Shown piece by piece: positions 1 to 64,000 of a DNA stretch of 64,000 nucleotides. Within the stretch, counting starts at the first letter, position 1. Each line of letters begins with the position of its first letter. A model generated the notes under the pieces. That model saw nothing but the letters and a program-made list of their open reading frames with translations, was not told the origin of the DNA and did no database searches. Both the position numbers and the translations under genes were made by a program. The stretch is from Bacteroidales bacterium (lineage in GTDB: Bacteria; Bacteroidota; Bacteroidia; Bacteroidales; P3): NCBI GenBank assembly GCA_031260565.1, contig JAISLH010000015.1:452-64451 (forward strand). Reading direction: 5' to 3'.

Positions 1-344
1 TCTTTCCTGATGACAATGTAGTAGTAGGGGCAGGGTTAGCCCACCCTGAATATGATACCAATTTGAATAAACAGAAAAACAAACTCGCTCCCCAACAAAT
101 AAAGTCCATTGAAACCCTTACTAAAAAGAACACCAAACAGACTTCTCAAAATATCAAACAAAACTCCGAAATGAAACAGCAAAACAAAGAAAAAATAAAA
201 GCAAATACTACATCCAAAACTACTGAAATAAAAGAAACAAAACCCGCTTCAAATGTTAAGTATTATCTGCTATTGTTTTGTATTGTGATTGCTGCTTTGC
301 TCTTGCTCAAATTTAGAAAATGGTTTAATATCAAAAACAAATAA
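1..344 (+). CDS. Hypothetical protein, C-terminal part. The frame is open to the window edge. Lys/Gln/Thr-rich with a C-terminal hydrophobic anchor.
   Basis: Frame 3 has no stop between nt 3 and the TTG at 63, so the 93-aa track ORF is probably the tail of a longer gene. The tail YYLLLFCIVIAALLLLKF looks like a TM segment. The stop lies 5 nt before the methyltransferase start. Confidence 0.35.
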   Translation, partial: FPDDNVVVGAGLAHPEYDTNLNKQKNKLAPQQIKSIETLTKKNTKQTSQNIKQNSEMKQQNKEKIKANTTSKTTEIKETKPASNVKYYLLLFCIVIAALLLLKFRKWFNIKNK

Positions 345-349
345 CAACT

Positions 350-1369
350 ATGGAAACATTAGCAAATGAAAGAGCATTGGAATTAAATACTATTCTTTGC
401 GGTGATGCAAGAGAAGTTTTATCTACTTTACCTGCCGAAAGCATTGATTGCTGTGTAACTTCACCTCCTTACTATGGTCTGCGTGATTATGGGATTGAGA
501 GGCAAATCGGCAGAGAGCAAACACCCGAACAATACATTGAAAATCTTGCTGCTGTCTTTGCAGAACTTTATCGTGTCCTTAAAAATGGTGGGACTTTTTG
601 GCTCAACATCGGAGATACTTACTGGGGCGGAAAAGGAAAGAGCGGTGAAAGTTCTTTTGAATATCAAGCCAATCGTTATGAAAGCGGTAAAAGTTTTAAT
701 CAACCCTATTCAAATACAGGTAAGGCAGGAGTTATCGCACCCAAACAGGGAAAGCATTTTGAAATAAAACACAAAGACTTAATAGGTGTTCCCTGGATGC
801 TTGCTTTCACTTTGAGAAAGCAGGGTTGGTATATTCGGCAAGAAATCATTTGGCACAAACCTAATCCATTGCCCGAAAGCGTAAAAGACCGCTGCACTAA
901 ATCACACGAGATTATCTTTCTCTTATCAAAGCGGCAGAAGTATTATTTTAACCATTCTGCGATAATGGAAAAGGCAAATTATGATGGGCGTAAAAAACTC
1001 ACTTCAAGCGGCAGTTCAAAATACTCGCAATCAAAAGAAGTATTCAAAGCACAGCCCATTGTTGCAAAAGAGCATAATATATGGACAATGGTTGATGGTG
1101 TGTTTATGAGGCGAAAGCGGAGCGTTTGGACTATACCTACAAAGCCGCTCAAAGAGGCTCATTTTGCACCTTTTCCCGAAGCGTTGATTATTGATTGTGT
1201 GAAGGCGGGGTGCAGGGAAAACGGTGTTGTCATAGACCCTTTTATGGGTTCTGGCACAACGGCAATCGTTGCAAAAAAACTCAACAGAAACTACATTGGT
1301 ATTGAACTCAAACCCGAATATATTGAGATTGCTCAAAGGCGGATACAGAAAGAGGTTGGGTTATTTTAA
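350..1369 (+). CDS. Beta-class amino (N4-C/N6-A) DNA methyltransferase with no adjacent endonuclease (orphan in this window)
   Basis: Motif IV TSPPYYGLRDYG lies near the N-terminus and motif I DPFMGSGTTAIVA near the C-terminus. This is the circularly permuted beta order typical of the N6_N4_Mtase family. Confidence 0.85.
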   Translation: METLANERALELNTILCGDAREVLSTLPAESIDCCVTSPPYYGLRDYGIERQIGREQTPEQYIENLAAVFAELYRVLKNGGTFWLNIGDTYWGGKGKSGESSFEYQANRYESGKSFNQPYSNTGKAGVIAPKQGKHFEIKHKDLIGVPWMLAFTLRKQGWYIRQEIIWHKPNPLPESVKDRCTKSHEIIFLLSKRQKYYFNHSAIMEKANYDGRKKLTSSGSSKYSQSKEVFKAQPIVAKEHNIWTMVDGVFMRRKRSVWTIPTKPLKEAHFAPFPEALIIDCVKAGCRENGVVIDPFMGSGTTAIVAKKLNRNYIGIELKPEYIEIAQRRIQKEVGLF

Positions 1370-1757
1370 GCAACCAAAACTTTTTTCAGTTTTTTCTTTC
1401 TCGTATCAAAAACTTTTTGTAACTTTGCACCTTGAAATGTAAGAATTTTGAGGTGCTTTTGTTTTTTACCAAGAAAAAGCAGAATGTCCAAAAAGTGATT
1501 ACAGAGTAAAAACAAGACTATAAAGAGTTCATTGAGAAAGGTTTATATGGTGCAAATATGGGGATTTTACCATTATTCAATACCCTCAACAGATTGAAAC
1601 ACACACAATTATCTGTGGTAGAGTTGTTTTAGACTGCAAAGGTAGTATTTTTTCTGATAATAGCATAAAAAATTGAGTATTTTAGCAACATAAGCCTATA
1701 ATTTATAGCAATCTTTTTCCACAAGATTTCCTCTTACCTCTGTCTTAATTTCACGAA

Positions 1758-1848
1758 ATGCCACCTTAATTTTCTAAAGCGGCGTTTCGTGACGCTGAAG
1801 TGGCGTTTCAGGAAATTAAAACGCCGCTTTAGGAAAATGAGGTGGCAT
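1758..1848. repeat. Family-A palindromic intergenic element, copy 1
   Basis: atgccaccttaattttctaaagcggcgtt ... aacgccgctttaggaaaatgaggtggcat forms 26/29 inverted ends. It contains three 13-mer boxes AAAG[C/T]GGCGTTTC or their complement. Confidence 0.9.
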
Positions 1849-1888
1849 TTGGCTAAAATGAAATGGTGTTTTATTGAATTGAAAAATC

Positions 1889-4800
1889 CTATCGGATGAC
1901 GTCAATCGTGCCTGTGGTGTCCCAAGTTTTGTCGTGGCGGACACCAGTGAAGCGATAAAAGTATGTTCCTGTCGGAGTGCTTGCGTCAGGCTTCCAAAAA
2001 TCAGACTCTTGTGAGATGTTTTTCTTGTGATACATCAATTTGCCGTAGCGATTGAAGATTACGAGTTCGTTTTCGGGGAAGATGTTTTGCTCTAACAGGT
2101 TATGAATGACAAAAACGTCATTTACGCCGTCATCGTTCGCCGTTATAACATTTGGAAACATTACATTATCAACCGTCAAATCAAGAACTATGATGGAGTC
2201 GCAGCCGTTTGAACCTTCAAATGTGTGAGTGTATATCCCCTTTTCAGATTCGCTGAAGCCAAAGAGACTAAACGTTTTGCCCTTGAATACATCGGCTTTG
2301 ATGGTGTCGGTGTATATTGGCTTAACAAAGAGGTTTAGGACATACACACTATCACATCCGTAAATGTTTGTGAAGATTGCGTAATATGTTCCTGCAGAAT
2401 CATACTCTTGTCCGTAGAATTCGTAAGAATCATACTGGCATATAGAGTCATAAATCGTATCAAAGAAAGTAGGATTGACCGTCAGGTGCAGATAGATTAT
2501 CGAATCACACCCGGCAATGGTCTGAAGCTCCAAATAATATACGCCGCTGTTAGTCAGAGGTTCTCCTTGCGGAGCGTAATATACGTTGTCGCAAATCGTA
2601 TCATAGACATCTATGTTGCGGTAATGAGGATTTACTTCCACCAAACGCTCAGTGGTGTTCATACAACCAAGCTCGTCAAGCACTTGAAGGCTAATCAGAA
2701 TGGTAGTGTCAGGAGTTATTGTTATGCTTTGGGTGGTGTCGCCCGTGCTCCAAAGATATTGTCCGTTCATTGTGGCGGTGAGGGTTGTCGTTTCGCCGAC
2801 ACATATTGATGAATCCCCCTGTATGGTCAGCAAACCAACTGGACTTTCCAAATGAATTATCATATCCAAGGTGTCAGTGCAAGAGTTATTTGCCAGTCCT
2901 GCCACAAGGATAACGTGATAATCGCCACTTGAAGCATAGACATGGCTGGTGGTGTTGGTGGAAGCAGTGTCGCCGTTATCAAAACGCCATTGTGCTGTCT
3001 CACATCGGTCACTTGTCGGTAATGTTCCTTCTGGGTCGGAAGCCACATAGCTGGTATTGGTGAAGGTAACGGTGAATTCGCAGTTCTCAAACGTATAGCT
3101 GTAATCAAAATCTGCTATAGGGAAACGATTACCTGCCGTTGCGTTGATACGGAAACTGCAATTAGGGTTTTCCAAAGAAATAACAACACAATAATAATGC
3201 TGCGTGCCTGTGTCGGAAACAGAAAACTCTCTATCGGTAGAAAGAATGACATTAGGATTATTTTCATTATACCATTGGTAAGCAAAACCTTCAGGAGCTA
3301 AAAAAGTGTTAGCAGAAGTTCCTCCGCAGGCAACAGAAATCATTTGTTTTGTCCTGCATTCCAAAGTGTAGTAGGCGTAGCCGTAATGCCCGCCAGCACT
3401 GCAATCCTTAGTTGTTATGCGAACGTTTATTTTTTGATTATGATACGGTGCAAGGTTAAATCCTGCCGATGTCCAATCTTTCCAAATGACATTATCCGCT
3501 GCATGATTCCAAGTATTAGTGTTTCCTCCTGCTACAAAGTCGGTAGTGCCACAAACAGGGTCTATCAAATGCCCATTAGAATCTATTATCTCCAGTATGA
3601 AATGAGGCTGGATAGTTACATCGTTATGGTCTGGTGAGTCCTGCATAACGATAGCATAGTTTAGCAGTATGAGGTCAAAAATGTTCGTATCAACAAAATA
3701 TGTATAGGTTATACTCTCTGCCTCTGCTCCATTGTTCCAATTACCAAGTCTAACAGATTGCTCCGACCCATCAGGTATTGTTTTAAGCAGATTACCTGTA
3801 CGAGGGTCTGCTGCACTTACATCAGTATTTACGGTATGTCGGCTTGATATATTAAGAGGTCCGTTATCCACCAAGCGAGTAAAGGCATACGGAGAGTCAT
3901 AATAGCCAATAGTTGTTTTGACATTAGGAGAGTTAAGATTGTAATAAGTGATGCAGTTGCCAAAGGTAAAAATACTTAGCATTCTTACATTACAAGAGTC
4001 AAGGGAAGGAGAATAACAATAAATATATATGGTATATTGCGTTTCGGGAGCAAGGTTGTTGAGCGTTATTGTACCTGCTGTTGTGGTGTCTGTTGCTACT
4101 AAGTTTGTGTCTTGATAGACGACAATAACCCATGTAAGGCTATCGTTTGCGTTAGACCAAGGTATAGTTATGCTGTTTGTCCCTATCCTGATGTTGTTAT
4201 TAACCACAGCAGCCAAAGGTAAGGCACAACAAGAGATGGAATGAAGCGTATCTTTCCCCATTTTGCATATTTCTTCAAAAGGCAGATTATGGCAATTACT
4301 ATAAACATAAGCCGTATAAAATATACCACAAGTACCAGATAATAGCAAAAAGGTTGTATCTGTATAATAATAATCCACCGTCTCTTGACCAGTATTTATA
4401 TCATAAGCAAAAAGAGCTACCGTCCATTGGATTGTATCGTAAGGCTCTGTCCATTTGATTAGAAGACTATCTCCACCAACTCTTGTTATTGTAGTATTCA
4501 TTGGTTGCGGGCAAAGGCAGTGTATCCACGTTGTATTAGGAGGAATTCTATCATCACAAGACAAATGATCACAAGGAGTCTTTACTATAAACTTGTAGAT
4601 TTCACAATGAACTAAGTTGGTCAAGATAGTATCTGTATTATAAATGGTATCTGTTATTGTATCCATCGGATTACTCAACGTCCAATATTGCAAAATGTAG
4701 AACTCAACGCTATCAACGGGCGCCCAAGCAACCAAAATGCTATCTTCCAACTCATCTAATGGGACAGGATTAGAAATACTATCTTCCGTATAAGGTGATA

Positions 4801-5551
4801 CTGAAATAAATTGAGGATGGAGACGGCAAGGGTTTAGTATTATCTGAACAACAGGAGGAATAACACAGGAGCTACAAACATCAGCGTTAAGGTATTCAAC
4901 AGGAACAACACTAACACAAATGGTGTCGCAAGTGTCCAATCCTGTTAGAGAGAGAGAATCTATATCATGAACTGTTATCACTGTTGCATTATTTATATCA
5001 AAAGGGCAAGGACCAAAAGCTACAACATAATCAGAATAACCGGGAAGTAAATCCCAAGTAACATAACAATTATGCGGAGATTGATAGCTACTACCAAATA
5101 AATTGTCTCCAAATAGAGAAACCATTGGTGGAGGTTGAACGCAAGTTGTTAAGTGCATTGCAAAGCCTGAATGTGGGTTATCACTGTCGGTAGTGAAAAC
5201 TATTCTTATTTTATCTGTGCAGGGATTGATAGAAATAGTGCCGCTGGTATTGGTGTTGGAATTGCTAAAAAGCATAGCCCCATTGTTGGCATTGTATATT
5301 TTAAGACTTGAGTGTGAAGTAACTTCCAAGTCATAAGTAAGGTTAATAATGAAATATTTATTGGTGCTTGCGGTATTGACAAGCATCACTCCCGAGACAT
5401 AATTACCATAATTGCCGCTTGGACCTCCGTCATCATAAACCCAGCAGTCATCACTTGCGTGCGTAACCGTCCCTGTGGTTGGCATATTGTATTGTGCCGC
5501 CGCAAAAAGAGCAGACAACAACCCTAATATCAAGCAAAATAACTTTCTCAT
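1889..5551 (-). CDS. Large secreted protein with a T9SS type-B (gliding-motility-associated) C-terminal sorting domain
   Basis: It has an N-terminal signal peptide (MRKLFCLILGLLSALFAAAQ). The C-terminus FPNVITANDDGVNDVFVI...IFNRYGKLMY...GTYFYRF...GTIDVIR matches the type-B CTD pattern. PKD/Ig-like Cys-rich repeats are present. Confidence 0.8.
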   Translation of the reverse strand: MRKLFCLILGLLSALFAAAQYNMPTTGTVTHASDDCWVYDDGGPSGNYGNYVSGVMLVNTASTNKYFIINLTYDLEVTSHSSLKIYNANNGAMLFSNSNTNTSGTISINPCTDKIRIVFTTDSDNPHSGFAMHLTTCVQPPPMVSLFGDNLFGSSYQSPHNCYVTWDLLPGYSDYVVAFGPCPFDINNATVITVHDIDSLSLTGLDTCDTICVSVVPVEYLNADVCSSCVIPPVVQIILNPCRLHPQFISVSPYTEDSISNPVPLDELEDSILVAWAPVDSVEFYILQYWTLSNPMDTITDTIYNTDTILTNLVHCEIYKFIVKTPCDHLSCDDRIPPNTTWIHCLCPQPMNTTITRVGGDSLLIKWTEPYDTIQWTVALFAYDINTGQETVDYYYTDTTFLLLSGTCGIFYTAYVYSNCHNLPFEEICKMGKDTLHSISCCALPLAAVVNNNIRIGTNSITIPWSNANDSLTWVIVVYQDTNLVATDTTTAGTITLNNLAPETQYTIYIYCYSPSLDSCNVRMLSIFTFGNCITYYNLNSPNVKTTIGYYDSPYAFTRLVDNGPLNISSRHTVNTDVSAADPRTGNLLKTIPDGSEQSVRLGNWNNGAEAESITYTYFVDTNIFDLILLNYAIVMQDSPDHNDVTIQPHFILEIIDSNGHLIDPVCGTTDFVAGGNTNTWNHAADNVIWKDWTSAGFNLAPYHNQKINVRITTKDCSAGGHYGYAYYTLECRTKQMISVACGGTSANTFLAPEGFAYQWYNENNPNVILSTDREFSVSDTGTQHYYCVVISLENPNCSFRINATAGNRFPIADFDYSYTFENCEFTVTFTNTSYVASDPEGTLPTSDRCETAQWRFDNGDTASTNTTSHVYASSGDYHVILVAGLANNSCTDTLDMIIHLESPVGLLTIQGDSSICVGETTTLTATMNGQYLWSTGDTTQSITITPDTTILISLQVLDELGCMNTTERLVEVNPHYRNIDVYDTICDNVYYAPQGEPLTNSGVYYLELQTIAGCDSIIYLHLTVNPTFFDTIYDSICQYDSYEFYGQEYDSAGTYYAIFTNIYGCDSVYVLNLFVKPIYTDTIKADVFKGKTFSLFGFSESEKGIYTHTFEGSNGCDSIIVLDLTVDNVMFPNVITANDDGVNDVFVIHNLLEQNIFPENELVIFNRYGKLMYHKKNISQESDFWKPDASTPTGTYFYRFTGVRHDKTWDTTGTIDVIR

Positions 5552-5571
5552 ATTGATAAAAATATCAACGG

Positions 5572-5579
5572 CAAAAGTA
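5572..5579 (-). promoter_or_regulatory. Bacteroidota -7 promoter box (TACTTTTG)
   Basis: Matches TAnnTTTG 21 nt upstream of the ATG at 5551. Confidence 0.5.
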
Positions 5580-5626
5580 GTAAATTATTTTATATGCCCA
5601 AAGGAATATGTACTTATTTTCGCTTA

Positions 5627-7588
5627 TTATTTAGAATTTTCGTTTGATTTTATTGCTTTCTCAAGTTCGTTTTGTAACTTCTCCCATTGCTCTAAGGCTT
5701 GTGCTATAAGGCTTTTGAGGTTATTGTAATCAGCAAAAAAGTTTTTGTCATTAACTGCGTCTGCTGCCTGCTGCTCATCGTGGAAAATGCAATCCTTTTC
5801 AGCAATTTTTGATTCCAAATCAGCAATTTTTGACTCAATTTGCTCGATTTTTGACTTTATCTTTCTGATATGTCGGTTTTGCTCCTTGTTCTCTTGATAT
5901 GCCGCTTTGCTTTGCGTCATTGTGTCTTCGGTTTTCTTCCTTTCAGCTTTAGCTTTAAGATTTAAGTCGTCCAAATCCTCAATATCCTTCATAGCAAGAA
6001 AGTCAAAAACATCACCTTTGAAGCAATGTAACTCCTTGTTCTTAAACTCATAAAGCGTATCAGTCAATCCACTTAGGAAATCCCTGTCATGCGAAACCAA
6101 AATAAGCGTTCCGTCATATTGTAACAAGGCATTTTTGAGAATATTCTTAGAATCCATATCAAGATGGTTTGTAGGCTCATCAAGAATAAGCAGATTGACT
6201 GGAGTTAAAAGCAGTTTTGCCAACGCCAAACGGGATTTCTCCCCCCCAGAAAGCACTTTCACCTGTTTTTCAATATCATTTTGGTCAAAGAGAAAAGAAC
6301 CCAAAATAGTCCTTATCCGTGTCCGCACCTCACCAACGGCAACTTGGTCAATGGTTTCAAAGACAGATTTGTTAGGATTGAGCAATGCCGCCTGATTTTG
6401 TGCAAAATACCCTATGGAAACATTATGTCCGAGCTTCATTATGCCGCTATAATCGCTTATTTCGCCGACTATAACCTTTGAAAGTGTGGATTTGCCTTCT
6501 CCATTGCGACCTACGAAGGCTATTTTCTCACCTTTGGTTATCAAAAGGCTGACGTCTTTCAGTACCTCTTTGTTGCCATAACTTTTTGAGAGATTTTCTA
6601 TTTCCAAAACAACCTTTCCGCTATGAGGAGCAGGAGGAAACCGAAAGTGAATAGTGGATACATCTACCTCATCAATGGTTTCCAGTTCCATTTTCTCAAT
6701 CTGTTTTATCCTTGATTGCACCTGTTTCGCTTTTGTAGCCTTGTAACGAAATCGCTCTATGAATTGCTCTATTTCTGCTATCTGTCGCTGTTGGTTAGTA
6801 ATCGTTGCCTGCTGCGAAGCACGGCGTTGCTGCATTAGTTCTACATAAGCGGTGTATGAAACCTTATAATCATATATTTTTCCAGCCGTTATCTCAATCG
6901 TTCTGTTAGTTATGCGGTCAAGAAACGTGCGATCGTGCGACACAAGGACTATTGTACCAAAATAGCTGTAAAGATACTTCTCCAGCCACGCAATAGAAAC
7001 AATATCAAGGTGGTTTGTAGGCTCATCAAGCAAAATAATATCGGGTTTTTGCAGCAAAATCTTAGCCAATTCTACTCTCATCTGCCAACCACTACTAAAT
7101 TCGCTTATCTTCCTGTCAAAATCCGAATGCCGAAAGCCAAGACCCAGCAAAATCTTTTCTGCCTCTCCTCTGCCATTGGCAACGTTGAGAAGGTTAAGAT
7201 GTTCGGTTATTTCGTAATGTTGATGTAATATTCTGTCGTAATCCCTGCTCTGATAATCGGTTCTCTGAGATATTTCATCGGAAAGGCTTTGTAACTGGTC
7301 TTCAAGTTGTTTTATGTGAATGAAAGCCGTCATTGCTTCATCAATAACGCTCATCGTTGAAGAGGGAATAAGTTCCTGCGGCAGATAGCCAACGGTCTGG
7401 TCTTTGCTTTTTACAATCGTTCCACTCTCAGGCTGTTGCAGATTAGCCAAAACCTTTAACAGTGTGCTCTTACCTGCTCCATTTTTGCCCACTAAGCCAA
7501 TTCTGTCTTTGTCGTCAATGACAAAATTGACGTTATCAAAGATAGAAACTCCCGAAAATTGAACAGATAAATTGCAAATAGTAATCAT
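5627..7588 (-). CDS. ABC-F family ATPase (two ABC cassettes, no TM domain)
   Basis: It has two Walker A motifs (GKNGAGKST, GRNGEGKST), two signature motifs (FSSGWQMR, LSGGEKSRL) and a C-terminal coiled-coil tail. Confidence 0.9.
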   Translation of the reverse strand: MITICNLSVQFSGVSIFDNVNFVIDDKDRIGLVGKNGAGKSTLLKVLANLQQPESGTIVKSKDQTVGYLPQELIPSSTMSVIDEAMTAFIHIKQLEDQLQSLSDEISQRTDYQSRDYDRILHQHYEITEHLNLLNVANGRGEAEKILLGLGFRHSDFDRKISEFSSGWQMRVELAKILLQKPDIILLDEPTNHLDIVSIAWLEKYLYSYFGTIVLVSHDRTFLDRITNRTIEITAGKIYDYKVSYTAYVELMQQRRASQQATITNQQRQIAEIEQFIERFRYKATKAKQVQSRIKQIEKMELETIDEVDVSTIHFRFPPAPHSGKVVLEIENLSKSYGNKEVLKDVSLLITKGEKIAFVGRNGEGKSTLSKVIVGEISDYSGIMKLGHNVSIGYFAQNQAALLNPNKSVFETIDQVAVGEVRTRIRTILGSFLFDQNDIEKQVKVLSGGEKSRLALAKLLLTPVNLLILDEPTNHLDMDSKNILKNALLQYDGTLILVSHDRDFLSGLTDTLYEFKNKELHCFKGDVFDFLAMKDIEDLDDLNLKAKAERKKTEDTMTQSKAAYQENKEQNRHIRKIKSKIEQIESKIADLESKIAEKDCIFHDEQQAADAVNDKNFFADYNNLKSLIAQALEQWEKLQNELEKAIKSNENSK

Positions 7589-7692
7589 ATTATTGTAGAT
7601 AAATGTCGTATTTAGTTATAGTTTTGCTTCATTTTAGTGAATATTTATCTCAAAAGAGCGAAATCAAACCTCGTTTTATCAAAGTAAAGGAA

Positions 7693-7757
7693 TAATTTTC
7701 TAAAACAAAGCTTTAGAAAATTAAAACGCCGTTTCATTTTTACGAAACGGCGTTTTA
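7693..7757. repeat. Degenerate relative of the family-A element (two small hairpins)
   Basis: aattttctaaaacaaagctttagaaaatt plus aaaacgccgtttcatttttacgaaacggcgtttt share the aattttctaaa and aaacgcc/ggcgttt motifs with family A. Confidence 0.6.
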
Positions 7758-7819
7758 TTTCAACAAAACTTGACATCAATTTATTCAAGTAAAGTCTTTT
7801 TGTTCTAAAATGATATATG

Positions 7820-8515
7820 TTAGTTGCCGCTTAAACCAAAGCGAACATTCTTTCCAAATTGGTTACGAACAGCCTTGCCTCTCTGCATTGCAGGTTTCCA
7901 TTTTGGCATAGCTTTCAAAACTCTTACCAATTCTTCTCCACAACCACCACCAATATCTCTTATTATCTTAATATTGGTAATTGAGCCGTCCTTTTCAACA
8001 ACGAAGTTCACCGAAACCTGACCCTCTATACCTGCTTGGCGAGCTGCTTCAGGATAAACAATATTCTTAAAAAGATAAGCATCTAACCCTTCTGGCAAAG
8101 GAAAAGAGGCTTGCGTCTCAACAACAATGAATATCTCATCTTCCTCTGCAAGAGCATCAGCGTTGGTAATATCTTTTTTGTTAATGATAACGCCAGTATT
8201 AGTCTGGTCTGAGAACATCTTGGTAATGTCAAACGAATTATCAACATGTACAGACTCATCTACAATCACAAACTCTGTAGGTTCTGCTGGTGGAATGTCC
8301 TCTGGTGGAGGTGGAGGGGTGTTTTCGGTTTGCGGAATGTCTATGTTCTCTATCGCAACATCATCTCGCTTAATCACTTGCTCTTCGTCGCCCTTGTCAA
8401 ACGAACGATACTCAAAGGCAAAAATCATTATACTGAGAGCAATCACTAATCCTATCTCTAAAAACAGGACTTTCTTATTCTCCAAGTCTGCCTTTTCTGA
8501 TTTTTTTACTTCCAT
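7820..8515 (-). CDS. TonB-family energy transducer
   Basis: It has an N-terminal TM segment, a Pro-rich linker (TPPPPPEDIPPAEP) and a C-terminal TonB_C-like region (GIEGQVSVNFVVEKDGSITNIKI). Confidence 0.8.
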   Translation of the reverse strand: MEVKKSEKADLENKKVLFLEIGLVIALSIMIFAFEYRSFDKGDEEQVIKRDDVAIENIDIPQTENTPPPPPEDIPPAEPTEFVIVDESVHVDNSFDITKMFSDQTNTGVIINKKDITNADALAEEDEIFIVVETQASFPLPEGLDAYLFKNIVYPEAARQAGIEGQVSVNFVVEKDGSITNIKIIRDIGGGCGEELVRVLKAMPKWKPAMQRGKAVRNQFGKNVRFGLSGN

Positions 8516-8550
8516 AACTCTACTATTGTTTTAAGTGTTAATTATTATTA

Positions 8551-8558
8551 CAAAATTA
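8551..8558 (-). promoter_or_regulatory. -7 promoter box (TAATTTTG)
   Basis: TAnnTTTG lies 36 nt upstream of the ATG at 8515. Confidence 0.45.
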
Positions 8559-8678
8559 CAATTTTTCAGGGTGCTAAATTAGTAATTTTTACCTATTAGT
8601 ACCAAACTTTTTTACTAAAAAAACAACATTTATTTTCCATTTCATTGTTGTTTAATAAGATACAAGCGGGATAAAATG

Positions 8679-10328
8679 CTAATAATCGAAGCTACTACCA
8701 CCCAAAAACTCCCTCATAATTGAGTTTTGAGGTATAAAATCAACATTTCCTATCGGCTTGAAAAGAGATAAAAAGTTCCTTAATCGCCTTGCATCGGCAT
8801 AAGCCAATGATGTTTCTGGCACGTCAGCTAGCAGAGGTTCAACAACATTCTTCATAACGCTTATTTCATATAATAAGGAAGAATTAAAAACGCTGTCGGC
8901 ATTCTCTTGGTAAGGGAATATATGCTTTTCTTCTCCGTCTCTAACGCTCTGCCAACGGCTTATGGTCTGGTCGGCATTGTAACCTCGAAATTGATTATCC
9001 CTGACAATACGCCGAAGTAACCGATTATCGCTTGTGCTTATCAGGTTATGGCGGTCAATGGCTACCTGCGTCATAGCAGAGACGAAGATATGGTACTTTT
9101 GTTTGCGGGCTATCTTTTGGCTCAACATCGGATTTAAGGCGTGTATGCCCTCAATGATAAGAATAGAACTTGGTTTCATTTGTAGAAATATTCCGCTCTG
9201 TTCCCTGTTGCCGGTAAAGAAATTAAACTTTGGCAGCTCTATACTCTGTCCTGATAGAAGCTCTTGCATTTGTGCGTTGAAGAAATCAAGGTCTAAGGCT
9301 TCCAAAGCTTCAAAGTCAAAATTGCCATGCTCGTCTTTTGGCGTTAGTGCCCTATTTACAAAATAATCATCAAGAGATATTTGCAGAGGGTCAAAGCCCA
9401 GAACGGATAACTGAGTAGCTATTCGCCTGCAACTTGTTGTCTTGCCTGACGAAGAGGGTCCCGCCAAAAGTACTATGCGTACCTCGTCCTTGCGTTTGTA
9501 AATCTCATCAGCAATCTCGGCATATTTCTTCTCGTGAAGGGCTTCTGATATTTGTATTACCTGCTTCTGCTTGTTGGCTTCAATACTTCGGTTGAGGTCT
9601 CTGACGTATGGCGTTTCCAAAATATCTATCCAGTGTTTGTGTTCTCGAAAAACGGAAAACAGCTTGCTATTCGCCTTTGTCCTAACCACCTTTTGCGAAG
9701 GCATAACCAAGATCATACCTTTATTAAATGCCTTTAAGTTAAACTCTTTCAAATAAGCAGTGGAGGGGACAAGTTCAAAAAAGAAGCTATTGACTGTTTT
9801 GTCAAGATAGTCTAACTTTGTATAGAAACGTTGTCGGCTCTTTATCACCTCAGCCTTTTCATCTATGCCAACCTTTTCAAACAACTCCACAGCCGCTGTT
9901 GATTCCATTATCGTCCTCTCAAACTTTATATCGTCTTTTATAAGTTGTAACATCTTGGATTTAAGTTTGGTAATAATCTCATCAGAGGGCAAATCTACGT
10001 TCTGCACTTCCAAATAATAACCTTCGGACAATGAATGAAGGATACGTAATTCGCCGCTCTCAAAACATTCTTTGACCGCCTTGTAAAGCACAAACATCAG
10101 GCTCAGAGCATACATTCTTCTTCCGTTAGGGTTATCTATCGTTATGAATTCCACCCTTTTATCGGAGAAAACTTTGTAATATAAATTTTGAACCTTATTA
10201 TTGACGTACGCACCGAGTATTTGCGGTTTCTTTTCTTCCAAACCGACCCTTTTTATCACCTCTAAGAGCGTCTCACCCTCAGAAACAAGCACCTTTGAAT
10301 CGTTATTGACACATCTAATCTCTATCAT
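8679..10328 (-). CDS. Uridine/nucleoside kinase-family P-loop protein with an N-terminal TGS/ThrRS-like region
   Basis: It has the P-loop LLAGPSSSGKTT and a uridine-kinase-like C-terminal half. The N-terminal beta-grasp-like segment resembles a TGS domain. Confidence 0.65.
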   Translation of the reverse strand: MIEIRCVNNDSKVLVSEGETLLEVIKRVGLEEKKPQILGAYVNNKVQNLYYKVFSDKRVEFITIDNPNGRRMYALSLMFVLYKAVKECFESGELRILHSLSEGYYLEVQNVDLPSDEIITKLKSKMLQLIKDDIKFERTIMESTAAVELFEKVGIDEKAEVIKSRQRFYTKLDYLDKTVNSFFFELVPSTAYLKEFNLKAFNKGMILVMPSQKVVRTKANSKLFSVFREHKHWIDILETPYVRDLNRSIEANKQKQVIQISEALHEKKYAEIADEIYKRKDEVRIVLLAGPSSSGKTTSCRRIATQLSVLGFDPLQISLDDYFVNRALTPKDEHGNFDFEALEALDLDFFNAQMQELLSGQSIELPKFNFFTGNREQSGIFLQMKPSSILIIEGIHALNPMLSQKIARKQKYHIFVSAMTQVAIDRHNLISTSDNRLLRRIVRDNQFRGYNADQTISRWQSVRDGEEKHIFPYQENADSVFNSSLLYEISVMKNVVEPLLADVPETSLAYADARRLRNFLSLFKPIGNVDFIPQNSIMREFLGGSSFDY

Positions 10329-10359
10329 AAAAATGTTATTAAATCAAATTAAAGAGCGG

Positions 10360-10367
10360 CAAAGGTA
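10360..10367 (-). promoter_or_regulatory. -7 promoter box (TACCTTTG)
   Basis: TAnnTTTG lies 32 nt upstream of the ATG at 10328. Confidence 0.45.
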
Positions 10368-10403
10368 GAAAAAATATCCGACAAATGGTTTTGCTAAAAT
10401 AAA

Positions 10404-10497
10404 ATGCCACCTTAATTTTCTAAAGCGGCGTTTCGTGACGCTAAAGTGGCGTTTCAGCGTCACGAAACGCCGCTTTAGGAAAAGCAAGCAGAGTTTG
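10404..10497. repeat. Family-A palindromic element, copy 2 (perfect 23-bp stem)
   Basis: The left stem is ctaaagcggcgtttcgtgacgct (10420-10442), the loop is aaagtggcgtttc (10443-10455) and the right stem is the exact reverse complement (10456-10478). Confidence 0.95.
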
Positions 10498-10726
10498 GTT
10501 TTTACCAAAGGGCGAAAAAAGGGGAGGAAGCACCTATGCAAGTTTATGAAAAATTATAACATTTTATTTATGCAATATAAAATTTATATAAAACCATTTA
10601 TTATAATTTTATAATGTACAAATTTATAATTTATAATAGCCTTATAATTAGACGTTAATCAATTTTTAGGGGCTTATTTAATGTTAAAAAAAGTTTTTTA
10701 CATTTGAATATTTTATATAAAAGTAG

Positions 10727-10734
10727 TAATTTTG
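10727..10734 (+). promoter_or_regulatory. -7 promoter box (TAATTTTG)
   Basis: TAnnTTTG lies 34 nt upstream of the ATG at 10768. Confidence 0.45.
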
Positions 10735-10767
10735 CAACCTGAATAAACCATAAAATGAAATTTATAT

Positions 10768-13700
10768 ATGAATACTAAAATTAAATTAAAAACGATTATT
10801 GTCTCATTACTAATGTTGATTTTAGCAATGAGTTCCAACTTTCTTTCTGCACAAAGCACGGGGTCTATAACGAACCTCTCTGGAGGTAATGGCTCTCAAG
10901 CTAATCCTTATTTAATATCAAATGCACAAGATCTTGTGGATTTGAGTAATTTTGTGTTAGCCGCCGATGATGATATTCATAATTGTGTTGGTATGTATTT
11001 TAAGGTTACAACCGATATTGATATGAAATCTATTGCAAATTTCGTTCCTATCGGCGGTAGAAGCAAAAAAAACAATACTGATGATGATGACGTAGCTCGT
11101 GTTTTCAGAGGAAAATTTGACGGAAACAACAAGGTCATCAAAAATTTGAAAATAACGTCTTCCACCAATTCAAACGGTCTGTTTGGAGTCGTAGTTACTG
11201 CCAGCAATACTACTGAAATTAAAAACATAACCCTTGACTCTTGTAAAATTGTTATGAACGGAGTTGCAGGGGGGCATATAGCACTATTTTCAGGAGCACT
11301 TATTGGAACTATGGAGGCTATGCCTTCGTCAGGTTGTGTCGTTAGAAATTGCCATGTTACCAACTCTACTATACAAGTTGGAAGCAATGCTGAATGTATA
11401 GGCGGGTTGATAGGATCTATATTAGTTGGCAATACTATTGAAGGCTCTAACCCGAATATTATTGTTGATAGTTGTTCTGTCAAATACTTTTATACACTAT
11501 CATCAACTACTGCGGCAGACCTATTTGGAGGATTGATAGGTGAAGCCAGTTGTGGTGTAGATATAACTAATTGCAACGTGGATCATTGTGTTATTGACCA
11601 TGGGGCTGGTAGTATTGGCGGATTGATAGGTAGAGCTGAGGGAGGTAGTGCTGCGAGTTATGCACGAAAGATAAGCAACTGTCATACCTTTTATAACCTT
11701 ATAAGAGGAAGTGGTGCGTGTGTTGGTGGAATGATAGGGAATGCTACCAGCAATCTTAATATTGAAGATTGCTCCTCATCTTATGATTCGGTTATGGGCA
11801 AAGGGAGAACAGGTGGTTTGATAGGTAAAGCTGACACCAACGTTAGCATAAAGCGTTGTTATAATACCTATTCTTATGTGCAAGACGCAAGTAACTTCGG
11901 TGCCGGAGGGTTGATAGGCGGAGCAGAGGCAGCAACTGTTACTATTGAAGATAGTTATTCCTCCTTATCTATAGTCGTTGGTTTGAACTATGCCGGTGGA
12001 TTGATAGGCGATTTTAATGGCGGTGCAAATTCTATCAAAAATTGTTATGCAGCGAATAAAGTGATAGCTTCGGGTACAGGTGGTAACCTTACCGCTTATA
12101 GGGGAGGGCTATCAGGTAAGATTCCATCCTCTACTGCGGTTCAAAATTCTTACTACATAAGTACATGGACAAGTCAATCCCTTAGCGGACAAAACACTAA
12201 TGCAACTCGTGGCGTTTCCAAAACTCCTGATCAAATGCGAGACATTGCCTTTGTTGGGACTTTGAATGCAGGCAGGACGAGTAATGCTGTTTGGTTTCAG
12301 GATACTGCTCTTTATGTCAATGGTGGTTATCCTATTTTGAAGTATGGTAGAGGTCAAGTGGGCAGCACTTATCAGATATGGAACGTTGAAGACTTGCGTG
12401 CTCTATCTGCAATGGTTCAAAACGGAATACCTACAGCAGGCAGCAACTTCCTTTTAATGGCAGACATCATCTTCCCTGCAAACGATAATTCTTTTATTCC
12501 TATTGGAGGCTGGGCTGATGAAAACACTAATGATGATGCGAAAGCTTTTAGCGGGAATTTTGCAGGTAATCGTTTCTACATTTCAGGTGCAGATATAAAC
12601 AAACCAAACAATGACTATGTAGGTCTTTTCGGACTTGTAGATGGAGGTCGTATAGAAGAGGTTGCTTTTCTTAAATCAAATATAGCAGGTAAGGATTATG
12701 CTGGTGGCTTGGTCGGTAAATTAGACTCTAAGGCAGTAGTCAATAGATGTTTTGCTACCGGTGATGTGAGAGGAGAAAACTATGTTGGTGGCTTGATAGG
12801 TTATATAGATGGTGCTGCAACGGTTGCAGCCTGCTATGCAAAGTGTGTAGTTGAGGGTATTGATTATGTTGGAGGCTTTGCAGGCTCTGCGGAAAAGGTT
12901 TATAACTCTTATTGTGTGCCAAATGTGTTATGTTTGTCGGACGCAAGTACTAATGTAGGTGCATTCTGCGGACATAGCAGTAATGCAACATCTTTGTTTA
13001 GTCAATGCTATTACAACTCAAATTGGACAACACAAGGAGGACTTACTTCAAACGCTTATGGCACACCAAAAACTAAAGCGGATATGGTAAATAAGGCAGC
13101 GTTTGTAACCCTTCTTAATACAGGGATAGATTACCCTGCATGGAGACTTGACGACTCTCCTTGGACGCGTAACGGAGGCTATCCTATCTTGGGTTATGAG
13201 CCTTTTGTAACTGACCTCTGTATTATAGAAGACTGGCAAACTATTAAGGTAAATACTAAAACTGATTATGACAACAGACCTTCTACAATCATCATTGAAG
13301 ACGGAGGTTCGCTTGTCAATAACTACACAAGTGGAGACTTTGATAATGTAACCGTAGAGCATAAACTTTATAACGAGCAATATAGTTTTATCGGCAGTGC
13401 TTTTGGAAATATTACCTTTGGTCAGTATCTCGGTGAAGACGGCAGCAAAACCTATCAAAACATATACGGTAATTATCCTGCTTCATGCCTGTTGTTCAAC
13501 TACAACTCAAATATGTGGTGGGGCGACCCAGACGGATATACTTATGCCGGATATAACACCAATATGGACGTTGCTAATGGTTACTTTACTTATATCCTTG
13601 ACCCTACTTACGGCACACCTTCCTTTCATCCAAGCAGTGTTGGAAAAATGGTTAAGCAATCGGCTAATGCAGGTAAGTTGTTTAATAAGGATATTACATT

Positions 13701-14670
13701 TAGCCTCACAAACAACGGTATTGAAAAAACTCCCGAAAGTCCTAATGTAGATGGTCTCTGGTATGCCTTGTCCAACCCTTATAGCGGTAATTTGTATGCT
13801 GCCGACTGGCTTCATGCTAATACTAACGTACAGGGGAATGTTATCTACACATTTAATTCCGTTGATTCTACATGGAACGTTTTGGATGGAAGCGAAGGCA
13901 CACAACGTGTCAAAATAGGTGAAGGCTTCTTTGTCGCAGGTCAGGGAGGGACGAGTGCAAGGCAAAAGTCATTCAGCTTCAAACAAAATATGGCAACCAA
14001 TGTTCCAACTGCTAAGAGCAATGTTGATATTAGCAGGATAAAACTGACAGCAACATCAAACTATATGAGCAAAGAGGCTGTCATAAAGATAAACCAAGAC
14101 GCTTCTAACGGCTTTGATAATTACGATGCCTATATGAAGTTTGGCACAAGCAAGAGAGCAGTTGAACCTTACTTTATGATAGATAATCGTGCTGTTGTGA
14201 TGAACTCTATAAGCGACCTGCCATATTCCGCTGCCTTAAATATGTCTGCATTGCAGAACAACAACGTTGATTTGAAGTTTGAGAACATTCCAAGCAACGT
14301 AAGAGTTATTTTCATAGACCTTAGCTTTGGTTCAATAGACACGATAGCCGAAAAGGAAGTAGTAAATATTGATGTAGTTGAGGGACAAAACGACAACAGA
14401 TTTGTTATTCTGTTAGAAAAAGTATCTAATAACATAGACACTCCAGCAGCAGCAGACCTCAACATCTGGGCATACAACAACCGTTTAACAATCAACGGCG
14501 AAGCTCTCACAGGGCTTGAAGTTTATAACACACTTGGGCAGCTTGTCTTTTCAACCAAGATGTCCGGCAACAGTTATTCTCAGACCTTAGCCCTTAATGC
14601 AGGTTCTTATATTGCTAAGGCTACGGCTAAGAATGGCAACAAAACAATAAAATTTATAATCAATAAATAA
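10768..14670 (+). CDS. GLUG-motif repeat surface protein with a T9SS type-A C-terminal domain
   Basis: It has a signal peptide and many GGLIG/GGLVG (GLUG) repeats. The C-terminus LEVYNTLGQLVF...GSYIAKATAKNGNKTIKFIINK matches the Por-secretion tail pattern. Confidence 0.8.
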   Translation: MNTKIKLKTIIVSLLMLILAMSSNFLSAQSTGSITNLSGGNGSQANPYLISNAQDLVDLSNFVLAADDDIHNCVGMYFKVTTDIDMKSIANFVPIGGRSKKNNTDDDDVARVFRGKFDGNNKVIKNLKITSSTNSNGLFGVVVTASNTTEIKNITLDSCKIVMNGVAGGHIALFSGALIGTMEAMPSSGCVVRNCHVTNSTIQVGSNAECIGGLIGSILVGNTIEGSNPNIIVDSCSVKYFYTLSSTTAADLFGGLIGEASCGVDITNCNVDHCVIDHGAGSIGGLIGRAEGGSAASYARKISNCHTFYNLIRGSGACVGGMIGNATSNLNIEDCSSSYDSVMGKGRTGGLIGKADTNVSIKRCYNTYSYVQDASNFGAGGLIGGAEAATVTIEDSYSSLSIVVGLNYAGGLIGDFNGGANSIKNCYAANKVIASGTGGNLTAYRGGLSGKIPSSTAVQNSYYISTWTSQSLSGQNTNATRGVSKTPDQMRDIAFVGTLNAGRTSNAVWFQDTALYVNGGYPILKYGRGQVGSTYQIWNVEDLRALSAMVQNGIPTAGSNFLLMADIIFPANDNSFIPIGGWADENTNDDAKAFSGNFAGNRFYISGADINKPNNDYVGLFGLVDGGRIEEVAFLKSNIAGKDYAGGLVGKLDSKAVVNRCFATGDVRGENYVGGLIGYIDGAATVAACYAKCVVEGIDYVGGFAGSAEKVYNSYCVPNVLCLSDASTNVGAFCGHSSNATSLFSQCYYNSNWTTQGGLTSNAYGTPKTKADMVNKAAFVTLLNTGIDYPAWRLDDSPWTRNGGYPILGYEPFVTDLCIIEDWQTIKVNTKTDYDNRPSTIIIEDGGSLVNNYTSGDFDNVTVEHKLYNEQYSFIGSAFGNITFGQYLGEDGSKTYQNIYGNYPASCLLFNYNSNMWWGDPDGYTYAGYNTNMDVANGYFTYILDPTYGTPSFHPSSVGKMVKQSANAGKLFNKDITFSLTNNGIEKTPESPNVDGLWYALSNPYSGNLYAADWLHANTNVQGNVIYTFNSVDSTWNVLDGSEGTQRVKIGEGFFVAGQGGTSARQKSFSFKQNMATNVPTAKSNVDISRIKLTATSNYMSKEAVIKINQDASNGFDNYDAYMKFGTSKRAVEPYFMIDNRAVVMNSISDLPYSAALNMSALQNNNVDLKFENIPSNVRVIFIDLSFGSIDTIAEKEVVNIDVVEGQNDNRFVILLEKVSNNIDTPAAADLNIWAYNNRLTINGEALTGLEVYNTLGQLVFSTKMSGNSYSQTLALNAGSYIAKATAKNGNKTIKFIINK

Positions 14671-14685
14671 TAAGGAGATGATAAA

Positions 14686-14889
14686 ATGAAAAAAATATTT
14701 GTAATAATAATGTGTATGGCTGTCTCAACTATAATATCGGCTCAACCTACGCCCGGCGGCAGACCGGGAGACGGAGGAGCAGGAGAACATGAAGGAGCGG
14801 AAGCACCTATAACAACGGCTACTTTGTTACTGCTTGGTTTGGGCGGAGCATACACAACTTTCAAAATGATGAAGCATAAAAAAGAATAG
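14686..14889 (+). CDS. Small secreted protein (67 aa) with a Gly/Pro/Glu-rich core and a C-terminal TM plus basic tail
   Basis: It has the signal peptide MKKIFVIIMCMAVSTIISAQ, an AGGAG 9 nt upstream of the ATG, and the C-terminus APITTATLLLLGLGGAYTTFKMMKHKKE. It starts 16 nt after the upstream stop. Confidence 0.45.
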   Translation: MKKIFVIIMCMAVSTIISAQPTPGGRPGDGGAGEHEGAEAPITTATLLLLGLGGAYTTFKMMKHKKE

Positions 14890-14927
14890 TTTCATAGTAT
14901 TTATAATTTATTAATGTTAGACAATGG

Positions 14928-14962
14928 ACGGAGGGGTAGTAAAATACCTCTTCGTTTTTTTT
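14928..14962 (+). terminator. Probable rho-independent terminator
   Basis: An imperfect hairpin acggaggggta/tacctcttcgt is followed by T8. Confidence 0.45.
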
Positions 14963-15005
14963 ATTAAGAAAAGGAGCAAAATTTTGGCAGTATCAAAAAA
15001 AGTAG

Positions 15006-15013
15006 TATATTTG
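15006..15013 (+). promoter_or_regulatory. -7 promoter box (TATATTTG) upstream of the G9 tract and 21-bp array
   Basis: An exact TAnnTTTG lies directly after the terminator. No long ORF follows for about 500 nt. Confidence 0.45.
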
Positions 15014-15111
15014 CACTCTCTAAAATGACACAAAAAGATATTAAATAAGCAGGAAAAATGAGCATCGCAGGCTTACAGAAACGCACCAAATTTACACTTT
15101 CTCTCTATAAT

Positions 15112-15120
15112 GGGGGGGGG
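15112..15120. repeat. Homopolymeric G9 tract
   Basis: Nine consecutive G lie inside a 30-codon ORF that starts at ATG 15058. Confidence 0.95.
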
Positions 15121-15254
15121 CAACGCCTTCATTACAAGCCTCTTACGTAGCGTCTATACACTCTAAAACGGCACTATTAAATTTCACTTCTCGCTTAATT
15201 CACAACATACAAAACTCACTTCATTTTCTATCTGAAAAGGTAGATTTTGTGTTG

Positions 15255-15485
15255 AATATTATAGTTTCCAAGTTAAACACTATAACTTTCGAGTTAAACA
15301 CTATAACTTTCGAGTTAAACACTATAACTTTCAAGCCAAACACTATAACTTTCAAGTTAAACACTGTAACTTTCAAGTTAAACACTATAACTTTCAAGCC
15401 AAACACTATAACTTTCAAGTTAAACACTATAACTTTCAAGTTAAACACTATAACTTTCAAGTTAAACACTATAACTTTCAAGCCA
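15255..15485. repeat. Tandem array, 21-bp unit AACACTATAACTTTCAAGTTA, 10 full units plus 1 degenerate leading unit
   Basis: Units start at 15276 and recur every 21 nt to 15485. Variants are gagtta, aagcca and ctgtaac. The leading unit 15255-15275 matches 16/21. Confidence 0.95.
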
Positions 15486-15524
15486 AAAGTTTTAATAATG
15501 AATAAATAAATAAGTAAGAACATT

Positions 15525-16199
15525 ATGCAAAGTGACTGGATTAAGTACAGAGAAGCAGATTTATTGCTGCAGGCAGGAGCTAATGAAAAGTATTTTATTT
15601 CGCTTGGTTCGCAATTTCCTTCAGCTGAGTTACAACGTTTTAGGGCAGCAGTAACAGCATTTAGGACGGCGTTCGCAAAAACATCAGACAAGGGCACATC
15701 AACGAGTGCTGATGTAAAAGCTAAAAATGATGCAAAAAAAGCGTTAATCGCTATAATGCGAGAGTTTTACAACAGGTATGTTATCGGCAGTCCGACAATG
15801 ACAAACGAGCAGCGGGAAACGTATGAATACCCTATCCACGACACCGAGCCAACACCTGTGCCTGTGCCAAGAATTGCTCCAGATATGGATGTTGATTTTT
15901 CGCAAAGAGGCTCTCATTTGGTGTATTTTGGCGAGGAGAATAGCAAACACAAAATCGTTCGCGGGCTGCCGAAAGGTGCTCATGGTGTGGAAATTTATCG
16001 CCTCATTTCGCACGACTCATTGCCAATTATGCCTGAAATTGAGACTATGGAATTTGTTGGGTTGGCTTCCAAAAGCCCGAAAGAATTCTTATACAAGAGC
16101 AGTGAAACCGGTTCCAGAGTGTATTATGTGGTGAGATATTTCAATGATAGAGGGGAGTTTAGCTTGTGGTCTAAGGTGGTGATGGCGATTGTGAATTAA
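15525..16199 (+). CDS. Hypothetical protein (224 aa) whose C-terminal half looks FN3/Ig-like
   Basis: The ORF is clean and non-repetitive. A Pro-rich hinge EPTPVPVPRIAP is followed by a beta-rich segment ending VYYVVRYFNDRGEFSLWSKVV, typical of FN3 C-terminal strands. Confidence 0.55.
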   Translation: MQSDWIKYREADLLLQAGANEKYFISLGSQFPSAELQRFRAAVTAFRTAFAKTSDKGTSTSADVKAKNDAKKALIAIMREFYNRYVIGSPTMTNEQRETYEYPIHDTEPTPVPVPRIAPDMDVDFSQRGSHLVYFGEENSKHKIVRGLPKGAHGVEIYRLISHDSLPIMPEIETMEFVGLASKSPKEFLYKSSETGSRVYYVVRYFNDRGEFSLWSKVVMAIVN

Positions 16200-17243
16200 A
16201 TGGGAAGTAGCAAAATTAAAAAAACAGCTAAAAAAAGGTCTATAACTTTTTCTCCTAGCTGGACAATTGAGCAAAATTTACTTTGGGGAATATTAGTATG
16301 TTTAGCATCTATTACAATCTCTATTTTTGTTATACCTATATTGGCAGTAGATTCACCAACTATACAGACTATAAAGAAAAGCCAAGACAGTATTATTGTT
16401 ACCTTGGACAATATTAAAACGAATACAACTGAAATTAAAGCACACGAAGACAGAATAGCTGCAAGTACCACTGCTGTTGATACTGCTTTTTCAAAGCCAT
16501 TGATAATACTTGGTGGAGGCTCTGTGAAAAATTATATAGAGAGAAATTATCAACCAATATTGAATCCCAAGCTATACTCAATACTTCCTGCTCCTAGTGA
16601 ATTTGCTTGTGTAAGGCTTAAAGATGAGGATTTTATTAAGCTTCAGACAGGTAATATTGTTATTATGAGTTCTGGCTACGAACTGCACGATGCTTTTTTT
16701 GAGAAACCCAGAGAAAACTATAAATTTGCTAATATCGTAGAGGTTTTTCTTGGATATGATACGCTTTACATCAAAACAAATGTTAAGTCAATAATTGATA
16801 AATACAAAGAGCGTAAAATAGATAAAAAAGACCTTTTGAAATTACTAAAAGATAGCAAAGACGTAGTTATAACCTGTACCGAAAAAGGCAGTGGAACATA
16901 TAACGAATATAACAAACTTGTAGGTGGCGAAATAGAAGAAAAAATAAATTTATCTAACCCATATTTTAAGGCTATAGAGACTAGCAAACCAACCATTGTT
17001 CTTACTCGTAGTAATTACGACCCAGCCAAAGATAATAGTGATTTTGTGAATATATATATAATAGACACTAATTATTTAACCTCTGGATTATATTTATATA
17101 TACCATTGAATGCAAATGAAAAAGATACGACGTTAATAATGCCTAGTATGATAAAGGGGCTTATAAGGCATTTTAAACCAAAATTCCCTTTGAAGATACC
17201 ACGTAATAGTGCAATTATAATTAAGGATACTAGTGGTAAGTAA
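16200..17243 (+). CDS. Membrane-anchored hypothetical protein (347 aa) with a weak PstS/PBP-type-2-like periplasmic-binding fold
   Basis: The start abuts the upstream stop (TAAATG). It has one TM segment (LLWGILVCLASITISIFVIPILAV) and a coiled-coil-like stretch. ILGGGSVKNY, IVIMSSGYELHD and KGSGTYNEY resemble PBP_like_2 motifs. Confidence 0.5.
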   Translation: MGSSKIKKTAKKRSITFSPSWTIEQNLLWGILVCLASITISIFVIPILAVDSPTIQTIKKSQDSIIVTLDNIKTNTTEIKAHEDRIAASTTAVDTAFSKPLIILGGGSVKNYIERNYQPILNPKLYSILPAPSEFACVRLKDEDFIKLQTGNIVIMSSGYELHDAFFEKPRENYKFANIVEVFLGYDTLYIKTNVKSIIDKYKERKIDKKDLLKLLKDSKDVVITCTEKGSGTYNEYNKLVGGEIEEKINLSNPYFKAIETSKPTIVLTRSNYDPAKDNSDFVNIYIIDTNYLTSGLYLYIPLNANEKDTTLIMPSMIKGLIRHFKPKFPLKIPRNSAIIIKDTSGK

Positions 17244-17323
17244 ATAAGAAGAGGTTTCTAAAGCAAAAGCCCGCTAATGATTGATGTTGTCGGGTTTTTT
17301 GCTTACATATAAGAGAAAATTTG

Positions 17324-17331
17324 TACCTTTG
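17324..17331 (+). promoter_or_regulatory. -7 promoter box (TACCTTTG)
   Basis: TAnnTTTG lies 33 nt upstream of the GTG at 17364. Confidence 0.45.
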
Positions 17332-17363
17332 CTACTTCATTAAAACGCATAAAAGGACAACAA

Positions 17364-18494
17364 GTGGTACTGTTATATCTTATAGAAAAGGAGTTCAAAC
17401 AAACGTTTCGCAATAAGTTTATACCAAAACTTATTGTTATCTTTCCTTTTATTGCCTTAATTCTGCTGCCTTTTGCCGCCAATATGGAGATTAAGAACGT
17501 GAATATAGTCGTAGTGGATAACGACAAAAGCAGCTTCTCAGGGCAACTAATTCAAAAACTTGACGCTAATAAATCCATTACTCTGTTTGCTCTCTGCCCT
17601 ACCTATTTGCAAGCCTTTGACCTTGTAGAAAAAGACAGGGCGGATGTGATTGTGGTCTTAAACAGGAATATGGAAAAGGACATCAGCATTGCTATGACTA
17701 CCAAAGAAGATTTAACAGGCGGCACGGCTTCGTCAAAAATCCTTGTTGCTACCAATGCTGTCAATGCTGTCAAAGGGACTTTGGGGGCAATGTATGTTAT
17801 GAATATTATTGCTGACTTTGCTGCTGATAAAGCCGCCATTGCAGGAAACACAACGCCGTTGGAAATACGCCCTTCCTATGCTTTCAATGAACGGTTAGAG
17901 TATAAATATTTTATGGTGCCGGCTTTGATGGTTATGATACTGACTGTGCTTTGCGGCTTCCTGCCTGCACTAAACATTGTCGGAGAGAAAGAAAACGGGA
18001 ACATAGAGCAAATGAACGTTACACCCGTTAGACGGCTTACTTTTATTGCTTCAAAGCTCATACCCTACTGGATAATTGGAACGTTGGTTATTTCAATAGG
18101 GTTTTTCGTTGCTTGGATTATTTATGGCATTACTCCTGTGGGTAGCTTTTTGACTATTTACTTCTTTGCTTGGCTGTTCATTTTTGCCGTTTCTGGTATG
18201 GGGTTACTTATCTCCAATTACTTTGAGACCTATCAGCAAGCTATGTTTATTATGTTCTTTCTTCTTATGATATTGCTTTTGATGAGTGGGTTATTTACTC
18301 CTTTTGCGTCAATGCCTCCGTGGGCACAATCTATCGGAAGGCTTTCTCCGCTGAAGTATTTCATAGAAACGATGCGTGCAGTCTATCTAAAGGGGAGCAA
18401 AATACCTGACCTAATCCCACAGCTGCAATCACTGATTACCATCGCATTTGTACTTAACACTTGGGCTATATTCTCCTACCGCAAGAAGAAATAA
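17364..18494 (+). CDS. ABC-2 type transporter permease
   Basis: It has the YbhS/YbhR-like architecture: an N-terminal TM segment, a large extracytoplasmic loop, then 5 TM segments. No ATPase gene is adjacent. Confidence 0.7.
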   Translation: MVLLYLIEKEFKQTFRNKFIPKLIVIFPFIALILLPFAANMEIKNVNIVVVDNDKSSFSGQLIQKLDANKSITLFALCPTYLQAFDLVEKDRADVIVVLNRNMEKDISIAMTTKEDLTGGTASSKILVATNAVNAVKGTLGAMYVMNIIADFAADKAAIAGNTTPLEIRPSYAFNERLEYKYFMVPALMVMILTVLCGFLPALNIVGEKENGNIEQMNVTPVRRLTFIASKLIPYWIIGTLVISIGFFVAWIIYGITPVGSFLTIYFFAWLFIFAVSGMGLLISNYFETYQQAMFIMFFLLMILLLMSGLFTPFASMPPWAQSIGRLSPLKYFIETMRAVYLKGSKIPDLIPQLQSLITIAFVLNTWAIFSYRKKK

Positions 18495-19018
18495 GGGTTG
18501 GCTGAATTGTTAGCATATTCCGCAATCGTTAGAGCAAGTTGGCGGACGTCAAGGTCTGCTGACGGGTAAATTATATCTGCTTGGAGGTAATAGGGTTTGC
18601 GTTGTGCTAAAAACTTCTCAATAACTGACGGCAGGCTTTCGTTGCTTACGTTTTGTATTATGGGGCGTTTGACATCTGCGGCTTTGCTTCGTCGCAAAAT
18701 AACCTCACTTGGCACATCAAGGAAAACACTTACGCCGCTTTCTTTGCAGAGTCTCATATTGTCAAAGAAGCAAGGAGTCCCACCTCCGAGCGAAATAACA
18801 ACATCATCCTTCCTTTGCAGAAAATCAAGCAAGACTTCTCTCTCCCATAACCTGAACCTGTCTTCGCCAAAGGACGCAAAAATGTCTTCAATCGTCATTT
18901 TGTACAACTCTTCTATCCGCAGGTCAATGTCAAGGAAGGTATAATTCAGTTCTTTCGCCAGAGCAATGCCGGTAGTCGTCTTCCCGCTGTACATAAATCC
19001 CGTTAAAATTATCTTCAT
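18476..19018 (-). CDS. aroK: Shikimate kinase
   Basis: It has MKIILTGFMYSGKTTTG (P-loop), LDIDLRIEE and ISLGGGTP motifs and is about 180 aa. Confidence 0.85.
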   Translation of the reverse strand: MKIILTGFMYSGKTTTGIALAKELNYTFLDIDLRIEELYKMTIEDIFASFGEDRFRLWEREVLLDFLQRKDDVVISLGGGTPCFFDNMRLCKESGVSVFLDVPSEVILRRSKAADVKRPIIQNVSNESLPSVIEKFLAQRKPYYLQADIIYPSADLDVRQLALTIAEYANNSANPYFFLR

Positions 19019-19024
19019 ATTCGT

Positions 19025-20035
19025 TTATCGTGTATATGGAGTTAGGTCAAGGGTGGCAAATGCCTTCTTTTGATATTTGAAAAGGGCTGCCGCCGCAATC
19101 ATAGCCGCATTGTCGGTAGAATATTGGAGTTTGGGAATAAAGACTCGGCAGTTATATTGCTCACCAAGTGCTTTGACCTGCTCTTTAAGGAGTGAATTGG
19201 CAGAAACCCCCCCTGCTATTGCGATTGTCTGAACTCCTGTATCCTTAACGGCAAGGGAAAATTTCTTCATCAGAGAGGAAACGACCGCAAACTGAACACT
19301 TGCCGCAATATCTTCAAGATTATCTTCAATGAAACGGGGATTGTCTTTCAGTTTGTCCCTTAAAGTGTAGAGAATACTGGTTTTAAGCCCCGAAAAGCTG
19401 TAATCATAGCCCGGAAGATTGGAGGCAGAGAATTTCAGAGCGGAACTATTGCCATTTTTAGCAAGTCTGTCTATATGCGGACCGCCGGGATATGGCAGCG
19501 AAAGGAGTTTAGCCGCCTTATCTATGGCTTCTCCTGCTGCATCATCAATAGTTTTTCCTATGATTTGGAAGTCAAATGGGCTTTTTACGAGAACTATCTG
19601 CGTGTTGCCGCCAGAAACCAAAAGGCAAAGGAAAGGAAATTGCGGTTGTTGGGCATCTTCTGAATCTTTAATGAAATGTGCAAGGATATGCGCCTCTAAA
19701 TGATTGACGTCAATCAGAGGTAACTGCAAGGACTGAGCAAAAGATTTTGCGAAGCTAACGCCTACCAGCAAAGAGCCGAGAAGTCCCGGTCCGCGAGTGA
19801 AAGCTACTGCCGACAAATCTTCCTTCTTTATGCCGCAAGACCGCAGAGCCTTATCAACAGTCGGTATGATATTGGACTGATGTGCCCTTGACGCAAGTTC
19901 AGGTACGACCCCGCCGTATTCAGAATGGACTTGCTGGGAAGCAACTGCGTTGGAAAGGATACGAAAAGAGCTATCTATGACAGCAGCCGAAGTGTCATCA
20001 CAAGAAGACTCTATCGCCAAAATATATTCCGTCAT
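19025..20035 (-). CDS. tsaD: tRNA N6-adenosine threonylcarbamoyltransferase
   Basis: It has ILAIESSCDDTSAAV, HLEAHI and a Kae1/TsaD-like overall pattern, at 336 aa. Confidence 0.9.
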   Translation of the reverse strand: MTEYILAIESSCDDTSAAVIDSSFRILSNAVASQQVHSEYGGVVPELASRAHQSNIIPTVDKALRSCGIKKEDLSAVAFTRGPGLLGSLLVGVSFAKSFAQSLQLPLIDVNHLEAHILAHFIKDSEDAQQPQFPFLCLLVSGGNTQIVLVKSPFDFQIIGKTIDDAAGEAIDKAAKLLSLPYPGGPHIDRLAKNGNSSALKFSASNLPGYDYSFSGLKTSILYTLRDKLKDNPRFIEDNLEDIAASVQFAVVSSLMKKFSLAVKDTGVQTIAIAGGVSANSLLKEQVKALGEQYNCRVFIPKLQYSTDNAAMIAAAALFKYQKKAFATLDLTPYTR

Positions 20036-20049
20036 CTTTTTATCAGCAA

Positions 20050-21435
20050 TTAGAGAGCTTTTAAGTCGCAGAAGTCAATTTCCCGCTTCATTAAGTTTAC
20101 TTTTTTAACTTTTACGCTGACTTTTGTCCCAATTTGAAAGACTTTTTTATTTCTTTTGCCGACTACTGCATACTTTTTCTCGTCATAAAAATAGTAATCG
20201 TCCCCCAAAGTTTCCATCATAGCAAGACCTTCGCATTTATTCTCGTCAAGTAAAACGAAGACCCCGAACTTTGCCACTCCCGAAACGACACCTTCAAAGC
20301 GATCACCTTCCTTCTGTAACAAATATTCTGCCTGCTTAAACTTGATACTTGCCCTCTCCGCCATTTCAGCTTGCTTCTCCATAGTAGAACAATGCTCGCA
20401 CTTCTCTTCCAAGTCCGCCTTATTGACAGAAGGTTTCCCCTCCATATATTTTTTCAGTAGCCGATGAACCATTAAGTCAGGGTAACGGCGGATAGGTGAA
20501 GTGAAATGAGAATAAAATCGGAAGCCCAGCCCATAATGTCCCAAGTTATCGGTAGAATATACCGCCTTACTCATCGTTCGCAGGGCTATGGACGAAAATA
20601 AAAGGGCGTTGGGCGTATCTTTGGTGGTCTCAAACAAATGATTGAGGCTCTTGGCGAGCGACAGACGGGACTTATCATCTATTTTGTAGCCAATTTTCTT
20701 AACGTAGGTCTTGAATTGTGCCATTTTCTCCTCATCCGGTACGTCGTGGATACGATAAACAAAGGTCTTTCTCTTGGCTTTTTCTTTTTTGTCGCCGATA
20801 TGTTGTGCCACCGTCCGATTTGCCAGCAACATAAACTCTTCTATCAGAAAATTCGCCTCCTTTAATTCGTAGGAAATGACGGCTATCGGCTTTTTGTGTT
20901 CATCAAGTACAAATTTAACCTCATCTGATGCGAAGTTTATAGCACCTTTTGCAAATCTGTCCTGACGTAATATTTTCGCAATGCCCCAAAGTTGTAATAT
21001 CTCCTTCTTAAAATCACCTTTACCTCCCTCTATCATCTTCTGAACCTCGTTATAAGTAAATCTCCTGTTGGAATTTATCAACGTTTCAGTTATCTTATAA
21101 TCCAAGACTTCTGCCTTGTCGTTAATGATAAAGACTACTGCAAAGGTAAGCCTGTCTTCATTTGGCACTAAGGAACATAAATCATTGGAAAGTTCTTCTG
21201 GCAACATCGGGATAACTCTATCCACCAAATAGACAGAAGTAGCCCGTTCATAAGCCTCATTATCTATCGCCGAACCCTCCTTTACGAAAGAAGAGACGTC
21301 AGCAATATGCACTCCAATCTCGTAATTACCGTCAGAAAGGGGACGAAAACTTAAAGCATCGTCAAAATCTTTGGCGTTATCGGGATCTATTGTGAAGGTG
21401 ATGACGTCTCTAAAATCAATTCTTTCGTTTTTCAT
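20050..21435 (-). CDS. rnr: RNase R/RNase II family exoribonuclease, RNB plus S1 portion only (lacks the N-terminal HTH/CSD region)
   Basis: It begins at the RNB entry motif DFRDVITFTIDPDNAKDFDDALS. It contains HFGL...YSHFTSPIRRYPDL and a C-terminal S1 domain (GVVSGVAKFGVFVLLD). Confidence 0.85.
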   Translation of the reverse strand: MKNERIDFRDVITFTIDPDNAKDFDDALSFRPLSDGNYEIGVHIADVSSFVKEGSAIDNEAYERATSVYLVDRVIPMLPEELSNDLCSLVPNEDRLTFAVVFIINDKAEVLDYKITETLINSNRRFTYNEVQKMIEGGKGDFKKEILQLWGIAKILRQDRFAKGAINFASDEVKFVLDEHKKPIAVISYELKEANFLIEEFMLLANRTVAQHIGDKKEKAKRKTFVYRIHDVPDEEKMAQFKTYVKKIGYKIDDKSRLSLAKSLNHLFETTKDTPNALLFSSIALRTMSKAVYSTDNLGHYGLGFRFYSHFTSPIRRYPDLMVHRLLKKYMEGKPSVNKADLEEKCEHCSTMEKQAEMAERASIKFKQAEYLLQKEGDRFEGVVSGVAKFGVFVLLDENKCEGLAMMETLGDDYYFYDEKKYAVVGKRNKKVFQIGTKVSVKVKKVNLMKREIDFCDLKAL

Positions 21436-21438
21436 TCG

Positions 21439-21858
21439 TTAGCTTTGTAATCCGTGAATATCAACATTCGCTTCTACAAGCGTAACATCGTTTTTAAGAA
21501 ATGCACTGAACTCAGATGAAGGACGGAAGGTGCAATGAATTTCATCCTCCCCATCTACGCTAACTTGGGCGAGAGTAGTTTTGTTAGCGGACTTAAGAAA
21601 CGGCACAAGCGTTCCCAAAGCTCCAATCTCAACGGAATATCCCGATGCAATCTTTTCTTTAATCACATCAGTCAGGGCAAAAACAGCCGCAGATACGTCT
21701 GCTCTTGTCAATCCTTCCCGCTCTGTTATTTCTTTCACAAGGACATCAAATGAGATTCTCCCTGCATTAAACCGTTGCTTGCGGTATCTTGTACCCGGAT
21801 TAGCACCTACCGTCTGATTTTTCATTACCTTTACGAAAGGAAATTCTAATTTTTTCAT
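21439..21858 (-). CDS. Bacteroidota-type HU-like DNA-binding protein
   Basis: It is 139 aa. LTRADVSAAVFALTDVIKEKIASGYSVEIGALGTL resembles HU/IHF-fold proteins of the Bacteroidales HU_2 type. Its stop lies 3 nt before the RNB ORF start. Confidence 0.65.
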   Translation of the reverse strand: MKKLEFPFVKVMKNQTVGANPGTRYRKQRFNAGRISFDVLVKEITEREGLTRADVSAAVFALTDVIKEKIASGYSVEIGALGTLVPFLKSANKTTLAQVSVDGEDEIHCTFRPSSEFSAFLKNDVTLVEANVDIHGLQS

Positions 21859-21893
21859 TATAAAACTAGTATTAAGTTATTAATTATATGGTG

Positions 21894-21901
21894 CAAAATT
21901 A
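21894..21901 (-). promoter_or_regulatory. -7 promoter box (TAATTTTG) for the HU-like/RNB transcription unit
   Basis: TAnnTTTG lies 36 nt upstream of the ATG at 21858. Confidence 0.45.
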
Positions 21902-21958
21902 CTAAAAAAATCGGACATAAAAACAACAACTCGGCAGCTGTCAAAAACTAAGTGCCGA

Positions 21959-22060
21959 CTTGTTGAAAAAAAAGTGGCTACTTTTGCCCAAGAAGTAGCC
22001 ATTTTATTTAAAAAAAGTGGCTACTTTTTACCCAAAAGTAGCCACTTTTTTTTCAACAAG
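21959..22060. repeat. Nested palindrome with perfect 27-bp inverted arms and an internal oppositely oriented pair of the same core
   Basis: cttgttgaaaaaaaagtggctactttt (21959-21985) is the exact reverse complement of 22034-22060. Inner copies aagtagcca (21992-22000) and tggctactt (22018-22026) allow alternative pairings. Confidence 0.9.
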
Positions 22061-22118
22061 TTGGGACTTCTGATTATCAAGTACTTACAAAGGGGTAATT
22101 TTGGGGTATTTTCAGCAT

Positions 22119-22150
22119 AAAAAAAAGGCACTTCCCGTTAGAAAAGTGCC
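22119..22150 (-). terminator. Rho-independent terminator of the 121-aa ORF
   Basis: On the minus strand, ggcactt-(10 nt)-aagtgcc is followed by T8, about 80 nt after the stop at 22231. Confidence 0.65.
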
Positions 22151-22230
22151 CCCGTCATCTTAATAAAAGAACGTGAAAAAAATTTATTTTTAGGCGGCAA
22201 AGTTACTACTTTTTCCGAGAATGACAAGTT

Positions 22231-22596
22231 TTAGTCGGATTTTTTTGCAAATTTTGCGGTAAGTTCTTTCATTTCGGCGATAGTTTCCGGCTTGAAGTTG
22301 GGAGCAAATTCAAACTGTTTGAGGATAGATTGCATCACCGTCTCATTTAGTTCTTCAAGCAAGGCAGGGTCTGACTTAAAAGAGCCATAAGAGAGGCGAA
22401 ATTTGCCTGTTTCGGTCTGAGTTAGTAGCTTCTGCTGAGCAAGTTTTAGGAGGGTTTTAGCGATTTTTGCCCTGCTGATTTTATCGTTGAGGCTCAAACG
22501 TGCTGCCACCTGCCGAGTGCTTAAAATTCCCTGCCCACAAGTTGTAAAAATGCGGAGGATAGATTGTTCAAAGTGGGAAATATTTTCTTCTTTCAT
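22231..22596 (-). CDS. RNase R N-terminal fragment-like ORF (winged-helix HTH plus pre-RNB linker, no cold-shock domains)
   Basis: ILSTRQVAARLSLNDKISRAKIAKTLLKLAQQKLL resembles the RNase R HTH_12 region. VMQSILKQFEFAPNFKPETIAEMKEL is colinear with E. coli RNase R VDIALRTHEIPYIWPQAVEQQVAGL, which immediately precedes the RNB domain. Confidence 0.5.
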   Translation of the reverse strand: MKEENISHFEQSILRIFTTCGQGILSTRQVAARLSLNDKISRAKIAKTLLKLAQQKLLTQTETGKFRLSYGSFKSDPALLEELNETVMQSILKQFEFAPNFKPETIAEMKELTAKFAKKSD

Positions 22597-22708
22597 TGGG
22601 CAAAAGTACTATTTTTTCCCATAATATGAAAAAAAATGTGCCGCCTGCATAAAAACAGACGGCACGGCATATAAGATTGGATTAGCCTTTCCAACTAAAA
22701 AAAGGCTG

Positions 22709-22795
22709 CGGAAAGGGAGGGATTCGAACCCTCGGTACCAATAAAGGTACAACGGTTTTCGAGACCGTCCTAATCGACCACTCTAGCACCTTTCC
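22709..22795 (-). tRNA. tRNA-Ser (anticodon CGA)
   Basis: The reverse complement GGAAAGGTGCTAGAGTGG...ACGGTCTCGAAAACCGT...long variable arm...GGTTCGAATCCCTCCCTTTCCG folds as a class II cloverleaf. The 7-bp acceptor pairs, and the anticodon loop is CT-CGA-AA. No CCA is encoded. Confidence 0.9.
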
Positions 22796-22814
22796 TTTTT
22801 GCGGTTTGCGGGTG

Positions 22815-22822
22815 CAAAGGTA
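22815..22822 (-). promoter_or_regulatory. -7 promoter box (TACCTTTG) for tRNA-Ser
   Basis: TAnnTTTG lies 20 nt upstream of the tRNA 5' end. Confidence 0.5.
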
Positions 22823-22885
22823 GTAAAAATTTACTCTTATATAATTTTTACGGGAGAGAAAATTATTTATTCAAGTTATTTTACG

Positions 22886-22893
22886 TATTTTTG
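22886..22893 (+). promoter_or_regulatory. -7 promoter box (TATTTTTG) for the nqr operon
   Basis: TAnnTTTG lies 46 nt upstream of the nqrA ATG. Confidence 0.45.
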
Positions 22894-22938
22894 CACGTTG
22901 AATTTTATACAGATTAGACTTCGTAAAAACTAAACAAG

Positions 22939-24300
22939 ATGTTGAATTTAATTAAGATAAGGAAGGGTTTAGATGTTCCCATTGGCGGGCAAGCAGAACC
23001 TAAGTTGCGTCAAATAGATACTGTTTGCTGTGCTTTAAAGCCGCAGGACTTCATCGGAGTTACCCCAAAGCTTTTGGTAGATGAAGGGGATAAAGTGAAA
23101 GTCGGCACTCCTGTCTTCTTTGCTAAGGAAAAGCCAGAAATTAAGTTTGTTTCTCCGATAAGCGGTCAGATAAAAAGTATCGTAAGAGGCGAGAAACGGG
23201 TGATAGAAGCCATCATTATTGAAGCAGACGGGAAGAATGATTATGAAGACTTCGGTTGTCTGAGTGTAGGTGCTGCCAGCTACGAACAAGTACGGGACAA
23301 AATGCTTGAAGGCGGCGTCTGGACACTATTAAGGCAGCGTCCTTATTCAGTTATTCCCAAGCCTGATACGAAACCAAAGTGTATTGTTATCAAAGGTTTT
23401 GACTCTGCTCCGTTATCTCCCGACTATTCTGTGTTATTAAAGGGGGAAATGGCGGCTTTGCAGGTTGGAATTGATGCTTTATCCAAGCTAACGGACGGCA
23501 AGGTTCATCTTAATATTCATCAATCAAGTCTATCTGAAGAATTACTCCATTGTGAAAATGTGCAGCGGAATACTTTTGCAGGCAAACATCCTTGCGGAAA
23601 TGTTTCAGTTCAGATTGAGCGGTTATATCCTATCAACAAAGGTGAAAGAGTTTGGTATATTGATGCGACAGACGTTGTTACTATTGGCAAACTCTTTTTA
23701 GAAGGGCATTATGTAAGTGATAAAATTGTAGCTTTGACTGGCAGTGAGGTGAAAAGCACTGGGTATTACAAAATAAAGAGGGGTGCTTGCCTTAAACCTT
23801 TGTTTGAAAATAATGTAACAAGCGGCTGCAACCTGAGATATATTAGCGGAAATGTTCTTACCGGCACTCAAATTGCAGAAGACGGCTTCCTTTCGGCTTA
23901 TGATAGCCAAACAACTGTCATTAAGGAAGGGGATAATTATGAATTTCTTGGTTGGGTAATGCCGGGCTTTAAGAAGTTTAGTTTTAGTCGTACTTTTCCC
24001 TATTCTTTTCTTAAATGCTTCTGCAAAAAGCCTGTAAAGATAGACGCAAATCTGCACGGGGGGCATAGAGCCTTTGTCTTCAACGGCGAATTTGAAAAGG
24101 TGTTGCCACTTAATATTTATCCTTTGCAGTTAATTAAAGCCTGCATAGTAGAAGATATTGACCAGATGGAGCAGTTGGGTATTTACGAAGTGGATAGTGA
24201 AGACTTTGCTCTCTGTGAAGTTATAGATGTGAGCAAAACAGAGATTCAAAAGATAATAAGAAATGGTCTTGAACTAATGAGAAAGGAAATGGGAGAATGA
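22939..24300 (+). CDS. nqrA: Na+-translocating NADH:quinone oxidoreductase subunit A
   Basis: The N-terminus IKIRKGLDVPIGG...VKVGTPVFF...FVSPISGQIKSIVRGEKRV is colinear with Vibrio NqrA. It is 453 aa and its stop overlaps the nqrB start. Confidence 0.9.
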   Translation: MLNLIKIRKGLDVPIGGQAEPKLRQIDTVCCALKPQDFIGVTPKLLVDEGDKVKVGTPVFFAKEKPEIKFVSPISGQIKSIVRGEKRVIEAIIIEADGKNDYEDFGCLSVGAASYEQVRDKMLEGGVWTLLRQRPYSVIPKPDTKPKCIVIKGFDSAPLSPDYSVLLKGEMAALQVGIDALSKLTDGKVHLNIHQSSLSEELLHCENVQRNTFAGKHPCGNVSVQIERLYPINKGERVWYIDATDVVTIGKLFLEGHYVSDKIVALTGSEVKSTGYYKIKRGACLKPLFENNVTSGCNLRYISGNVLTGTQIAEDGFLSAYDSQTTVIKEGDNYEFLGWVMPGFKKFSFSRTFPYSFLKCFCKKPVKIDANLHGGHRAFVFNGEFEKVLPLNIYPLQLIKACIVEDIDQMEQLGIYEVDSEDFALCEVIDVSKTEIQKIIRNGLELMRKEMGE

Positions 24301-25475
24301 AAATAGTAAGAAAATTCTTTGACAATCTTAAACCCAAAGTGGCAAAGGGGAGTAAGTTTTATTGGCTGCATTCAACGGTTGAAGCCTTTGATTCTTTTGC
24401 TTTTGTTCCCAAAACAACGGCAAAGTCAGGGGCACATTTAAGAGACGCTATTGATATGAAGAGGGCTATGAGTGTGGTAATAGTTGCTGTTATACCTGCG
24501 TTGCTTTTTGGAATGTATAATGTAGGGTACGAACATTATCTTTCACATGGACAAAGTATGGCAGAAGTAGGCTTTTGGCAGACATTTTGGTATGGTTTCT
24601 TAAAAGTATTGCCTTTAATTGTTGTCTCCTATGTTGTGGGTCTTGGTATTGAGTTTGCATTTGCCCAAAAACGTGGTCATGAAGTAAATGAAGGCTATCT
24701 TGTAACAGGTATGCTTATCCCTCTTATCTGTCCTCCTGATGTTCCTTTGTGGCAGTTGGCTTTGGCTGTAGCCTTTGCCGTTATCATTGGTAAAGAGATA
24801 TTCGGTGGAACAGGGATGAATTTCCTTAATCCTGCTCTTGTGGCTCGTGCCTTTTTGTTTTTTTCTTATCCTTCCCAAATGTCGGGTGATACTGTTTGGA
24901 TTGCCGACAAAGCAGACGCCATTTCAGGTGCTACAGCTTTGGGAGAAATGATGACAGGTGGCGTTCAACCTCATTATTCTATACTGGATATGTTTCTTGG
25001 TTTCATTCCGGGTTGTGTTGGGGAGACTTCTGTTGTTGCTATTCTGATAGGAGCAGCAATTTTGCTTGTTACCGGTATTGCTTCGTGGAGAATAATGTTA
25101 TCAGTCTTTGTCGGAGGGGCTGCAATGGGCTTAACGTTCAATCTACTTGGCTCATCAACCAATGCTTATATGCAGTTGCCATTTTACTACCACTTTTTAA
25201 TGGGTGGCTTTATGTTTGGAGCAGTCTTTATGGCTACCGACCCTGTTACATCTTCCCAAACCAATAAAGGAAAATATATCTACGGCTTACTTATCGGTAT
25301 AATGGCTGTCTTGATACGGGTTGTCAATCCTGCCTATCCCGAAGGTATGATGTTGGCTATTTTATTACTCAACGTCTTTGCTCCTTTAATTGATTACTTT
25401 GTTGTAGATAGTAACATAAAAAAGAGAGCGAAAAGATGGAAATTAGTCGATGGTGGGCATAAGGATATTAACTAA
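24297..25475 (+). CDS. nqrB: Na+-NQR subunit B
   Basis: It is polytopic with an ISGATALG FMN-attachment-like motif and has the NqrB/RnfD family pattern. Confidence 0.9.
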   Translation: MKIVRKFFDNLKPKVAKGSKFYWLHSTVEAFDSFAFVPKTTAKSGAHLRDAIDMKRAMSVVIVAVIPALLFGMYNVGYEHYLSHGQSMAEVGFWQTFWYGFLKVLPLIVVSYVVGLGIEFAFAQKRGHEVNEGYLVTGMLIPLICPPDVPLWQLALAVAFAVIIGKEIFGGTGMNFLNPALVARAFLFFSYPSQMSGDTVWIADKADAISGATALGEMMTGGVQPHYSILDMFLGFIPGCVGETSVVAILIGAAILLVTGIASWRIMLSVFVGGAAMGLTFNLLGSSTNAYMQLPFYYHFLMGGFMFGAVFMATDPVTSSQTNKGKYIYGLLIGIMAVLIRVVNPAYPEGMMLAILLLNVFAPLIDYFVVDSNIKKRAKRWKLVDGGHKDIN

Positions 25476-25501
25476 TATCTGATATAAATAAAATAAAAAT
25501 T

Positions 25502-26146
25502 ATGTTTAGTAATAGATACATATTCATTTATTCAACGGTTTTGGTGGTTGTTGCTGCTGCCATTTTGGCTGTTGCTGCCGTTGGTTTGAAACCTTATCAG
25601 GAGGCGAACACAAGGATAGAAAATAAACAGCAACTTTTGTCGTGCGTAGGCATTAGCTCAACGACAAAGAACGCCGAAGCCCTTTACGAACAATACTTCA
25701 CCGAAGAAGTTGCCGTTAATGCACAAGGCGAAGAGATCAAAGCCAATGACGACACCAAACCTGTATATATATGCACTAAAGACGGCAAGAAGATTTATGT
25801 CGTGCCTGTTGTCGGCAAGGGTCTATGGGGAAGCCTATGGGGTAACGTTGCTCTGGCGGATGATTTAACAACGGTTGTTGGAGTAAATTTTGGACACAGC
25901 AGCGAGACTCCCGGTCTTGGTGCCGAAATAACAACGAAACCTTTTCAGCAGCAGTTTGAAGGCAAAGCCATATTTGACGGAACAGTCTTCACATCAGTAA
26001 AAGTGGAAAAGCGAGTAGGAAAAGATAATCCTCATGCCGTTGATGCTATTTCCGGAGGCACCATAACATCAAAAGGAGTGTCGGCAATGTTGAACGATTG
26101 TCTCATGTTCTATATACCTTATTTTAACAGACTTAAAACCAAGTAA
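25502..26146 (+). CDS. nqrC: Na+-NQR subunit C
   Basis: It has a single N-terminal TM segment and an ISGGTITSKGV FMN-binding motif, at 214 aa. Confidence 0.85.
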   Translation: MFSNRYIFIYSTVLVVVAAAILAVAAVGLKPYQEANTRIENKQQLLSCVGISSTTKNAEALYEQYFTEEVAVNAQGEEIKANDDTKPVYICTKDGKKIYVVPVVGKGLWGSLWGNVALADDLTTVVGVNFGHSSETPGLGAEITTKPFQQQFEGKAIFDGTVFTSVKVEKRVGKDNPHAVDAISGGTITSKGVSAMLNDCLMFYIPYFNRLKTK

Positions 26147-26150
26147 AGCT

Positions 26151-26795
26151 ATGAACAAACAGAATAAAGAACCATGGTTTTCAGCTAAAAACCTAAAACT
26201 TATAAAGAACCCATTGAGTAAGGAAAACCCTATAACTGTACAGGTTTTGGGTATTTGCTCAACGTTAGCCGTTACAGCCAAAATGCAGCCTGCTATAGTA
26301 ATGGCATTAGGCGTTACGGTTGTTGTGGCAATGTCAAACCTTCTTTGCTCATTGCTTCGCAACACCATTCCGTCACGTATAAGAATTATAGTCCAATTGG
26401 TGATTGTCTCTTTGCTTGTCATAATTGTTGATCAGATATTGAAGGCTTTCGTGTATGAAATCAGCAAACAGCTGTCGGTTTTTGTCTCTTTGATTGTTAC
26501 AAACTGCATTGTGATGGGTAGAATTGAGGCTTTCGCTTTGAGTAACAAACCAGTACCTTCGTTTATTGACGGAATAGGAAACGGTTTAGGCTACGGCATC
26601 ATTTTGCTTGTTGTTTCCTTCATCAGGGAGTTGTTTGGTAGCGGTACGTTATGGGGCTATAATGTTGTTCCTCAGTGGCTATACGAACATGGATACTCCA
26701 ATAACAGCCTTATGATAATGCCTCCAATGGCGTTGATAGTCGTTGGGCTTATCGTTTGGGCACATCGCAGTCGCAACAAAGAGCTTTGCGAATAA
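26151..26795 (+). CDS. nqrD: Na+-NQR subunit D
   Basis: VQVLGICSTLAVT...RIIVQLVIVSLLVIIVDQILKAF...SKQLSVFVSLIVTNCIVMGR...FIDGIGNGLGYG is nearly colinear with Vibrio NqrD. Confidence 0.9.
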   Translation: MNKQNKEPWFSAKNLKLIKNPLSKENPITVQVLGICSTLAVTAKMQPAIVMALGVTVVVAMSNLLCSLLRNTIPSRIRIIVQLVIVSLLVIIVDQILKAFVYEISKQLSVFVSLIVTNCIVMGRIEAFALSNKPVPSFIDGIGNGLGYGIILLVVSFIRELFGSGTLWGYNVVPQWLYEHGYSNNSLMIMPPMALIVVGLIVWAHRSRNKELCE

Positions 26796-26837
26796 CCAAA
26801 GCCACTTCACTTTAACAAAACAGCCTTTCAACATTAC

Positions 26838-26915
26838 CAAACGCTGTTTTAATTTTCTAAAGTGGCGTTTCGTGACGCTAAAGCGGCGTTTCAGGAAAAT
26901 GAAACGCCACTTTAA
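26838..26915. repeat. Family-A palindromic element, copy 3 (box order swapped)
   Basis: In ttctaaagtggcgtttcgtgacgctaaagcggcgtttcaggaaaatgaaacgccactttaa, the T-type box occupies the outer positions and the C-type box the centre. Confidence 0.85.
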
Positions 26916-27052
26916 AAGAGTGGAATATTATAAGGTGTAATCAGTGTGTTAAAATAACCTGTTATCTCCCTGTTTTGTGTTGGATTTATTAACGTTTTCT
27001 TTCTGCTTTTTGGGGTCTGCGTTCATTTAACTTAGCGTTTTATTGAATTAAA

Positions 27053-28603
27053 TTAGCATTTTGCTATGCTGTCTGCAACATTTATGCCGTCAATAGCAGA
27101 GGATGTTATGCCGCCTGCGTAACCTGCTCCCTCACCGCAAGGATATAAGCCACTGACACTTAGACTTGCTAACGTGATGTCGTCCCTCAGTATGCGGACT
27201 GGCGAAGATGTGCGGCTCTCTACGCCAATCAGAGTAGCGTTTTGAGTAATAAATCCGTTCATTCGGCGATTGAATTGTCTAAAACCTTCATTTAATCGTT
27301 GGCAAACGAAGGATGGCAAAATTTGATTGAGGTTTGAGCACACCAAACTGCCGAGATATGATGATGGATTAAGGCTTTGGGATGTTGTATCGGTCAGAAA
27401 ATCAGTCAATCTCTGCCCGTACGCCTGTATTTTGCCGGCGTATGCCCGTGCTTCAACGTCCTGCTGAAATGAAAGCAGGAATAAAGGGTCATCTTTCTTC
27501 ATATCAGTGCGATAAAACTTGGCAACATCACTCTCATTGACCGATACAACGATACCAGCGTTTGCATAAGGAGAATTTCTTAAAGAATTGCTCATCCCAT
27601 TGACCACAGTGTGCCGCTCTTTCGTTGAAGCAGGTATCACAATCCCTCCCGGACACATACAGAATGAGAAAACACCGCCTTCGTTTGTCGTATGGGCGAG
27701 CTGATATGAAGCAGGAGGAAGGTAGATGTTTGGTTTGGTGCTATGATACTGCATTTCATTGATTTGAGCCTGCGAATGCTCAACACGAACTCCCAATGCA
27801 AAAGGTTTAGATGCCATTTTGATGTTGTGTTTGAGCAATATGTCGTAATTTTCCTTTGAGCTGTGCCCGCAGGCGAGGATTATGTTGTTGCAGGTCAGCG
27901 TTTCACCGCTATGAGTCTTTATTCCAATGATTTGATTGTTTGAAATGATGAGGTCTTTCATTGATGTATCAAAGCGATACTCTCCTCCGTAATGCTCAAT
28001 CGTTTGTCTGATGTTTTTAATCACTCGGCTGAGGTTGTCAGTCCCTATGTGAGGGTGAGAATCGAAGAGAATATCGTTGCAGGCTCCGTGTTCAACAAAG
28101 GTTTCCAAGACTTTGGCGATACAACCCCTTTTGTTGGAGCGACTAAACAGCTTTCCGTCAGAAAAAGTCCCTGCTCCACCTTCGCCAAAGCACCAGTTGG
28201 AAGACTGATTGAGCGTTTGGGTGCGGATAATGTTTGCAATTGATATTTTTCTTTGTTCAACCGGCTGTCCCTTTTCAACAATTACCGGCTTGATTCCGTG
28301 CTCTATGAGTCTCAATGCGGCAAAGAGTCCGGCAGGTCCTGCACCTATTATTATGACTTGGCGTTTGGAATCAACGTATTGGTAATTTGTCGGATATTTT
28401 CTTTCATTGATTATTTCTTTATCGCTGACTATCAGCCTCAAACGAATCAATGGAGTTTTTCGAGCGTCAATAGAGCGGCGCAGGATTTTGAAATCTTTTA
28501 TTGAGTCTTTGCTTTGGTGTAATGCTTTGGCGATATGGGCGATACAATTCTCTGAGTCAGAAAAATCTATTGGCGGGATGGTTATTTCAATTTCTCGTTT
28601 CAT
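27053..28603 (-). CDS. FAD-dependent oxidoreductase (COG2509-like)
   Basis: It has the dinucleotide-binding motif VIIIGAGPAGLFAAL. I moved the start to Met30 of the track ORF because a -7 box (28630-28637) lies inside the longer ORF. Confidence 0.7.
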   Translation of the reverse strand: MKREIEITIPPIDFSDSENCIAHIAKALHQSKDSIKDFKILRRSIDARKTPLIRLRLIVSDKEIINERKYPTNYQYVDSKRQVIIIGAGPAGLFAALRLIEHGIKPVIVEKGQPVEQRKISIANIIRTQTLNQSSNWCFGEGGAGTFSDGKLFSRSNKRGCIAKVLETFVEHGACNDILFDSHPHIGTDNLSRVIKNIRQTIEHYGGEYRFDTSMKDLIISNNQIIGIKTHSGETLTCNNIILACGHSSKENYDILLKHNIKMASKPFALGVRVEHSQAQINEMQYHSTKPNIYLPPASYQLAHTTNEGGVFSFCMCPGGIVIPASTKERHTVVNGMSNSLRNSPYANAGIVVSVNESDVAKFYRTDMKKDDPLFLLSFQQDVEARAYAGKIQAYGQRLTDFLTDTTSQSLNPSSYLGSLVCSNLNQILPSFVCQRLNEGFRQFNRRMNGFITQNATLIGVESRTSSPVRILRDDITLASLSVSGLYPCGEGAGYAGGITSSAIDGINVADSIAKC

Positions 28604-28629
28604 TGTCCTAAAATAATTAGTTGGAGTGG

Positions 28630-28637
28630 CAAAATTA
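28630..28637 (-). promoter_or_regulatory. -7 promoter box (TAATTTTG)
   Basis: TAnnTTTG lies 27 nt upstream of the ATG at 28603. Confidence 0.45.
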
Positions 28638-28678
28638 CAAAAAAATAATGCGGATGTTCGTTTTGTTGGTTTTTTTTG

Positions 28679-28686
28679 TACTTTTG
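28679..28686 (+). promoter_or_regulatory. -7 promoter box (TACTTTTG) for fabG-dnaG
   Basis: TAnnTTTG lies 26 nt upstream of the ATG at 28712. Confidence 0.5.
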
Positions 28687-28711
28687 CCACTTCAAATAAA
28701 CATATTAAAAG

Positions 28712-29437
28712 ATGAGATTAAAGAATAAAGTGGCTATTATCACCGGTGGAGCCGCCGGAATTGGCGAAGCAACTGCGATAAAGTTTGCAAACGAGGGCGC
28801 AAATGTTGTAATCTGGGATTTGGATGAAGGACGTGGCAACGCACTTGCTCAAAAAATCGGGGCAATGTTTCAAAAGGTTAATACGGCTAAGTACAATGAG
28901 ATAGCGGATGCAGCAAAGGTTGTGGCGGATAAGTTAGGCAGGATTGACATTCTTATAAACAATGCAGGGATTACAAGAGATGCTACACTGAAGAAAATGA
29001 CTATGGAGCAGTGGCAACAAGTTATTGACGTGAATCTGACAGGTGTCTTCGCATGTATTAAAGTTGTTAGCGAGTATATGCTAATCAATGGCTGGGGACG
29101 CATAGTTAATGCGTCATCTGTGGTAGGTATTTACGGGAATTTTGGACAGACTAACTACGTTGCAACAAAGGCTGGGCTGATTGGAATGACTAAGACGCTG
29201 GCTCGCGAACTTGGACGAAAGGGTATTACGGTTAATTGCGTGGCTCCGGGATTTATTGCAACAGATATGGTAGCTGCGATGCCAGATAACGTAATTGAGG
29301 GGATGAAGTCAAAAGTCCCATTAGGCAGATTGGGAGATCCTGCCGAGATAGCAAACGCTTATTGTTTTTTATCTTCGGATGAGGCAAGTTACATTAACGG
29401 TCACACGCTTTCGGTTGATGGAGGAATGACGGTATAA
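28712..29437 (+). CDS. fabG: 3-oxoacyl-ACP reductase (SDR family)
   Basis: It has TGGAAGIG, NNAGI and YVATKAG (catalytic YxxxK) motifs, at 241 aa. Confidence 0.8.
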   Translation: MRLKNKVAIITGGAAGIGEATAIKFANEGANVVIWDLDEGRGNALAQKIGAMFQKVNTAKYNEIADAAKVVADKLGRIDILINNAGITRDATLKKMTMEQWQQVIDVNLTGVFACIKVVSEYMLINGWGRIVNASSVVGIYGNFGQTNYVATKAGLIGMTKTLARELGRKGITVNCVAPGFIATDMVAAMPDNVIEGMKSKVPLGRLGDPAEIANAYCFLSSDEASYINGHTLSVDGGMTV

Positions 29438-29449
29438 GGAAGACTTGCG

Positions 29450-31435
29450 GTGATAAAGCAGGAAGATAAAGAGAGGATTCTTCAGGCGACAGATATAGTT
29501 GATGTTGTCAGTCAATTCGTTCAGTTAAGGCGGAGAGGCGTTAATCACATTGGCTTATGCCCTTTTCATAATGAGAAGACACCTTCTTTCAATGTCAATT
29601 CAGCACGAGGAATCTTCAAGTGCTTTGGCTGTGGTGAAGGCGGGGATGCAGTAACCTTTCTGATGAAGCACGAACATTTCACTTACCCTGAAGCATTGAA
29701 GTGGCTGGCTAATCGTTATGGGATACCGATTGAAGAAGAACAACAGACACCTGAGGCCATTGCTAATCAGAGTGAAAGAGAAGCCTTGTTTGCTGCGAAC
29801 GAATGCGCACAGAAATACTTTCATCAAACACTGCTAAATGACCAAAATGGGCAAGCCATAGGCTTGAGTTACTTCCGTGAACGAGAGATAAATCAGGAGT
29901 CAATCAAGCAATGGGGACTTGGTTATTGCAAAGATAGCTGGACAGATTTCACAGACTATGCCACAAAGCAAGGTTATAGTGTTGAGATGCTTGTAAAGGC
30001 TGGGCTAACTGTTGAAAAGGAGGGAACGGATAAGCGTTATGATAGATTTAGGGGACGAGTTATGTTTCCAATCTATTCGGTTAGTGGTCGCCCTATTGGT
30101 TTCACGGGTAGGATTCTAACATCTGACAAGACAAAGGCTAAATATGTCAATAGTCCTGAAAGTCTTATTTACTCCAAAGGGAAGGTTCTTTTCGGTCTTC
30201 ATTTGGCTAAAAATCATATTGCAAAAGAAGACCGCTGTTATTTGGTGGAAGGCAATATGGATGCAGTGATGATGAGTCAGCAAGGAGTGAAAAACGTTGT
30301 GGCAACCAGCGGAACGGCTTTGACGGAAGACCAGATAAGGCTCTTGAAACGCTATAGCTCCAATGTAACTATTCTTTATGATGGGGACGCTGCAGGTATT
30401 CACGCTGCCTTTCGGGCGATAGATATGTTTCTATCGGCAGGCTTAAAGGTTAAAATAGTGCTTTTCCCTGATGGAGACGACCCTGATTCTTTTGCAAGAA
30501 AGAATACTCAGGCGGAATTTCAGCGTTACATAACAGAAGAGGCACACGATTTCATTATCTTCAAGACTAATTTACTGCTTGCCGATGCACAAGATGACCC
30601 TATCAAACGGGCGGCTCTTGTGAAGGAAATCCTTGTGTCAATTAGTAAGATACCCGACACCATAGAGCGAACGGCATATATCCAGCAATGCTCCTCTTTG
30701 TTGAAGATGAAGGAAGATATGCTGACAAAGGAGTTGGCAAAAATACTCCGCACGAACATCTTAAAACAACATTCTTCAGAAGAACAACAGGCAACGGAGC
30801 AATCAAATACATATTCACCCGAACCTTTTTTTTCAACACGGCAACAGATTGAAGACCCTTACCCTGACGACAATCAGGAGAGAGGTATCATTAAACTACT
30901 TCTTAATTATAGCGATCGCTCCACGCGACAAGCGGTGATAATAGACGAACAAGGCACAATAGAAACACAGACTTTTATGATTGTGGCTTATGTCATCTCC
31001 GACTTGAAAAACGAAAGCATAGCATTTGATAACCCTATATGGCAGGGAATTTTGGATATATTTTATCAATACATTCAAAGCAACAATGCCTTACCTGACA
31101 TAAGCCTTTTCACATCATCAGACAATGAAACACTACGCAAAGAAACGGCATCTCTTTTATTAGAAGAAGAAAAATATAGTATCAGTCCGCTCTGGCAGGA
31201 TAAATCTGAATTAAAAACACTCGACCGCTTCAATCCAGATGTCGTAGATGACCACGTAAAGCAGACATTATTATATCTAAAATGGCATAAGTTAGAACAA
31301 AGACAAACCCAAATTCTTTCCCAATTAAAGCATACCGACAGCCAAGAGTCTATGCAAGCTCTGCTCGGCGAAGTGAAAACTATCAACAGCGGAATACAGA
31401 TTATCCGCAAGGAACTTCATAATATAGCCAAGTAG
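29450..31435 (+). CDS. dnaG: DNA primase
   Basis: It has the zinc finger CPFHNEKTPSFNV...FKCFGCGEGGD and a TOPRIM region (EGNMD...LYDGDAAG). The start is GTG. Confidence 0.9.
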   Translation: MIKQEDKERILQATDIVDVVSQFVQLRRRGVNHIGLCPFHNEKTPSFNVNSARGIFKCFGCGEGGDAVTFLMKHEHFTYPEALKWLANRYGIPIEEEQQTPEAIANQSEREALFAANECAQKYFHQTLLNDQNGQAIGLSYFREREINQESIKQWGLGYCKDSWTDFTDYATKQGYSVEMLVKAGLTVEKEGTDKRYDRFRGRVMFPIYSVSGRPIGFTGRILTSDKTKAKYVNSPESLIYSKGKVLFGLHLAKNHIAKEDRCYLVEGNMDAVMMSQQGVKNVVATSGTALTEDQIRLLKRYSSNVTILYDGDAAGIHAAFRAIDMFLSAGLKVKIVLFPDGDDPDSFARKNTQAEFQRYITEEAHDFIIFKTNLLLADAQDDPIKRAALVKEILVSISKIPDTIERTAYIQQCSSLLKMKEDMLTKELAKILRTNILKQHSSEEQQATEQSNTYSPEPFFSTRQQIEDPYPDDNQERGIIKLLLNYSDRSTRQAVIIDEQGTIETQTFMIVAYVISDLKNESIAFDNPIWQGILDIFYQYIQSNNALPDISLFTSSDNETLRKETASLLLEEEKYSISPLWQDKSELKTLDRFNPDVVDDHVKQTLLYLKWHKLEQRQTQILSQLKHTDSQESMQALLGEVKTINSGIQIIRKELHNIAK

Positions 31436-31440
31436 TCTTC

Positions 31441-32676
31441 TTAGTCTTCCGGCACTACAATAGGAAAGTCGTAATCAAAGTCAGGGTGGCAAGGCTCGCC
31501 TATTATTCTTTTAAGAAAATCTACATACATCGGCGTAAAACGAAACGTATTAGCGTCAAAATACTCCTCAGGCAGAGCGCGGTTACCTATTGAACCCATA
31601 TCAATAGATGAGCAGTTAAACTCCTCCAATTCCTGATAAGTACAGACACGATTTAAGACCGGCATTTGACCATACTGCTCCCGAAGAAGCAAATCAACAA
31701 CCTTGTCGGCAAGCGTCTGAGTTAAACGCCTGTCATATTCACTGCACATACCGCCTCGTGGGTAATAGCCTGTGATTTGAGCCCTTGCGTCAATCTTTAA
31801 TTTGGTAGCAATCTCCGAAGCAATCAATCCACTGATGCCTCCCAAACGTGCATGCCCGTACTCGTCCTGTTCGTTGGAAGCATTGACAACTTCACACCTG
31901 CCACTTTCGTCATTGAACCAACGGACACCTTCGGAGACTGGAATAATTAAGGTTTTCTTTGTATTTCTTAGATACGTTTCTCTCACCATTTCAAAGAAAA
32001 AATCCTTTCGCTCTTTGTTCATTTCCACCTCAGGCACAAGACAGATGTCGCCAGAGCCAAAAACACCTGCTCCCGTCAGCCAACCGGCATCGCGACCCAT
32101 AACTTCCATAACCATAATTCTTGAATGGCTTTCGGCAGTAGTCTTCAAGCGTGAAGCAAAGTCCGCAATACCTTTGGCAGCAGTCGGAAAACCGGGACAG
32201 ATAACTGCATCAACGGTCTTATCTCCAAAAGTATGCCAAGTCTTTGTCCGCAAATCGTTATCAATCGTTTTAGGAAAGCCAATGACTGGGATACCCTCTT
32301 GTTCATATAGTTTTTTGGCTGCCCCGTTAGTATCATCACCGCCGATAGTTACAAGAACATCTATCTTATAACGCCGAAAATTTTTCAACACTTGCGGCAC
32401 GCGGTCTTCGGTGTTTTTCTTTGAAGGGAAGGGGTTAGTCCTTGACGAGCGTAAAGCCGTGCCACCATATAATCCATTGTATGTTTGATTGCTCAAATCC
32501 ACAATATCACCTTCGCCCAGTAAGCCTTTCCAGCCCTGACGCACGCCATAGACCTTGAAGCCGAGCATTGACGCCCGATTCCTTACCGCTTCAATACTTG
32601 AATTGATTGCAGGAGTATCACCTCCGCCACTAAGAATAGCAATAGTTTTGCCGTTGAATAACTTGTGTTCTCTCAT
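31441..32676 (-). CDS. pfp: 6-phosphofructokinase, PPi-dependent type by motif
   Basis: It has GGDTPAINS, TIGGDDTNGA (Asp instead of Gly) and PKTIDNDL (Lys instead of Gly). I moved the start to Met19 because the -7 box at 32700-32707 lies inside the longer ORF. Confidence 0.75.
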   Translation of the reverse strand: MREHKLFNGKTIAILSGGGDTPAINSSIEAVRNRASMLGFKVYGVRQGWKGLLGEGDIVDLSNQTYNGLYGGTALRSSRTNPFPSKKNTEDRVPQVLKNFRRYKIDVLVTIGGDDTNGAAKKLYEQEGIPVIGFPKTIDNDLRTKTWHTFGDKTVDAVICPGFPTAAKGIADFASRLKTTAESHSRIMVMEVMGRDAGWLTGAGVFGSGDICLVPEVEMNKERKDFFFEMVRETYLRNTKKTLIIPVSEGVRWFNDESGRCEVVNASNEQDEYGHARLGGISGLIASEIATKLKIDARAQITGYYPRGGMCSEYDRRLTQTLADKVVDLLLREQYGQMPVLNRVCTYQELEEFNCSSIDMGSIGNRALPEEYFDANTFRFTPMYVDFLKRIIGEPCHPDFDYDFPIVVPED

Positions 32677-32699
32677 TATTTTAGCATATTTAGAAAGTG

Positions 32700-32707
32700 C
32701 AAAAATA
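32700..32707 (-). promoter_or_regulatory. -7 promoter box (TATTTTTG)
   Basis: TAnnTTTG lies 24 nt upstream of the ATG at 32676. Confidence 0.45.
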
Positions 32708-32835
32708 CAACTTTTATTCAATACAACCAAAAAAACGCTTATTTTACTAAAAACAAGTATCCGTTTTCTCAGTGGTCTATATTTTTCAATAAATAGCTAA
32801 TACATTTTGGAGATAAGAAGGATGAATTTATCAAA

Positions 32836-32929
32836 ATGCCACTTCATTTTTCTAAAGCGGCGTTTCGTGACGCTGAAACGCCACTTTAGCGTCACGAAAC
32901 GCCGCTTTAGGAAAATGAGGCAGAGTTTC
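32836..32929. repeat. Family-A palindromic element, copy 4 (central box inverted)
   Basis: It has the same 23-bp stems as copies 2 and 6 (32852-32874 / 32888-32910). Its loop reads gaaacgccacttt, the reverse complement of the loop in copies 2 and 6. Confidence 0.95.
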
Positions 32930-33003
32930 ATTTCAATCAAGCAAAAAAAAGAAAAGGACAGATTTGCACCTGCCCTTTTCTAATTCAAGCCTTAACGGTT
33001 TAT

Positions 33004-36000
33004 TTATTTATTGACAATCAACTTTTGTGTTCTGTTGATGTCATTGTTCAGTATTCTAACGTAGTAAGTGCCTGCTGCATAATGCTCAACATCTATTGCC
33101 AATATCGTCTGGTTTGCTTTGATGTCAGTCTTTGCAATTACCTTGCCCGTAAGGTCGGTGATTGTAATCTGTGCATCGTCTCTCAAACCTGCTATTGACA
33201 AGGTTGCGGTATGCGTTGCAGGATTTGGATAGATGTTTATTGCTACTGCATCAATATCAACGTCAGACAGACCATTGCCATCACAAGTAGTAAATTGCTT
33301 CTCTACTCCATAATAAGCAACACTTCCAACCTTAGCATAAGCTACGTAGAAGTAGTTATCGCCATAATTGAAGCCAGTAGCAGTTGCCGTCATAGTCGTT
33401 CCAACAACAGGCATATTTGACGCAGCAATCGTTCCGTTATCAACCGTTAAGCCGGCAGTAGTACCATAAATGAAGCCAAATTCTGTTGCCATTGGTGTGC
33501 CTACGTTGGTTATCGTTCCTGCGAAATAAACTACAACGTCACTAACGCAAGTTACCGTAGCCGTATCAGTTACAACAACAGGATTCATGCCCTGCATTAG
33601 GAAGGTTAATTCACTACCATAAGTTGTGCCGCTGGCTGTTGTGGCATAAGCTTTGAAAGTATAGCTTGTGTTCGGTGTTAAAGCGGTAAGGTTAGCGGTT
33701 ATATCCGTTGTACCTGTGGCTGCTATAGTTTGCCATGAAGATGCGGTGCTTACTTTATATTCAAAACCTCTTGCTGTTATGGTTTCTGTCCCTGCGGCTG
33801 TTGTGCCGTTGAGTGTGGCTGTCGTATTAGTTATCTCTGTTGCGGCAAGAGTTGTTACCGTTGGAGGTGTATGCTGTAAAGTTGTAAAGGTTTGCTCACT
33901 GCCGTAAGTTGTACCGCTGGCTGTGGTAGCAGAAGCTCTGAAAGTATAGCTTGTGTTCGGTGTTAGAGCAGTAAGGTTGGCGGTTATAGTTGTTGTACCT
34001 GTAGCGGTAATAGTTTGCCATGAAGAAGCAGTGCTTACTTTATATTGAAAGCCTCTTGCTGTTATGGTTTCTGTCCCTGCGGCTGTTGTGCCGTTGAGTG
34101 TGGCTGTCGTATTAGTTATTGATGTTGCTGCAAGAGTTGTTACCGTTGGAGGGGTATGCTGCAAAGTTGTAAAGGTTTGCTCGCTGCCGTAAGTTGCACC
34201 GCTGGCTGTTGTGGCAGAAGCTCTAAAAGTATAGCTTGTGTTTGGTGTTAAAGAAGTAAGAGCGGCGGTTATATTCGTCGTGCCTGTGGCGGTAATAGTT
34301 TGCCATGAAGATGCGGTGCTTACTTTGTATTGAAAGCCTCTTGCTGTTATGGTTTGCGTGCCTGCGGTTGTTGTACCGTTGAGGGTAGCTGTCGTATTAG
34401 TTATTGCTGTTGTGGCAAGGGTTGTTACCGTTGGAGGGGTATGCGTTGTGCTAAAGGTTAATTCGCTGCCGTAAGTTGTGCCGCTGGCTGTTGTGGCAGA
34501 AGCTCTAAAAGTATAGCTTGTGTTCGGTGTTAAAGCAGTAAGGTTAGCGGTTATTGTCGTTGTGCCTGTGGCGGTAATAGTTTGCCATGAAGATGCGGTG
34601 CTTACTTTGTATTGAAAGCCTCTTGCTGTTATGGTTTGTGTGCCTGCGGCTGTTGTGCCGTTGAGTGTGGCTGTTGTATTAGTTATTGTTGAGGCGGCAA
34701 GAGTTGTTATTACTGGAGGTGTATGTTGCGTGGTAAAGGTTAATTCGCTGCCATAAGTTGTTCCGCTGGCTGTGGTAGCAGAAGCTCTGAAAGTATAGCT
34801 TGTGTTCGGGGTTAAAGCAGTAAGGTTAGCGGTTATTGTCGTTGTGCCTGTGGCTGCTATAGTTTGCCATGAAGAGGCGGTGCTTACTTTGTATTGAAAA
34901 CCTCTTGCTGTTATGGTTTGTGTGCCTGCGGTTGTTGTACCGTTGAGTGTGGCTGTTGTTTGGGTTATTGATGTCGCTGCAAGGGTTGTTACCGTTGGAG
35001 GGGTAATGAATTGTGTGATGGCTATATCATCTAAATACATATTGTAGCCATACTGAGAAAGTGCCTTAAAGACTATGTATTTTGTACCACTTAAAGCTGA
35101 AGGTATGGTATATGAAATGGAATCCCAACCTGCTGTTCCCATATTTGAAACGAAGCCTAACAATGTTCCGCCAACCGTATCAGGTGTTGAATTAACATAA
35201 ACATAAACTCCTTCGTTAGCGGATGAATAACTTCCTGTATATTTGTAAAACCAGAAAGACAGAAGCATATTTCCAGATAAGCTTATTTGAGGAGAAGCCA
35301 TTGTTGTCCATGCTCCTACTTGATTCTGGCTGTCATAGCTTGCATATTTAGCCATATTACTACCACCGTGAGGGGCACAAGTAGGAGTGACTCCCGTTGT
35401 TACTATTTGCCAATAAGTATTTGCAGCTGCTCCTGACGAAGCTAATGTCCAGCAACCAAAACCATTTTCAAAGCCCTCTGTATATGGAAAAATTGTTACC
35501 GAAGAGCAAAGAGTTGTAAAGGATTGCTCTTCTCCATAATAAGTGCTTCCAGCTACCGTTGCATAGGCTCTGAAAGTATAAGTGGTACTTGGTGTTAGAG
35601 CAGTGAGGTTAGCAGTTATGGTTGTTGTTCCTGTGGCTGCAATAGTTTGCCATGAAGATGCAGTGCTTGCTTTGTATTGAAAACCTCTTGCCGTTATTGT
35701 TTGGGTTGAAGAAATAGCTCCGTTAAGTGTTGCTGTGTTTGCGGTAACAGATGTTGCGGCATAAGTTACAACAGCAGTAGTTCCCAATGCACTTTGGATA
35801 CCAGCAAGGGCGTTAATTTTACCATAACCCCATGTGTTATTAGGAACAGAAGAGGTATAGCTATCGGTTATTGATGTTGTTTGTAATATTGTTTTGACTT
35901 GTGAAGGAGTTAATGAAGGATTTGCCTGCAACCACAAAGCTATAACCCCTGCAACAAAAGGGCTTGACATAGATGTTCCCGAAGCAGTACCATAGTACCA

Positions 36001-37695
36001 TGTTGTGCCGCTAAATGATTGCGAAGCAACAACACTACTGCTTGACGGGTTACTGCTTGATGAAAACCTATTGAAGGAAGAAACCAAAGTATGTCCCGGT
36101 CCTGCAATATCAGGTTTTGTTCTGCCGTCAGCCGAAGGTCCTTTACTTGAAAAGTATGCAATATCACTTACCGTGCCGCTATATCCATAGTTACTTCCAC
36201 CCAAAGATGTATAACTTAATTTCGTTGCATACGCTCCTACAGCAATAGAATTATTGCCTGTCGCCAAACAATTTATTGTTTGATTGGTTGAACCTGTGGT
36301 GAAAGTAGAATTAAAGGCAGTTGTGCGGAAGGTAACATCACCTGACCACATACTCGTCGTTGTTCCGCTCGCAGCAGAACTTCTTACTCTTATGACAACA
36401 TAGTAATTAGAGTTCGTATTACTATAATTAACAGAGACCATAGCGTTAGGCTTATTGTTATTAGGGTCTGCCGACTCAGCCCAAATCGTTACACCACAAC
36501 TTGAACCGCTATAAGATATAGTATTGTTATAATAACCACTTGAACTTGTTTGAGTAAAAGGAGTAGTGGCAACATAAGCTCCTGTTGAAGCATTGTATAT
36601 TGCTACAGCAACAGAAAATTGATTGTTTGGTGTGCCCCAAACATAATTATAAGCACTCCCGCTGACAAAATCATAAGCAACGTTCATAGTATCTACTCCG
36701 GTCTGTGTCTTGGTTGCAAACAAAGGGTCGCTACCTTCGTTGCCTGCTGATATACAAGGAATAACGCCTGCTGTTGCCATTTGGTCGCAGTATTGTTCAA
36801 AGGAAGAAGTACCATCATTAGGTCCTCTGTTAGAGCCAAGACTCATATTGATAACACAGGGTTTTCCCACAGAAGCAGCATAACTCTTGATGTATGATAT
36901 TCCGTCTGCTATTCCGGTGGTAGTCATATTTGTTGCCACAAAGACCAAATCGCTGTTTGGAGCAACGCCTCTGTATGTTGCACTTGTCGCTCCACCAGAA
37001 CCACCTGCAATTCCTGCAACGTGAGAGCCATGTGTGCTTGTCGTATTGTCTCTCTGAGCCGCTAAAATGGTAGTTTGCGTTGTTAGCTCTCTGCCATAGT
37101 TAAAGCCTGAGGGATTAGTGCCGCTCGTTGATTGCTCCCATACTCGTTTTACTCTATAAACAGAGTGCGTAGTGTCATAAAAAGTGGGGTGGGTGTAGTC
37201 AAAGCCGTTGTCAATGATACCTACAACAACGCCGTCTCCCTTATAAGCCTGCGATAAACCATTTGTTCCTGCCTGAACTTGATTAACGTTGGAGGCTGTG
37301 CGTGCTGCATCTAAATCCAATTTGACCTTCTCACCTATTTCTATTCTTACAACGCCGTCTATCTTAGCCACATTTTCAATTTGAGAAACAGGGATTAAAG
37401 CCGTAGCAAGATTGCCCTCGTGAGGGTTCATTTTACCGCCAAGCAATGCAAATTCCCGCTCATTGAAATTCTCATTGACACGAATAAAACAACTTGCATA
37501 AACGACATTGTCAATACTCACCAAGCCATAAGAATTTATAAAACTCGTGTCTTCAACGGAAAGCGTCTTACCCTGCTTTTCCACTTTACTTAAATTATGC
37601 AACATTGCCCTCGTTGGAGGAGACAACGTTTGCTGTCCAAAACTCATGGTAGCAAAACCTAATGCTAACCACAAAAAGATAAATATTCGCTTCAT
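33004..37695 (-). CDS. S8 (subtilisin-family) peptidase with multiple FN3-like repeats and a T9SS type-A CTD
   Basis: The catalytic triad context is VGIIDNGFD, THGSHVAGIAGG and ASGTSMSSPFVAG. The C-terminus is NIYPNPATHTATLSI...GTYYVRILNNDINRTQKLIVNK. Confidence 0.85.
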   Translation of the reverse strand: MKRIFIFLWLALGFATMSFGQQTLSPPTRAMLHNLSKVEKQGKTLSVEDTSFINSYGLVSIDNVVYASCFIRVNENFNEREFALLGGKMNPHEGNLATALIPVSQIENVAKIDGVVRIEIGEKVKLDLDAARTASNVNQVQAGTNGLSQAYKGDGVVVGIIDNGFDYTHPTFYDTTHSVYRVKRVWEQSTSGTNPSGFNYGRELTTQTTILAAQRDNTTSTHGSHVAGIAGGSGGATSATYRGVAPNSDLVFVATNMTTTGIADGISYIKSYAASVGKPCVINMSLGSNRGPNDGTSSFEQYCDQMATAGVIPCISAGNEGSDPLFATKTQTGVDTMNVAYDFVSGSAYNYVWGTPNNQFSVAVAIYNASTGAYVATTPFTQTSSSGYYNNTISYSGSSCGVTIWAESADPNNNKPNAMVSVNYSNTNSNYYVVIRVRSSAASGTTTSMWSGDVTFRTTAFNSTFTTGSTNQTINCLATGNNSIAVGAYATKLSYTSLGGSNYGYSGTVSDIAYFSSKGPSADGRTKPDIAGPGHTLVSSFNRFSSSSNPSSSSVVASQSFSGTTWYYGTASGTSMSSPFVAGVIALWLQANPSLTPSQVKTILQTTSITDSYTSSVPNNTWGYGKINALAGIQSALGTTAVVTYAATSVTANTATLNGAISSTQTITARGFQYKASTASSWQTIAATGTTTITANLTALTPSTTYTFRAYATVAGSTYYGEEQSFTTLCSSVTIFPYTEGFENGFGCWTLASSGAAANTYWQIVTTGVTPTCAPHGGSNMAKYASYDSQNQVGAWTTMASPQISLSGNMLLSFWFYKYTGSYSSANEGVYVYVNSTPDTVGGTLLGFVSNMGTAGWDSISYTIPSALSGTKYIVFKALSQYGYNMYLDDIAITQFITPPTVTTLAATSITQTTATLNGTTTAGTQTITARGFQYKVSTASSWQTIAATGTTTITANLTALTPNTSYTFRASATTASGTTYGSELTFTTQHTPPVITTLAASTITNTTATLNGTTAAGTQTITARGFQYKVSTASSWQTITATGTTTITANLTALTPNTSYTFRASATTASGTTYGSELTFSTTHTPPTVTTLATTAITNTTATLNGTTTAGTQTITARGFQYKVSTASSWQTITATGTTNITAALTSLTPNTSYTFRASATTASGATYGSEQTFTTLQHTPPTVTTLAATSITNTTATLNGTTAAGTETITARGFQYKVSTASSWQTITATGTTTITANLTALTPNTSYTFRASATTASGTTYGSEQTFTTLQHTPPTVTTLAATEITNTTATLNGTTAAGTETITARGFEYKVSTASSWQTIAATGTTDITANLTALTPNTSYTFKAYATTASGTTYGSELTFLMQGMNPVVVTDTATVTCVSDVVVYFAGTITNVGTPMATEFGFIYGTTAGLTVDNGTIAASNMPVVGTTMTATATGFNYGDNYFYVAYAKVGSVAYYGVEKQFTTCDGNGLSDVDIDAVAINIYPNPATHTATLSIAGLRDDAQITITDLTGKVIAKTDIKANQTILAIDVEHYAAGTYYVRILNNDINRTQKLIVNK
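33587..35008. repeat. Five near-identical tandem repeats of about 280 bp (about 93 aa) inside the S8 peptidase gene, plus one diverged copy near 35520-35790
   Basis: Each repeated peptide reads TPPTVTTLAATSITNTTATLNGTTAAGT(Q/E)TITARGFQYKVSTASSWQTI(T/A)ATGTTTITANLTALTPNTSYTFRASATTASGTTYGSE(L/Q)TF, with long identical DNA runs. Coordinates are approximate. Confidence 0.85.
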
Positions 37696-37743
37696 TGTTT
37701 TATATGATATTAATGTTATTTTTTCATCTTATGTTTCTATTTC

Positions 37744-39213
37744 TTAATCTCTTGACCACGTTGCCCCGTCCTTGCCGTCCTTTATGGTTATGCCGAGTTC
37801 GGAAAGAGTATCCCGCAGCTGGTCACTGGTCTTCCAGTCCTTTGCTGTGCGGGCTTGCGTCCGTAAATCCAATATTAAATTCACCAATCCTTCAACAAGC
37901 TGTTGCGAAGTGTCGTTTGCCTCCTCTGTCAGTCCAAGAATGCTATGTAAAATGGCTGTAAAGTCTTCCGTAAAGTGCAGAAGGTCATCAGCCGTTATTG
38001 TTTGCGTTGTCTCCAAAAGAAGATTTATCTGACGCACTGCCTCAAACAGATGTGCTATAACGACAGGTGTATTGAAGTCATCGTTCATTGCCTCAACCAC
38101 TTTGTCCATAAGGTCTAAGTCAATGGTCGTTTTGTCAGAAGGCTTTATATGTTTCAGGTTTTTGAAAGCCTCAAACAACTTCTTCAAACCTCGTTCTGCC
38201 GCCTGCAATGCCTCGTTTGAAAAGTCCAAAGTAGAGCGATAATGGGCTTGAAGAATGAAAAAGCGTATCGTCATCGGCGAATAAGCCTGTTGAAGCAATG
38301 CGTGAGAGCCGCTAAATATCTCTTGCAGAGTTATGAAGTTGCCAAGACTTTTGCCCATCTTCTTTCCGTCAATGGTAATCATATTATTATGTATCCAATA
38401 CTTTGCAGGCTCGCAATGAAAGGCACACACAGATTGAGCAATTTCGCTTTCGTGATGAGGGAAAAGCAAATCTAACCCTCCTCCATGAATGTCAAATTGC
38501 TCTCCAAGGTACTTTCGGCTCATTGCAGTACATTCTAAATGCCAGCCGGGAAAGCCTATACTCCAAGGAGATGCCCATCGCATAATATGTTCCGGCGAAG
38601 CCTTTTTCCACAACGCAAAATCGGTAGCGTTATGCTTTTCCTGCTGCCCGTCAAGCTCACGTGTATTGGCAACCATATCCTCAATGACCCGATTGGAAAG
38701 CACTCCGTATTTATTGGTATCAGATTGGTATTTAACAACATCAAAATACACAGAGCCGTTACTTTGATAGGCGTAACCGCTATCCAAAATCGCTTGAACA
38801 ATTTCAATTTGCTCAATGATATGACCTGATGCTGTGGGCTGTATGCTTGGTCTTAGCACATTCAAAGCATCCATTGCGTCAAGGTAACGTTTGGTATAAT
38901 ATTGGGCAACTTCCATTGGCTCTAATTGTTCCAAGCGTGCTTTCTTTGCTATTTTATCTTCGCCCTCGTCAGCGTCATTTTCCAAGTGCCCAACGTCTGT
39001 TATATTCCTCACATATCGCACTTTGTAGTCCAAAAACCTCAGATAACGAAAGATAATATCAAACGTTATCGCCGGTCTTGCGTGTCCCAAATGAGCATCA
39101 CCATAAACCGTTGGTCCGCAGACGTACATTCCGACATAGCCTGCCGTCAATGGCTCAAATATTTCTTTCTTCCGAGAGAGTGTATTGTAGATTATAAGGT
39201 TTTTTTCTGCCAT
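37744..39213 (-). CDS. cysS: Cysteine--tRNA ligase
   Basis: It has HLGHARP (HIGH) and KMGKSLGN (KMSKS) motifs, at 489 aa. Confidence 0.92.
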
Positions 39214-39234
39214 AAGAATCTATTTTTCAGGTTG

Positions 39235-39242
39235 CAAATATA
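39235..39242 (-). promoter_or_regulatory. -7 promoter box (TATATTTG)
   Basis: TAnnTTTG lies 22 nt upstream of the ATG at 39213. Confidence 0.45.
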
Positions 39243-39279
39243 CAACTTTTTTTCAAATCCACAAAGGCAACCCCTAATT

Positions 39280-39670
39280 CCGAACGCCAAATTAGCAAAA
39301 TCCTCTCCCAAAACGCTATTCTACTTTCTCCAAACGCCACTTTAACTTACTCAAACGCTGTTTTAATTTAGCGAAACAGTGTTTTATTTTAGCGAAACGC
39401 TGCTTTATTTTCGTTAGATGTACATCTAAAATAAATAAGATGTACATCAAAATAAAATAAGATGTACATCAAAATAAAATAAGACGTACATCAAAATAAA
39501 ATAAGACGTACATCAAAATAAAATAAGATGTACATCTAATGAAAATAAGATGTACATCAAATAAATTTTAAGTGGCGTTTCAACAAAATAAAACACTGTT
39601 TCGCTAAATTAAAACAGCGATTGAGTAAGTTAAAGTGGCGTTTGGTTATGTTAAAGTGGTGTTTGTGGAA
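39280..39670. repeat. Composite palindromic element B1: 61-bp inverted arms plus 7 x 22-bp phased GA[T/C]GTACATC array
   Basis: Arms 39330-39390 and 39585-39645 are reverse complements at 60/61. Palindrome copies start at 39417, 39439, 39461, 39483, 39505, 39527 and 39549. Extra degenerate boxes lie outside the arms. Confidence 0.95.
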
Positions 39671-39891
39671 AATAGAATGATATTTGGCAGCAACCAAATG
39701 AAGATTTAATTGATTAAGGCTTGAATGCGTTTTAATGAAATCAAATTATTGGTTATCAGTGTATATAGTTGCAGTATTGATACAAAGTTTTCACCCGTCT
39801 AAATAATATTTTATGGCGGCGAAGTAAAATTTTTTGATAAAAAATGCTTTATTTCAAATTTTTATATTATTTTTGCAGGTTAATTAGATAT

Positions 39892-41160
39892 ATGTTGCGT
39901 ATGAGAAAGTTAGTTATAATCTTAGTCATTTGTGCTTTTGCAAGCAGTTTTGTTACTGCTCAAAAGCCTAAAAAAGCCACTGCGGACGTTAAACCTATCG
40001 TTACCGAAGTGCAATTACCACCTCGTTGTGCGGATTGTTTGTTTGCCGTTAATTTAGAGTTAGATACGGCTTTCGGACCGACCGAACCATTGCAAGGTTT
40101 CGGCTACATCAATGAAATAAAACGTGATAAGACAGCCAAGAATGTCTTTGAACAGGAGCATAATACGGTGTGGTATAAGGTGGAAATCCCTTATAGCGGC
40201 AAGCTGTTGGTGGATATAGCCCCCAAAAGTCAGACAGATGATTACGATTTCTTGATTTACAAATACACAGACCGCTATTTCTGTAACCGCGTTGAGCGTA
40301 ATCGCGTGCTGCCTGTGCGTTCGGTGATGTCTTCCATTGACCCTGCGGTGTCGGGTAAGACAGGCTTGCGGCTAAATGCAACGGACATCAATCTGGACAA
40401 GTCTTCTACCACCGCTTATGCAAAGTATATTGAGGTGAAAGAGGGTGAGAGTTATATGATTGTTGTTGATAATCTGAACGATGGAGGTTTGGGACACACA
40501 ATACGGGCAGAGGTTTGGACGGAATCAACGCCGTTTCAAATCTATCCAATAGACAGCATAAGCAAACAGAGAACGACAGCCGATATTGTTGTCATTGAGA
40601 ACGAGACTCAGCGTATTGCTTTGGAGAAAACAGATGTTGGTGCTCAGAAATTAAAACTTATGCCGAACAAAACTTACACCATCAACCTTACAAAGAATGG
40701 TTACTTCAACTATACAAACACTATCAGCTACGATAAGGCAAAAACCGACAGTGCTTTGACTGCTTATTTGGTGGAGATAAAGATAGGCTCTAATCTTCCA
40801 ATCAGTGGAGACCTGTATTATGACACAGACGAGGAGGGAAAGACAATAATACTGCCGGAATCGTTGCCTGTCTTAGACCGAGTGGTGGAAATAATGCGTG
40901 AATATCCTAAAATACACGTTGAAATCATAGGAAGAATAGCCACCGAAGGGCTTAACGTAAGAACAGATAACGACCGCTCAAAAGCAAGAGCCGAAGCCAT
41001 AAAAGCATATCTTGTCAGCAAGGGAGTATCCGAGCCAAACATCACGACAAGAGGCTCATCTATCAAAGAATTAGAAGCTCAGATTAAATCACAGAACGAA
41101 AATCGTAGCGGGCAACTGCTAAATCCTCAAAGCGAAATAAAAATCAAATCATTTAAATAA
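39892..41160 (+). CDS. OmpA-family (peptidoglycan-associated) lipoprotein or outer-membrane protein
   Basis: It has a signal peptide after Met17 (MLRMRKLVIILVICAFASSFVTAQ). The C-terminus has an OmpA_C-like motif (EIIGRIATEG...RSKARAEAIKAYLVSKG). The start choice is uncertain (39892 or 39901). Confidence 0.7.
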   Translation: MLRMRKLVIILVICAFASSFVTAQKPKKATADVKPIVTEVQLPPRCADCLFAVNLELDTAFGPTEPLQGFGYINEIKRDKTAKNVFEQEHNTVWYKVEIPYSGKLLVDIAPKSQTDDYDFLIYKYTDRYFCNRVERNRVLPVRSVMSSIDPAVSGKTGLRLNATDINLDKSSTTAYAKYIEVKEGESYMIVVDNLNDGGLGHTIRAEVWTESTPFQIYPIDSISKQRTTADIVVIENETQRIALEKTDVGAQKLKLMPNKTYTINLTKNGYFNYTNTISYDKAKTDSALTAYLVEIKIGSNLPISGDLYYDTDEEGKTIILPESLPVLDRVVEIMREYPKIHVEIIGRIATEGLNVRTDNDRSKARAEAIKAYLVSKGVSEPNITTRGSSIKELEAQIKSQNENRSGQLLNPQSEIKIKSFK

Positions 41161-41164
41161 AGAT

Positions 41165-42670
41165 ATGAAAAAGATATTGATAGCAATCTCATTGTTGGTT
41201 GTTCCTTTTGTGGGCTTCTCACAGGGACTTAACCTTATTTATTCATTCACCACCTACTCTTCTGCCGAAGGTAATTTTGTTGAAATAAACACTTCCATTG
41301 ACGCTTCAAGCATTGAATACGTAAAAAAGGACAATGGCAAATATCAAGCTGCATTAGATATGACTCTTGTCGTCTATACCGACTCACTTTGCACCAAAGC
41401 CCTGTATGTAGAGCAAAGAAGCATATTGTCTCCTGAAATAACAAGTGAGGAAAATCGCAGTTTTGCTTCGCTGTATGACGTTCAGAAGGTCGTTTTACCT
41501 AATGGCAGCTATCCCTTTTACCTGAAAATAAGGGACAAGAATGCTGCTGATAAAGCCCGTGAGGTTAGGGATATTATTAAAATGAACTATAAGGCGAATG
41601 AATTGGCAATTTCGGACATCAAACTCGTATCTTCTTACACCAAAACCAAGACTCCAAACGCTTTTAGCAAAAATGGATATGATATTAACCCTTATCTGTT
41701 TGAGTCTTATGGCATTGATGACAAGCAAATGATAGCTTATGCCGAGCTTTACAACGTAGATAAACTTTTTGGCAACAATAAGTCTTATGTAATTGGTGTA
41801 GCCGTTGAAGATTACAACACTTCCAAAGCCGTTGCGGACATTGGCAAGAGGACAAAAGCAAAAACCAAAAGCCTTGAAACGATATTTGAAACGATTGATA
41901 TAAGTAATCTGAAAAAGGGATATTACAATTTGGTTGTTGAAGTCCGTGACAGCAACAATCTTCTTTATGCTGACAAAAAGTATGCTTTCCTTAAAGATGG
42001 TAATGCTTTTGAAGCCCCTGTTGCTTTGGATGATGACACCTATCTTGATAACATCACCGACCCTCTTGCCCTGATTGACGACATAGAAAGCCTTGCTCCC
42101 ATAGCCAACAAAACTGAAAGGAACTTCATAGACAAGGAAGTGAAGGGTAAAAGCACCGAAGAACTGCGTAATTTCCTTTATTCCTATTGGGGAGCGAACT
42201 ATCCTGACAATCCAAAAGAAGGTTACAGCGAATACCACAAAAGAGCTAAGTATGTCAGTCAGCACTTTGCCACACCTACAAAAAAGGGATACTATACCGA
42301 TATGGGCAGAATCTATATGATTTATGGACAACCGGACAACATAATTGACGAACGATTTAAGCAAACTACGGCAATGAGAAGCCAAACTCCTGCTGAGCTA
42401 AGCACAGACCCCGAAGTAAGAAGCAATAACAACATATCCTTTACCTACTTGCCTTATCAGATGTGGCGATATGACAGGACAGCTTTCGGAGAAACCAATC
42501 GTACCTTTGTCTTTTACGCTCCTATGAATGATGTAAGAGAATATCGCTTGCTGCATTCAAACGCTAAGGGAGAGCCAACAACATTGTTCTGGGAGAGAGT
42601 GCTGTCTCGCAACAACCTTCCTGAATATACCGAAGGCGAAGCAGGAATACAGTTCAAACGAGGCTACTAA
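41165..42670 (+). CDS. GWxTD domain-containing protein
   Basis: It has a signal peptide. The C-terminal KKGYYTDMGRIYMIYGQPDNI and FVFY motifs resemble the GWxTD domain. Confidence 0.6.
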   Translation: MKKILIAISLLVVPFVGFSQGLNLIYSFTTYSSAEGNFVEINTSIDASSIEYVKKDNGKYQAALDMTLVVYTDSLCTKALYVEQRSILSPEITSEENRSFASLYDVQKVVLPNGSYPFYLKIRDKNAADKAREVRDIIKMNYKANELAISDIKLVSSYTKTKTPNAFSKNGYDINPYLFESYGIDDKQMIAYAELYNVDKLFGNNKSYVIGVAVEDYNTSKAVADIGKRTKAKTKSLETIFETIDISNLKKGYYNLVVEVRDSNNLLYADKKYAFLKDGNAFEAPVALDDDTYLDNITDPLALIDDIESLAPIANKTERNFIDKEVKGKSTEELRNFLYSYWGANYPDNPKEGYSEYHKRAKYVSQHFATPTKKGYYTDMGRIYMIYGQPDNIIDERFKQTTAMRSQTPAELSTDPEVRSNNNISFTYLPYQMWRYDRTAFGETNRTFVFYAPMNDVREYRLLHSNAKGEPTTLFWERVLSRNNLPEYTEGEAGIQFKRGY

Positions 42671-43666
42671 ATGAAGGTTGCTGTCGTCATTTTGAATTAC
42701 AATGGGGAACATTTGTTACGACAATTTCTTCCTTCTGTTGTAAAGCATACCCCTTACGATATTTATGTTGTTGATAATGGTTCAACGGATTGTTCATTGG
42801 ACGTTCTCAAAACAGAGTTTCCTTGCGTTAAAACAGTAAAACTTGACAAGAACTATGGGTTCGCCGAAGGCTATAACAAGGGGCTGCAAGACATAGAGGC
42901 GGATTATTTTATGCTTCTTAACGATGACGTTGAGGTAACGGAGTCTTGGCTTGAACCTTTGATTGATTTAATGGAAACAAAGCCCGAATGTGCCGTCTGC
43001 CAACCTAAATTGCTTTCCTATTTGGATAAAAACGCCTTTGAATATGCAGGAGCAGCAGGAGGAGAGCTTGACTATCTTGGCTATCCTTTTTGTCGTGGGC
43101 GTGTCTTCTCTACCATTGAACGGGATGAAGGGCAGTATAACACTTGCGAAATCTTTTGGGCGACAGGTGCAGCCTTGATGATAAGGTCGGAAATATACAG
43201 AAAGTTTAACGGCTTTGACCCTTTGTTTTTTGCACATCAGGAAGAGATAGACCTTTGTTTTCGTATCCGAGCAGCAGGGTATTCTATCTATTGTGCTACG
43301 TCTTCAATCTGCTATCATCTTGGGGGGGCTACGTTGAAGAAAAGCACCTTTAAGAAGACCTTTCTCAACTTCCGCAACAATCATCTGCTTCTTTATAAGA
43401 ACTATCCTCGCAAATCATATCCTAAAATCTTTCTTATCCGCCTTGCCTTAGACCTTTTCGCAGCCTTGACCTTTCTTTTGAGCGGCAAGCCTAAGGATAT
43501 GTGGGCGGTGATATGTGGATTGTGTGCCTTTATGAGAATGAAAAAACTCTATAAAAGCACCATTAAGGACAAAGCTACAAAGCTTCCATCAAATATTTAC
43601 CCTCATTCAATCCTCAAAGAGTATCACCTGAAAGGTCGGAAGAAGTTTTCGCAACTGCCAAGATAG
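42671..43666 (+). CDS. Family 2 glycosyltransferase
   Basis: It has VVILNYNG, VVDNGSTD and a DDD-like LNDDVEV motif. The start abuts the upstream stop. Confidence 0.8.
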   Translation: MKVAVVILNYNGEHLLRQFLPSVVKHTPYDIYVVDNGSTDCSLDVLKTEFPCVKTVKLDKNYGFAEGYNKGLQDIEADYFMLLNDDVEVTESWLEPLIDLMETKPECAVCQPKLLSYLDKNAFEYAGAAGGELDYLGYPFCRGRVFSTIERDEGQYNTCEIFWATGAALMIRSEIYRKFNGFDPLFFAHQEEIDLCFRIRAAGYSIYCATSSICYHLGGATLKKSTFKKTFLNFRNNHLLLYKNYPRKSYPKIFLIRLALDLFAALTFLLSGKPKDMWAVICGLCAFMRMKKLYKSTIKDKATKLPSNIYPHSILKEYHLKGRKKFSQLPR

Positions 43667-43849
43667 GTATCGCTATAATTATAGGTAAGATTACTTCTTT
43701 GCCGTTACGCCTTTGCCAGTATGCAGCTTTGCAAGGTAGTTTCCTTTTGTGAAGTTACCTTTTTCTCTTAAAGTATTTAGAACCTTATTTTTTATCTAAT
43801 TATTACGCCTGCAAGAATAGAAAAATTTATTTCAATTAAGAATTAAAAG

Positions 43850-44191
43850 TTACTTAATTTCTTTTATCATCTGTTCTATTTCTCTTTTCAAAACAGGCAA
43901 ATGTCGCACTACAACACCCCAAATAATCCCATCGTCAATTTTATCATAGCCGTGAATGACCCTATTTCTCATTCCTATAATTTGCTTCTTCGCTGAAATG
44001 TTTATGTTGGGAGCATTTTTTTCCAATCTGTTCATTGCTTCTCCTATGATTTCGAACTCTCTTTCAACGGCTCGCCGCAACATTTGATTAGACATATAAA
44101 CATTGAAATCAAGATTTTCTCCCAAGTAGTTTTCTATTGAGAGTATGGATTGTTGAATGTCGTACAGATACTTTTTAATCTCTATTTCCAT
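43850..44191 (-). CDS. hepT: HepT (DUF86) toxin of a type VII HepT/MNT toxin-antitoxin pair
   Basis: It has the Rx4HxY motif RNRVIHGY, is 113 aa, and overlaps the upstream nucleotidyltransferase gene by 17 nt. Confidence 0.8.
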   Translation of the reverse strand: MEIEIKKYLYDIQQSILSIENYLGENLDFNVYMSNQMLRRAVEREFEIIGEAMNRLEKNAPNINISAKKQIIGMRNRVIHGYDKIDDGIIWGVVVRHLPVLKREIEQMIKEIK

Positions 44192-44486
44192 ACAACAAAA
44201 CTTTTGACTGGTTAATAGACTGAATGAAATAAGGGTTTTTTAAAGAGTTTTCAGTTACCAAATCAACAGGTCGCTCAAAAATCTCTTCTAATTGTTCTGC
44301 CGTTTCAAAATAATTATCAGCATAATCGGCATAATCCATAGCCTTAAATGACACCAACAAATCCACATCACTTTGAGCATTGAACTTATTAGTCAATGAT
44401 GACCCAAAGACATACATAGCATCAACAAAATGGCTATCACAAACCTGCTTTATGCGTTCTAAATTTGAAGTAATAAGACTATTCAT
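44175..44486 (-). CDS. mntA: MNT-type minimal nucleotidyltransferase antitoxin
   Basis: It has YVFGSSLTNKFNAQSDVDLLV (GSx10DxD). I chose the start at Met35 because a -7 box (44513-44520) lies inside the longer track ORF. Confidence 0.75.
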   Translation of the reverse strand: MNSLITSNLERIKQVCDSHFVDAMYVFGSSLTNKFNAQSDVDLLVSFKAMDYADYADNYFETAEQLEEIFERPVDLVTENSLKNPYFIQSINQSKVLLYGNRD

Positions 44487-44512
44487 AGCAAAATCCCTTT
44501 TAATTACACCTG

Positions 44513-44520
44513 CAAAAGTA
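44513..44520 (-). promoter_or_regulatory. -7 promoter box (TACTTTTG)
   Basis: TAnnTTTG lies 27 nt upstream of the ATG at 44486. Confidence 0.45.
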
Positions 44521-44802
44521 GGAAAATTATTTTTAATAACTGCGGTTTTTGCACTTTCATTCAAAAAATATTTTTCAAGGATTGCCACATTCTTTCAAAT
44601 ATGTTATGTGTCTTTCTGTATTCCTGCTTTTTTATCCAATAATCTTCACGCAATTTTCTACTTTCTTTTATTACTTTAGGTTGAGGACAACTTAAGGAGT
44701 CTTTTTGCCGTATTTAATGATAGCAAAGGTACATCTTTTTTTTTGAAACAACAAAATAAATCATCATTTTGCCCTCCTCTACCCACATTCTAATTTAGCA
44801 TT

Positions 44803-44898
44803 ATGCCACCTTAATTTTCTAATGCGGCGTTTCGTTACGATGAAACGCATATTTAGCGACACGAAACGCCGCTTTAGGAAAATGATGCAGAGTTTGGT
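44803..44898. repeat. Family-A palindromic element, copy 5 (degenerate)
   Basis: The sequence is atgccaccttaattttctaatgcggcgtttcgttacgatgaaacgcatatttagcgacacgaaacgccgctttaggaaaatgatgcagagtttgg. Confidence 0.85.
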
Positions 44899-44948
44899 TA
44901 AAATAAAACAAAGAAATAGCGAAATGATGCTAAGCAACAAACTTTTAT

Positions 44949-44956
44949 TACTTTTG
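44949..44956 (+). promoter_or_regulatory. -7 promoter box (TACTTTTG)
   Basis: TAnnTTTG lies 26 nt upstream of the ATG at 44982. Confidence 0.45.
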
Positions 44957-44981
44957 CCCCATATTTTAATACTTATTTGAT

Positions 44982-45962
44982 ATGAAACAGATTAGGTTTT
45001 GCATTATTTCTTTGCTCGTTATGGGTTTCTGCATTGGTGCTTCGGCACAGAAAGACTTGAAAAAGAATCTCAAAAAACACGTTTATACTCTTGCCGATGA
45101 CAGCCTTATGGGCAGACCTGTTGGCACTAAGTATATGAAAATAGCAGAGGATTATGTGATAAATGAGTTGCAGAATGCAGGATTGAAGGTTGTCCAAATT
45201 CCTATTGAATATAACCATACTAATATAAACACTGATACTGTTATTACTCCAAGAGCCATAGTTGTTATTGTGGAAGGGAATGACGAAACATTGAAGAATG
45301 AATGGCTAATTGTCAAAACAGATTTTCAAGGATACGAATGTGACACTATAGATGATATGGTGGAAAACTGTAACATGGCAAATACAGCCACAAGTGGTAC
45401 TGCTGCCATTATAGAGTTGGCAAAAATATTTAGCAAAGAGCATTCTTGCAAGCGAAGTATTGCTTTTGCCATAACTAATGAAGGAATTATCGGCACATTT
45501 GATTATGATTGGGAGTATGAATATATGCCACATTTGCTTGAAGCCTTAATAGATGAAGATGATATAAAAATAATGTTTGATATTTCTCGCATAGGAAATA
45601 GTGATAGCACAGCACAAGCGTACTTTAACAGCAAAGAGATAACTAATTTTGACGACATTATCAGACCTTTTAAGAAAAAAGATAATGGGTTTATTGAATA
45701 TAAAGGGTCGTCTGAATACATTATATCTGCTATACCTACACCTATAATAGAGTTGTGCGAGCATAACGGTGGTTATAGTGCGGTTGATTGGGACAAGCCA
45801 GAGTACCTAAAGTACGATACAATGACTGAAATCGTAAAGCACATAAAGAATTTCATACAGACATTTGCAAATACAGAGAAAATAAATATTGATTATAACA
45901 AATTAGAACCAACGGAATTTATAATAATTGATGATAGAGATAAACGAACTCTTAATGAATAA
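44982..45962 (+). CDS. M28-peptidase-like secreted protein, possibly catalytically degenerate
   Basis: It has a signal peptide. LADDSLMGRPVGTKYMKIAEDYVINELQNAGL and TSGTAAIIELAKIF resemble the M28 scaffold, but the expected His/Asp/Glu metal ligands look substituted. Confidence 0.4.
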   Translation: MKQIRFCIISLLVMGFCIGASAQKDLKKNLKKHVYTLADDSLMGRPVGTKYMKIAEDYVINELQNAGLKVVQIPIEYNHTNINTDTVITPRAIVVIVEGNDETLKNEWLIVKTDFQGYECDTIDDMVENCNMANTATSGTAAIIELAKIFSKEHSCKRSIAFAITNEGIIGTFDYDWEYEYMPHLLEALIDEDDIKIMFDISRIGNSDSTAQAYFNSKEITNFDDIIRPFKKKDNGFIEYKGSSEYIISAIPTPIIELCEHNGGYSAVDWDKPEYLKYDTMTEIVKHIKNFIQTFANTEKINIDYNKLEPTEFIIIDDRDKRTLNE

Positions 45963-45984
45963 GGAGTATGATTGGCGGAAACAA

Positions 45985-46040
45985 ATATGGCGTTAGGAAA
46001 TTAAAAACTGCCTTTCGCTTTGACGAAGTGGCATTTGGTT
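45985..46040. repeat. Partial or degenerate family-A remnant
   Basis: atggcgttaggaaattaaaa...gaagtggcatttggttaaaat resembles the right end of copy 1 (gaggtggcatttggctaaaatg). Confidence 0.4.
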
Positions 46041-46223
46041 AAAATCGTATTAAAAAAAGGGTAAAACGGAGCAGGGAAATGGTGTTTTTAATGAGTGTTT
46101 TGTGTAAATTTTATGAGATAAAAACATAATTATTATCTCACTTTCTGACCACAATTTTACGTAAGATGATGATCAAAATCAACTCCATTGACGCTATCTT
46201 GCCCAGAATACAAAAAATATATG

Positions 46224-46231
46224 TACTTTTG
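46224..46231 (+). promoter_or_regulatory. -7 promoter box (TACTTTTG)
   Basis: TAnnTTTG lies 34 nt upstream of the ATG at 46265. Confidence 0.45.
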
Positions 46232-46264
46232 CAAATTGATTTGATAAAATTTTGATTTTAAACA

Positions 46265-47248
46265 ATGATTGAGGATTTTGAACAACGGATATTTTGCTTT
46301 GATGATGATAAAACTTTTAATGATTTAGCTATTGAGGCGTTTGAATATCAGTATGCGAAGAATGAGGTTTATAATTCTTGGTGTCAGCATATTAAACGGC
46401 TGCCTAAGGACGTCAAAACAATAAAAGACATACCTTTTTTGCCCATAGAATTTTTTAAAAATAAGAAAGTAGTTACGTCAAATTGGGAAGATGAAACATT
46501 CTTTCAAAGCAGTGGCACAACAAATCAAAAAAGGAGCATTCACCATATAAAGTCTTGCGAACTTTATATAAAAAGTTGTGTGCATAGTTTCTCAAATTGT
46601 TTCGGTGATTTGAAGGATTGGTGTTTTCTTGTCTTGCTTCCGTCTTACCAAACGAACAAACACTCGTCCTTAATCTTTATGATGGATTATTTTGTCAGCC
46701 AAACAGCTCAGAATCACAGCGATTTCTTTAACCAAGACATTGATTTGTTAATCCAAACCTTGATTTCAAATGAGCAAAATGGCGTAAAAACAATTTTGTT
46801 TGGCGTTTCGTATGCTTTGTTGGACGTTATAGAGCGGCAGAACCTCAATTTGAAGCATTTAATCGTCTTTGAAACGGGCGGAATGAAGGGAATGAGGCAG
46901 GAAATCACTAAAGAAGAACTGCATTTGAAGCTTTGCGATGGGTTTAATGTGCGAAATATTTGCTCAGAATACGGAATGTGTGAGCTGATGTCGCAAGCCT
47001 ATTCAACAGGTGAAGGAATCTATCAAACACCTCCGCAGATGAGAGTTATGATTCGGGATGTTAATGATCCATTTTCTTGGTCTGGCACAACAAAGGGGGC
47101 AATCAATGTGATAGATCTTGCAAATATTCACTCTTGTTGCTTCATCGAAACGGCTGATTTAGCGGAAAGAAAAAGCGACCGAGCATTTCGTCTGCTTGGT
47201 CGCTTGGATTATTCTGATATTCGGGGGTGTAATCTACTTTATTTGTAG
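46265..47248 (+). CDS. LuxE/PaaK-like acyl-protein synthetase / acyltransferase family protein
   Basis: It has an SSGTT adenylate-forming P-loop-like motif and FETGGMKG. The overall pattern matches Bacteroidota LuxE-domain acyl transferase proteins. Confidence 0.55.
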   Translation: MIEDFEQRIFCFDDDKTFNDLAIEAFEYQYAKNEVYNSWCQHIKRLPKDVKTIKDIPFLPIEFFKNKKVVTSNWEDETFFQSSGTTNQKRSIHHIKSCELYIKSCVHSFSNCFGDLKDWCFLVLLPSYQTNKHSSLIFMMDYFVSQTAQNHSDFFNQDIDLLIQTLISNEQNGVKTILFGVSYALLDVIERQNLNLKHLIVFETGGMKGMRQEITKEELHLKLCDGFNVRNICSEYGMCELMSQAYSTGEGIYQTPPQMRVMIRDVNDPFSWSGTTKGAINVIDLANIHSCCFIETADLAERKSDRAFRLLGRLDYSDIRGCNLLYL

Positions 47249-48448
47249 CTTCAGGCTGCTGTTTCTTCCATCGGCAAATCTAAGTCGCACAATGTACATT
47301 CCCTTTGAAAGAGTTGAAACGTCAATTTGGCTTTTCAGTCTGCCGTTTGGACGGGTTGAAATGATGTCTTGTCCAAGCAGGTTGCAGATTCTTGCTTCCA
47401 TTATGCCGTCTCCTTCAAGTGTTATGGTGTTTGAAGCAGGGATTGGGTAGAGTGAAGCGGTTGGTGTGCTGAAATCTTCATTTGCCAAGCCGGTGCAGTC
47501 TTCTACTATTTCTTTTCCTTCAACGGTGTCGTTCAATAGCTTCCATGCGTCAGTGGTGTCGTAGATTGGCTTGCTGTTACAAGGGACGTGAAGGATGTGT
47601 TTTGCTTCTACTCCTGTGAAGCTGTCATCGTATGCTTTCGGAGGGAAGGATGAATAGACTGTTGTCTTGATTAAACGTGTGCAATATGCGAAAGCACTTT
47701 TGCCAATGAAGGTTAGGGCGGTGTTATTGTCTGAACCTAATGCAGCGGTATGAACAGATGCACTTGCGTAAAAAGCGAAATCTTCCAGTGTTTGAACGGA
47801 ATTTGGTAACACAATGGCGTTTAATGACAGGCAAAGTCTGAATGCAGATTTGCCGATGACCGAAACAGGCTCGTCAATGACCAAATGCTTTAAGCTTTCG
47901 CAGCTTTCGAATGCAGAGGTATCTACTCTTGTTATGTTGTTTGAAATTACCACCGAGTCTAAAGCTTTGCATTGCATAAAGCACATATTGCTTACTTTTG
48001 TCAGTTTAACGGGTAGTTTTATTGAAGGAAGGGATAAGCAACCCTTAAACGCTCCTTTGGCTATCGTTTGTATGCTGTCAGTGAGCTCAACCTTTATTAG
48101 AGCGGGACAGGTCTGGAAAGCAAAATTGCCAATGGTCGTAACACTCTCTGGAATCTTTACTTCCGTCAGGCTGTCGCTCAATGCAAAAGCGTAATTGCTT
48201 ATGGCAACAACATCATACTTCACGCTGTCGTAACGAACTGTGTCAGGTATTTCAATCTTTCCCCAATAGCAGTTGATGAAAGCGCTGGATACGCTGACGG
48301 TTGTTGCATTTAGCCTCGTATAGTAAATAGTCTTTTGCTTGAAATCAGAACTGAAATCATAGCTTTGGGCTTTCAAGCCAGCGAAAGAAGACATTAGCAT
48401 TAACGTTATAAGAAACCGCTTTGCTATAACTTTGCAATAATTTTTCAT
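47234..48448 (-). CDS. BspA-like leucine-rich-repeat surface protein with a T9SS type-A CTD
   Basis: It has repeats of the I(P/S)xSVTxIGxxAFxxCxSL type. The C-terminus is SLYPIPASNTITLEG...GMYIVRLRFADGRNSSLKLQIK. I chose the start at Met21 (signal peptide MKNYCKVIAKRFLITLMLMSSFAGLKAQ). Confidence 0.75.
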   Translation of the reverse strand: MKNYCKVIAKRFLITLMLMSSFAGLKAQSYDFSSDFKQKTIYYTRLNATTVSVSSAFINCYWGKIEIPDTVRYDSVKYDVVAISNYAFALSDSLTEVKIPESVTTIGNFAFQTCPALIKVELTDSIQTIAKGAFKGCLSLPSIKLPVKLTKVSNMCFMQCKALDSVVISNNITRVDTSAFESCESLKHLVIDEPVSVIGKSAFRLCLSLNAIVLPNSVQTLEDFAFYASASVHTAALGSDNNTALTFIGKSAFAYCTRLIKTTVYSSFPPKAYDDSFTGVEAKHILHVPCNSKPIYDTTDAWKLLNDTVEGKEIVEDCTGLANEDFSTPTASLYPIPASNTITLEGDGIMEARICNLLGQDIISTRPNGRLKSQIDVSTLSKGMYIVRLRFADGRNSSLKLQIK

Positions 48449-48510
48449 TGTCTTATTATAATTTGATTTTACACTAATTTGCTTCAACATAATGAACATA
48501 AAAAACACTG

Positions 48511-48518
48511 CAAAGGTA
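48511..48518 (-). promoter_or_regulatory. -7 promoter box (TACCTTTG)
   Basis: TAnnTTTG lies only 3 nt upstream of the longest-ORF ATG (48508), which argues for a downstream start. Confidence 0.4.
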
Positions 48519-48655
48519 ACATAATTTAATTAAAAGAATGCAATATCTTCGTATAATTCTTTTTTGTAACGGCAGAAAACCCTTATAAATTACGGATTTG
48601 GTGCTTTGAAAAATTTATCTGCCTATTTGTTCCGCCATAGCTTTATAATACCCTT

Positions 48656-51256
48656 CTAATCCATTACCATAACTTGTCCAGTCTTTTCATAGAGTCTGTT
48701 TTTCTCTGTTGTGAGGCGGTATTTTGCTATCCAGACGTAGCTTCCCTGCGGAACAGGTTTGCCGTTGAAGGTTGCGTCCCACGCTTGGTTGATGTTGTTG
48801 GTTTGAAAGACTATTGTGCCCCAGCGATTGTAGATTGTGAGGTTGTATTCGCTCAATCGGTCAATGTAAAGTCTGAAAGTACGGTTGGCAATGTTGTTGT
48901 CGTGAGTGTAGATAGCCGTTGGAGCAAAGACACTGTGCTGACGGAAGACTCTGATTGTTGTTTGTGTTGAGTCCAAACAGCCTGCTGACGTAGCAACAAG
49001 AAGACTTATATCAAATTCATCGTCATTTGTTACGTCAAATTGATGAGAGAAGTTCTGTTCTTGGGTAGTTGTGCCATCACTTATTGACCATGCTCTTGTC
49101 ATATTTCCTTGTGATGAGTCATAGAAAAGAATTATGGGGTCAAGTTCGTCAATCGTGGTAGGGTTATAGGCAATGCGTGCAATGGGGCGAGGTTCTATGA
49201 AGACATTTGTTGCTTCTACGCTCTCACAACCAATATCGTTCCAAGCGTGAATGGTATATCTTGTGCTGTTCTGAGGACTTACCGTAATATGTGTGGCAGA
49301 GCTTCCCTGCACATGAACATCTGTTGGTGCGGTTTGCCATTCAAATCTGCTGGCAGCACCATTGACATCAATTACAACGCTCTCGCTTTCGCATATTGTT
49401 TGATCTGGGGTTATTGAAATGACGGGTGCAGGCAGTATGGCAACGAATACCGAATCTATTGTTTCGCACATGGCAGGCGGACGCTTGACTGAGACAACAT
49501 ACCATGTCGTATCGGCAGTCGGAGAAACGCTGATGGAGTTACTCGTTCCTAATGTCCCCCAATCGTATAGGCAATTTACAGGATTGGAAGTTACACTTAG
49601 GGTTGTGCTTGTTTGAGGACAGATTGCCTGTGTGCCAGAAAAGGATACTGAAGGAGGATTATGAACTTCTATATGAACGGTGTCGCTTGCCAAGCAGCCC
49701 CAGCCGTCTTGCATTGTAAGACCTATGTCGGCTGAAGTTTGAAGAGGGATTGCCAAAGTGTCGCCTGTGAAGCCTGTTGTCCAAGTGCAGAGTCCTGTAT
49801 AATCACTGTTGAGGTTGAAAAGCTTAATACTATCACCGGCACATATCGTATCATTGTTACCAAGACTTATTTCGTAAGACCGAACATTGACATTTAAAGT
49901 ATCATAGAAAGGACAGACAGTATCACCAGAAATGTCAAGGTTGTAGCCCTCTAAGATATAAGTAATGTCTCCCATAGGGAAAAGGCTTATTCGTCCTGTG
50001 TCCTGTGTTGATGGAATATCTACTTCAATAGGGGAAATGATTTTGTAAAACGAACGACCTTCAAGCTGTATGTTAATGCTATCGCCTAAACATATAGTGT
50101 CAAAAGCACCTGTATTTCCATTGTGAGAAACGCTCAAAGGAGGGGTGTTAGGCGGATACACCAAAACAGAATCTACAACAACAGGAATGGGATCACCGGT
50201 TTCCATGTAAATAGTTGCCTCGCATTTATACCAAGTTGGACCATCTTCTATTGTTGGGGCAGCTTTGCACCTAATGGTATCAAGGGAAACAATAGGTACA
50301 TACGCCACGTCATTTTGAGTCTTCCTTGACCATTGGCAAACAGAATGTAAATTTCCTTGCGGACGAATACGGTATGCAGTGTTGTATTCCTCCCACGCAG
50401 TTGCATTATGACCGGGTATAACGCAAGCCTGTGTGCCATCGGCGTTGTGAATACCTAAAATAGTACGACCACCTTGCCAAGCAGTGCAACTTGGTTTATC
50501 TTTGATATAAAATTCTATGGTATTAGTCATTTCATAAAGCACACACATATGATTTACAATTAAACTCGTACAGCTAAACATTGGTGAGTTGGCAAAAATA
50601 ACTACAAATTTTCTACAAGGATAATATCCTATTGTTCTATAATAGCAATGCGCATTAGGATAAGAAGGTCCGAACCAAATATCATGATAAGGTGTCATAA
50701 TAACATTTCTATGTATGTTGCTATTAGTAGTTGGAATAGCATCATTTGCATTAATAGTGTATCCACAATTAGAGTACCAAGCATGAGAAAAGTCAAAAGA
50801 AATTTCTCCATTAGTATTCAGTTGAATTGTATTATAGGTGTTTCCAAAGAAAGAAAACTGAAAAAAAGGCGTACCCGGTGCTTGAGGGTAACCATTGACG
50901 TCAATACTCAGCGGAGTACTCCATTGGTCATCTCCAGTTAATTCGCTGGCAAAGTCTAACGCATCTCCTGGATTAATGCCAACGGTAGGTGCCCATGTAG
51001 AAGGACATTCAGCAAAGTCTATAGTTTCTGCAATATAATCTGTGGAGCCACCGGGAGCAAAGACATTTGCCTTCAATATTACAAAGGGCACAATGCAAGT
51101 AACCCGTCTGCCTGTAGGAGCAGAGGGAACAGATATGTCTATGCCAGCACTATCCTCAACTATTGTTACGCTTGTGCAGCTTTGAGCAAAGCCATAGCCG
51201 ATGCCAAAACACAAAGAAGCACACAAAATCATAAATCTCTTTAATATCATTACCAT
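48656..51256 (-). CDS. Large secreted protein with a T9SS type-B C-terminal domain
   Basis: It has a signal peptide. The C-terminus is YNLTIYNRWGTIVFQTNNINQAWDATFNGKPVPQGSYVWIAKY...KTGQVMVMD. Confidence 0.75.
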   Translation of the reverse strand: MVMILKRFMILCASLCFGIGYGFAQSCTSVTIVEDSAGIDISVPSAPTGRRVTCIVPFVILKANVFAPGGSTDYIAETIDFAECPSTWAPTVGINPGDALDFASELTGDDQWSTPLSIDVNGYPQAPGTPFFQFSFFGNTYNTIQLNTNGEISFDFSHAWYSNCGYTINANDAIPTTNSNIHRNVIMTPYHDIWFGPSYPNAHCYYRTIGYYPCRKFVVIFANSPMFSCTSLIVNHMCVLYEMTNTIEFYIKDKPSCTAWQGGRTILGIHNADGTQACVIPGHNATAWEEYNTAYRIRPQGNLHSVCQWSRKTQNDVAYVPIVSLDTIRCKAAPTIEDGPTWYKCEATIYMETGDPIPVVVDSVLVYPPNTPPLSVSHNGNTGAFDTICLGDSINIQLEGRSFYKIISPIEVDIPSTQDTGRISLFPMGDITYILEGYNLDISGDTVCPFYDTLNVNVRSYEISLGNNDTICAGDSIKLFNLNSDYTGLCTWTTGFTGDTLAIPLQTSADIGLTMQDGWGCLASDTVHIEVHNPPSVSFSGTQAICPQTSTTLSVTSNPVNCLYDWGTLGTSNSISVSPTADTTWYVVSVKRPPAMCETIDSVFVAILPAPVISITPDQTICESESVVIDVNGAASRFEWQTAPTDVHVQGSSATHITVSPQNSTRYTIHAWNDIGCESVEATNVFIEPRPIARIAYNPTTIDELDPIILFYDSSQGNMTRAWSISDGTTTQEQNFSHQFDVTNDDEFDISLLVATSAGCLDSTQTTIRVFRQHSVFAPTAIYTHDNNIANRTFRLYIDRLSEYNLTIYNRWGTIVFQTNNINQAWDATFNGKPVPQGSYVWIAKYRLTTEKNRLYEKTGQVMVMD

Positions 51257-51370
51257 TTTATTTTTTTTAATTTCTTATTAACTATAAATAAGACACATTT
51301 ATTGTGTGATTTGTTTCATTTGGGCAAAATATTTTAACAATGGGGAAAAAGACTCCTCAATTTTAGCCAA

Positions 51371-51465
51371 GTGCCACCTTAATTTTCTAAAGCGGCGTTT
51401 CGTGACGCTAAAGTGGCGTTTCAGCGTCACGAAACGCCGCTTTAGGAAAATGAAGCAGAGCTTGA
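51371..51465. repeat. Family-A palindromic element, copy 6 (perfect 23-bp stem)
   Basis: The stems are 51387-51409 and 51423-51445 and the loop is aaagtggcgtttc (51410-51422). The core is identical to copy 2. Confidence 0.95.
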
Positions 51466-51770
51466 TTTTGGCAAAAGAGCATAAGTTTCTATTCGTTGTT
51501 TAGTTTGAGAATGTAAAAGTACAAAAAATAAAATTAAAATGAGGTATCTCTGTTATCATACACAAATTGCTTAAATTTATAGTAAATTTTGTTAATTCGA
51601 GTTTTGATAGGATATATCTGAGTTTGGAGGCTAAATTATCAACATTTAATTTCTGTAAAATGAAAAAAAGTTATTGTTTATCAATAAAAAATTTGGTAGT
51701 CTCAAAAATAAGTTGTTACTTTGCAAACTCAAATTTAGAGTATTTTTTATAATTAAAACAAGAATTAGAA

Positions 51771-53939
51771 ATGAAAAAATGTTTATTTACAGCACTTTTG
51801 CTGTCGTTTTCAATGACAATGTGCTTTGCCAAACCGACACCTAAACCTGACGAAGGTATGTGGTTGCCGATGTTTTTCAAGCAGTTAAATTATGCAACAA
51901 TGCAAAAAATGGGTTTGCATTTGACTGCCGAACAGCTTTACAGCTTTAACAATTCCAGTCTCAAAGACGCCATCGTCCAAATGGGTAACTTCTGTACGGC
52001 AGAGGTTGTGTCAGACAAGGGATTGATGTTTACAAACCACCATTGCGGCTATGATGCCATTGCTTCGCAATCAACAGTGGAGCATGACTACTTAAAGAAC
52101 GGCTTTTGGGCTTATTCAACAGACCAAGAGTTGCCGATAGAAGGCTTAACGGTGTCTTTCTTAGTGCGAATGGACGATGTAACGAAGGAAATCTTGGGAG
52201 AATACGCCAATGAATTGGATAAGATTAAGTATGCTACCGAAATAAATGAGCGTATTACCGCCATGGTAAAAGAAAAGAGCGAAAACGGACGCTATACTGT
52301 TGATATTAAGCCTTTCTTTGAAGGATTAGAATACTATATGTTTATCTATGAAACGTTTAGTGATATACGTCTTGTTGGTGCTCCGCCGTCTGCAATCGGC
52401 AAATTTGGAGGTGATACCGACAACTGGATGTGGCCCCGTCATACTGGGGACTTCTCTATCTTCCGTATCTATGCTGACAAGGACAACAAGCCAGCTAAAT
52501 TTTCCAAAGACAACGTTCCTTACAAACCAAAGCACTTTTTACCTGTAAGTATCAAAGGTGTAAATAAAGGAGACTTCACTATGATTTGGGGTTATCCCGG
52601 CTCAACTGAAAGATATATGACTTCATACGAAGTGGATAACACGATAAAGGTATCAGACCCAGCGGTGATTGATGCCGGTGGCTATATGTTGCCAACGATG
52701 AAGAAGATGATGGACAGAGATGAAGCAATTAGCTTGAAGTATGCCTCTGATTACGCCTCCATGATGAACTTGTGGAAGAACAAACAGGGTGAATTGAGAG
52801 GCTTAAAGCGTCTTGACGTATATGGAAAGAAGCTTGCAATAGAGAAAAGATTAGCTTCTTGGATAGGACAAGACCCTGCTCGTAAGGAACGTTATGGCTC
52901 AGTGTTTGCTGACCTTGAAAATGCGTGTCAGGCAATAGCTCAAAGCCCGCAGGAAAAGTATTCATGGTACGGCAACCTTGGGTTGATGACAGCACAAAGA
53001 GCCCTTATGGCATTCCGCATTACCAAAAACTTCGAATTCTTTGCCGCTATGGACAAGGACAAGCAAGAGATGGTAAAGGAAAGAATGTTTGCAGCACTCT
53101 CTGCACAAGGCACACAGCATTTTGAGGCTTATGACCAAGAGACAGAGAAAGAAATGTTCCGTGCTTTGGTAACTATGTTGTATGACCTTAACAATAACGG
53201 ATTTGCAACTAAAATCAACAAAGAGGGAGGTATAGACAAGTTCGTAGAAAAGGCATTCAAAAAATCTGTATTTGCCACTAAGGAAAGCTTTGATAAATTT
53301 ATGAAAAAGCCAAATCCAAAGACCTTAAACACAGATATGATTGCCACAGTGGCAATGGAAGCTTATCACTTGATAGTTAATGAGAATGAGGCGACAACTG
53401 CTGACAACAACGCTCTCAATCTGTCTAAGGCACGTATGGCTTTCGTTGAGGCGTTGAGAGAGATGGACAAGTCTTTGGTGCAATACCCTGATGCAAATTT
53501 CACTATGCGTATGACGTATGGACAAGTTTTGGATTACTATCCAGCTGACGCTATCCACTATGACTTTATCACCACTATAGACGGAGTTATGGAGAAGGAA
53601 GACCCAACAAGCGATGAATTCACCGTACCTTCCAAGTTGAAGGAATTATATAACAAGAAAGACTTCGGACAATACGCCGACAAGGATGGAAAGCTTGTTG
53701 TATGTTTCTTATCTAACAATGACATAACAGGAGGTAACAGCGGCTCACCTATCATTAATGGTGATGGGGAGTTAATTGGACTTGCCTTTGATGGAAATTG
53801 GGAGGCAATGAGCGGAGATATAGCCTTTGAGCCGGAGCTTCAACGCACCATAAATGTAGATGCACGCTATGTGTTGTTCATTATAGACAAGTTTGCGGGA
53901 GCTAAAAACCTGATAGACGAGCTTACTATTAAGAAGTAA
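51771..53939 (+). CDS. S46 family dipeptidyl-peptidase (DPP7/DPP11-like)
   Basis: It has KPDEGMWLP near the N-terminus, FTNHHCGYD (catalytic His) and GGNSGSPIINGDGELIGLAFDGNWE (catalytic Ser). Confidence 0.9.
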   Translation: MKKCLFTALLLSFSMTMCFAKPTPKPDEGMWLPMFFKQLNYATMQKMGLHLTAEQLYSFNNSSLKDAIVQMGNFCTAEVVSDKGLMFTNHHCGYDAIASQSTVEHDYLKNGFWAYSTDQELPIEGLTVSFLVRMDDVTKEILGEYANELDKIKYATEINERITAMVKEKSENGRYTVDIKPFFEGLEYYMFIYETFSDIRLVGAPPSAIGKFGGDTDNWMWPRHTGDFSIFRIYADKDNKPAKFSKDNVPYKPKHFLPVSIKGVNKGDFTMIWGYPGSTERYMTSYEVDNTIKVSDPAVIDAGGYMLPTMKKMMDRDEAISLKYASDYASMMNLWKNKQGELRGLKRLDVYGKKLAIEKRLASWIGQDPARKERYGSVFADLENACQAIAQSPQEKYSWYGNLGLMTAQRALMAFRITKNFEFFAAMDKDKQEMVKERMFAALSAQGTQHFEAYDQETEKEMFRALVTMLYDLNNNGFATKINKEGGIDKFVEKAFKKSVFATKESFDKFMKKPNPKTLNTDMIATVAMEAYHLIVNENEATTADNNALNLSKARMAFVEALREMDKSLVQYPDANFTMRMTYGQVLDYYPADAIHYDFITTIDGVMEKEDPTSDEFTVPSKLKELYNKKDFGQYADKDGKLVVCFLSNNDITGGNSGSPIINGDGELIGLAFDGNWEAMSGDIAFEPELQRTINVDARYVLFIIDKFAGAKNLIDELTIKK

Positions 53940-53978
53940 GAACATATAAACATATTGATATTCATTATCATCATATAC

Positions 53979-54015
53979 GTAGGGGCGAATAATCATTCGC
54001 CCCTACTTTTTTTTT
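53979..54015 (+). terminator. Rho-independent terminator
   Basis: A perfect 12-bp stem gtaggggcgaat / attcgcccctac with a 4-nt loop is followed by T9. Confidence 0.8.
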
Positions 54016-54120
54016 GTACCTCCGTCCTTTATTATCTCCAAACAGCCTGCAACAAGCTCATTTCTCAGCGTGCAAAGATAAAAAAAGAAAATAAATGCTT
54101 GTTAATTAAAAGAAAATACT

Positions 54121-54128
54121 TAACTTTG
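54121..54128 (+). promoter_or_regulatory. -7 promoter box (TAACTTTG)
   Basis: TAnnTTTG lies 25 nt upstream of the ATG at 54153. Confidence 0.5.
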
Positions 54129-54152
54129 CAGCCGTAAAAATACACAAAACTT

Positions 54153-54887
54153 ATGAAAAAATTAGTCTTATTTATAGCCTCTGTAGCCTTTGGATTAGGC
54201 ATACAGGCTCAGTCGTTCCGCCTTACAACTCCAGAGGGAACAGAAATAGGGAGTGAAGTAACCTTTCTCCTTCGTCCGTCCGACCAAGGGTTTAAGCAGG
54301 AGTATATTTATATGGAAAACCTCACCCAAGAGCCTATTGCAGTCCGTATGCAGATAGAAAAATTAGATATGTCAGAGGGTTCAGACATAGTTATGTGCTT
54401 TGCGGGCAACTGCCTTCTTGACACTATAGCACCGGTAACAAACATTGCAACCATTGAGGCAGGAGAGCGATATGAAGAGTTTGACTTGCAATATACTTAT
54501 TCAGATATGCGAACTCCTTCAACGGTGAAAGTGAATTTGCTAAACCCTGCAGACTTGACAATAATACAGAGTTTCATTATTCATTATTCTGATACGGAGA
54601 GCGGCTTGGGAGAGATTACTGAAAACAGACAGGCTTCGGTTAATATCTATCCAAACCCTGTAACGACTACGACTTGCATTAAATATATCATGCCAAAAGA
54701 CTGTCAATCTCCGTCAATCATCGTGAAGAATATGTTGGGCAAAGAAGTTAAGAATGTAAAGATTAGCGGTAGCCAAAGCGGCAAAGTCTATATCAATACA
54801 GAAGACTTGTCGCAGGGGCTTTACTTCTGTTCAATCGTATGCGACAATCAAACCATTGCGACTAAGAAAATAGTCGTAAAACACTAA
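54153..54887 (+). CDS. Small T9SS type-A CTD-containing secreted protein
   Basis: It has a signal peptide. The C-terminus is VNIYPNPVTTTTCIKY...GLYFCSIVCDNQTIATKKIVVKH. Confidence 0.7.
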   Translation: MKKLVLFIASVAFGLGIQAQSFRLTTPEGTEIGSEVTFLLRPSDQGFKQEYIYMENLTQEPIAVRMQIEKLDMSEGSDIVMCFAGNCLLDTIAPVTNIATIEAGERYEEFDLQYTYSDMRTPSTVKVNLLNPADLTIIQSFIIHYSDTESGLGEITENRQASVNIYPNPVTTTTCIKYIMPKDCQSPSIIVKNMLGKEVKNVKISGSQSGKVYINTEDLSQGLYFCSIVCDNQTIATKKIVVKH

Positions 54888-54955
54888 AATTAAAATTATC
54901 TTTTTCATAACAAGACTGTTTCTTTTTGGGAAATGGTCTTTTTTATTAAGGTATT

Positions 54956-55663
54956 ATGAATACATTAGAGCAACTTACCACATCGCAAAAGCACATCTAT
55001 TACGCTGAATTAGCTAAACTCTGCACCGAAAATCGCACAAATCTTTTTGCAAAGGTCATTGAGCAGCGGACAAAGCAGATGACAATAGTAATAGAGAATA
55101 TTTACCAGTCTCATAACGCAAGTGCAGTGTTGCGAACTGCCGATTGCGTGGGATTACAGGATGTTTATGTGATAGAGAATGACAATAAATACGAAGTAAA
55201 TCCCGATGTTGCTCTCGGCTCTTCAAAGTGGATAGACCTGCATCGCTACAATAAGGAAGCCAATAACACAAAACAATGCCTTGATAAACTGAAAGCCGAT
55301 GGTTATAAGATTGTTGCAACCTTGCCAAGTGAGAAAAACGTTTGGCTTGACGACATAGACATTCACGACAAGCTGGCTGTGGTTTTTGGTAATGAATTAA
55401 AAGGCTTGTCGGATATTGCAATAGAGGAAGCCGATATTTATATGAAGATACCAATGTACGGCTTTACGGAGAGTTTTAACATTTCTGTCTCTGCTGCTAT
55501 TACAATGTATCAACTCACGGACAGGTTACGCAAGTCCGATGTCAAATGGCAGATGACCGAAGACGAAAAAATAAATACTCTAATCAAATGGGCAAAGCAG
55601 ACAATCAAATATCCCGATAAGGTAGAGCAAGAAATACTCGCAAGGATAGGTATTACACAATAA
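54956..55663 (+). CDS. SpoU/TrmH-family RNA 2'-O-methyltransferase
   Basis: It has NIYQSHNASAVLRTADCVGL, VFGNELKGLS and IPMYGFTESFNISVSAAI (SPOUT knot motifs). Confidence 0.8.
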   Translation: MNTLEQLTTSQKHIYYAELAKLCTENRTNLFAKVIEQRTKQMTIVIENIYQSHNASAVLRTADCVGLQDVYVIENDNKYEVNPDVALGSSKWIDLHRYNKEANNTKQCLDKLKADGYKIVATLPSEKNVWLDDIDIHDKLAVVFGNELKGLSDIAIEEADIYMKIPMYGFTESFNISVSAAITMYQLTDRLRKSDVKWQMTEDEKINTLIKWAKQTIKYPDKVEQEILARIGITQ

Positions 55664-55707
55664 AATTATCAAAAAAGAGTTGTTTATAAGGATAAAACAC
55701 AATCGTT

Positions 55708-56448
55708 ATGCTAAGAATAAAACATATCTTACTTATCTTCGCTCTGCTGTTTGCCTTCAATAAGCCAGCGCAAGCTCAGTTATTTCAGGCTACTGTCAAT
55801 GCAGGCTTAAATCTTTCGCAGGTTGAGGGCGATGAAGTGTCAGGATTTTATAAGGCAGGCTTCACAGGAGGCGTTGGAGTTATGATGCCGCTGCAGCCAA
55901 GCAATCTTAAAGGCTCATGGCGTGCTTCTTTGGAAATGCTTTACAGCCTAAGAGGTGCATACGAGAAAGAACCAACGGGGACAAAAGCCCCTTTCGGTTA
56001 CTCACTCGGTCTTCAATACATTGATATTCCTGTTATGATACACTACAAAGACCCTCGCCTTGACTTGATGTTTGGATTGGGTGTTCAATATGGCAGACTG
56101 TTCAAGATAAATGAAGAGTGGCGGCTACCAGAAACACCAAAGTTAGGCTTTTATCGTCCTATTGATGTAGAAAAGCTTCCTTCCTTTAACCGCAATGAGT
56201 TTTCTGTCGTAGCAGATGTGCGTTTTGGAATATGGCAAAAGCTCAAATGCAGCGTCCGATGGCAGTATGGTTTGACTTCAATACGCTCTGACGTCCCCTT
56301 TTCCAATGGTGCTAATCCCGGAACAGACGGTTACTACATCGTTAGTAGAGATTACCACAACCATTGGCTCACTCTACGATTGGTTTATGTCATAAACGAG
56401 AGACCATCGCAAGATAAGGACAGAACAATTAACCGAAACAGATATTGA
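55708..56448 (+). CDS. Outer-membrane beta-barrel protein (OMP_b-brl_2 / PorT-like size class)
   Basis: It has a signal peptide, alternating-hydrophobic beta-strand pattern, and is 246 aa. Confidence 0.5.
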   Translation: MLRIKHILLIFALLFAFNKPAQAQLFQATVNAGLNLSQVEGDEVSGFYKAGFTGGVGVMMPLQPSNLKGSWRASLEMLYSLRGAYEKEPTGTKAPFGYSLGLQYIDIPVMIHYKDPRLDLMFGLGVQYGRLFKINEEWRLPETPKLGFYRPIDVEKLPSFNRNEFSVVADVRFGIWQKLKCSVRWQYGLTSIRSDVPFSNGANPGTDGYYIVSRDYHNHWLTLRLVYVINERPSQDKDRTINRNRY

Positions 56449-56449
56449 T

Positions 56450-56926
56450 ATGAGTGAAAGAATAGCACTATTTCCCGGTTCGTTTGACCCAATTACTAAT
56501 GGACACGAATCAGTAGTTTTAAGAGCCTTGCCCTTGTTTGATAAAATTGTCGTAGCCTTTGGAGAAAATGTTGCAAAGGATGCTTCGTTCCCTTTGGAGC
56601 AACGAATGCAATGGGTGAAGAAGACATTTGCAAACCAGAATAAGATAGAAATAGCCTCATTTTCTACTCTAACAATAGATTATTGCCGTCAGATAGGGGC
56701 AAAGTATGTTTTGCGGGGCTTACGCAATCAATTAGATTTCCAGTATGAGAGTAACATAGGACGAATAAATCAAGAACTGAACGGCGATATAGAGACAGTC
56801 TTCCTTCTTACCAAACCCGAAGACGCTGTTATCAGTTCGTCATTTGTAAAAGAAATCTTATCCTTCGGAGGCGACATAAGAAAGTTCGTACCTGCTGCCG
56901 TAGCGGACGACATTCAAAGAAGGTAA
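56450..56926 (+). CDS. coaD: Phosphopantetheine adenylyltransferase
   Basis: It has FPGSFDPITNGH (HxGH-class nucleotidyltransferase) and ISSSFVKE, at 158 aa. Confidence 0.9.
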   Translation: MSERIALFPGSFDPITNGHESVVLRALPLFDKIVVAFGENVAKDASFPLEQRMQWVKKTFANQNKIEIASFSTLTIDYCRQIGAKYVLRGLRNQLDFQYESNIGRINQELNGDIETVFLLTKPEDAVISSSFVKEILSFGGDIRKFVPAAVADDIQRR

Positions 56927-56929
56927 GAT

Positions 56930-57511
56930 ATGGGTAAAGTTTCATTCAAATTAGGCACTATGTTATATCCCCTGCCTGCCGTTATGGTGAGTTGCGGGCA
57001 GACAATAGAAGAATACAATATAATAACTGTGGCATGGGTTGGGACATTGTCTTCCGAGCCTCCTATGTGCTATGTGTCAATAAGGAAAAGCCGCCACAGC
57101 CATAAGATAATATCAGCCTCAAAATGCTTTGTAATCAACCTGACCACTGAAAGCCTTGCACGAGCTACTGACTGGTGCGGAGTGAAGAGTGGAAGGCAGC
57201 ATAACAAATTCGTTTCAATGGGCTTAACTCCTGTAAAAGCACCTCATATTGCTGCTCCGATGATAGATGAAAGCCCTTTGTGTATAGAATGTGAAGTTGT
57301 GGAGATACGAGAGTTAGGTTCGCACGATTGTTTCATAGCAAAGGTGGTCGGAGTTAATGCAGACGAACGTTATATTGACGCAAAGACGGGCGAATTCAAT
57401 CTTGAAAAAGCACAGCTCCTTACTTACTCACACGGCAAATACTATGGGCTTGGAGCAAAATTAGGTTTCTTCGGCTTCTCTGTTGAAAAAAAGAAGAAGA
57501 AAACGAAATAA
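56930..57511 (+). CDS. Flavin reductase-like (FMN-binding split-barrel) protein
   Basis: YPLPAVMVSCG...NIITVAWVGTLSSEPPM...INL is typical of the Flavin_Reduct domain. Confidence 0.7.
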   Translation: MGKVSFKLGTMLYPLPAVMVSCGQTIEEYNIITVAWVGTLSSEPPMCYVSIRKSRHSHKIISASKCFVINLTTESLARATDWCGVKSGRQHNKFVSMGLTPVKAPHIAAPMIDESPLCIECEVVEIRELGSHDCFIAKVVGVNADERYIDAKTGEFNLEKAQLLTYSHGKYYGLGAKLGFFGFSVEKKKKKTK

Positions 57512-57538
57512 TAAAACTACAAAACTTTCTTTCAAAAG

Positions 57539-57846
57539 AACGAAGCAGTGTTTTAATTCACTCAAGCAGTGTTTTAAATCACTCAAACAGCGTTTTAAAT
57601 TACGGAAGCAGTGTTTAAACTTCTTGAAACAGCGTTTGAGATTCATAAGATGTACATCTTTTTTTCATAAGATGTACATCTTATTTTCGTTTGATGTACA
57701 TCTTATTTTATTTTGATGTACATCTTATTAAATTTAGATGTACATCTTATTAAGTTTTGATATATACCAAACTAAAATAAAACACTGCTTCCGTAAATTT
57801 AAACACTGTTTCAGTAACTTAAAACACTGCTTCGTTAAGTTAAAAC
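57539..57846. repeat. Composite palindromic element B2: imperfect inverted arms of AAGCAGTGTTTTAA-type boxes plus 5 x 22-bp phased GATGTACATC array
   Basis: Palindrome copies start at 57649, 57671, 57693, 57715 and 57737. The first 18 nt of the left arm (aacgaagcagtgttttaa) are the exact reverse complement of 57819-57836. The left arm carries one extra box. Confidence 0.95.
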
Positions 57847-58013
57847 AAAGTAAGAGCGAAATGTAATCAAGTTTGGGAGCGACAAAACAAAATAAGAGCA
57901 AATTAAAACCTTACTTTATTTTAGCCAAAGGAAGAATGAAGGGAATAATATGGGCTGTTATCCCCGTAAAACCGCATATTGCGTTGTTGGAATATGGTTA
58001 CGCAAAATTTTAT

Positions 58014-58021
58014 TACCTTTG
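58014..58021 (+). promoter_or_regulatory. -7 promoter box (TACCTTTG)
   Basis: TAnnTTTG lies 23 nt upstream of the ATG at 58044. Confidence 0.5.
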
Positions 58022-58043
58022 CAGCTGAAAAAACTATAAGAAA

Positions 58044-58391
58044 ATGATAATGATTCCCTCATCGGTATGGTTAATATTAGCAGCGGCAACAGGAATACTT
58101 TTAGGTAAGTGGCTGTCTGTGCGGTATCTGAAACGCAGAATGGCAGGAGATGATACGGATTTAGTCATCCTGTATAAGCAAAACAGGAAACGACTCTATG
58201 TTTGCTCTTATGCGTTTCTCTCTTTTGTGGCTTTGGGCTTGGTTTTTGAGCTTACGCTAAATTATGACATCTTTTCGTTTGGCTTAGGTAACGGGTTAAG
58301 GGTGTGTCGCATAATTCCTATACTCTTTTTTCCCTTTGCAATATTTTATGGTAATAATTACAAAACTTTAGAAAGGAAAATAATAAAATGA
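58044..58391 (+). CDS. Small polytopic membrane protein (115 aa), paralog of the next ORF
   Basis: It has 3-4 hydrophobic segments and shares the N-terminal pattern ...GKWLSVRYLKRR with the downstream ORF. The junction is an ATGA overlap. Confidence 0.55.
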   Translation: MIMIPSSVWLILAAATGILLGKWLSVRYLKRRMAGDDTDLVILYKQNRKRLYVCSYAFLSFVALGLVFELTLNYDIFSFGLGNGLRVCRIIPILFFPFAIFYGNNYKTLERKIIK

Positions 58392-58738
58392 CGTGGTATT
58401 TAGTGGCAATAATCGTAATAGGGGCAGTAGCTATGCTTGTTAGCAAGTGGCTGTCTAATCATTATATGAACAGGATATTGAAGCAGGAGAACGCTGATTT
58501 GCAGAAAGAATACGATATAAACAAGAAGAGGAGCAATGTTATGATGAGAGTAATGTTTGCAGGCTTTGCAATCTATGTCTTAATTGTGATGCTAACAGCA
58601 ACAATACCATATACAGATTACTTGATATATGGAATGCTGGTGATGGTGTGTGGTTTAACCCTGTCAAGCGGATATTATGGCTATAATATGCAAAGATTAG
58701 TGAAGACAATATTAAATAATAAAAATACAAAACAATGA
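58388..58738 (+). CDS. Small polytopic membrane protein (116 aa), paralog of the previous ORF
   Basis: It has ...SKWLSNHYMNRI and the same architecture. An ATGA overlap joins it to the CoA-transferase gene. Confidence 0.55.
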   Translation: MTWYLVAIIVIGAVAMLVSKWLSNHYMNRILKQENADLQKEYDINKKRSNVMMRVMFAGFAIYVLIVMLTATIPYTDYLIYGMLVMVCGLTLSSGYYGYNMQRLVKTILNNKNTKQ

Positions 58739-59373
58739 GTAAGCATATTAAAATCAACGAAGCAGTTGATATGATTAAAGACGGAATGACCGTTATGATT
58801 GGTGGTTTTCTTGCTGTGGGAAGTGCCAACGACATTATCGCAAAACTTGCCGACAAAGGCGTTAAAGACCTGACTCTAATCTGCAATGATGCGTCTTATG
58901 TGGATAGAGGTATCGGGCTTTTGATAGCAAGAGGGTGCGTTAAGAAATGTATTGCATCCTATATTGGCTCTAACCCTGTGGCAGGTGAAAAGATGAACAG
59001 CGGAGAATTGGATATGGAGCTTGTACCTCAGGGAACTCTTGCTGAGAGAGTGCGTTGTGGTGGCGTAGGTGTTGGAGGTTTTTTGACTAAGACGGGTATT
59101 GGTACGCTGGTTGAGGAAGGTAAGCAAAAGATTGTAGTTGATGATGTTGAGTATCTTTTGGAGAAACCTCTCAGGGCAGATGTTGCTTTGATTGGAGCGA
59201 GCCTTTGCGACAAGCACGGTAACCTTATCTATAAAGGAACGAGTCAAAACTTCAACCCACTTATGGCAATGGCTGCCGATGTTGTCATTGCACAGGTGCG
59301 AGAAGAGGTTGATACTATGGAAGCGGAAACAATCCATACGCCATATCTCTTTGTAGATTATATTGTCAAATAA
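58735..59373 (+). CDS. atoD: 3-oxoacid / acetate (butyrate-acetoacetate) CoA-transferase subunit A
   Basis: It is colinear with E. coli AtoD: DGMTVMIGGF, DLTLICND, IASYIGSNP, LVPQGTLAERVRCGG.G.GGFLT.TG.GT.VEEGKQ and NFNPLMA.AAD. Confidence 0.8.
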   Translation: MSKHIKINEAVDMIKDGMTVMIGGFLAVGSANDIIAKLADKGVKDLTLICNDASYVDRGIGLLIARGCVKKCIASYIGSNPVAGEKMNSGELDMELVPQGTLAERVRCGGVGVGGFLTKTGIGTLVEEGKQKIVVDDVEYLLEKPLRADVALIGASLCDKHGNLIYKGTSQNFNPLMAMAADVVIAQVREEVDTMEAETIHTPYLFVDYIVK

Positions 59374-59374
59374 C

Positions 59375-59407
59375 CAATGACTGCACAGGGCTTATATATT
59401 AAGTTAA
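59375..59407. repeat. 33-bp direct repeat, left copy, flanking the R-M cassette
   Basis: caatgactgcacagggcttatatattaagttaa is identical to 60989-61021. It begins 2 nt after the atoD stop codon. Confidence 0.97.
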
Positions 59408-59448
59408 TATACACGAATAATAAGTTAGAGTATCATATTTTATAATCA

Positions 59449-60231
59449 ATGGAGCTATCAACGATATACAATGAGAATTGCTTGGAAACAATGAAGCGTA
59501 TGCCTGATTGCTTTCTTGATTTTGTTATTACATCTCCCCCTTACGATGATATTCGCAATTATAACGGCTTTACTTTTGAGTTTGAAGATATTGCGAGGCA
59601 GCTGTTCAGGGTTATGAAAGAGGGGGCTGTTATGATATGGGTTGTTGCAGATGCTACAATAAATGGTTGCGAAAGCGGGACATCATTCAAGCAGGCGTTG
59701 AAGTTTATTGAGATAGGCTTTCGGTTGCACGACACTATGATTTATTATAAAAACAACCCTATGCCACAAACAGGCAATCGCTATCATCAGCACTTTGAAT
59801 ATATGTTTTGTCTTTCCAAAGGCTCGCCTAAAACATTTAATCCAATAACTGAAAAGACCAAATACAACGGTTTGGCTAATATGAAAAACAGAGGTAAGAG
59901 AGGGGAGTTGCTTTATGAAAAGATAGAGCGAACAAGTGAAAAGAAGGTAGGTAATGTCTTTTGTTATTCCGTTGGTGGGGGCATTTCAACAAAGGACAAG
60001 ATAGCTTACAATCACCCTGCAATATTTCCCGAAAATTTAGTTAAAGACCAGATTAAGAGTTGGACTAATGAGGCGGACTTGGTTTATGACCCCTTTATGG
60101 GAAGTGGCACAACGGCAAAGGTAGCTCAGCTTATGAACAGACGTTGGATAGGCTCTGAAATATCAACGCAATATGTTGAAATTGCAGAGCAAAGAATAGC
60201 TCAGTATGTATTAGATGACTTATTTGTTTAG
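59449..60231 (+). CDS. Beta-class amino DNA methyltransferase (SPPY type, probably N4-cytosine or N6-adenine)
   Basis: It has motif IV ITSPPYDDIRNY at the N-terminus and motif I DPFMGSGTTAKVA at the C-terminus, at 260 aa. Confidence 0.85.
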   Translation: MELSTIYNENCLETMKRMPDCFLDFVITSPPYDDIRNYNGFTFEFEDIARQLFRVMKEGAVMIWVVADATINGCESGTSFKQALKFIEIGFRLHDTMIYYKNNPMPQTGNRYHQHFEYMFCLSKGSPKTFNPITEKTKYNGLANMKNRGKRGELLYEKIERTSEKKVGNVFCYSVGGGISTKDKIAYNHPAIFPENLVKDQIKSWTNEADLVYDPFMGSGTTAKVAQLMNRRWIGSEISTQYVEIAEQRIAQYVLDDLFV

Positions 60232-60234
60232 ATT

Positions 60235-60987
60235 ATGGATTTAGTTCAAAGAGGCTCTCAAACGGCAAAAGATGGTTTTCGTAACGAAGATGATATTGTT
60301 ATAAAGTTTAATAATTGGCAAAAAGACAACGAAGCTAAACTTTGGTTAGAGTATATGGGCTATAAGCTGGAGGATATTGAATATGTTAAGGTGATAAAGG
60401 TTGCAAAAGCTAAAACAGATGTTCAAGTTCAAATAACGATTAAATTAAAGAAAATAATAGATGCACAAAACATTCAGGTAAAACTTGTGAGCAACAACTC
60501 TGGCTTTAATCAAATAGATAAACGTTGGGTTGATAATTATGTTGAATTATGGAATATACCAAATGATGTTTCATCGTTATTAAAGCAATACACTGGGGAA
60601 ACAAAGCCAACGTTTAACACAAAAGACAAGAGGAGAGCTTTCGCAAATGAGTTTAACGACCAAGAGCAAATGAAGCTAATCAAATGGATAAAGAACAATC
60701 AATCACTAATAGTATCTGATATATTAAAAGGCAGAGGGCAGTTAGCTGCGGAATGGATGCTGGTCGTTCAAAAAGCTAACTCTACAACCAAATGGATACT
60801 GAACTCAATGAACTATTGCCTAAACTTCTTTGGCAATGGTGATGTTGTCATAACAGGGAGAGGGAGCATTAGAATAGGACAAATTACCATGCAACGCAAA
60901 GGTGGTGATGGAGGAAGAGATACGGCAAATATGTTACAATTCAAAATCAATCCTGCGTTGTTGTTTAAAAATGAAATAACAAAATAA
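60235..60987 (+). CDS. Type II restriction endonuclease, HinP1I/MspI-like by motif
   Basis: It starts 3 nt after the methyltransferase stop and is 250 aa. A PD-(D/E)xK variant has E18, D62 and Q81-V-K83 (KTDVQVQI...NIQVKLVSN). Confidence 0.6.
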   Translation: MDLVQRGSQTAKDGFRNEDDIVIKFNNWQKDNEAKLWLEYMGYKLEDIEYVKVIKVAKAKTDVQVQITIKLKKIIDAQNIQVKLVSNNSGFNQIDKRWVDNYVELWNIPNDVSSLLKQYTGETKPTFNTKDKRRAFANEFNDQEQMKLIKWIKNNQSLIVSDILKGRGQLAAEWMLVVQKANSTTKWILNSMNYCLNFFGNGDVVITGRGSIRIGQITMQRKGGDGGRDTANMLQFKINPALLFKNEITK

Positions 60988-60988
60988 T

Positions 60989-61021
60989 CAATGACTGCAC
61001 AGGGCTTATATATTAAGTTAA
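60989..61021. repeat. 33-bp direct repeat, right copy
   Basis: It is identical to 59375-59407 and begins 2 nt after the endonuclease stop codon. Confidence 0.97.
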
Positions 61022-61074
61022 ATGTAGTTACAAATTAGATAATAGTAATAACAAATAAAATAAAAGAATAAATT

Positions 61075-61467
61075 ATGGCAGTAAAATCATTAATCAGAAT
61101 GAGAATGAGCTCACACGATGCTCATTATGGAGGAAATCTTGTTGATGGAGCAAGAATGTTAAACCTTTTCGGTGATGTTGCAACCGAGCTTTTAATTATC
61201 AATGACGGCGATGAAGGGCTGTTTTGTGCGTATGACAATGTTGAGTTCCTTGCACCAGTGTTTGCAGGAGACTACATTGAAGCAACAGGAGAGATAACAC
61301 AGGTCGGCAATTCGTCTCGTAAGATGACCTTTGAGGCACGTAAAGTTATAGCTCCAAGAACAGATATTTCGGATTCGGCAGCAGATGTTTTGGCTGAGCC
61401 GATAGTTGTTTGCAGGGCAAGCGGAACGTGTGTTGTACCAAAGAAAAGCCAACGTAAAACCAATTAA
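61075..61467 (+). CDS. kal: 3-aminobutyryl-CoA ammonia-lyase (hotdog fold)
   Basis: It is 130 aa. [33 protein letters not shown]...[18 protein letters not shown] matches the Kal pattern, and it lies immediately upstream of kce. Confidence 0.7.
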
Positions 61468-61470
61468 GCT

Positions 61471-62298
61471 ATGGAAAAGTTAATAATAACAGCAGCAATA
61501 TGCGGTGCAGAGGTTTTGAAGGAACACAATCCTGCTGTACCATACACCATTGAAGAATGTGTCCGTGAAGCAAAGTCGGCTTATGAGGCAGGAGCAAGCA
61601 TTATCCACCTTCATGTTCGTTGGGATGACGGCACTCCTACACAGGACAAAGAACGTTTTCGTGTCATTATGGAAGCAATTCGCAAGGAGTGTCCCGATGT
61701 TATCATACAGCCTTCGACAGGTGGAGCAGTGGGAATGACAGATGATGAGCGTCTGCAGCCAACGGAACTAATACCTGAGATGGCTACTTTGGATTGTGGA
61801 ACTTGTAACTTTGGCGGTGATGATGTCTTTACCAATACAGAGAACACTATCAAGTACTTTGGTGACAGAATGATTGAAAGAGGTATAAAGCCAGAGCTTG
61901 AAGTTTTTGATAAGTCTATGATAGAAATGGCTCTTCGCCTTCACAAAAAAGGACATATCGTAAAGCCTATGCACTTTGACTTTGTGATGGGTGTCAATGG
62001 CGGTATTGGTGGAGATATTCGCGACTTTGTCTTCTTACGTGGCTCTATACCTGCTGATGCTACTTACACTGTGGCAGGTGTTGGTCGTTACGAATTTCCT
62101 CTTGCGGCGTTGGCAATAATTGACGGCGGCAATGTGAGAGTGGGCTTTGAGGACAATGTTTATCTTGCTAAGGGTGTGCTTGCCAAATCCAATGGAGAGC
62201 TGGTGGCAAAGGTTGTCCGTATGGCTCGTGAGCTTGGTCGTGAGGTAGCCAACCCAACGGAAGCACGTCAGATATTAGGGTTAAAACCACTGAAATAA
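61471..62298 (+). CDS. kce: 3-keto-5-aminohexanoate cleavage enzyme (BKACE/DUF849)
   Basis: It has LIITAAICGAE...PYT.EE....A..AYEAGASIIHLHVR and TIM-barrel BKACE motifs, at 275 aa. Confidence 0.85.
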   Translation: MEKLIITAAICGAEVLKEHNPAVPYTIEECVREAKSAYEAGASIIHLHVRWDDGTPTQDKERFRVIMEAIRKECPDVIIQPSTGGAVGMTDDERLQPTELIPEMATLDCGTCNFGGDDVFTNTENTIKYFGDRMIERGIKPELEVFDKSMIEMALRLHKKGHIVKPMHFDFVMGVNGGIGGDIRDFVFLRGSIPADATYTVAGVGRYEFPLAALAIIDGGNVRVGFEDNVYLAKGVLAKSNGELVAKVVRMARELGREVANPTEARQILGLKPLK

Positions 62299-62382
62299 AC
62301 ACAAAAATATGTATGGGCGAATTATCATGTAGGAGTGAGGTTCGCCCGTCCTATAATCAAAAGAATAACCAATATTTAGACA

Positions 62383-64000
62383 ATGATGGATACCAAAAAA
62401 AGTGAAAAGATTAAAAAATGGTTAAAAGCCATGTCTTTTGAATTGCCTCAAAACAGTTTTCAATTAAATGTTGATTTTCAAAATGAAAGATTCATTTATC
62501 CTGTCGGCTTGAATACAAATGGAGATTTTGTAACGGCTATTGTTGATGACAGAAAAGAAAACTTTGTTGTCTTTGAGTGTGTGCATCGTCTTCTGAAAAA
62601 GGGCTATAAACCCGAACATATTGAACTGGAAAGACCTGTAAAAGTTGGACATGGAGCAAGCGGCGGCAGGTCAGATATTATTGTAAAAGACAATGACGGC
62701 AATATATTACTGATAATTGAATGCAAAACCTACGGAACGGAATTTAACAATGCATGGAAAGATACTTTGGAAGACGGCGGACAACTCTTTACTTATGTAA
62801 ATGGACTGGATAATTCAACGCAATTTGTTGCCCTCTATGCCTCTGAACTTGCCGATGAAAAAATAAAATATGATTGCAATCTTATTGCTCTTCGGGATAA
62901 TGAAGAATATTTGCAATCATTTGGTAAAAAGAAAGTACCATGTTTCAAAGAAGCAAAAAATACAAAACAAATCTATGCGGCTTGGGCGGCAACCTATCAA
63001 AAGGACTATTCCACACAGGGACTTTTTGAGGAAGACATTGCCGCCTATACAATAGGAAAAACCAAATATTCGGCAAAGGACTTAAAAGAAGTTGATAACG
63101 ATGATATTCAAAAGAAATACCACCAATTCGCTACCATTTTGAGAAAATACAATGTATCGGGACACGAAAACGCTTTTGATAAACTTGTTAATCTCTTTTT
63201 GGCAAAGATTGTTGATGAGAATATCAACAAAGACGAACTCGCTTTTTATTGGAAAGGTGCGGCTTATGACGATGTTTTCAGTTTGACGGACAGATTGCAA
63301 AAGCATTACAAAATCGGAATGGAAAAGTTTTTGAACGAAGAGGTTACCTATATAGAAAACGCCGATATTGACCATGCGTTTCGCCTGCACAAAAAAGATG
63401 CTACCAAAAAGGTGATTTTGGATTATTTAAGGCAACTCAAATTTTTTACTAACAACGACTTTGCCTTTATTGATGTGCATAACGAAAAACTTTTTTATCA
63501 AAATGCCGAAGTGCTGCTCGAAATCGTTAAGATGATTCAGGATATAAAACTGCAAACCAACACGCAAAACCAATTCTTGGGTGATTTGTTTGAGGGCTTT
63601 TTAGACAAGGGCGTAAAACAAAGTGAAGGGCAGTTCTTTACTCCGATGCCCATTGTAAAATTTCTAATTTCTTCTTTGCCTTTGGCTGAAATGGTGAAAA
63701 ACGGTGAGGCATTGCAAACGATTGATTATGCTTGCGGAGCGGGACACTTCTTAAACGAATACGCCAATCAAATTTTGCCGCTCATTGAAAAAGATAAAAA
63801 AGCCGATTTCTATAAGGCAATTACGGGCATTGAAAAAGAATACCGCCTTTCAAAAGTGGCAAAAGTTTCCGCTTTTATGTATGGGCAGGACGACATTAAA
63901 ATTATTTACGGCGATGCACTTGCAAAGAATGCAGACATCAAAGACGGCACTTATTCTATTCTTGTGGCAAATCCGCCCTATTCGGTGAAAGGTTTTTTGG
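62383..64000 (+). CDS. Type IIG-like restriction-modification fusion protein (N-terminal PD-ExK nuclease plus gamma-class N6-adenine methyltransferase), 5' part only
   Basis: I translated it by hand. It is open from ATG 62383 to the window end (about 539 codons) and is not in the ORF track because it has no stop. It contains GRSDIIVKDNDGNILLIIECKT (D...ExK), EGQFFTP, DYACGAGHFL (motif I) and LVANPPYS (motif IV, 63973-63984). Confidence 0.8.
   Translation, partial: MMDTKKSEKIKKWLKAMSFELPQNSFQLNVDFQNERFIYPVGLNTNGDFVTAIVDDRKENFVVFECVHRLLKKGYKPEHIELERPVKVGHGASGGRSDIIVKDNDGNILLIIECKTYGTEFNNAWKDTLEDGGQLFTYVNGLDNSTQFVALYASELADEKIKYDCNLIALRDNEEYLQSFGKKKVPCFKEAKNTKQIYAAWAATYQKDYSTQGLFEEDIAAYTIGKTKYSAKDLKEVDNDDIQKKYHQFATILRKYNVSGHENAFDKLVNLFLAKIVDENINKDELAFYWKGAAYDDVFSLTDRLQKHYKIGMEKFLNEEVTYIENADIDHAFRLHKKDATKKVILDYLRQLKFFTNNDFAFIDVHNEKLFYQNAEVLLEIVKMIQDIKLQTNTQNQFLGDLFEGFLDKGVKQSEGQFFTPMPIVKFLISSLPLAEMVKNGEALQTIDYACGAGHFLNEYANQILPLIEKDKKADFYKAITGIEKEYRLSKVAKVSAFMYGQDDIKIIYGDALAKNADIKDGTYSILVANPPYSVKGFL

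Follow-up and report, generated by a model that had tools for sequence, protein, structure and literature searches.

Composite element B1, at positions 39311-39664 of the window (the whole 64,000-nucleotide stretch of DNA analysed here), is best read as a BIME-1/RIB-like mosaic repeat, one copy of a dispersed, non-coding family on a Bacteroidales chromosome. B1 is a lattice of phased boxes, related copies are dispersed within and among genomes, the palindromic box and its phase are conserved, and arrays of this type are linked to genes for HU-HIG proteins. On balance, B1 appears to be an orphan array of putative HU-HIG sites carried in a dispersed REP/BIME-like mosaic, and not an origin, a centromere or junk DNA.

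B1 is about 370 bp in size and has no ORF inside it. The whole element forms a single continuous lattice of 17 boxes, the centres of which are separated by five steps of 21 bp, six of 22 bp and again five of 21 bp, and the phase of the box centres is kept across both junctions between arm and array. The central array (39417-39558) consists of seven 10-bp palindromes with A-rich spacers between them: GATGTACATC starts at 39417, 39439, 39461, 39527 and 39549, and units 4 and 5, which start at 39483 and 39505, have the variant GACGTACATC. The step from one palindrome to the next is exactly 22 bp every time. Seven palindromes in 22-bp phase had been reported in the initial annotation, and both a pattern scan and TRF (39416-39565, period 22, 6.9 copies, 92% matches, score 242) found them again, including the variant shared by units 4 and 5. 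Because spacers 2-5 are identical (AAAATAAAATAA), part of the array is the product of a recent tandem expansion.

The left arm (39311-39406, plus strand) is composed of five 21-bp units with box centres exactly 21 bp apart, each unit carrying a dyad-like box of the form AAAC..(G/C)TTT; the five boxes are AAACGCTATTCT, AAACGCCACTTT, AAACGCTGTTTT, AAACAGTGTTTT and AAACGCTGCTTT. The right arm (39569-39664, minus strand) also has five 21-bp units, inverted with respect to those of the left arm, and is placed 21 bp from the last palindrome, in phase. The best-conserved parts of the two arms are 39330-39390 (plus strand) and 39585-39645 (minus strand), and recomputation agreed with the earlier description of near-perfect 61-bp inverted arms, giving reverse-complementarity at 60 of the 61 positions. 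In an independent short-read assembly of SRR14710919, each arm is interrupted by an assembly break (39359 and 39616), so that the unit count of seven is that of the MAG contig alone. Exact-protein look-ups with CysS and OmpA returned only short Logan contigs, all from SRR14710919, that end inside the B1 arms.

B1 is not one of a kind: it has a second copy in the window and belongs to a dispersed family, and BIME-1/RIB of E. coli and BrickBuilt of P. gingivalis are precedents for its structure. The second composite element, B2 (57543-57832), lies after a flavin-reductase gene and is of the same design as B1, with five steps of 21 bp, five of 22 bp and three of 21 bp. Its first arm (57543-57638) has five 21-bp units of the AAGCAGTGTTTT type, its array (57649-57772) has five copies of GATGTACATC and one decayed copy, GATATATACC, at 22-bp steps, and its second arm (57779-57832) has three inverted arm units; its A-rich spacer is oriented opposite to that of B1. 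With up to one mismatch allowed, the palindrome has 12 matches in the 64-kb window, all of them within these two arrays, compared with 1.4 expected, and a count of 12 was not attained in any of 100 shuffles. For the arm box, AAACRSYGYTTTA, 43 matches were counted in the window where 2.25 would be expected (19-fold), and the box is by this count a highly repeated, extragenic unit of the imperfect palindromic type (20-40 bp) that is characteristic of REP and BIME elements. The repeat family to which it belongs occupies about 10 intergenic sites in the window. A representative REP-like hairpin element of roughly 110 bp, at 10400-10490, has the boxes TAAAGCGGCGTTT and TAAAGTGGCGTTT of this family; further copies lie at about 1760-1875, 26839-26914, 32840-32930, 44800-44900 and 51380-51460, and a shorter related pair of boxes at 7722-7757. 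Neither a GTAG/CGTC tag on the arm units nor, among the window ORFs scanned, a PF01797-type protein (RAYT, Y1 transposase) was found.

The window is a housekeeping segment of the chromosome (dnaG, pfk, tsaD, nqr and cysS), and gene annotation agrees with the divergent setting originally given for B1, between the minus-strand cysS gene and the plus-strand genes for OmpA-family, GWxTD and GT2 proteins. Promoters were searched for with the pattern TAnnTTTG, a sigma-70 promoter scan being uninformative for Bacteroidota. The -7 box of cysS, which is of the Bacteroidota type (TATATTTG, 39235-39242, minus strand), is the sole strict match within 39200-39860 and lies outside B1, 69 bp from its left end. 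A -7-type box of the OmpA-family gene (TATTTTTG, 39868-39875, plus strand) is also outside, about 200 bp from the right end, and the same search found no strict -7 box inside B1. The OmpA-family gene is 419/422 aa long according to NCBI and JGI, compared with 438 aa for the longest ORF, and its true start is likely to be the ATG at 39892 or 39901. Since both -7 boxes are outside the element, a classical repressor acting on cysS and ompA at B1 is unlikely. The statement that the element has no coding capacity and no transposase nearby is true for the ORFs scanned: a Pfam scan of the 33 larger ORFs of the window, which did not include several at 24.3-26.8 kb and 55.7-62.3 kb, found no transposase, integrase or RAYT gene. 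An empty-site test at 80 cysS loci of metagenome relatives gave a best identity of 73%, and none of these loci had an ompA/GWxTD neighbour or GATGTACATC.

No described element with the sequence of B1 was found in Rfam, in the plasmid and phage collections or in the literature, and the impression that B1 matched no recognized element was thus borne out. Rfam searches at gathering and permissive thresholds gave only a tRNA at gathering score, the hits within 39000-40000 being far below threshold; B1 had no blastn match among the PLSDB plasmids or the INPHARED phages; an exact-pattern scan of viral contigs gave 0 matches; and in the literature searched the exact palindrome occurred only in primers and FNR-consensus oligonucleotides. 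CRISPR-like arrays, Mpi invertase sites (ARACGTWCGT) and Tn7/Mu-type repeats were also considered, and were rejected on box size and on the lack of flanking inversions and of ends or genes.

A genome scan for the phased palindrome found at least 89 stretches, 86 of them in about 26 Bacteroidota-type genomes. Exactly four units are present in 53 of 92 arrays, and odd numbers (5, 7) are common. All of the Bacteroidota arrays listed are intergenic; the 64 arrays with both neighbours known lie between tandem minus-strand genes (23), convergent genes (19), tandem plus-strand genes (14) and divergent genes (8). The MAG STF2_138, which is related to the source of the window, has at least 22 array loci. 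Of the 187 units that remain when the two required by the search are set aside, 135 match the palindrome perfectly (mismatch rate 0.045 per site), compared with 0.36 differences per site among the spacers within one array, which is about eight-fold above the palindrome. Outside the four-MAG clade, the information content is 1.73 bits per palindrome position, compared with 0.2-0.35 in the flanks. Comparison of one locus that is orthologous among three MAG species shows conservation of the boxes with their GCTAA prefix, and change in the spacer cores and in the number of arm units. This pattern, with box and phase conserved while the spacers vary, lends comparative support to the earlier idea that the array may bind protein on one face of the DNA, as does the linkage to HU-HIG genes described below.

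The initial annotation had further likened the 22-bp phasing to that of iteron-type replication origins and partition centromeres, and in plasmid iterons and partition centromeres (R6K, pPS10, sopC, parC) the protein sites do lie about two turns apart, on one DNA face. However, such arrays occur at a single locus per replicon, adjoin rep or par genes and usually lack palindromic symmetry, and B1 has none of these traits. Two copies are present in 64 kb of housekeeping chromosome, a single related MAG has the large number of loci given above, and copies also occur between convergent genes. Furthermore, rep, par and dnaA are not adjacent, a single weak DnaA-like box stands in place of a DnaA-box cluster, and the plasmid and phage collections and viral contigs contain no match. 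An iteron-type origin or a partition centromere is thus extremely improbable at B1.

Dispersal of this kind could also be that of a selfish or neutral minisatellite within a MITE, like BrickBuilt of Porphyromonas gingivalis, spread by some transposase or recombinase that recognizes the palindromes or the arms; it would have no host role, and the HU-HIG genes would be a preferred landing site or the original source of the captured array. B1 is short, non-coding and multicopy, as expected of a MITE, and the members of the family are scattered over strictly intergenic sites, whatever the orientation of the neighbouring genes. Array copies in one genome have spacer patterns in common, which indicates descent from a common copy, the unit number is variable, with recent expansion in B1, the number of arm units differs between species, and BrickBuilt is built alike, with a strain-variable copy number (PMC4596501). 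The ends of B1 fit such an origin less well: its inverted arms are near-perfect complements, but they consist of internally repetitive 21-bp units that fade outward, with no sharp end. With the ends thus undefined, only chance-level 5-6-nt matches were seen in the search for a target-site duplication; an IS5-like TIR was not found in B1 or B2, nor was a partner transposase among the window ORFs scanned. Moreover, the 10-bp box, the phase and the four copies are kept across Bacteroidota orders with unrelated spacers and flanks, three species still have arrays at orthologous sites, and the HU-HIG-side arrays have no arms in the genomes from which one to three arrays were retrieved, whereas an insertion preference predicts otherwise. 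We therefore regard a MITE without a host role as a rather doubtful explanation.

The linkage to HU-HIG genes is close. An HMM search of 636 kb of array-bearing loci found 10 HU-HIG (PF18291/TIGR01201) genes, every one of them within 165 bp of an array (21-165 bp), and 492 kb of control loci contained none in the same search. The genes beside arrays are also recognized by Pfam, and an eleventh array-linked HU-HIG gene, from Phocaeicola coprophilus (an isolate), is truncated where the locus ends. Flavobacterium sp. XGLA_31 (L037, 1630-2013) is another cultivable carrier of a short HU-HIG gene. One of the ten (L090) belongs to STF2_138, the MAG with the most dispersed copies. At two HU-HIG loci (L036 and L046), the array lies 18-23 bp past the stop codon and not upstream, so that "operator" is not the whole story. 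A further point against this reading is that the position of the array relative to the -7 box differs among HU-HIG loci. In a protein-first sample, four phased boxes (22-23 bp) are present at -55 to -165 in six of eight homologues of the L052 protein, the box being GAT(G/A)TA(C/T)ATC in five of these and a variant in the sixth, and a chain score of at least 3 was reached at five of the eight loci compared with 18 of 3000 control windows. The remaining two homologue loci have no array, and one of them has an IS inserted 128 bp upstream. In a more distant sample of HU-HIG genes from PLSDB, the chain score was reached at four of 13 loci, plus one recognized by eye. Other HU-HIG paralogues have other phased palindromes (GACTGTACAGTC, GGACGTACGTCC, GGAGTTAACTCC and TTTCAC-N4-GTGAAA). 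Gene adjacency and this co-variation of box and protein point to HU-HIG as the probable binder. B1 and B2 are phased arrays of the same class (10-14-bp boxes at 21-23-bp steps), and their box is identical to the HU-HIG-side box. Their neighbours are cysS, ompA, flavin reductase and an unannotated ORF; since an HU-HIG gene lies beside neither of them, B1 and B2 are orphan copies of the HU-HIG-linked array, with seven and five to six boxes, respectively.

The window's only HU-HIG gene (21439-21858, minus strand, 139 aa; HMM E = 3e-12) scores 57.5 bits against PF18291 (cut-off 26.2) and 47.8 bits against TIGR01201, which is below that model's cut-off. Four near-palindromic boxes (AAAAGTGGCTACTTTT) lie upstream of it at 21971-22050, in alternating orientation and at 21-22-bp steps, with the two halves of a short inverted repeat (CCGACTTGTTGAAAA / TTTTCAACAAGTTGG) on either side. 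The box of this gene, AAGTGGCTACTT, differs from GATGTACATC; the gene is not the cognate of the GATGTACATC box, and the logic of gene plus array is the same. A half-box likeness between the REP-like boxes (AAAGTGGCGTTT) and the boxes of this gene (AAAGTGGCTACTTT) was also seen, and is too slight to support a conclusion. Within the 64-kb window there is no HU-HIG gene that has a GATGTACATC array, and none of the eight L052 homologues looked up comes from sample SRR14710919. The short HU-HIG protein P0031 was modelled with confidence (pLDDT 91) as an HU/IHF fold to which a basic beta-hairpin is added at the N-terminus. Two points tell against HU-HIG as a specific binder: the predicted arm region is acidic in the HU-HIG subclade concerned, and Burroughs et al. 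(PMC5499826), in the only dedicated analysis of the family, considered HU-HIG proteins unlikely to be sequence-specific factors, without a conserved neighbourhood. The literature searched on HU-HIG, TIGR01201, HU-family repeats and Bacteroidetes REP/RAYT contained no paper linking the family to repeat arrays.

The palindromes might instead be the sites of a classical dimeric factor, for example of the Crp/Fnr type (TTGAT-N4-ATCAA), that controls the HU-HIG genes and the cysS and ompA promoters. Crp/Fnr regulators are common in Bacteroidota, and the arrays upstream of several HU-HIG genes are TTGATGTACATCAA or TTGATATATATCAA, which are identical to FNR consensus oligonucleotides, TTGAT-N4-ATCAA being the FNR consensus of E. 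coli. The flanks, however, are TAAGAT / CTAAGAT and not TTGAT in B1, B2 and the copies of the Bacteroidales MAGs, and tandem rows of four to seven sites with a two-turn spacing, some of them between convergent genes, are not a Crp/Fnr layout. Each HU-HIG paralogue has a box of its own, and a second, co-diversifying family of regulators would be needed; the promoters flanking B1 are also 69 and about 200 bp outside the element. Control by such a factor is unlikely.

At several HU-HIG loci, the array is just downstream of the -7 box and would be transcribed, as expected if it were an RNA or single-strand element, such as a long hairpin or cruciform that acts as a bidirectional terminator or insulator, an mRNA stabilizer, or a structured ncRNA with pairing palindromes. 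The folding check proposed for the arms gave a very strong fold (39300-39675 as single-strand DNA, -105 kcal/mol, z = -18.6), and the central array folded as RNA has z = -11.3. The arms have three terminator-like hairpins, formed by adjacent units and followed by T runs, compared with 0.2 expected, and 19 of the 64 arrays lie between convergent genes. Against this, Rfam gives no match, a strict -7 box is missing inside B1, the spacers that would form the loops are free of constraint, and arrays often have an odd number of boxes. The arm hairpins also point inward and would stop transcription from entering the array, and loopless 10-14-bp palindromes at a fixed two-turn spacing suit a DNA-bound dimer and not a hairpin. 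We thus find a role as RNA or single-strand DNA improbable.

A perfect, loopless palindrome is characteristic of a site where a dimer with two-fold symmetry binds duplex DNA, which supports the reading of B1 as an array of HU-HIG dimer sites; duplex DNA is presumably the target. One HU-HIG homodimer would occupy each palindrome, and the two-turn spacing of the boxes would place the dimers on one DNA face, where they would build a compact, bent nucleoprotein stretch. Beside a short (about 126-131 aa) HU-HIG / HU_rel gene, an array, usually of four boxes in or next to the promoter, would serve autoregulation. B1 and B2 would be copies of such a site array that spread round the genome inside a REP/BIME-like element, and the array of B1 would have grown recently from about four to seven units. 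In the cysS/ompA spacer, B1 may act as a docking and titration platform, and may form a structural or topological barrier between the divergent promoters, but would not be their operator.

A wider proposal can be offered with some reserve. HU-HIG proteins may be sequence-specific, array-binding nucleoid proteins, each paralogue having its own short palindrome in four copies, two turns apart, beside its gene, and the arrays may have been amplified repeatedly into dispersed lattice elements (B1 and B2, elements with four boxes in several Bacteroidales MAGs, and BrickBuilt as a possible further case) that would serve as phylum-wide docking platforms shaping chromosome structure and local transcription. 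Few DNA-binding families of the Bacteroidota, the main human gut genera included, have expanded as much or evolve as fast as HU-HIG / HU_rel, which have so far been "enigmatic", with no target, partner or function established. A conserved cis-partner would give them a concrete DNA target, with a box that changes by paralogue. If true, the proposal would account for intergenic repeats that break short-read assemblies of Bacteroidales, and may offer a functional handle on BrickBuilt of P. gingivalis. The B1 locus would turn from an "unknown exotic element" into an orphan copy of a widespread, recognizable protein-docking array.

Several known systems resemble B1 in part. In the pneumococcal BOX elements (boxA-boxB(n)-boxC), pairing terminal modules surround variable tandem units; they are intergenic and can affect the expression of neighbouring genes. 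Like B1, they are modular, dispersed and intergenic, with a variable number of internal units, but the units are 45 bp long and are not phased palindromes, and the sequence is unrelated to that of B1. To our knowledge, there is no gene for a cognate binding protein of BOX.

The BrickBuilt MITE of P. gingivalis (Klein et al. 2015, PMC4596501) is, like B1, a strictly intergenic element of the Bacteroidales with a 22-23-nt dyad-symmetric minisatellite of variable copy number. Its 23-nt unit, AGACCATAGTATCCTCTCATATG, contains GAGAnnATAnTATnnTCTC; this unit core is absent from the window, and BrickBuilt has no sequence similarity to B1. The leader and tail of BrickBuilt are long and non-repetitive, and its TIR is IS5-like, whereas B1 has arms of 21-bp units and neither a TIR nor an internal -7 box. 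The 84-nt BrickBuilt_14 lies upstream of PGN_0872, annotated as "DNA-binding protein (PF00216)", an arrangement with the same logic as the arrays beside HU-HIG genes, although its authors drew no link to an HU-like protein (PMC4596501).

In REPtrons, a RAYT gene is flanked by its own REPs (PMC3333891), and these resemble the present arrays in that a dispersed palindromic repeat has a copy beside the gene of the protein presumed to act on it. RAYT, however, is an HUH/Y1 nuclease able to move REPs, whereas HU-HIG is without a catalytic domain and can thus explain binding, but not spread. In E. coli, according to the statement in PMC3333891 that cites Boccard & Prentki 1993, BIME-1 (RIB/RIP) has an IHF site in the L linker between inverted REPs. 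B1 has this architecture, with a central binder suggested by the linkage of arrays to HU-HIG genes: both are dispersed, extragenic, non-coding mosaics with many copies per chromosome and no adjacent mobility gene, and both have inverted arms of palindromic units round a central site for a protein of the HU/IHF superfamily, which in B1 is putative. In contrast to BIME-1, in which the centre is one asymmetric IHF site, the centre of B1-type elements is made of four to seven phased perfect palindromes, and the lattice continues into the arms as rows of 21-bp units, with no GTAG tag and no known RAYT partner. The putative binder of B1 also differs, in that it would be an HU-HIG homodimer, specific to Bacteroidota and encoded by a gene that has the same array beside it.

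B1, the composite element in the spacer between cysS and an ompA-family gene, is more regular than the initial annotation described. That annotation had reported seven palindromes at exact 22-bp steps, and this was borne out: GATGTACATC starts at 39417, 39439, 39461, 39527 and 39549, the variant GACGTACATC starts at 39483 and 39505, every palindrome-to-palindrome step is 22 bp, and TRF returned a 22-bp unit in 6.9 copies with 92% matches. The 61-bp inverted arms (39330-39390 and 39585-39645, reverse-complementary at 60/61 positions) and the two units with a T-to-C change, which are the GACGTACATC units, stand likewise. Furthermore, each arm consists of five units of 21 bp, every one with an AAAC..TTT box, and the box centres remain in register across both arm/array junctions (five steps of 21 bp, six of 22 bp and five of 21 bp), forming a lattice of 17 boxes from 39311 to 39664. 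With up to one mismatch allowed, the palindrome has 12 matches in the window, all within two arrays, compared with 1.4 expected, and 0/100 shuffles gave 12. Spacers 2-5 are identical and the two T-to-C units adjoin each other, which marks part of the array as a recent tandem expansion. In a computed fold the single strand forms a single long hairpin (-105 kcal/mol, z = -18.6), and adjacent arm units form terminator-like hairpins that face inward. An assembly of short reads from the same sample breaks within both arms; since its contigs reach into both, B1 is real, and the count of seven units is that of the MAG contig itself.

B2 (57543-57832) has the same design, with five arm units, five perfect palindromes, one decayed palindrome and three inverted arm units (box steps of 21 bp five times, 22 bp five times and 21 bp three times). 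Window-wide, the arm box AAACRSYGYTTTA is found 43 times, compared with 2.25 expected, and most copies lie in hairpin elements of roughly 110 bp at about seven intergenic sites besides B1 and B2. These REP-like elements (1760-1875, 10400-10490, 26839-26914, 32840-32930, 44800-44900 and 51380-51460, plus 7722-7757) have a 22-bp stem (TAAAGCGGCGTTTCGTGACGCT / AGCGTCACGAAACGCCGCTTTA) and are found in every gene context at a density of about one per 8 kb. The 13-nt unit in their loop reads AAAGTGGCGTTTC at 10442 and is inverted (GAAACGCCACTTT) at 32876, as though recombination between the stem arms had flipped it. A third kind of phased dyad lattice in the window consists of ten tandem 21-bp units (CAAGTTAAACACTATAACTTT) at 15269-15482, each with the dyad AAGTTA-N7-TAACTT, directly 5' of an ORF (15525-16199) with no Pfam match. 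The five tandem 285-bp repeats at 33602-35005 (88% matches) are coding, in the gene of a 1563-aa S8-peptidase/fn3 T9SS protein, and have no relation to B1.

A search of one genome per species for exact GATGTACATC-N12-GATGTACATC matches yielded at least 89 stretches. Among the matches listed, three (Brenneria, Geotalea and an actinomycete coding repeat) are probably chance hits, and the remainder belong to about 26 Bacteroidota-type genomes, including several Bacteroidales MAGs, Phocaeicola coprophilus, Prevotella, Porphyromonas, Ancylomarina, three Flavobacterium isolates and one Cytophagales MAG. Exactly four units are present in 53/92 of the listed arrays; those of Bacteroidota are all intergenic and occupy all gene-orientation contexts, and 19/64 lie between convergent genes, which is a poor fit with a simple promoter operator. 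The exact-pattern scan found no array in viral contigs, blastn found no match to B1 in PLSDB plasmids or INPHARED phages, and no Rfam family matched B1.

Box and 22-bp step persist across lineages whose spacers and flanks are unrelated. Leaving out the two perfect boxes per array demanded by the search pattern, 135/187 boxes are perfect (0.045 mismatches per site), and spacers within an array differ at 0.36 per site. Three species share an orthologous locus at which the boxes are preserved, the spacer cores are shuffled and the number of arm units differs. The MAG STF2_138 has at least 22 array loci, of which 21 aligned copies share a core of TTGCTAA and box repeated four times, with semi-conserved spacers, 21-bp units on either side and no sharp ends. 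In an uncultured Bacteroides MAG (L016:2731-2960), GATGTACATC units pass in unbroken phase into 22-bp units with another palindrome, CCGTACGG, so that two box types share one lattice. Arrays of Flavobacterium sp. XGLA_31 (L024:2855-2996 and L080:6246-6365) mix AAAAGATATATATGTTTT and AAAAGATGTACATCTTTT units, and the flavobacterial palindrome is extended to 18 bp.

When array neighbours were annotated in genomes with one to three arrays among the matches listed, the recurrent neighbour was HU-HIG (PF18291; NCBIfam TIGR01201 HU_rel), an HU-like DNA-binding protein family of Bacteroidota. An HMM built from these neighbour proteins detected 10 HU-HIG genes in 636 kb of array loci and none in 492 kb of control loci. 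All ten lie 21-165 bp from an array. The array is upstream in eight (44-172 bp) and 18-23 bp past the stop codon in two; for a gene at a random position in its 8-kb block, the chance of being so near is about 0.1, giving by our estimate about 1e-10 for 10/10. An eleventh case is found in the cultured Phocaeicola coprophilus An818, where an ORF 41 bp past the array, cut by the block end, reads MAKYRLCKKKNRLNADKDGLWYAEP and resembles the N-terminus of the L038 HU-HIG. One of the ten genes (L090) belongs to STF2_138, in which dispersed copies are most numerous, and a second species (L074) has the same layout. Arrays and an HU-HIG gene were also seen on contigs (L039, L046, L066 and L089) of a MAG labelled 'Anaerolineales bacterium UBA5796', which suggests a Bacteroidota origin (mis-binning) or horizontal transfer.

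Starting instead from homologues of one HU-HIG protein (L052) and looking up their contigs, we found four boxes in 22-23-bp steps at -55 to -165 for six of eight distinct proteins, five of the GAT(G/A)TA(C/T)ATC type (often TTGATGTACATCAA) and one a variant, AGACTTATGTCT. By an objective chain score, 5/8 of these loci reached 3 or more, versus 18/3000 control windows. For a more distant sample, 13 HU-HIG genes that tblastn located in PLSDB records, the figures are 4/13 versus 7/1500, and visual inspection adds a fifth locus with four boxes (L177). The HU-HIG gene of the window itself (21439-21858, minus strand) also reaches this score. Many of these PLSDB records from Parabacteroides, Bacteroides and Phocaeicola (L172-L184, OY7257xx-OY7260xx) contain rpsL, dnaB or pflA and are typed non-mobilizable; they resemble pieces of chromosome entered as plasmids. 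Several of their HU genes share the neighbourhood DUF4248 / HU / 'smalltalk' / amidase. At L196:210-1373 the place where relatives have a four-box array, 128 bp upstream of the HU-HIG gene, is taken by an inserted IS (DUF4372 plus DDE_Tnp_1), and a second contig with the same gene (L197) contains just 126 bp of upstream sequence.

Boxes of other HU-HIG genes are GACTGTACAGTC, GGACGTACGTCC, GGAGTTAACTCC, TTTCAC-N4-GTGAAA and AGTTACTGAG, with AAGTGGCTACTT in the window. The box thus changes with the paralogue, and on these sequence comparisons the simplest account would be that each HU-HIG protein binds its own box. Three of the longer HU-HIG genes, paralogues from Phocaeicola massiliensis (L182, L183 and L184; 203-231 aa), are preceded by a conserved GATTAAGTACTTTTGTAC promoter segment, then four 22-bp units whose 12-bp palindrome differs from gene to gene, then a conserved CCCTTAGCC stem. 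Upstream of the window HU-HIG gene are four AAAAGTGGCTACTTTT boxes (21971-22050) with a short inverted repeat on their flanks; the half-box AAAGTGGC is common to these boxes and the REP-like and arm boxes AAAGTGGCGTTT, which may or may not be meaningful. The AlphaFold model of one short HU-HIG protein (P0031) has a confident HU/IHF fold plus an extra basic N-terminal beta-hairpin, and structural comparison placed it closest to classical HU and to 4FMR, the HU-HIG structure from B. vulgatus. The only dedicated study called HU-HIG enigmatic, described no conserved neighbourhood and argued against sequence-specific binding (PMC5499826); our literature search found no published link between HU-HIG and repeat arrays.

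Loop-less perfect palindromes are the sites that a two-fold symmetric dimer reads on duplex DNA, and 21-23-bp steps place successive dimers on one helical face. From these two features we propose that short HU-HIG homodimers bind cooperatively to the boxes and introduce in-phase bends into the DNA. An array in or just after a promoter would provide autoregulation of the HU-HIG gene; at several HU-HIG loci a -7 box (TAATATTG or TACTTTTG) lies 7-12 bp before the first box. We lean towards HU-HIG as the predicted binder of the B1 boxes, but the window has no cognate HU-HIG gene, two arrays are 3' of their gene, and in its extended form the box is similar to an FNR site.

B1 and B2 are orphan arrays set in REP-like arms, and the local effect at B1 is likely to be protein titration plus a structural or topological barrier, not direct repression. 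The initial annotation had also considered a repressor array, and this operator reading is not supported: the -7 boxes of cysS (TATATTTG, 39235-39242) and the ompA-family gene (TATTTTTG, 39868-39875) are both outside B1, and arrays also occur between convergent genes. The longest ORF of the latter gene (438 aa, against NCBI and JGI calls of 419/422 aa; region 39844-39901) probably starts too early, and the -7 box falls inside it. The window is ordinary chromosome, containing dnaG, pfk, tsaD, aroK, nqrA, cysS (protein MDR0789333.1) and T9SS cargo genes. The suggestion of proteins arrayed on one DNA face is supported, and its origin and centromere versions do not agree with the copy number, the neighbouring genes or the context. 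Of the 33 larger window ORFs scanned, a set that omits several at 24.3-26.8 kb and 55.7-62.3 kb, none encodes a transposase, integrase or RAYT, and within that scope the earlier remark that no transposase is nearby holds. Neither element ends nor target duplications were found for B1 or B2, and HU-HIG has no catalytic domain.

The family and anatomy of B1 as described here are close to certain. B1 is a dispersed, BIME-1/RIB-like mosaic repeat whose core is, judging from gene neighbourhoods, most probably an orphan array of putative HU-HIG binding sites. The closest described element in its order is BrickBuilt of P. gingivalis, which has about 19 copies, predicted long stem-loops and a 23-nt dyad-containing minisatellite whose copy number varies (PMC4596501). 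Membership of B1 was rejected, as it has another unit, no long unique leader or tail and no IS5-like TIR. The shortest copy, BrickBuilt_14 (84 nt, without leader or tail), lies upstream of PGN_0872, annotated as a 'DNA-binding protein (PF00216)', a placement left undiscussed by its authors (PMC4596501) and one that fits the logic of an array beside an HU-like gene. The closest precedent for the function proposed for B1 is BIME-1/RIB of E. coli, in which an IHF site lies between inverted REPs (PMC3333891).

Follow-up and report, generated by a model that had tools for sequence, protein, structure and literature searches.

Phased palindrome arrays in a dispersed intergenic element of Bacteroidales and their genomic linkage to HU-HIG genes

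Described intergenic mosaics and the build of B2

The E. coli BIME-1 (RIB/RIP) is presented in PMC3333891, which cites Boccard & Prentki 1993 for it, as two inverted REPs with an L linker carrying an IHF site; according to the same article these elements are dispersed at the 3′ ends of transcription units (PMC3333891). The closest precedent from Bacteroidales is BrickBuilt of P. gingivalis, an intergenic MITE with inverted ends and a spacer-less 22–23-nt minisatellite of variable copy number; one member, BrickBuilt_14, devoid of leader and tail, is situated just upstream of the HU-type gene PGN_0872, and the family has been reported only in P. gingivalis and P. gulae (PMC4596501). The arrays of the palindrome GATGTACATC considered here span the phylum instead, and BrickBuilt was rejected as a homologue, its unit AGACCATAGTATCCTCTCATATG being unrelated and non-palindromic. 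Arrays bound cooperatively by small dimeric proteins are also known from ParR/parC systems (R1, pSK41) and from plasmid iterons with 22-bp spacing. HU-HIG proteins, which enter the analysis below, are an HU/IHF-fold family that is specific to Bacteroidota and has greatly expanded there; to our knowledge no function has been assigned to them so far. The sole in-depth analysis of HU-HIG (Burroughs et al. 2017; PMC5499826) predicted no sequence specificity and considered these proteins unlikely to be sequence-specific transcription factors.

Two composite elements, B1 and B2, were observed in the window, i.e. in the whole stretch of 64,000 nucleotides that was analysed. The element under study, B2, is an intergenic element of 330 bp with a central array between two inverted arms of 21-bp boxes. 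The centre (57648..57768, no strand) contains five exact copies of GATGTACATC within 57649–57746; as the preliminary description had claimed, these start at 57649, 57671, 57693, 57715 and 57737, with a spacing of exactly 22 bp, and a sixth unit, GATATATACC, continues the phase at 57759–57768 but is degenerate. Tandem repeats detected by TRF cover 57648–57751 in the centre (period 22, 4.7 copies) and 57543–57616 and 57773–57847 in the arms (period 21). The window has 10 exact copies of GATGTACATC, with 0.03 expected from dinucleotide shuffles, and all 10 are inside B1 or B2.

The left arm of B2 (57522..57647, plus strand) is made of five 21-bp boxes (57543–57647) and a degenerate sixth one (57522–57542). 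The consensus of its boxes is AAGCAGTGTTTTAAnTnAcnn, with the core AAAC/AAGC-N3-GTTT, and a PWM scan identified five phased boxes at 57543–57642. The right arm (57769..57852, minus strand) has four inverted 21-bp boxes of the left-arm family, located at 57789–57769, 57810–57790, 57831–57811 and 57852–57832, the outermost of them degenerate; the additional box attributed earlier to the left arm is indeed present, with five 21-bp boxes on the left and four on the right. A printout in the 21-nt register showed that the arm boxes read toward the centre on both sides, and the left flank had a local score of 84 against the reverse complement of the right flank versus 27 in direct comparison. We also found the outer 18-nt inverted repeat AACGAAGCAGTGTTTTAA as it had been described: positions 57539–57556 (plus strand) are the exact reverse complement of 57819–57836 (minus strand).

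In B1 the left arm (39311..39415, plus strand) has five 21-bp boxes of the form AAACGCYRYTTTAnnTTnnnn, and the right arm (39565..39664, minus strand) has five inverted 21-bp boxes; the local score of the arms is 122 in inverted versus 20 in direct comparison. The centre of B1 (39416..39565, no strand) was thought to be the same five-unit array. The 22-bp register was recovered, but with the relaxed pattern GAYRTAYRTC we observed seven units, exactly 22 bp apart, and not five: five copies of GATGTACATC and two of GACGTACATC, at 39417–39558. The B2 unit at 57705–57727 and the B1 unit are reverse complements of each other, in agreement with the preliminary description, and the alignment of B1 (plus strand) with B2 (minus strand) runs box for box across the whole element, ∼350 bp. 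The arms are 58–66% and the centre 83% identical, with 55 of 60 palindrome positions (92%) and 55 of 72 spacer positions (76%) being identical; the centre is better preserved than the arms. Given the full-length box-for-box alignment, B1 and B2 are old diverged copies of one composite element. Thus, of the proposal that two independent loci are under selection, one part stands, namely the preservation of palindrome and phasing against drifting arms and spacers, whereas the independence of the two loci does not.

B2 is flanked by a flavin-reductase gene upstream and by a gene for a small membrane protein; it starts 11–32 bp past the stop codon of the former and ends ∼160 bp ahead of the TAccTTTG box that belongs to the following gene. 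B1 is located between the divergent cysS and a gene of the OmpA family. Neither B1 nor B2 is adjoined by a local regulator gene; the neighbours are housekeeping genes.

Arm boxes occur in the window without a central array as well. A weight matrix derived from the B1 and B2 boxes detected five such copies (1760–1880, 10410–10500, 26840–26920, 32850–32930 and 51380–51470), which are nearly identical perfect palindromes of ∼110 bp; a simple hairpin of the arm core is present at 7723–7769. As the arm boxes also stand alone, the arms are probably the propagating (REP/MITE-like) part of the element or a platform for a second factor. A shared 8-mer, GCCACTTT, raised the idea that the arm boxes serve as sites for the HU-HIG paralogue encoded in the window, but this was too weak to claim. 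Genomes other than the source combine the GATGTACATC array, without a break in the 22-bp register, with further phased modules, e.g. with 6–9 units of (T)CCGTACGG(A) in uncultured Bacteroides and with four copies of ACTGGGCGGTgaacgatcagtc in Prevotella, and in MAGs with multiple copies a flank periodicity of 20–22 bp was seen in 55–70% of cases. This in-register joining to varied modules characterizes the elements as mosaics of phased modules.

By likeness of build we regard BIME-1 as the closest functional analogue of B2. Both are dispersed intergenic mosaics with arms of inverted palindromic repeats flanking a centre; the centre of BIME-1 recruits a protein of the HU/IHF superfamily, and that of B2 is genomically linked to one; in both, modules recombine into mosaics, and the arm module also occurs alone. 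Still, B2 comes from another phylum and has no sequence homology to the enterobacterial REPs, and so it is an analogue, not a member. Its centre is a phased array (5–7 palindromes in this type of element) where BIME-1 has one asymmetric IHF site, and its arms are 21-bp tandem arrays where BIME-1 has single 35-nt REP hairpins. Unlike in BIME-1, the binder is predicted, and the candidate binder's own gene bears the same array. Among the ORFs of the window none was noticed that resembles RAYT (TnpA_REP).

Distribution of the array and its linkage to HU-HIG genes

We scanned one genome per GTDB species for GATGTACATC-N12-GATGTACATC and obtained at least 89 array loci, almost all in Bacteroidota; 3–4 two-copy matches (Brenneria, Geotalea, an actinomycete) are due to chance. 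Among the matches listed, nearly all are from Bacteroidales, with some from Flavobacterium, Cytophagales and Ancylomarina; Phocaeicola coprophilus, Prevotella and uncultured Bacteroides are also represented. Several MAGs carry multiple copies: STF2_138 has >20 arrays, and Go_Prim_bin_146, AS08sgBPME_458 and SO_2017_CLC_2 have several each. Logan contigs of the source MAG end at these repeats. The listed arrays have mostly 4–6 units spaced by exactly 22 bp, a period that is a consequence of the search pattern (loci collected through their proteins, see below, have mostly 23 bp). The palindrome is invariant between genomes, with the 12-bp spacer and the flanks being wholly different among the listed loci. 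All listed arrays are intergenic; a few loci scored as 'IN' reflect spurious long ORFs in GC-rich DNA. B1 and B2, with five exact palindromes each at a constant 22 bp, fit the class of arrays defined by at least three copies of GAT[GA]TA[CT]ATC at a constant 22–23-bp period. The conserved array class reaches far beyond the source genome and is phylum-wide.

BLAST searches of B2 against plasmid and phage collections returned no match, and neither did an exact-pattern scan of viral contigs; in Rfam the only match in the whole window was a tRNA at 22709–22795, with none for the element. Apart from BrickBuilt and the HU-HIG paper, searches of the literature library (the motif, 22-bp Bacteroides repeats, autoregulation or repeats in the HU family) turned up nothing pertinent, neither a description of these arrays nor a binding experiment. 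Several candidate assignments were rejected: a plasmid-type iteron origin, given the housekeeping chromosomal neighbours, the multiple copies and the lack of plasmid, phage or viral matches; a CRISPR array, given that the 12-nt spacers are largely common to the units and to B1 and B2 and that no cas gene is among the annotated ORFs; and LytTR-type sites or Tn7 ends, given the missing associated genes and the multi-copy chromosomal distribution.

In an all-versus-all BLAST of the proteins flanking the listed loci, only one cluster spanned unrelated genomes. Its 10 proteins have ∼126–158 aa and pairwise identities of 20–85%; the other clusters were many but small and contained orthologues from related MAGs. 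The cross-genome cluster was identified as HU-HIG (Pfam PF18291, E-values from 1e-19 to 6e-24). A search for a DNA-binding protein gene co-occurring with the motif had been suggested before, and HU-HIG, with its HU/IHF fold, answers to it. Among the matches listed, 11 of the 89 arrays adjoin an HU-HIG gene, in 11 different genomes, with proteins that share only 20–40% identity; the eleventh, detected by HMM search, is a truncated gene start that immediately follows the array of locus L038 in P. coprophilus. In ∼636 kb of listed loci HU-HIG genes account for 11 of ∼180 ORFs adjacent to arrays versus 0 of ∼320 others (Fisher p = 1e-5), and the HMM search of all ORFs and six-frame fragments of the 89 listed loci detected no HU-HIG gene beyond the array neighbours. 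The array ends 43–171 bp upstream of the ATG in eight HU-HIG loci; in L034 and L044 it is found 22–61 bp past the HU-HIG stop codon, not upstream. The best match to the B2 array outside the source is the array of L050, 129 bp upstream of an HU-HIG gene.

The protein-side sample was collected with a query free of the DNA motif. Homologues of the L050 protein were taken, and their contigs were retrieved by exact protein identity or by an N-terminal peptide pattern (JGI metagenomes), which made up loci L090–L104, L106–L134, L137 and L138; none of the ten homologues looked up had an accession of the source MAG. We observed in ∼40 of the 46 protein-derived loci, and in nearly all of those whose upstream DNA was long enough, exactly one phased array of 3–5 GAT[GA]TA[CT]ATC sites located 45–90 bp before the ATG, with a period of 23 bp in most loci, and no phased array elsewhere in these contigs (155 kb). 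Among 27 distinct upstream regions, TRF, which is agnostic of the motif, detected a 22–24-bp tandem repeat in 22; of the remaining five, four have phased palindromes with dissimilar spacers. In the sub-clade with the N-terminus MAIKYRV.TKPDNIG (the GACTTAAGTC sub-clade; L093/L106, L107, L108) GACTTAWGTC palindromes replace GATRTAYATC. The exceptions were L137, which has no array and where the gene is 60 bp behind another ORF, and L094/L095, where the array is ambiguous and an IS is situated upstream.

In several clades the −7 box TAnnTTTG follows the last palindrome by ∼20–25 nt, and in Bacteroides and Phocaeicola it immediately precedes the array, so that the array either abuts the −33 region or covers the initial ∼100 bases of the transcript; either placement would fit repression by a bulky complex. 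As with parC and iteron arrays, the HU-HIG-linked arrays have 4–10 sites spaced by about two helical turns beside the gene of the candidate binder; a parC or iteron array doubles as an operator and as the platform of a wrapped complex, and the same may be proposed for the HU-HIG arrays. On the other hand, GATGTACATC arrays are chromosomal and multi-copy and have neither a partition ATPase nor a rep gene, and the fold of HU-HIG is that of HU, unlike the ribbon-helix-helix or Rep fold of ParR and Rep.

Phased arrays upstream of the gene generalize to other HU-HIG subfamilies. The single HU-HIG gene of the window (21439–21858, minus strand; MDR0789322.1 of the Bacteroidales MAG) belongs to another subfamily, and ∼110 bp upstream of it there are four phased 14-bp near-palindromes, AAAGTRGCYACTTT, at 21967–22053. 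Its paralogue MDR0789569.1 (53% identical, same MAG; L136) has a 21-bp tandem repeat, GGGACTAAATAAAATTATTAC, ∼70 bp upstream of the ATG. This window gene is 17.5 kb from B1, and neither B1 nor B2 is directly adjacent to a PF18291 gene; we therefore characterize B1 and B2 as dispersed copies, like 78 of the 89 listed genome loci.

Selection on the palindromes and alternative readings

In six or more sets of orthologous copies the mismatch was 0.6% in the palindrome versus 16% in the spacer, a contrast inflated by ascertainment, as the loci were chosen for two exact palindromes. Every one of the four to five units nevertheless shows the contrast, and the conservation of the palindrome is borne out by the sample collected through proteins, to which that selection bias does not apply. 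Orthologous copies are kept in place across MAGs with flanking proteins 75–97% identical, and orthologous sites in 4–5 related MAGs all retain the element, all of these loci having been selected for the presence of an array. Between orthologues the arrays differ by whole units (4 versus 5, 5 versus 6) and the arm boxes change in 21-bp steps. The palindrome is under purifying selection, and the array is selected as an array. Positions 4 and 7 of the unit, in 23 distinct protein-derived arrays, were A/T in 34 units, G/C in 21, G/T in 15 and A/C in 21; the two positions vary almost independently, with the non-complementary A/C making up 21 of 91 units (23%). Common non-complementary units are expected if a dimer reads two GATRT half-sites independently, and not if pairing is selected.

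These observations bear on a reading of the array as a single-stranded structure, RNA or cruciform, serving as a terminator, an mRNA stabilizer or a 5′-UTR element. In this reading neighbouring palindromes would form 10-bp hairpins, and a long stem would arise from the inverted arms. As ssDNA B2 folds at −70 kcal/mol (z = −10.6), and the centre as RNA has z = −8.9, but such z-scores come with any array of palindromes. Many copies are at gene 3′ ends, B2 itself being just past a stop codon, and in Bacteroides and Phocaeicola, with the −7 box just upstream, the array would be transcribed. Still, positions 4 and 7 do not co-vary, the T-run signature of a terminator is absent, copies exist in divergent promoter regions and in both orientations, there is no Rfam match, and the strict 22–23-bp phasing together with the preference for ∼4–6 units suggests the geometry of double-stranded DNA; we find this reading very unlikely. 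What binds the duplex could instead serve a local purpose, with B1 and B2 as a shared upstream operator co-regulating the plus-strand operons of the OmpA-family gene and of the small membrane protein/CoA-transferase. That a protein binds the array is very probable, and the distance of about 270–310 bp from the last palindrome to a TAnnTTTG box of a plus-strand gene, reported earlier for both copies, holds for B1 (39868–39875) and B2 (58014–58021). It does not hold as a property of the family: among the 69 listed loci with both neighbours called, convergent genes flank 19, tandem genes 42 and divergent genes only 8, contrary to what a promoter bias would give, and in the absence of such bias a shared operator for the two downstream operons is not favoured. 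The flanking gene families are unrelated, HU-HIG excepted, the promoter is far away, and the genes next to B1 and B2 are functionally unrelated housekeeping genes, making the shared operator the least probable of the alternatives.

A different conserved regulator, of the Crp/Fnr type or another HTH dimer, might bind the array, with HU-HIG as a mere regulated neighbour. In support of this, TTGATGTACATCAA is an ideal FNR box, and the unit of some clades, TTTGATGTACATCAAA, equals the FNR consensus TTGAT-N4-ATCAA, a type of sequence used as an FNR site in published work; an identical site is common to very divergent HU-HIG proteins, and the arm region of the HU-HIG protein is acidic. Yet most genomes do not conserve the T/A on either side of the FNR box (ctaaGATGTACATCt, gaaaGATGTACATCtgg), the central GTAC is conserved though not read by FNR, and four to seven strictly phased sites between convergent genes are atypical of a classical regulator. 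Moreover, HU-HIG is the only constantly linked gene, others (e.g. an AraC-type gene in one clade) varying by locus, and the palindrome switches with the HU-HIG sub-clade; we think such a regulator rather improbable. The remaining possibility dispenses with a host function of the palindromes altogether and sees in the element a selfish MITE with inverted arms and an internal minisatellite. BrickBuilt has the same overall build (PMC4596501), the arms are terminal and inverted with an exact 18-nt inverted repeat, copies are dispersed (two composite and five arm-only per 64 kb of the window, >20 in STF2_138), and the number of units differs between orthologues. The palindrome and its phasing are, however, conserved across orders and classes independently of the arms (L050 and L096 are armless), and far above spacers or arms, and orthologous positions are retained across MAGs. 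No target-site duplication was detected at the limits of B1 (39312/39664) or B2 (∼57522/57852), where the ends fade into degenerate boxes, and no transposase is among the annotated ORFs of the window; as terminal inverted repeats are present while target duplications and sharp ends are missing, the element was not classified as a MITE. As a full account the selfish element is improbable, and more so than the regulator; the arms may nevertheless be MITE- or REP-like in nature, and to this extent the explanation is folded into the one that we favour.

HU-HIG as candidate binder and a proposed docking platform

The explanation that we favour, and consider somewhat more probable than the alternatives taken together, describes B1 and B2 as a dispersed mosaic repeat whose centre would recruit an array of HU-HIG dimers. 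With good confidence the centre can be counted among the conserved arrays that are linked to HU-HIG genes, and it is probable, judging from this genomic linkage, that HU-HIG proteins of the linked clade bind the array. Proteins of this clade have ∼126–130 aa, a pI of ∼9–9.7 and very basic first 30 residues. The HU-HIG profile matched HU/IHF structures in the PDB (E = 4e-12), and phmmer with one HU-HIG protein against PDB sequences produced no match. In an AlphaFold model (pLDDT 78) the HU body is preceded by a basic N-terminal β-hairpin, and among solved structures HU, IHF and 4FMR, an HU-HIG protein, have the most similar folds. As a caveat, the part of the protein that aligns with the HU β-arm is acidic and not Arg/Pro-rich. 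HU-HIG proteins only 20–27% identical adjoin an identical palindrome, and a sub-clade ∼60% identical uses another one. The same site with divergent proteins, along with similar proteins with another site, fits simple co-evolution poorly and would allow for a further conserved factor.

The mechanism that we regard as most likely is as follows. An HU-HIG homodimer would read each 10-bp palindrome as two abutting GATRT half-sites; owing to the 22-bp phasing, two helical turns, consecutive dimers would sit on almost the same side of the helix; and 5–7 DNA-bending dimers, binding cooperatively, would compact the segment into a folded nucleoprotein structure. Such an array would provide autoregulation at HU-HIG's own gene. 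The dispersed copies B1 and B2 would have an architectural role, as a boundary or roadblock, a nucleoid anchor or a titration site, and not that of a dedicated operator. As the centre of B2 is an array of the kind found beside HU-HIG genes, B2 is most likely a docking platform and not a switch of the neighbouring operons.

One could speculate further that HU-HIG paralogues are sequence-specific array binders, each with a private palindrome, phased at two helical turns, before its own gene, and that the mosaics form a programmable chromatin-like landmark system; from sequence comparison we see this as a tentative possibility, on balance doubtful. If it were true, some Bacteroidales would have site-array mosaics, either a centre with arms or several modules sharing one register, spread over dozens of intergenic regions, and these could serve as domain boundaries, as roadblocks or as decoys in conflicts with mobile DNA.

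For a protein family that was predicted to lack sequence specificity, the arrays offer a candidate recognition site, GATRT.AYATC with 22–23-bp phasing, along with a candidate autoregulatory architecture and genomic target sites, including those in the cultivable gut species Phocaeicola coprophilus (strain An818; arrays L015, L038 and L058). Bacteroidales possess BIME-like mosaic intergenic repeats composed of phased arrays of candidate protein sites, with relevance to the organization of the nucleoid, to breaks in metagenome assembly and to the annotation of intergenic regions in gut Bacteroidales.

Palindromic repeats with arms only

Five arm-only repeats, perfect palindromes of ~110 bp that are nearly identical to one another and have no central array, were observed in the window at positions 1760-1880, 10410-10500, 26840-26920, 32850-32930 and 51380-51470. 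Their 21-bp boxes, with the core CTAAAGCGGCGTTTCGTGACGCT...AGCGTCACGAAACGCCGCTTTAG, are those of the arms of the composite intergenic elements B1 and B2, and the same core appears in a single hairpin (7723-7769). Counting this hairpin with the five repeats, four of the six copies of the arm core are situated at 3′-ends of genes. In the source metagenome-assembled genome (MAG), the arm-only repeats appear to form a family of the REP/REPIN or MITE type that is still young.

Repeats upstream of HU-HIG and orphan genes

The HU-HIG gene of the window (PF18291, MDR0789322.1; 21439-21858, minus strand) is preceded, ~110 bp upstream of its ATG, by four 14-bp near-palindromes, AAAGTRGCYACTTT, phased at ~21.5 bp (21967-22053). 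At L136, the locus of a paralogue in the source MAG, a 21-bp tandem repeat, GGGACTAAATAAAATTATTAC, is found upstream of the gene. Some arm boxes share the 8-mer GCCACTTT, possibly by chance. Short-read contigs of the same organism (L105, L135 and L136; Logan SRR14710919) terminate exactly at repeats, with break points at B1 and at the arrays upstream of HU-HIG genes; therefore, such arrays break metagenome assemblies.

Ten near-perfect 21-bp tandem units, CAAGTTAAACACTATAACTTT, which includes the inverted repeat AAGTTA-N7-TAACTT, occupy positions 15269-15482 and stop 35 bp short of the ATG of an ORF (15525-16199) whose 224-aa product has no match in Pfam or NCBIfam; the next ORF (16200-17243) is an orphan as well.

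Other gene modules of the window

Genes for an N4/N6 DNA methylase (PF01555) and then an R.HinP1I-family restriction endonuclease (PF11463) at 59449-60987, 1.6 kb downstream of B2, are a type II restriction-modification pair. The HepT-like RNase and MNT nucleotidyltransferase genes at 43850-44588 (minus strand) are a type VII toxin-antitoxin-like module. Five 285-bp tandem repeats (33602-35005) are located inside a minus-strand ORF (33004-37695). Its product, a subtilase/fibronectin-III protein of 1563 aa, carries a T9SS C-terminal sorting domain; the window has several further T9SS cargo genes (10768-14670, 54153-54887).

Modular mosaics in other genomes

In uncultured Bacteroides sp. B7_L3, two palindrome-array loci (L014, 2709-3030; L067, 7265-7600) show graded site arrays: GATGTACATC units shift gradually, via intermediates such as GCCGTACATC, to 6-9 units of (T)CCGTACGG(A), with the 22-bp register and the spacer unchanged. 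The gradation gives the impression that a single site array has diverged in situ into another specificity. In MAG STF2_138 (L077, 2770-2930), distant from every GATGTACATC array, an array of arm-type boxes (AAACGCCGTTTTAATTTCTTG...) lies beside a 21-22-bp tandem module (AAAAAGGTGGGACATAAATTT x3), a pairing that provides further evidence for modular mosaics.

Follow-up and report, generated by a model that had tools for sequence, protein, structure and literature searches.

A compact type II restriction-modification cassette between 33-bp direct repeats in the lysine-fermentation operon of an uncultured member of the Bacteroidales

Gene content of the locus

The insertion locus is the lysine-fermentation operon of an uncultured Bacteroidales bacterium, in which a restriction-modification (R-M) cassette separates atoD from kal (Table 1; positions refer to the window, the whole stretch of 64,000 nucleotides of DNA that was analysed). 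The cassette is co-oriented with orf115-orf116-atoD-kal-kce, and kce is the last gene of the host operon. A type IIG-like enzyme is encoded directly after kce in the window. Between the two copies of the flanking repeat lie 1581 bp with two ORFs only, in the order leader, methyltransferase gene, 3-nt gap, endonuclease gene, and a single T.

Table 1. Features of the occupied atoD-kal region, in window coordinates.
Feature	Position	Strand	Evidence or remark
atoD, CoA-transferase subunit A	58735..59373	+	Pfam CoA_trans, E 3e-62; NCBIfam TIGR02429, 208 bits vs cut-off 128
Left 33-bp repeat copy	59375..59407	+	Exact match; with 59368-59374, 40 bp with one mismatch
Cassette leader, 41 bp	59408..59448	+	Between left repeat and methyltransferase
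DNA methyltransferase, 260 aa, beta class	59449..60231	+	Pfam N6_N4_Mtase, E 2e-42
Type II endonuclease, R.HinP1I family, 250 aa	60235..60987	+	Pfam R-HINP1I, E 4e-80
Right 33-bp repeat copy	60989..61021	+	Exact match; with the next AT, dif-like half-site at 61007-61023
Native kal leader	61022..61074	+	kal-proximal part matches L164, L169 and several other loci
kal, 3-aminobutyryl-CoA ammonia-lyase	61075..61467	+	NCBIfam NF052388, 201 bits vs cut-off 160
kce, 3-keto-5-aminohexanoate cleavage enzyme	61471..62298	+	NF052387, 446 bits vs cut-off 382

In the methyltransferase the SPPY motif precedes the DPFMGSGTT motif, and its relatives in the PDB include CcrM, N4-cytosine methyltransferases, MboIIA, and PvuII; its product is probably N4-methylcytosine. 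The protein is 74-80% identical to its counterparts in homologous cassettes from elsewhere. The endonuclease aligns with R.HinP1I (PDB 1ynm; E 3e-81) over residues 1-244 at about 50% identity, and residues D62, Q81, and K83 are invariant across the endonuclease family alignment. The tetranucleotide GCGC occurs 9 times in the window against 99 expected, a nine- to eleven-fold under-representation, and from this depletion and the identity with R.HinP1I we infer GCGC as the site of the endonuclease. Both proteins are of full length and have their catalytic motifs, and the two genes form a compact type II R-M pair that is apparently intact.

No Bacteroidetes -7 box (TAnnTTTG) was found in the cassette leader, the repeat, or the kal leader, and the cassette leader has no similarity to the leader conserved in many homologous cassettes. 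The repeat was also considered as a promoter donor to the cassette and rejected, having no TAnnTTTG and sigma-70-like matches only at the level of shuffled sequence. No terminator was found in or after the cassette. Since the cassette has no recognisable promoter and is co-oriented with the operon, transcripts that start at the operon promoter near 58014 would probably read through into it, and kal-kce would now depend on read-through across the cassette.

The original prediction had stated that no recombinase gene is present and had proposed a comparison of base composition with the neighbouring genes. The former holds for the cassette and for window ORFs of at least 100 aa, among which no integrase, transposase, or resolvase domains and no tyrosine recombinase or intI were found. 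The latter gave a mild deviation (36% GC in the cassette, 40% in the window, and 43-45% in the lysine genes) that is not decisive. Marks of a transposon or insertion sequence (transposase, terminal inverted repeats) were not found either, and the duplication measures 33-40 bp instead of 2-14 bp, upholding the view that 33 bp is too long for the target-site duplication of a transposase. No tRNA gene was found at the insertion site. Comparison of the cassette with plasmids gave weak matches only, in Spiroplasma and Bacillus, and exact-protein look-up of Kal, Kce, and the 260-aa methyltransferase returned no match.

Extent and uniqueness of the repeat

The 33-mer CAATGACTGCACAGGGCTTATATATTAAGTTAA is present in two copies on the + strand without a mismatch between them and with a start-to-start spacing of 1614 bp, each copy beginning 2 nt after a TAA stop, that of atoD (ending at 59373) and that of the endonuclease ORF (ending at 60987). 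This perfect repeat, its position relative to the two stops, and a 1614-bp unit holding only the leader, the methyltransferase, and the endonuclease had been claimed by the original prediction and are all borne out by the coordinates and ORFs. Such a pair has an expectation of 0 by chance and was absent from 100/100 dinucleotide shuffles; no further match with up to 3 mismatches occurs within the window.

Leftward of the 33-mer, a single C/T mismatch is followed by AAATAA in both copies, giving an extended repeat of 40 bp with 39/40 identical bases (97.5% by blastn; 59368-59407 and 60982-61021), such that atoD and the endonuclease gene each have their final Lys codon and TAA stop inside it. 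The repeat therefore reaches 6 nt into coding sequence, and the longer coding duplication that the original prediction had named as a possible objection was not seen. Farther left lie unrelated native C-termini, PYLFVDYIVK, which is kept in AtoD relatives, and INPALLF, which is kept in the endonuclease family. Rightward, the right copy is followed by AT (the chromosomal side) and the left copy by TA (the cassette side). No fold was detected for the 33-mer (60980-61050 and 59366-59450, both strands, z +0.6 to +0.8). Searches of JGI metagenome contigs, of viral contigs, and of the 170 loci that were fetched gave 0 matches, and a fuzzy search allowing up to 8 mismatches in 82 of these loci (L001-L082, of which 80 are kal-centred) was likewise without a match.

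Two Logan contigs of run SRR14710919 agree letter for letter with parts of the window (57717-59404 and 59378-60996); they break inside the repeat, as expected of a k=31 graph, and confirm the k-mers at the atoD-repeat, repeat-leader, and endonuclease-repeat junctions. It is very improbable that the chromosome instead reads atoD-33mer-kal and that the M-R pair, with the 33-mer in common, resides on a 1.6-kb circle of its own or in a different genome, as an assembly artefact or a mixed population would have it. The Logan contigs leave some room for this reading, as k=31 is blind to the difference between the integrated form and a circle, and contig L002 ends at 60996, 22 nt before the end predicted from the repeat alone, which may reflect a variant in the sample. 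All four junction halves in these contigs nevertheless agree with the integrated form, the window was drawn from a 66.6-kb contig, and a free 1.6-kb circle without a replication gene is unlikely to persist. The usual metagenome assemblers end at a k well above 33, so that the junctions would have needed read support.

The empty site among relatives

The genes atoD and kal are adjacent, with a gap of 12-192 bp, in 62 of 80 related genomes and are adjacent also in L165, L166, and L170; the cassette is therefore a derived insertion between them, as had been predicted. The exact AtoD and endonuclease proteins are present only in one sequencing run, with no conspecific genome or contig on record. 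The best AtoD relative is 87% identical, and the closest recorded relatives have about 85-90% identity in the flanking genes and atoD-kal spacers of 12, 24-37, 50, and 243 bp. An empty site with a single 33-mer was not seen among the relatives on record, none of them conspecific. The loci found by AtoD and Kal (L163-L170) were tried as empty sites and proved unusable, with spacers of 12, 50, and 243 bp. In L169 a T9SS cargo gene lies upstream of kal.

The native sequence of the spacer was approached through the nearest relative, L163 (atoD DNA 85% identical), in an alignment anchored at the atoD stop and with the empty site as a reconstruction. The 71 nt after the L163 atoD stop match this model of the 33-mer plus right flank at p about 0.002, versus p about 0.03 for the occupied left junction. 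The spacers of near relatives other than L163 were unalignable. The string GTT[A/G]AATG..TAGTTAC, present upstream of kal in L169, recurs across the 3' end of the repeat and the right flank, and the kal-proximal part of the kal leader is matched by L164 sequence immediately before kal (p 0.012). Because the spacers of the closest relatives differ widely, the backing that L163 and L169 lend to a native 33-mer is statistical and weak to moderate.

These comparisons also bear on an alternative origin of the repeats, in which both 33-mers arrived with the foreign DNA and the true ancestral spacer is the A-rich ~30 bp beside kal. The incoming DNA might then have been a fragment just over one unit of a tandem R-M array in the donor, or a degenerate integron cassette with its ends preserved as the repeat. 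The 24-bp A-rich spacers of the closest GTDB relatives (L003 and L004), which resemble only the kal-proximal right flank, are in keeping with this origin. Counted from the atoD stop, on the other hand, the tail of L163 aligns with the 33-mer region at an equal distance, and the string shared with L169 speaks for native sequence that reaches as far as the repeat and into it. Taken with the cassette ends described below, an imported origin of both copies appears improbable.

Homologous cassettes in other genomes

Among 19 homologous metagenome M-R cassettes with both flanks, five have flanking direct repeats, of 26 bp (L085), 43 bp (L088), 117 bp (L086), 169 bp (L109), and 355 bp (L095), with unrelated sequences. 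The perfect repeats of L085 and L088 make these two clean analogues of the window cassette, and the L085 26-mer includes the stop codons of both convergent neighbour genes, as expected of a target duplication. The other three have integron-like ends besides their flanking repeats, and those repeats may be elements of an array instead of duplicated target sequence. Exact repeats 25 bp or longer, 1-3.5 kb apart, were found in 9 of 80 endonuclease-centred loci, 6 of them enclosing the endonuclease gene, and in 3 of the 80 loci of a kal-centred control, all of which were gene paralogues or a CRISPR-like array. Junction microhomology was considered as a general feature and dropped, as AAATAA stands at the right window junction but none is present in L085 or L088.

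Seven of the 19 cassettes are integron-like, with ends that read G|TTATAGTGCAT ... A[T/C]GCACTATAAC and then a strong hairpin, and in one of these seven (L091) an adjoining divergent tyrosine recombinase passes NF040815. The sequence 3' of the endonuclease gene in homologues gave folding z-scores of -1.5 to -5.2, with 3/4 at or below -3.7. The integron-like ends and the L091 recombinase favour imported repeats, as does the left window junction (G|TTAATATACAC), which is faintly like the start of an integron-like cassette. Against such an import, the 33-mer is unlike what follows the endonuclease gene in the 18 homologous cassettes compared and unlike any fetched locus, no hairpin lies at the 33-mer, and the inverted cores of the family (G|TTATAGTGCAT ... 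ATGCACTATAAC) have no match within 2 mismatches near the cassette. For the same want of similarity, fold, and family core, the 33-mer was rejected as a remnant of cassette 3' sequence or of an attC. The original prediction had likened the two copies to the attL/attR of a site-specific event, and that reading gained no backing from the searches: the 33-mer is absent from the JGI and viral contigs and the 170 loci, is without structure, and is unlike the flanks of homologous cassettes, while analogous cassettes elsewhere are flanked by unrelated repeats.

Other R-M genes were found at related loci. A cytosine-C5-type methyltransferase and an R.HinP1I homologue likewise lie between atoD and kal in L127, and a different R-M system with a 12-bp duplication lies between kal and kce in L048 and L077. 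A methyltransferase with C5-type motifs adjoins the endonuclease gene in L110, L127, and L138.

Origin of the insertion

Among published categories, R-M insertion with long target duplication, which the original prediction had not named, fits best, and the cassette is probably a clean new example of it, not a new kind of element. On balance we favour, with some reserve, an insertion of this kind without a recombinase, in which 33 bp and possibly 40 bp of target were duplicated. Such insertions were reportedly described by Nobusato and co-workers in Gene in 2000. The class of Furuta, Abe and Kobayashi (2010, NAR; PMC2853133) comprises inserts of <20 kb that hold R and M homologues and no other mobile-element genes between direct repeats of >30 bp, with a single copy of the repeat where a related genome has the site uninterrupted. 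The window insert holds N6_N4_Mtase and R-HINP1I homologues within 1581 bp and two ORFs, between repeats identical at 33/33 positions, or at 39/40 when extended.

In the proposed course of events, a foreign fragment of ~1.58 kb would have entered the atoD-kal spacer of a Bacteroidales chromosome, carrying only the methyltransferase and a GCGC-type endonuclease, with no more than 41 bp kept before the coding sequences and about 0 bp after them. The 33-mer would be native spacer sequence, which makes both copies target-derived, and no recombinase would have taken part. The duplication might have arisen through fill-in of widely staggered breaks, or through end-joining or template switching at a broken fork. 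A break made by the endonuclease's own cutting was considered and rejected, as the stretch from 57 to 63 kb is free of GCGC. The two repeats could subsequently undergo homologous recombination, yielding a 1614-bp circle and a restored site or amplifying the unit, and loss of the cassette would be opposed by post-segregational killing.

The principal competing route is Campbell-type integration, in which a 33-mer already present on a circular M-R element recombined with its identical counterpart on the chromosome, the repeats being true attL/attR. The agent would have been a recombinase supplied in trans, either host XerC/D, on which IMEX elements rely, or a different tyrosine recombinase; alternatively, RecA would have acted on the 33 bp of homology. 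We consider this route unlikely, though several features speak for it. The repeat-cassette-repeat structure is exactly what Campbell integration yields, and the sequence at 61007-61023 (TATATATTAAGTTAAAT) matches the central region and XerD arm of E. coli dif at 15/17 positions (2 mismatches), being the sole site in the window within 3 mismatches of it. Against a degenerate bacterial consensus TATATATTAAGTTAAAT scores 16/17, which turned up only 5 times in a scan of both strands of 1.34 Mb, and predicted Bacteroidetes dif sites are of the same type, e.g., TTGTCCTATAATTTATATTATGTTAAAT. Within what would be the XerD arm the two repeat copies also cease to agree, with AT at the chromosomal flank and TA at that of the cassette, and integrase-less Bacteroidales microvirus proviruses with dif-like flanking repeats have been proposed (Krupovic and Forterre, 2011; PMC3091885).

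The other half of the site argues otherwise. The opposite arm TGCACAGGGCT agrees by eye with the XerC arm at 2/11 positions and is equally poor in both copies, so the chromosomal target was probably no true dif site. No switch of GC skew lies near 59-61 kb, the cumulative curve rising through 44-64 kb without an inflection, and the integration site lies within an operon, 2 nt past a stop codon. The repeats of other family cassettes have no dif-like match, a similar AT-rich string occurs in L043 in an ordinary promoter-like region upstream of kal, and the 33-mer is nowhere else in the JGI metagenome contigs, viral contigs, and fetched loci. Campbell integration would moreover still need an earlier event placing the host 33-mer on the element. 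The dif-like half-site hints at Xer-type integration and keeps it as a minor rival to the favoured reading.

Some cassettes of the family have integron-like ends and others have perfect flanking repeats, a split which suggests that the same R-M pair can travel both as an integron-like cassette and without a recombinase. Together with the window copy, L127, L048/L077, and the type IIG-like enzyme after kce, this split prompts a wider and rather doubtful proposal, that atoD-kal-kce of Bacteroidales is a recurrent landing pad for promoter-less, operon-expressed R-M systems and that the methyltransferase plus R.HinP1I family moves in two ways. One would be the integron-like form of the cassette, with a hairpin and inverted cores of 12 nt, and the other a recombinase-free or Xer-assisted insertion with 26-43 bp duplicated.

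The cassette finding leaves current concepts unchanged. R-M insertion with long, variable duplications was described more than 20 years ago, and minimal examples serve as raw material in explaining its mechanism; the present one is minimal in having a perfect 33-bp repeat, a 41-bp leader, nothing trailing the endonuclease, and no helper genes. It extends the pattern to uncultured Bacteroidales, with an R-M unit wired into a metabolic operon, and annotation of this genome should note that kal-kce now lie downstream of a 1.6-kb defence insert.

Comparison with known systems

The partner of R.HinP1I is a C5-cytosine methyltransferase. The window pair resembles the HinP1I system (PDB 1ynm/2fkc; GCGC) in the full-length endonuclease alignment, in D62/Q81/K83, and in the GCGC depletion of the window, and differs in its partner, a beta-class SPPY (N4/N6-type) methyltransferase.

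Integron cassettes share with the window insert a compact, promoter-poor unit co-oriented with upstream transcription, and homologues of the window M-R pair include units that have inverted cores of 12 nt and whose endonuclease gene is followed by a hairpin, one of them with an integron-integrase-like neighbour. The window copy, in contrast, has a plain direct repeat without hairpin, inverted cores, or integrase. IMEX and the microvirus proviruses (PMC3091885) are alike in lacking an integrase, in having direct repeats, and in that part of the repeat is dif-like. Unlike their dif-like att sites, the cassette has a half-site only, lies off a GC-skew switch with its target inside an operon, and has copies that stay identical for 18 bp past the dif-like part.

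The BamHI system of Bacillus, for which tandem amplification of repeat-flanked R-M units is cited in PMC2853133 (its reference 84), has the same repeat/R-M/repeat layout, which would permit amplification or excision; the window holds one assembled unit. The closest likeness is to the long-target-duplication class itself, which, as described in the same paper, shares the short insert with R and M only, the absence of a mobility gene, the unique flanking repeat of >30 bp, and the intergenic position with the repeat touching the 3' end of a neighbouring gene. Examples given there have 46-47-bp repeats that overlap a gene 3' end by 2-15 bp, the H. influenzae cases having 46-bp repeats with overlaps of 2 and 15 bp. 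The window repeat, at 33-40 bp, is at the short end relative to the 46 to about 420 bp recorded there, and its host belongs to the Bacteroidales, whereas the hosts named in the cited passages are Proteobacteria, Cyanobacteria, Actinobacteria, and Thermus. A further distinction from the class is that the window cassette sits inside a co-oriented catabolic operon.

Architecture and position of the cassette

The two-gene restriction-modification (R-M) cassette was bracketed by a direct repeat, the 33-mer CAATGACTGCACAGGGCTTATATATTAAGTTAA, whose copies had no mismatches, were spaced 1614 bp apart and each began two bases after a TAA stop, as the original prediction had correctly described. No further match with up to three mismatches was found, nor did any appear in 100 dinucleotide shuffles. 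The repeat enters coding sequence by no more than 6 nt: blastn returned a 40-bp repeat at 97.5% identity, extended leftwards by AAATAA and one C/T mismatch, so that its coding part is the last Lys codon and stop of atoD and of the endonuclease gene.

The cassette is an insertion between atoD and kal, as proposed from the sequence alone, since atoD lay immediately 5' of kal (gap 12-192 bp, kce usually next) in 62 of the 80 loci of a Kal scan using one genome per GTDB species, and the same atoD-kal order was seen in L165, L166, and L170. AtoD was identified as CoA-transferase subunit A, and Kal and Kce exceeded the NCBIfam equivalog cut-offs for lysine-fermentation enzymes. The neighbourhood was ordinary chromosome (nqr genes, dnaG, cysS, pfk, tsaD, and T9SS cargo genes), with a tRNA at 22.7 kb as the sole RNA gene in the window. 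The reported lack of a recombinase gene was borne out by a Pfam scan of plausible gene-sized ORFs (at least 100 aa) across the 64 kb, a few of which lacked any match and none of which had recombinase, transposase, or resolvase domains.

Two Logan contigs from run SRR14710919 were exact substrings of the window (57717-59404 and 59378-60996) and both ended within the repeat, as k=31 predicts; they confirm the junction k-mers and are equally compatible with integration and with a circle. Contig L002, spanning the methyltransferase and endonuclease genes (k=31), ended at 60996, 8 nt into the right repeat and 22 nt short of the end predicted from the repeat alone, possibly due to a sequence variant in the sample. 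An assembly artefact or a free circle in place of an integrated cassette is unlikely, as the source contig is 66.6 kb.

Positions of features in the window and in comparison loci, with strand where assigned
Locus	Feature	Position	Size	Remarks
Window	Left repeat copy	59375-59407	33 bp	
Window	Leader		41 bp	between repeat copies, before methyltransferase
Window	Methyltransferase	59449-60231	260 aa	
Window	Endonuclease	60235-60987	250 aa	three bases after methyltransferase; one T before right repeat
Window	Right repeat copy	60989-61021	33 bp	
Window	dif-like site	61007-61023		
Window	TAnnTTTG box	58014		30 nt 5' of orf115
Window	ORF 3' of kce	62386-64000 (+)	at least 538 aa	starts directly 3' of kce, runs past window end
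Window	Second N6_N4 DNA methyltransferase	350-1369 (+)	339 aa	any partner gene beyond window
Window	HepT/nucleotidyltransferase toxin-antitoxin pair	43850-44588 (-)		
Window	Tandem-array family	57543-57847, 39311-39565, 15269-15482	21-22-bp units	15269-15482 a separate array, 10 copies of 21 bp
Window	22-bp array unit	39416-39565, 57648-57751		on 10-bp palindrome GATGTACATC
Window	21-bp units (AAGCAGTGTTTTAAATCACTC and relatives)			flank the 22-bp-unit arrays; mirrored at 57773-57847
L085	Direct repeat		26 bp	exact
L088	Direct repeat		43 bp	exact
L086	Direct repeat		117 bp	87%
L109	Direct repeat		169 bp	91%
L095	Direct repeat		355 bp	95%
L110	Cytosine-C5-type methyltransferase and R.HinP1I homologue	1-5317		between ~1-kb direct repeats; unit contains IS91-family transposase and tyrosine-recombinase fragment
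L138	Cytosine-C5-type methyltransferase and R.HinP1I homologue	113-3071		87-bp direct repeat
L042 (GTDB MAG)	Regular CRISPR-like array	1-3400	46-50-bp repeat, period ~76 bp	5' of lysine genes
L127	R-M genes in atoD-kal spacer	1-4300		
L048	R-M pair between kal and kce	6400-7950		
L077	R-M pair between kal and kce	6390-7970		

Gene identities, specificity, and transcription

The endonuclease matched Pfam R-HINP1I (E 4e-80) and its alignment with crystallised R.HinP1I spanned residues 1-244 (E 3e-81), while D62, Q81, and K83, the catalytic residues of HinP1I, were invariant in a family alignment of 25 sequences. Its partner methyltransferase belongs to the beta class of N6_N4 enzymes (SPPY followed by DPFMGSGTT), and the product is probably N4-methylcytosine because GCGC, the predicted recognition site, contains no adenine. 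Both genes were full length compared to homologues, so the R-M system looks functional. The window had 9 GCGC sites where 99 were expected, none of them from 57 to 63 kb. Other 4-bp palindromes avoided to an extreme degree across the whole 64 kb were (observed/expected) GGCC 2/146, CTAG 8/106, GATC 18/160, CGCG 11/65, and TCGA 21/120, a pattern that suggests long exposure to numerous restriction systems. The ORF 3' of kce combined an HSDR_N_2 nuclease-like N-terminus with an N6_Mtase domain, its visible part ending in NPPY, and probably encodes a fused R-M enzyme resembling type IIG/IIL; kal-kce would then be bracketed by two restriction systems.

The Bacteroidetes -7 box has the consensus TAnnTTTG. 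Many homologous cassettes shared a leader ending in TTAAATTTGCAAC-ATG that includes this box; the leader of the window cassette was unlike theirs and lacked it, and the sole box nearby preceded orf115, a gene of the same operon upstream of atoD. No terminator-like site was found within or just after the cassette, and we infer transcription by read-through from the operon promoter. The tandem array near position 57.5 kb sits just 5' of this promoter.

Origin of the repeat

The suggestion that the 33-mer might occur at other places found no support, as it was absent from JGI metagenome contigs, viral contigs, and every fetched locus. The protein collection contained no conspecific sequence, the best AtoD and Kal relatives being 87 and 98% identical, respectively. 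In the nearest relative, L163 (atoD DNA 85% identical), stop-anchored alignment of the 71 nt past the atoD stop with a model of the empty site, built from the 33-mer and the right flank, gave a score that 0.2% of shuffles attained, compared to 2.7% for the occupied left junction, the gap between the two scores arising after the repeat. In L169, from the same JGI sample (3300042624) and with kal DNA 90% identical, the kal leader by eye had GTT[A/G]AATG...TAGTTAC in common with the repeat 3' end and right flank; the best local alignment was the TAGTTAC... part alone and was weak (p 0.11). The stretch of the right flank next to kal is clearly native. In 18 homologous cassettes, nothing 3' of the endonuclease gene resembled the 33-mer. 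We regard the repeat, with moderate confidence, as target sequence. That both copies are instead foreign and were brought in with the cassette is improbable, as the L163 alignment, the shared L169 leader, the unlike downstream sequences of homologous cassettes, and the absence of the 33-mer from all fetched loci argue against it.

The atoD-kal spacer evolves fast, as reflected in its lengths of 12, 24-37, 50, and 243 bp in near relatives, among which no empty site with a single 33-mer was seen. A gene for a T9SS-sorted protein, a T9SS cargo gene, lay 5' of kal in L169, and the atoD contig L163 ended 71 nt past the atoD stop, so the spacer of the closest relative may contain a different insertion.

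Repeats around homologous cassettes and recurrent insertions

Endonuclease homologues numbered 5694 at E ≤1e-10, the closest being ~70% identical. Among 80 metagenome loci fetched by the family alignment, 19 had methyltransferase-then-endonuclease order with both flanks, and flanking direct repeats, all unrelated in sequence, were identified in five of them (L085, L086, L088, L095, and L109). As a control, loci were screened for exact repeats ≥25 bp long and 1-3.5 kb apart. Of the 80 loci centred on kal (850 kb), 3 were positive, all through gene paralogues or a CRISPR-like array; of the 80 centred on the endonuclease gene (400 kb), 9 were, and in six of these the repeats enclosed that gene. 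The L085 26-mer holds the stop codons of both convergent neighbour genes and leaves each gene end intact, exactly as target duplication predicts. The L086, L095, and L109 repeats may be array elements because these loci have integron-cassette-like ends; the clean analogues of the window cassette are L085 and L088 only.

R-M insertions recur in the atoD-kal-kce spacers (window, L127, and L048/L077), which is worth note despite the few cases, as is a cassette without its own promoter embedded in an operon. The unrelated Bacteroidales contig L127 (JGI Ga0310697_10023116; AtoD 59% identical) is a second, independent insertion in the atoD-kal spacer. Its 345-aa methyltransferase, in which cytosine-C5-type motifs were read by eye, and its R.HinP1I homologue, which shares 64% identity with the window endonuclease, are both on the opposite strand; ~1.3 kb of non-coding sequence follows them, and flanking repeats did not exceed chance. 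The GTDB MAGs L048 and L077 carried a different pair, a 215-aa putative endonuclease and a 298-aa SPPY methyltransferase, with a 12-bp flanking duplication AAACAAGAATAT around the L048 insert, and a split endonuclease gene and truncated methyltransferase gene in L077. The kal-kce spacer of L022 contained an ORF of 390 aa in which ATPase-like motifs were recognised by eye.

Comparison with known systems

Campbell-type or Xer-type integration is an unlikely origin. The dif-like site was the sole window site with up to three mismatches to the central region and XerD arm of E. coli dif (two mismatches), and it had one mismatch to a degenerate dif consensus, a fit seen 5 times in 1.34 Mb. It was of the same type as predicted Bacteroidetes dif sites, and Bacteroidales proviruses that lack an integrase and are flanked by dif-like repeats have been proposed (PMC3091885). 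However, the other arm matched in neither copy, the locus had no GC-skew switch, repeats around other cassettes had no dif-like match, and a similar string was present in an ordinary promoter-like region of L043.

Inverted 12-nt cores bounded 7 of the 19 cassettes (L086, L087, L090, L091, L095, L109, and L112), with G|TTATAGTGCAT located 55-65 nt 5' of the methyltransferase gene and A[T/C]GCACTATAAC just past the endonuclease stop. A strong hairpin followed the endonuclease gene in three of four folded downstream sequences (L086 and both strands of L091; z -3.7 to -5.2), that of L087 being weaker (z -1.5). Cores and hairpin together have the arrangement of an integron cassette and its attC. 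A divergent tyrosine recombinase adjoined the L091 cassette, scoring 238 bits against the NF040815 ('tyrosine recombinase/integron integrase') cut-off of 220 and falling under the TIGR02249 cut-off, and a GmrSD gene lay past the hairpin. Integron-like cassettes that carry R.HinP1I-type systems in Bacteroidota may merit separate study. The window copy differs in carrying neither family cores nor hairpin, and two mobility modes inside one R-M family are worth note, on few cases.

For Furuta, Abe and Kobayashi (PMC2853133), R-M insertion with long target duplication has four features: an insert containing both R and M, a length of <20 kb for that insert, a repeat >30 bp, and a repeat that aligns once in an insert-free genome. 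The published cases have repeats of 46-47 bp and ~400 bp, some overlapping a gene 3' end by 2-15 bp, and a cycle of insertion, amplification via the repeats, and release was proposed, with experimental support for amplification only; the mechanism was stated to be unknown, with double-strand breakage suggested (PMC2853133). The window cassette has three of the four features (R and M, insert size, and repeat length), and R-M insertion with long target duplication is its best explanation.
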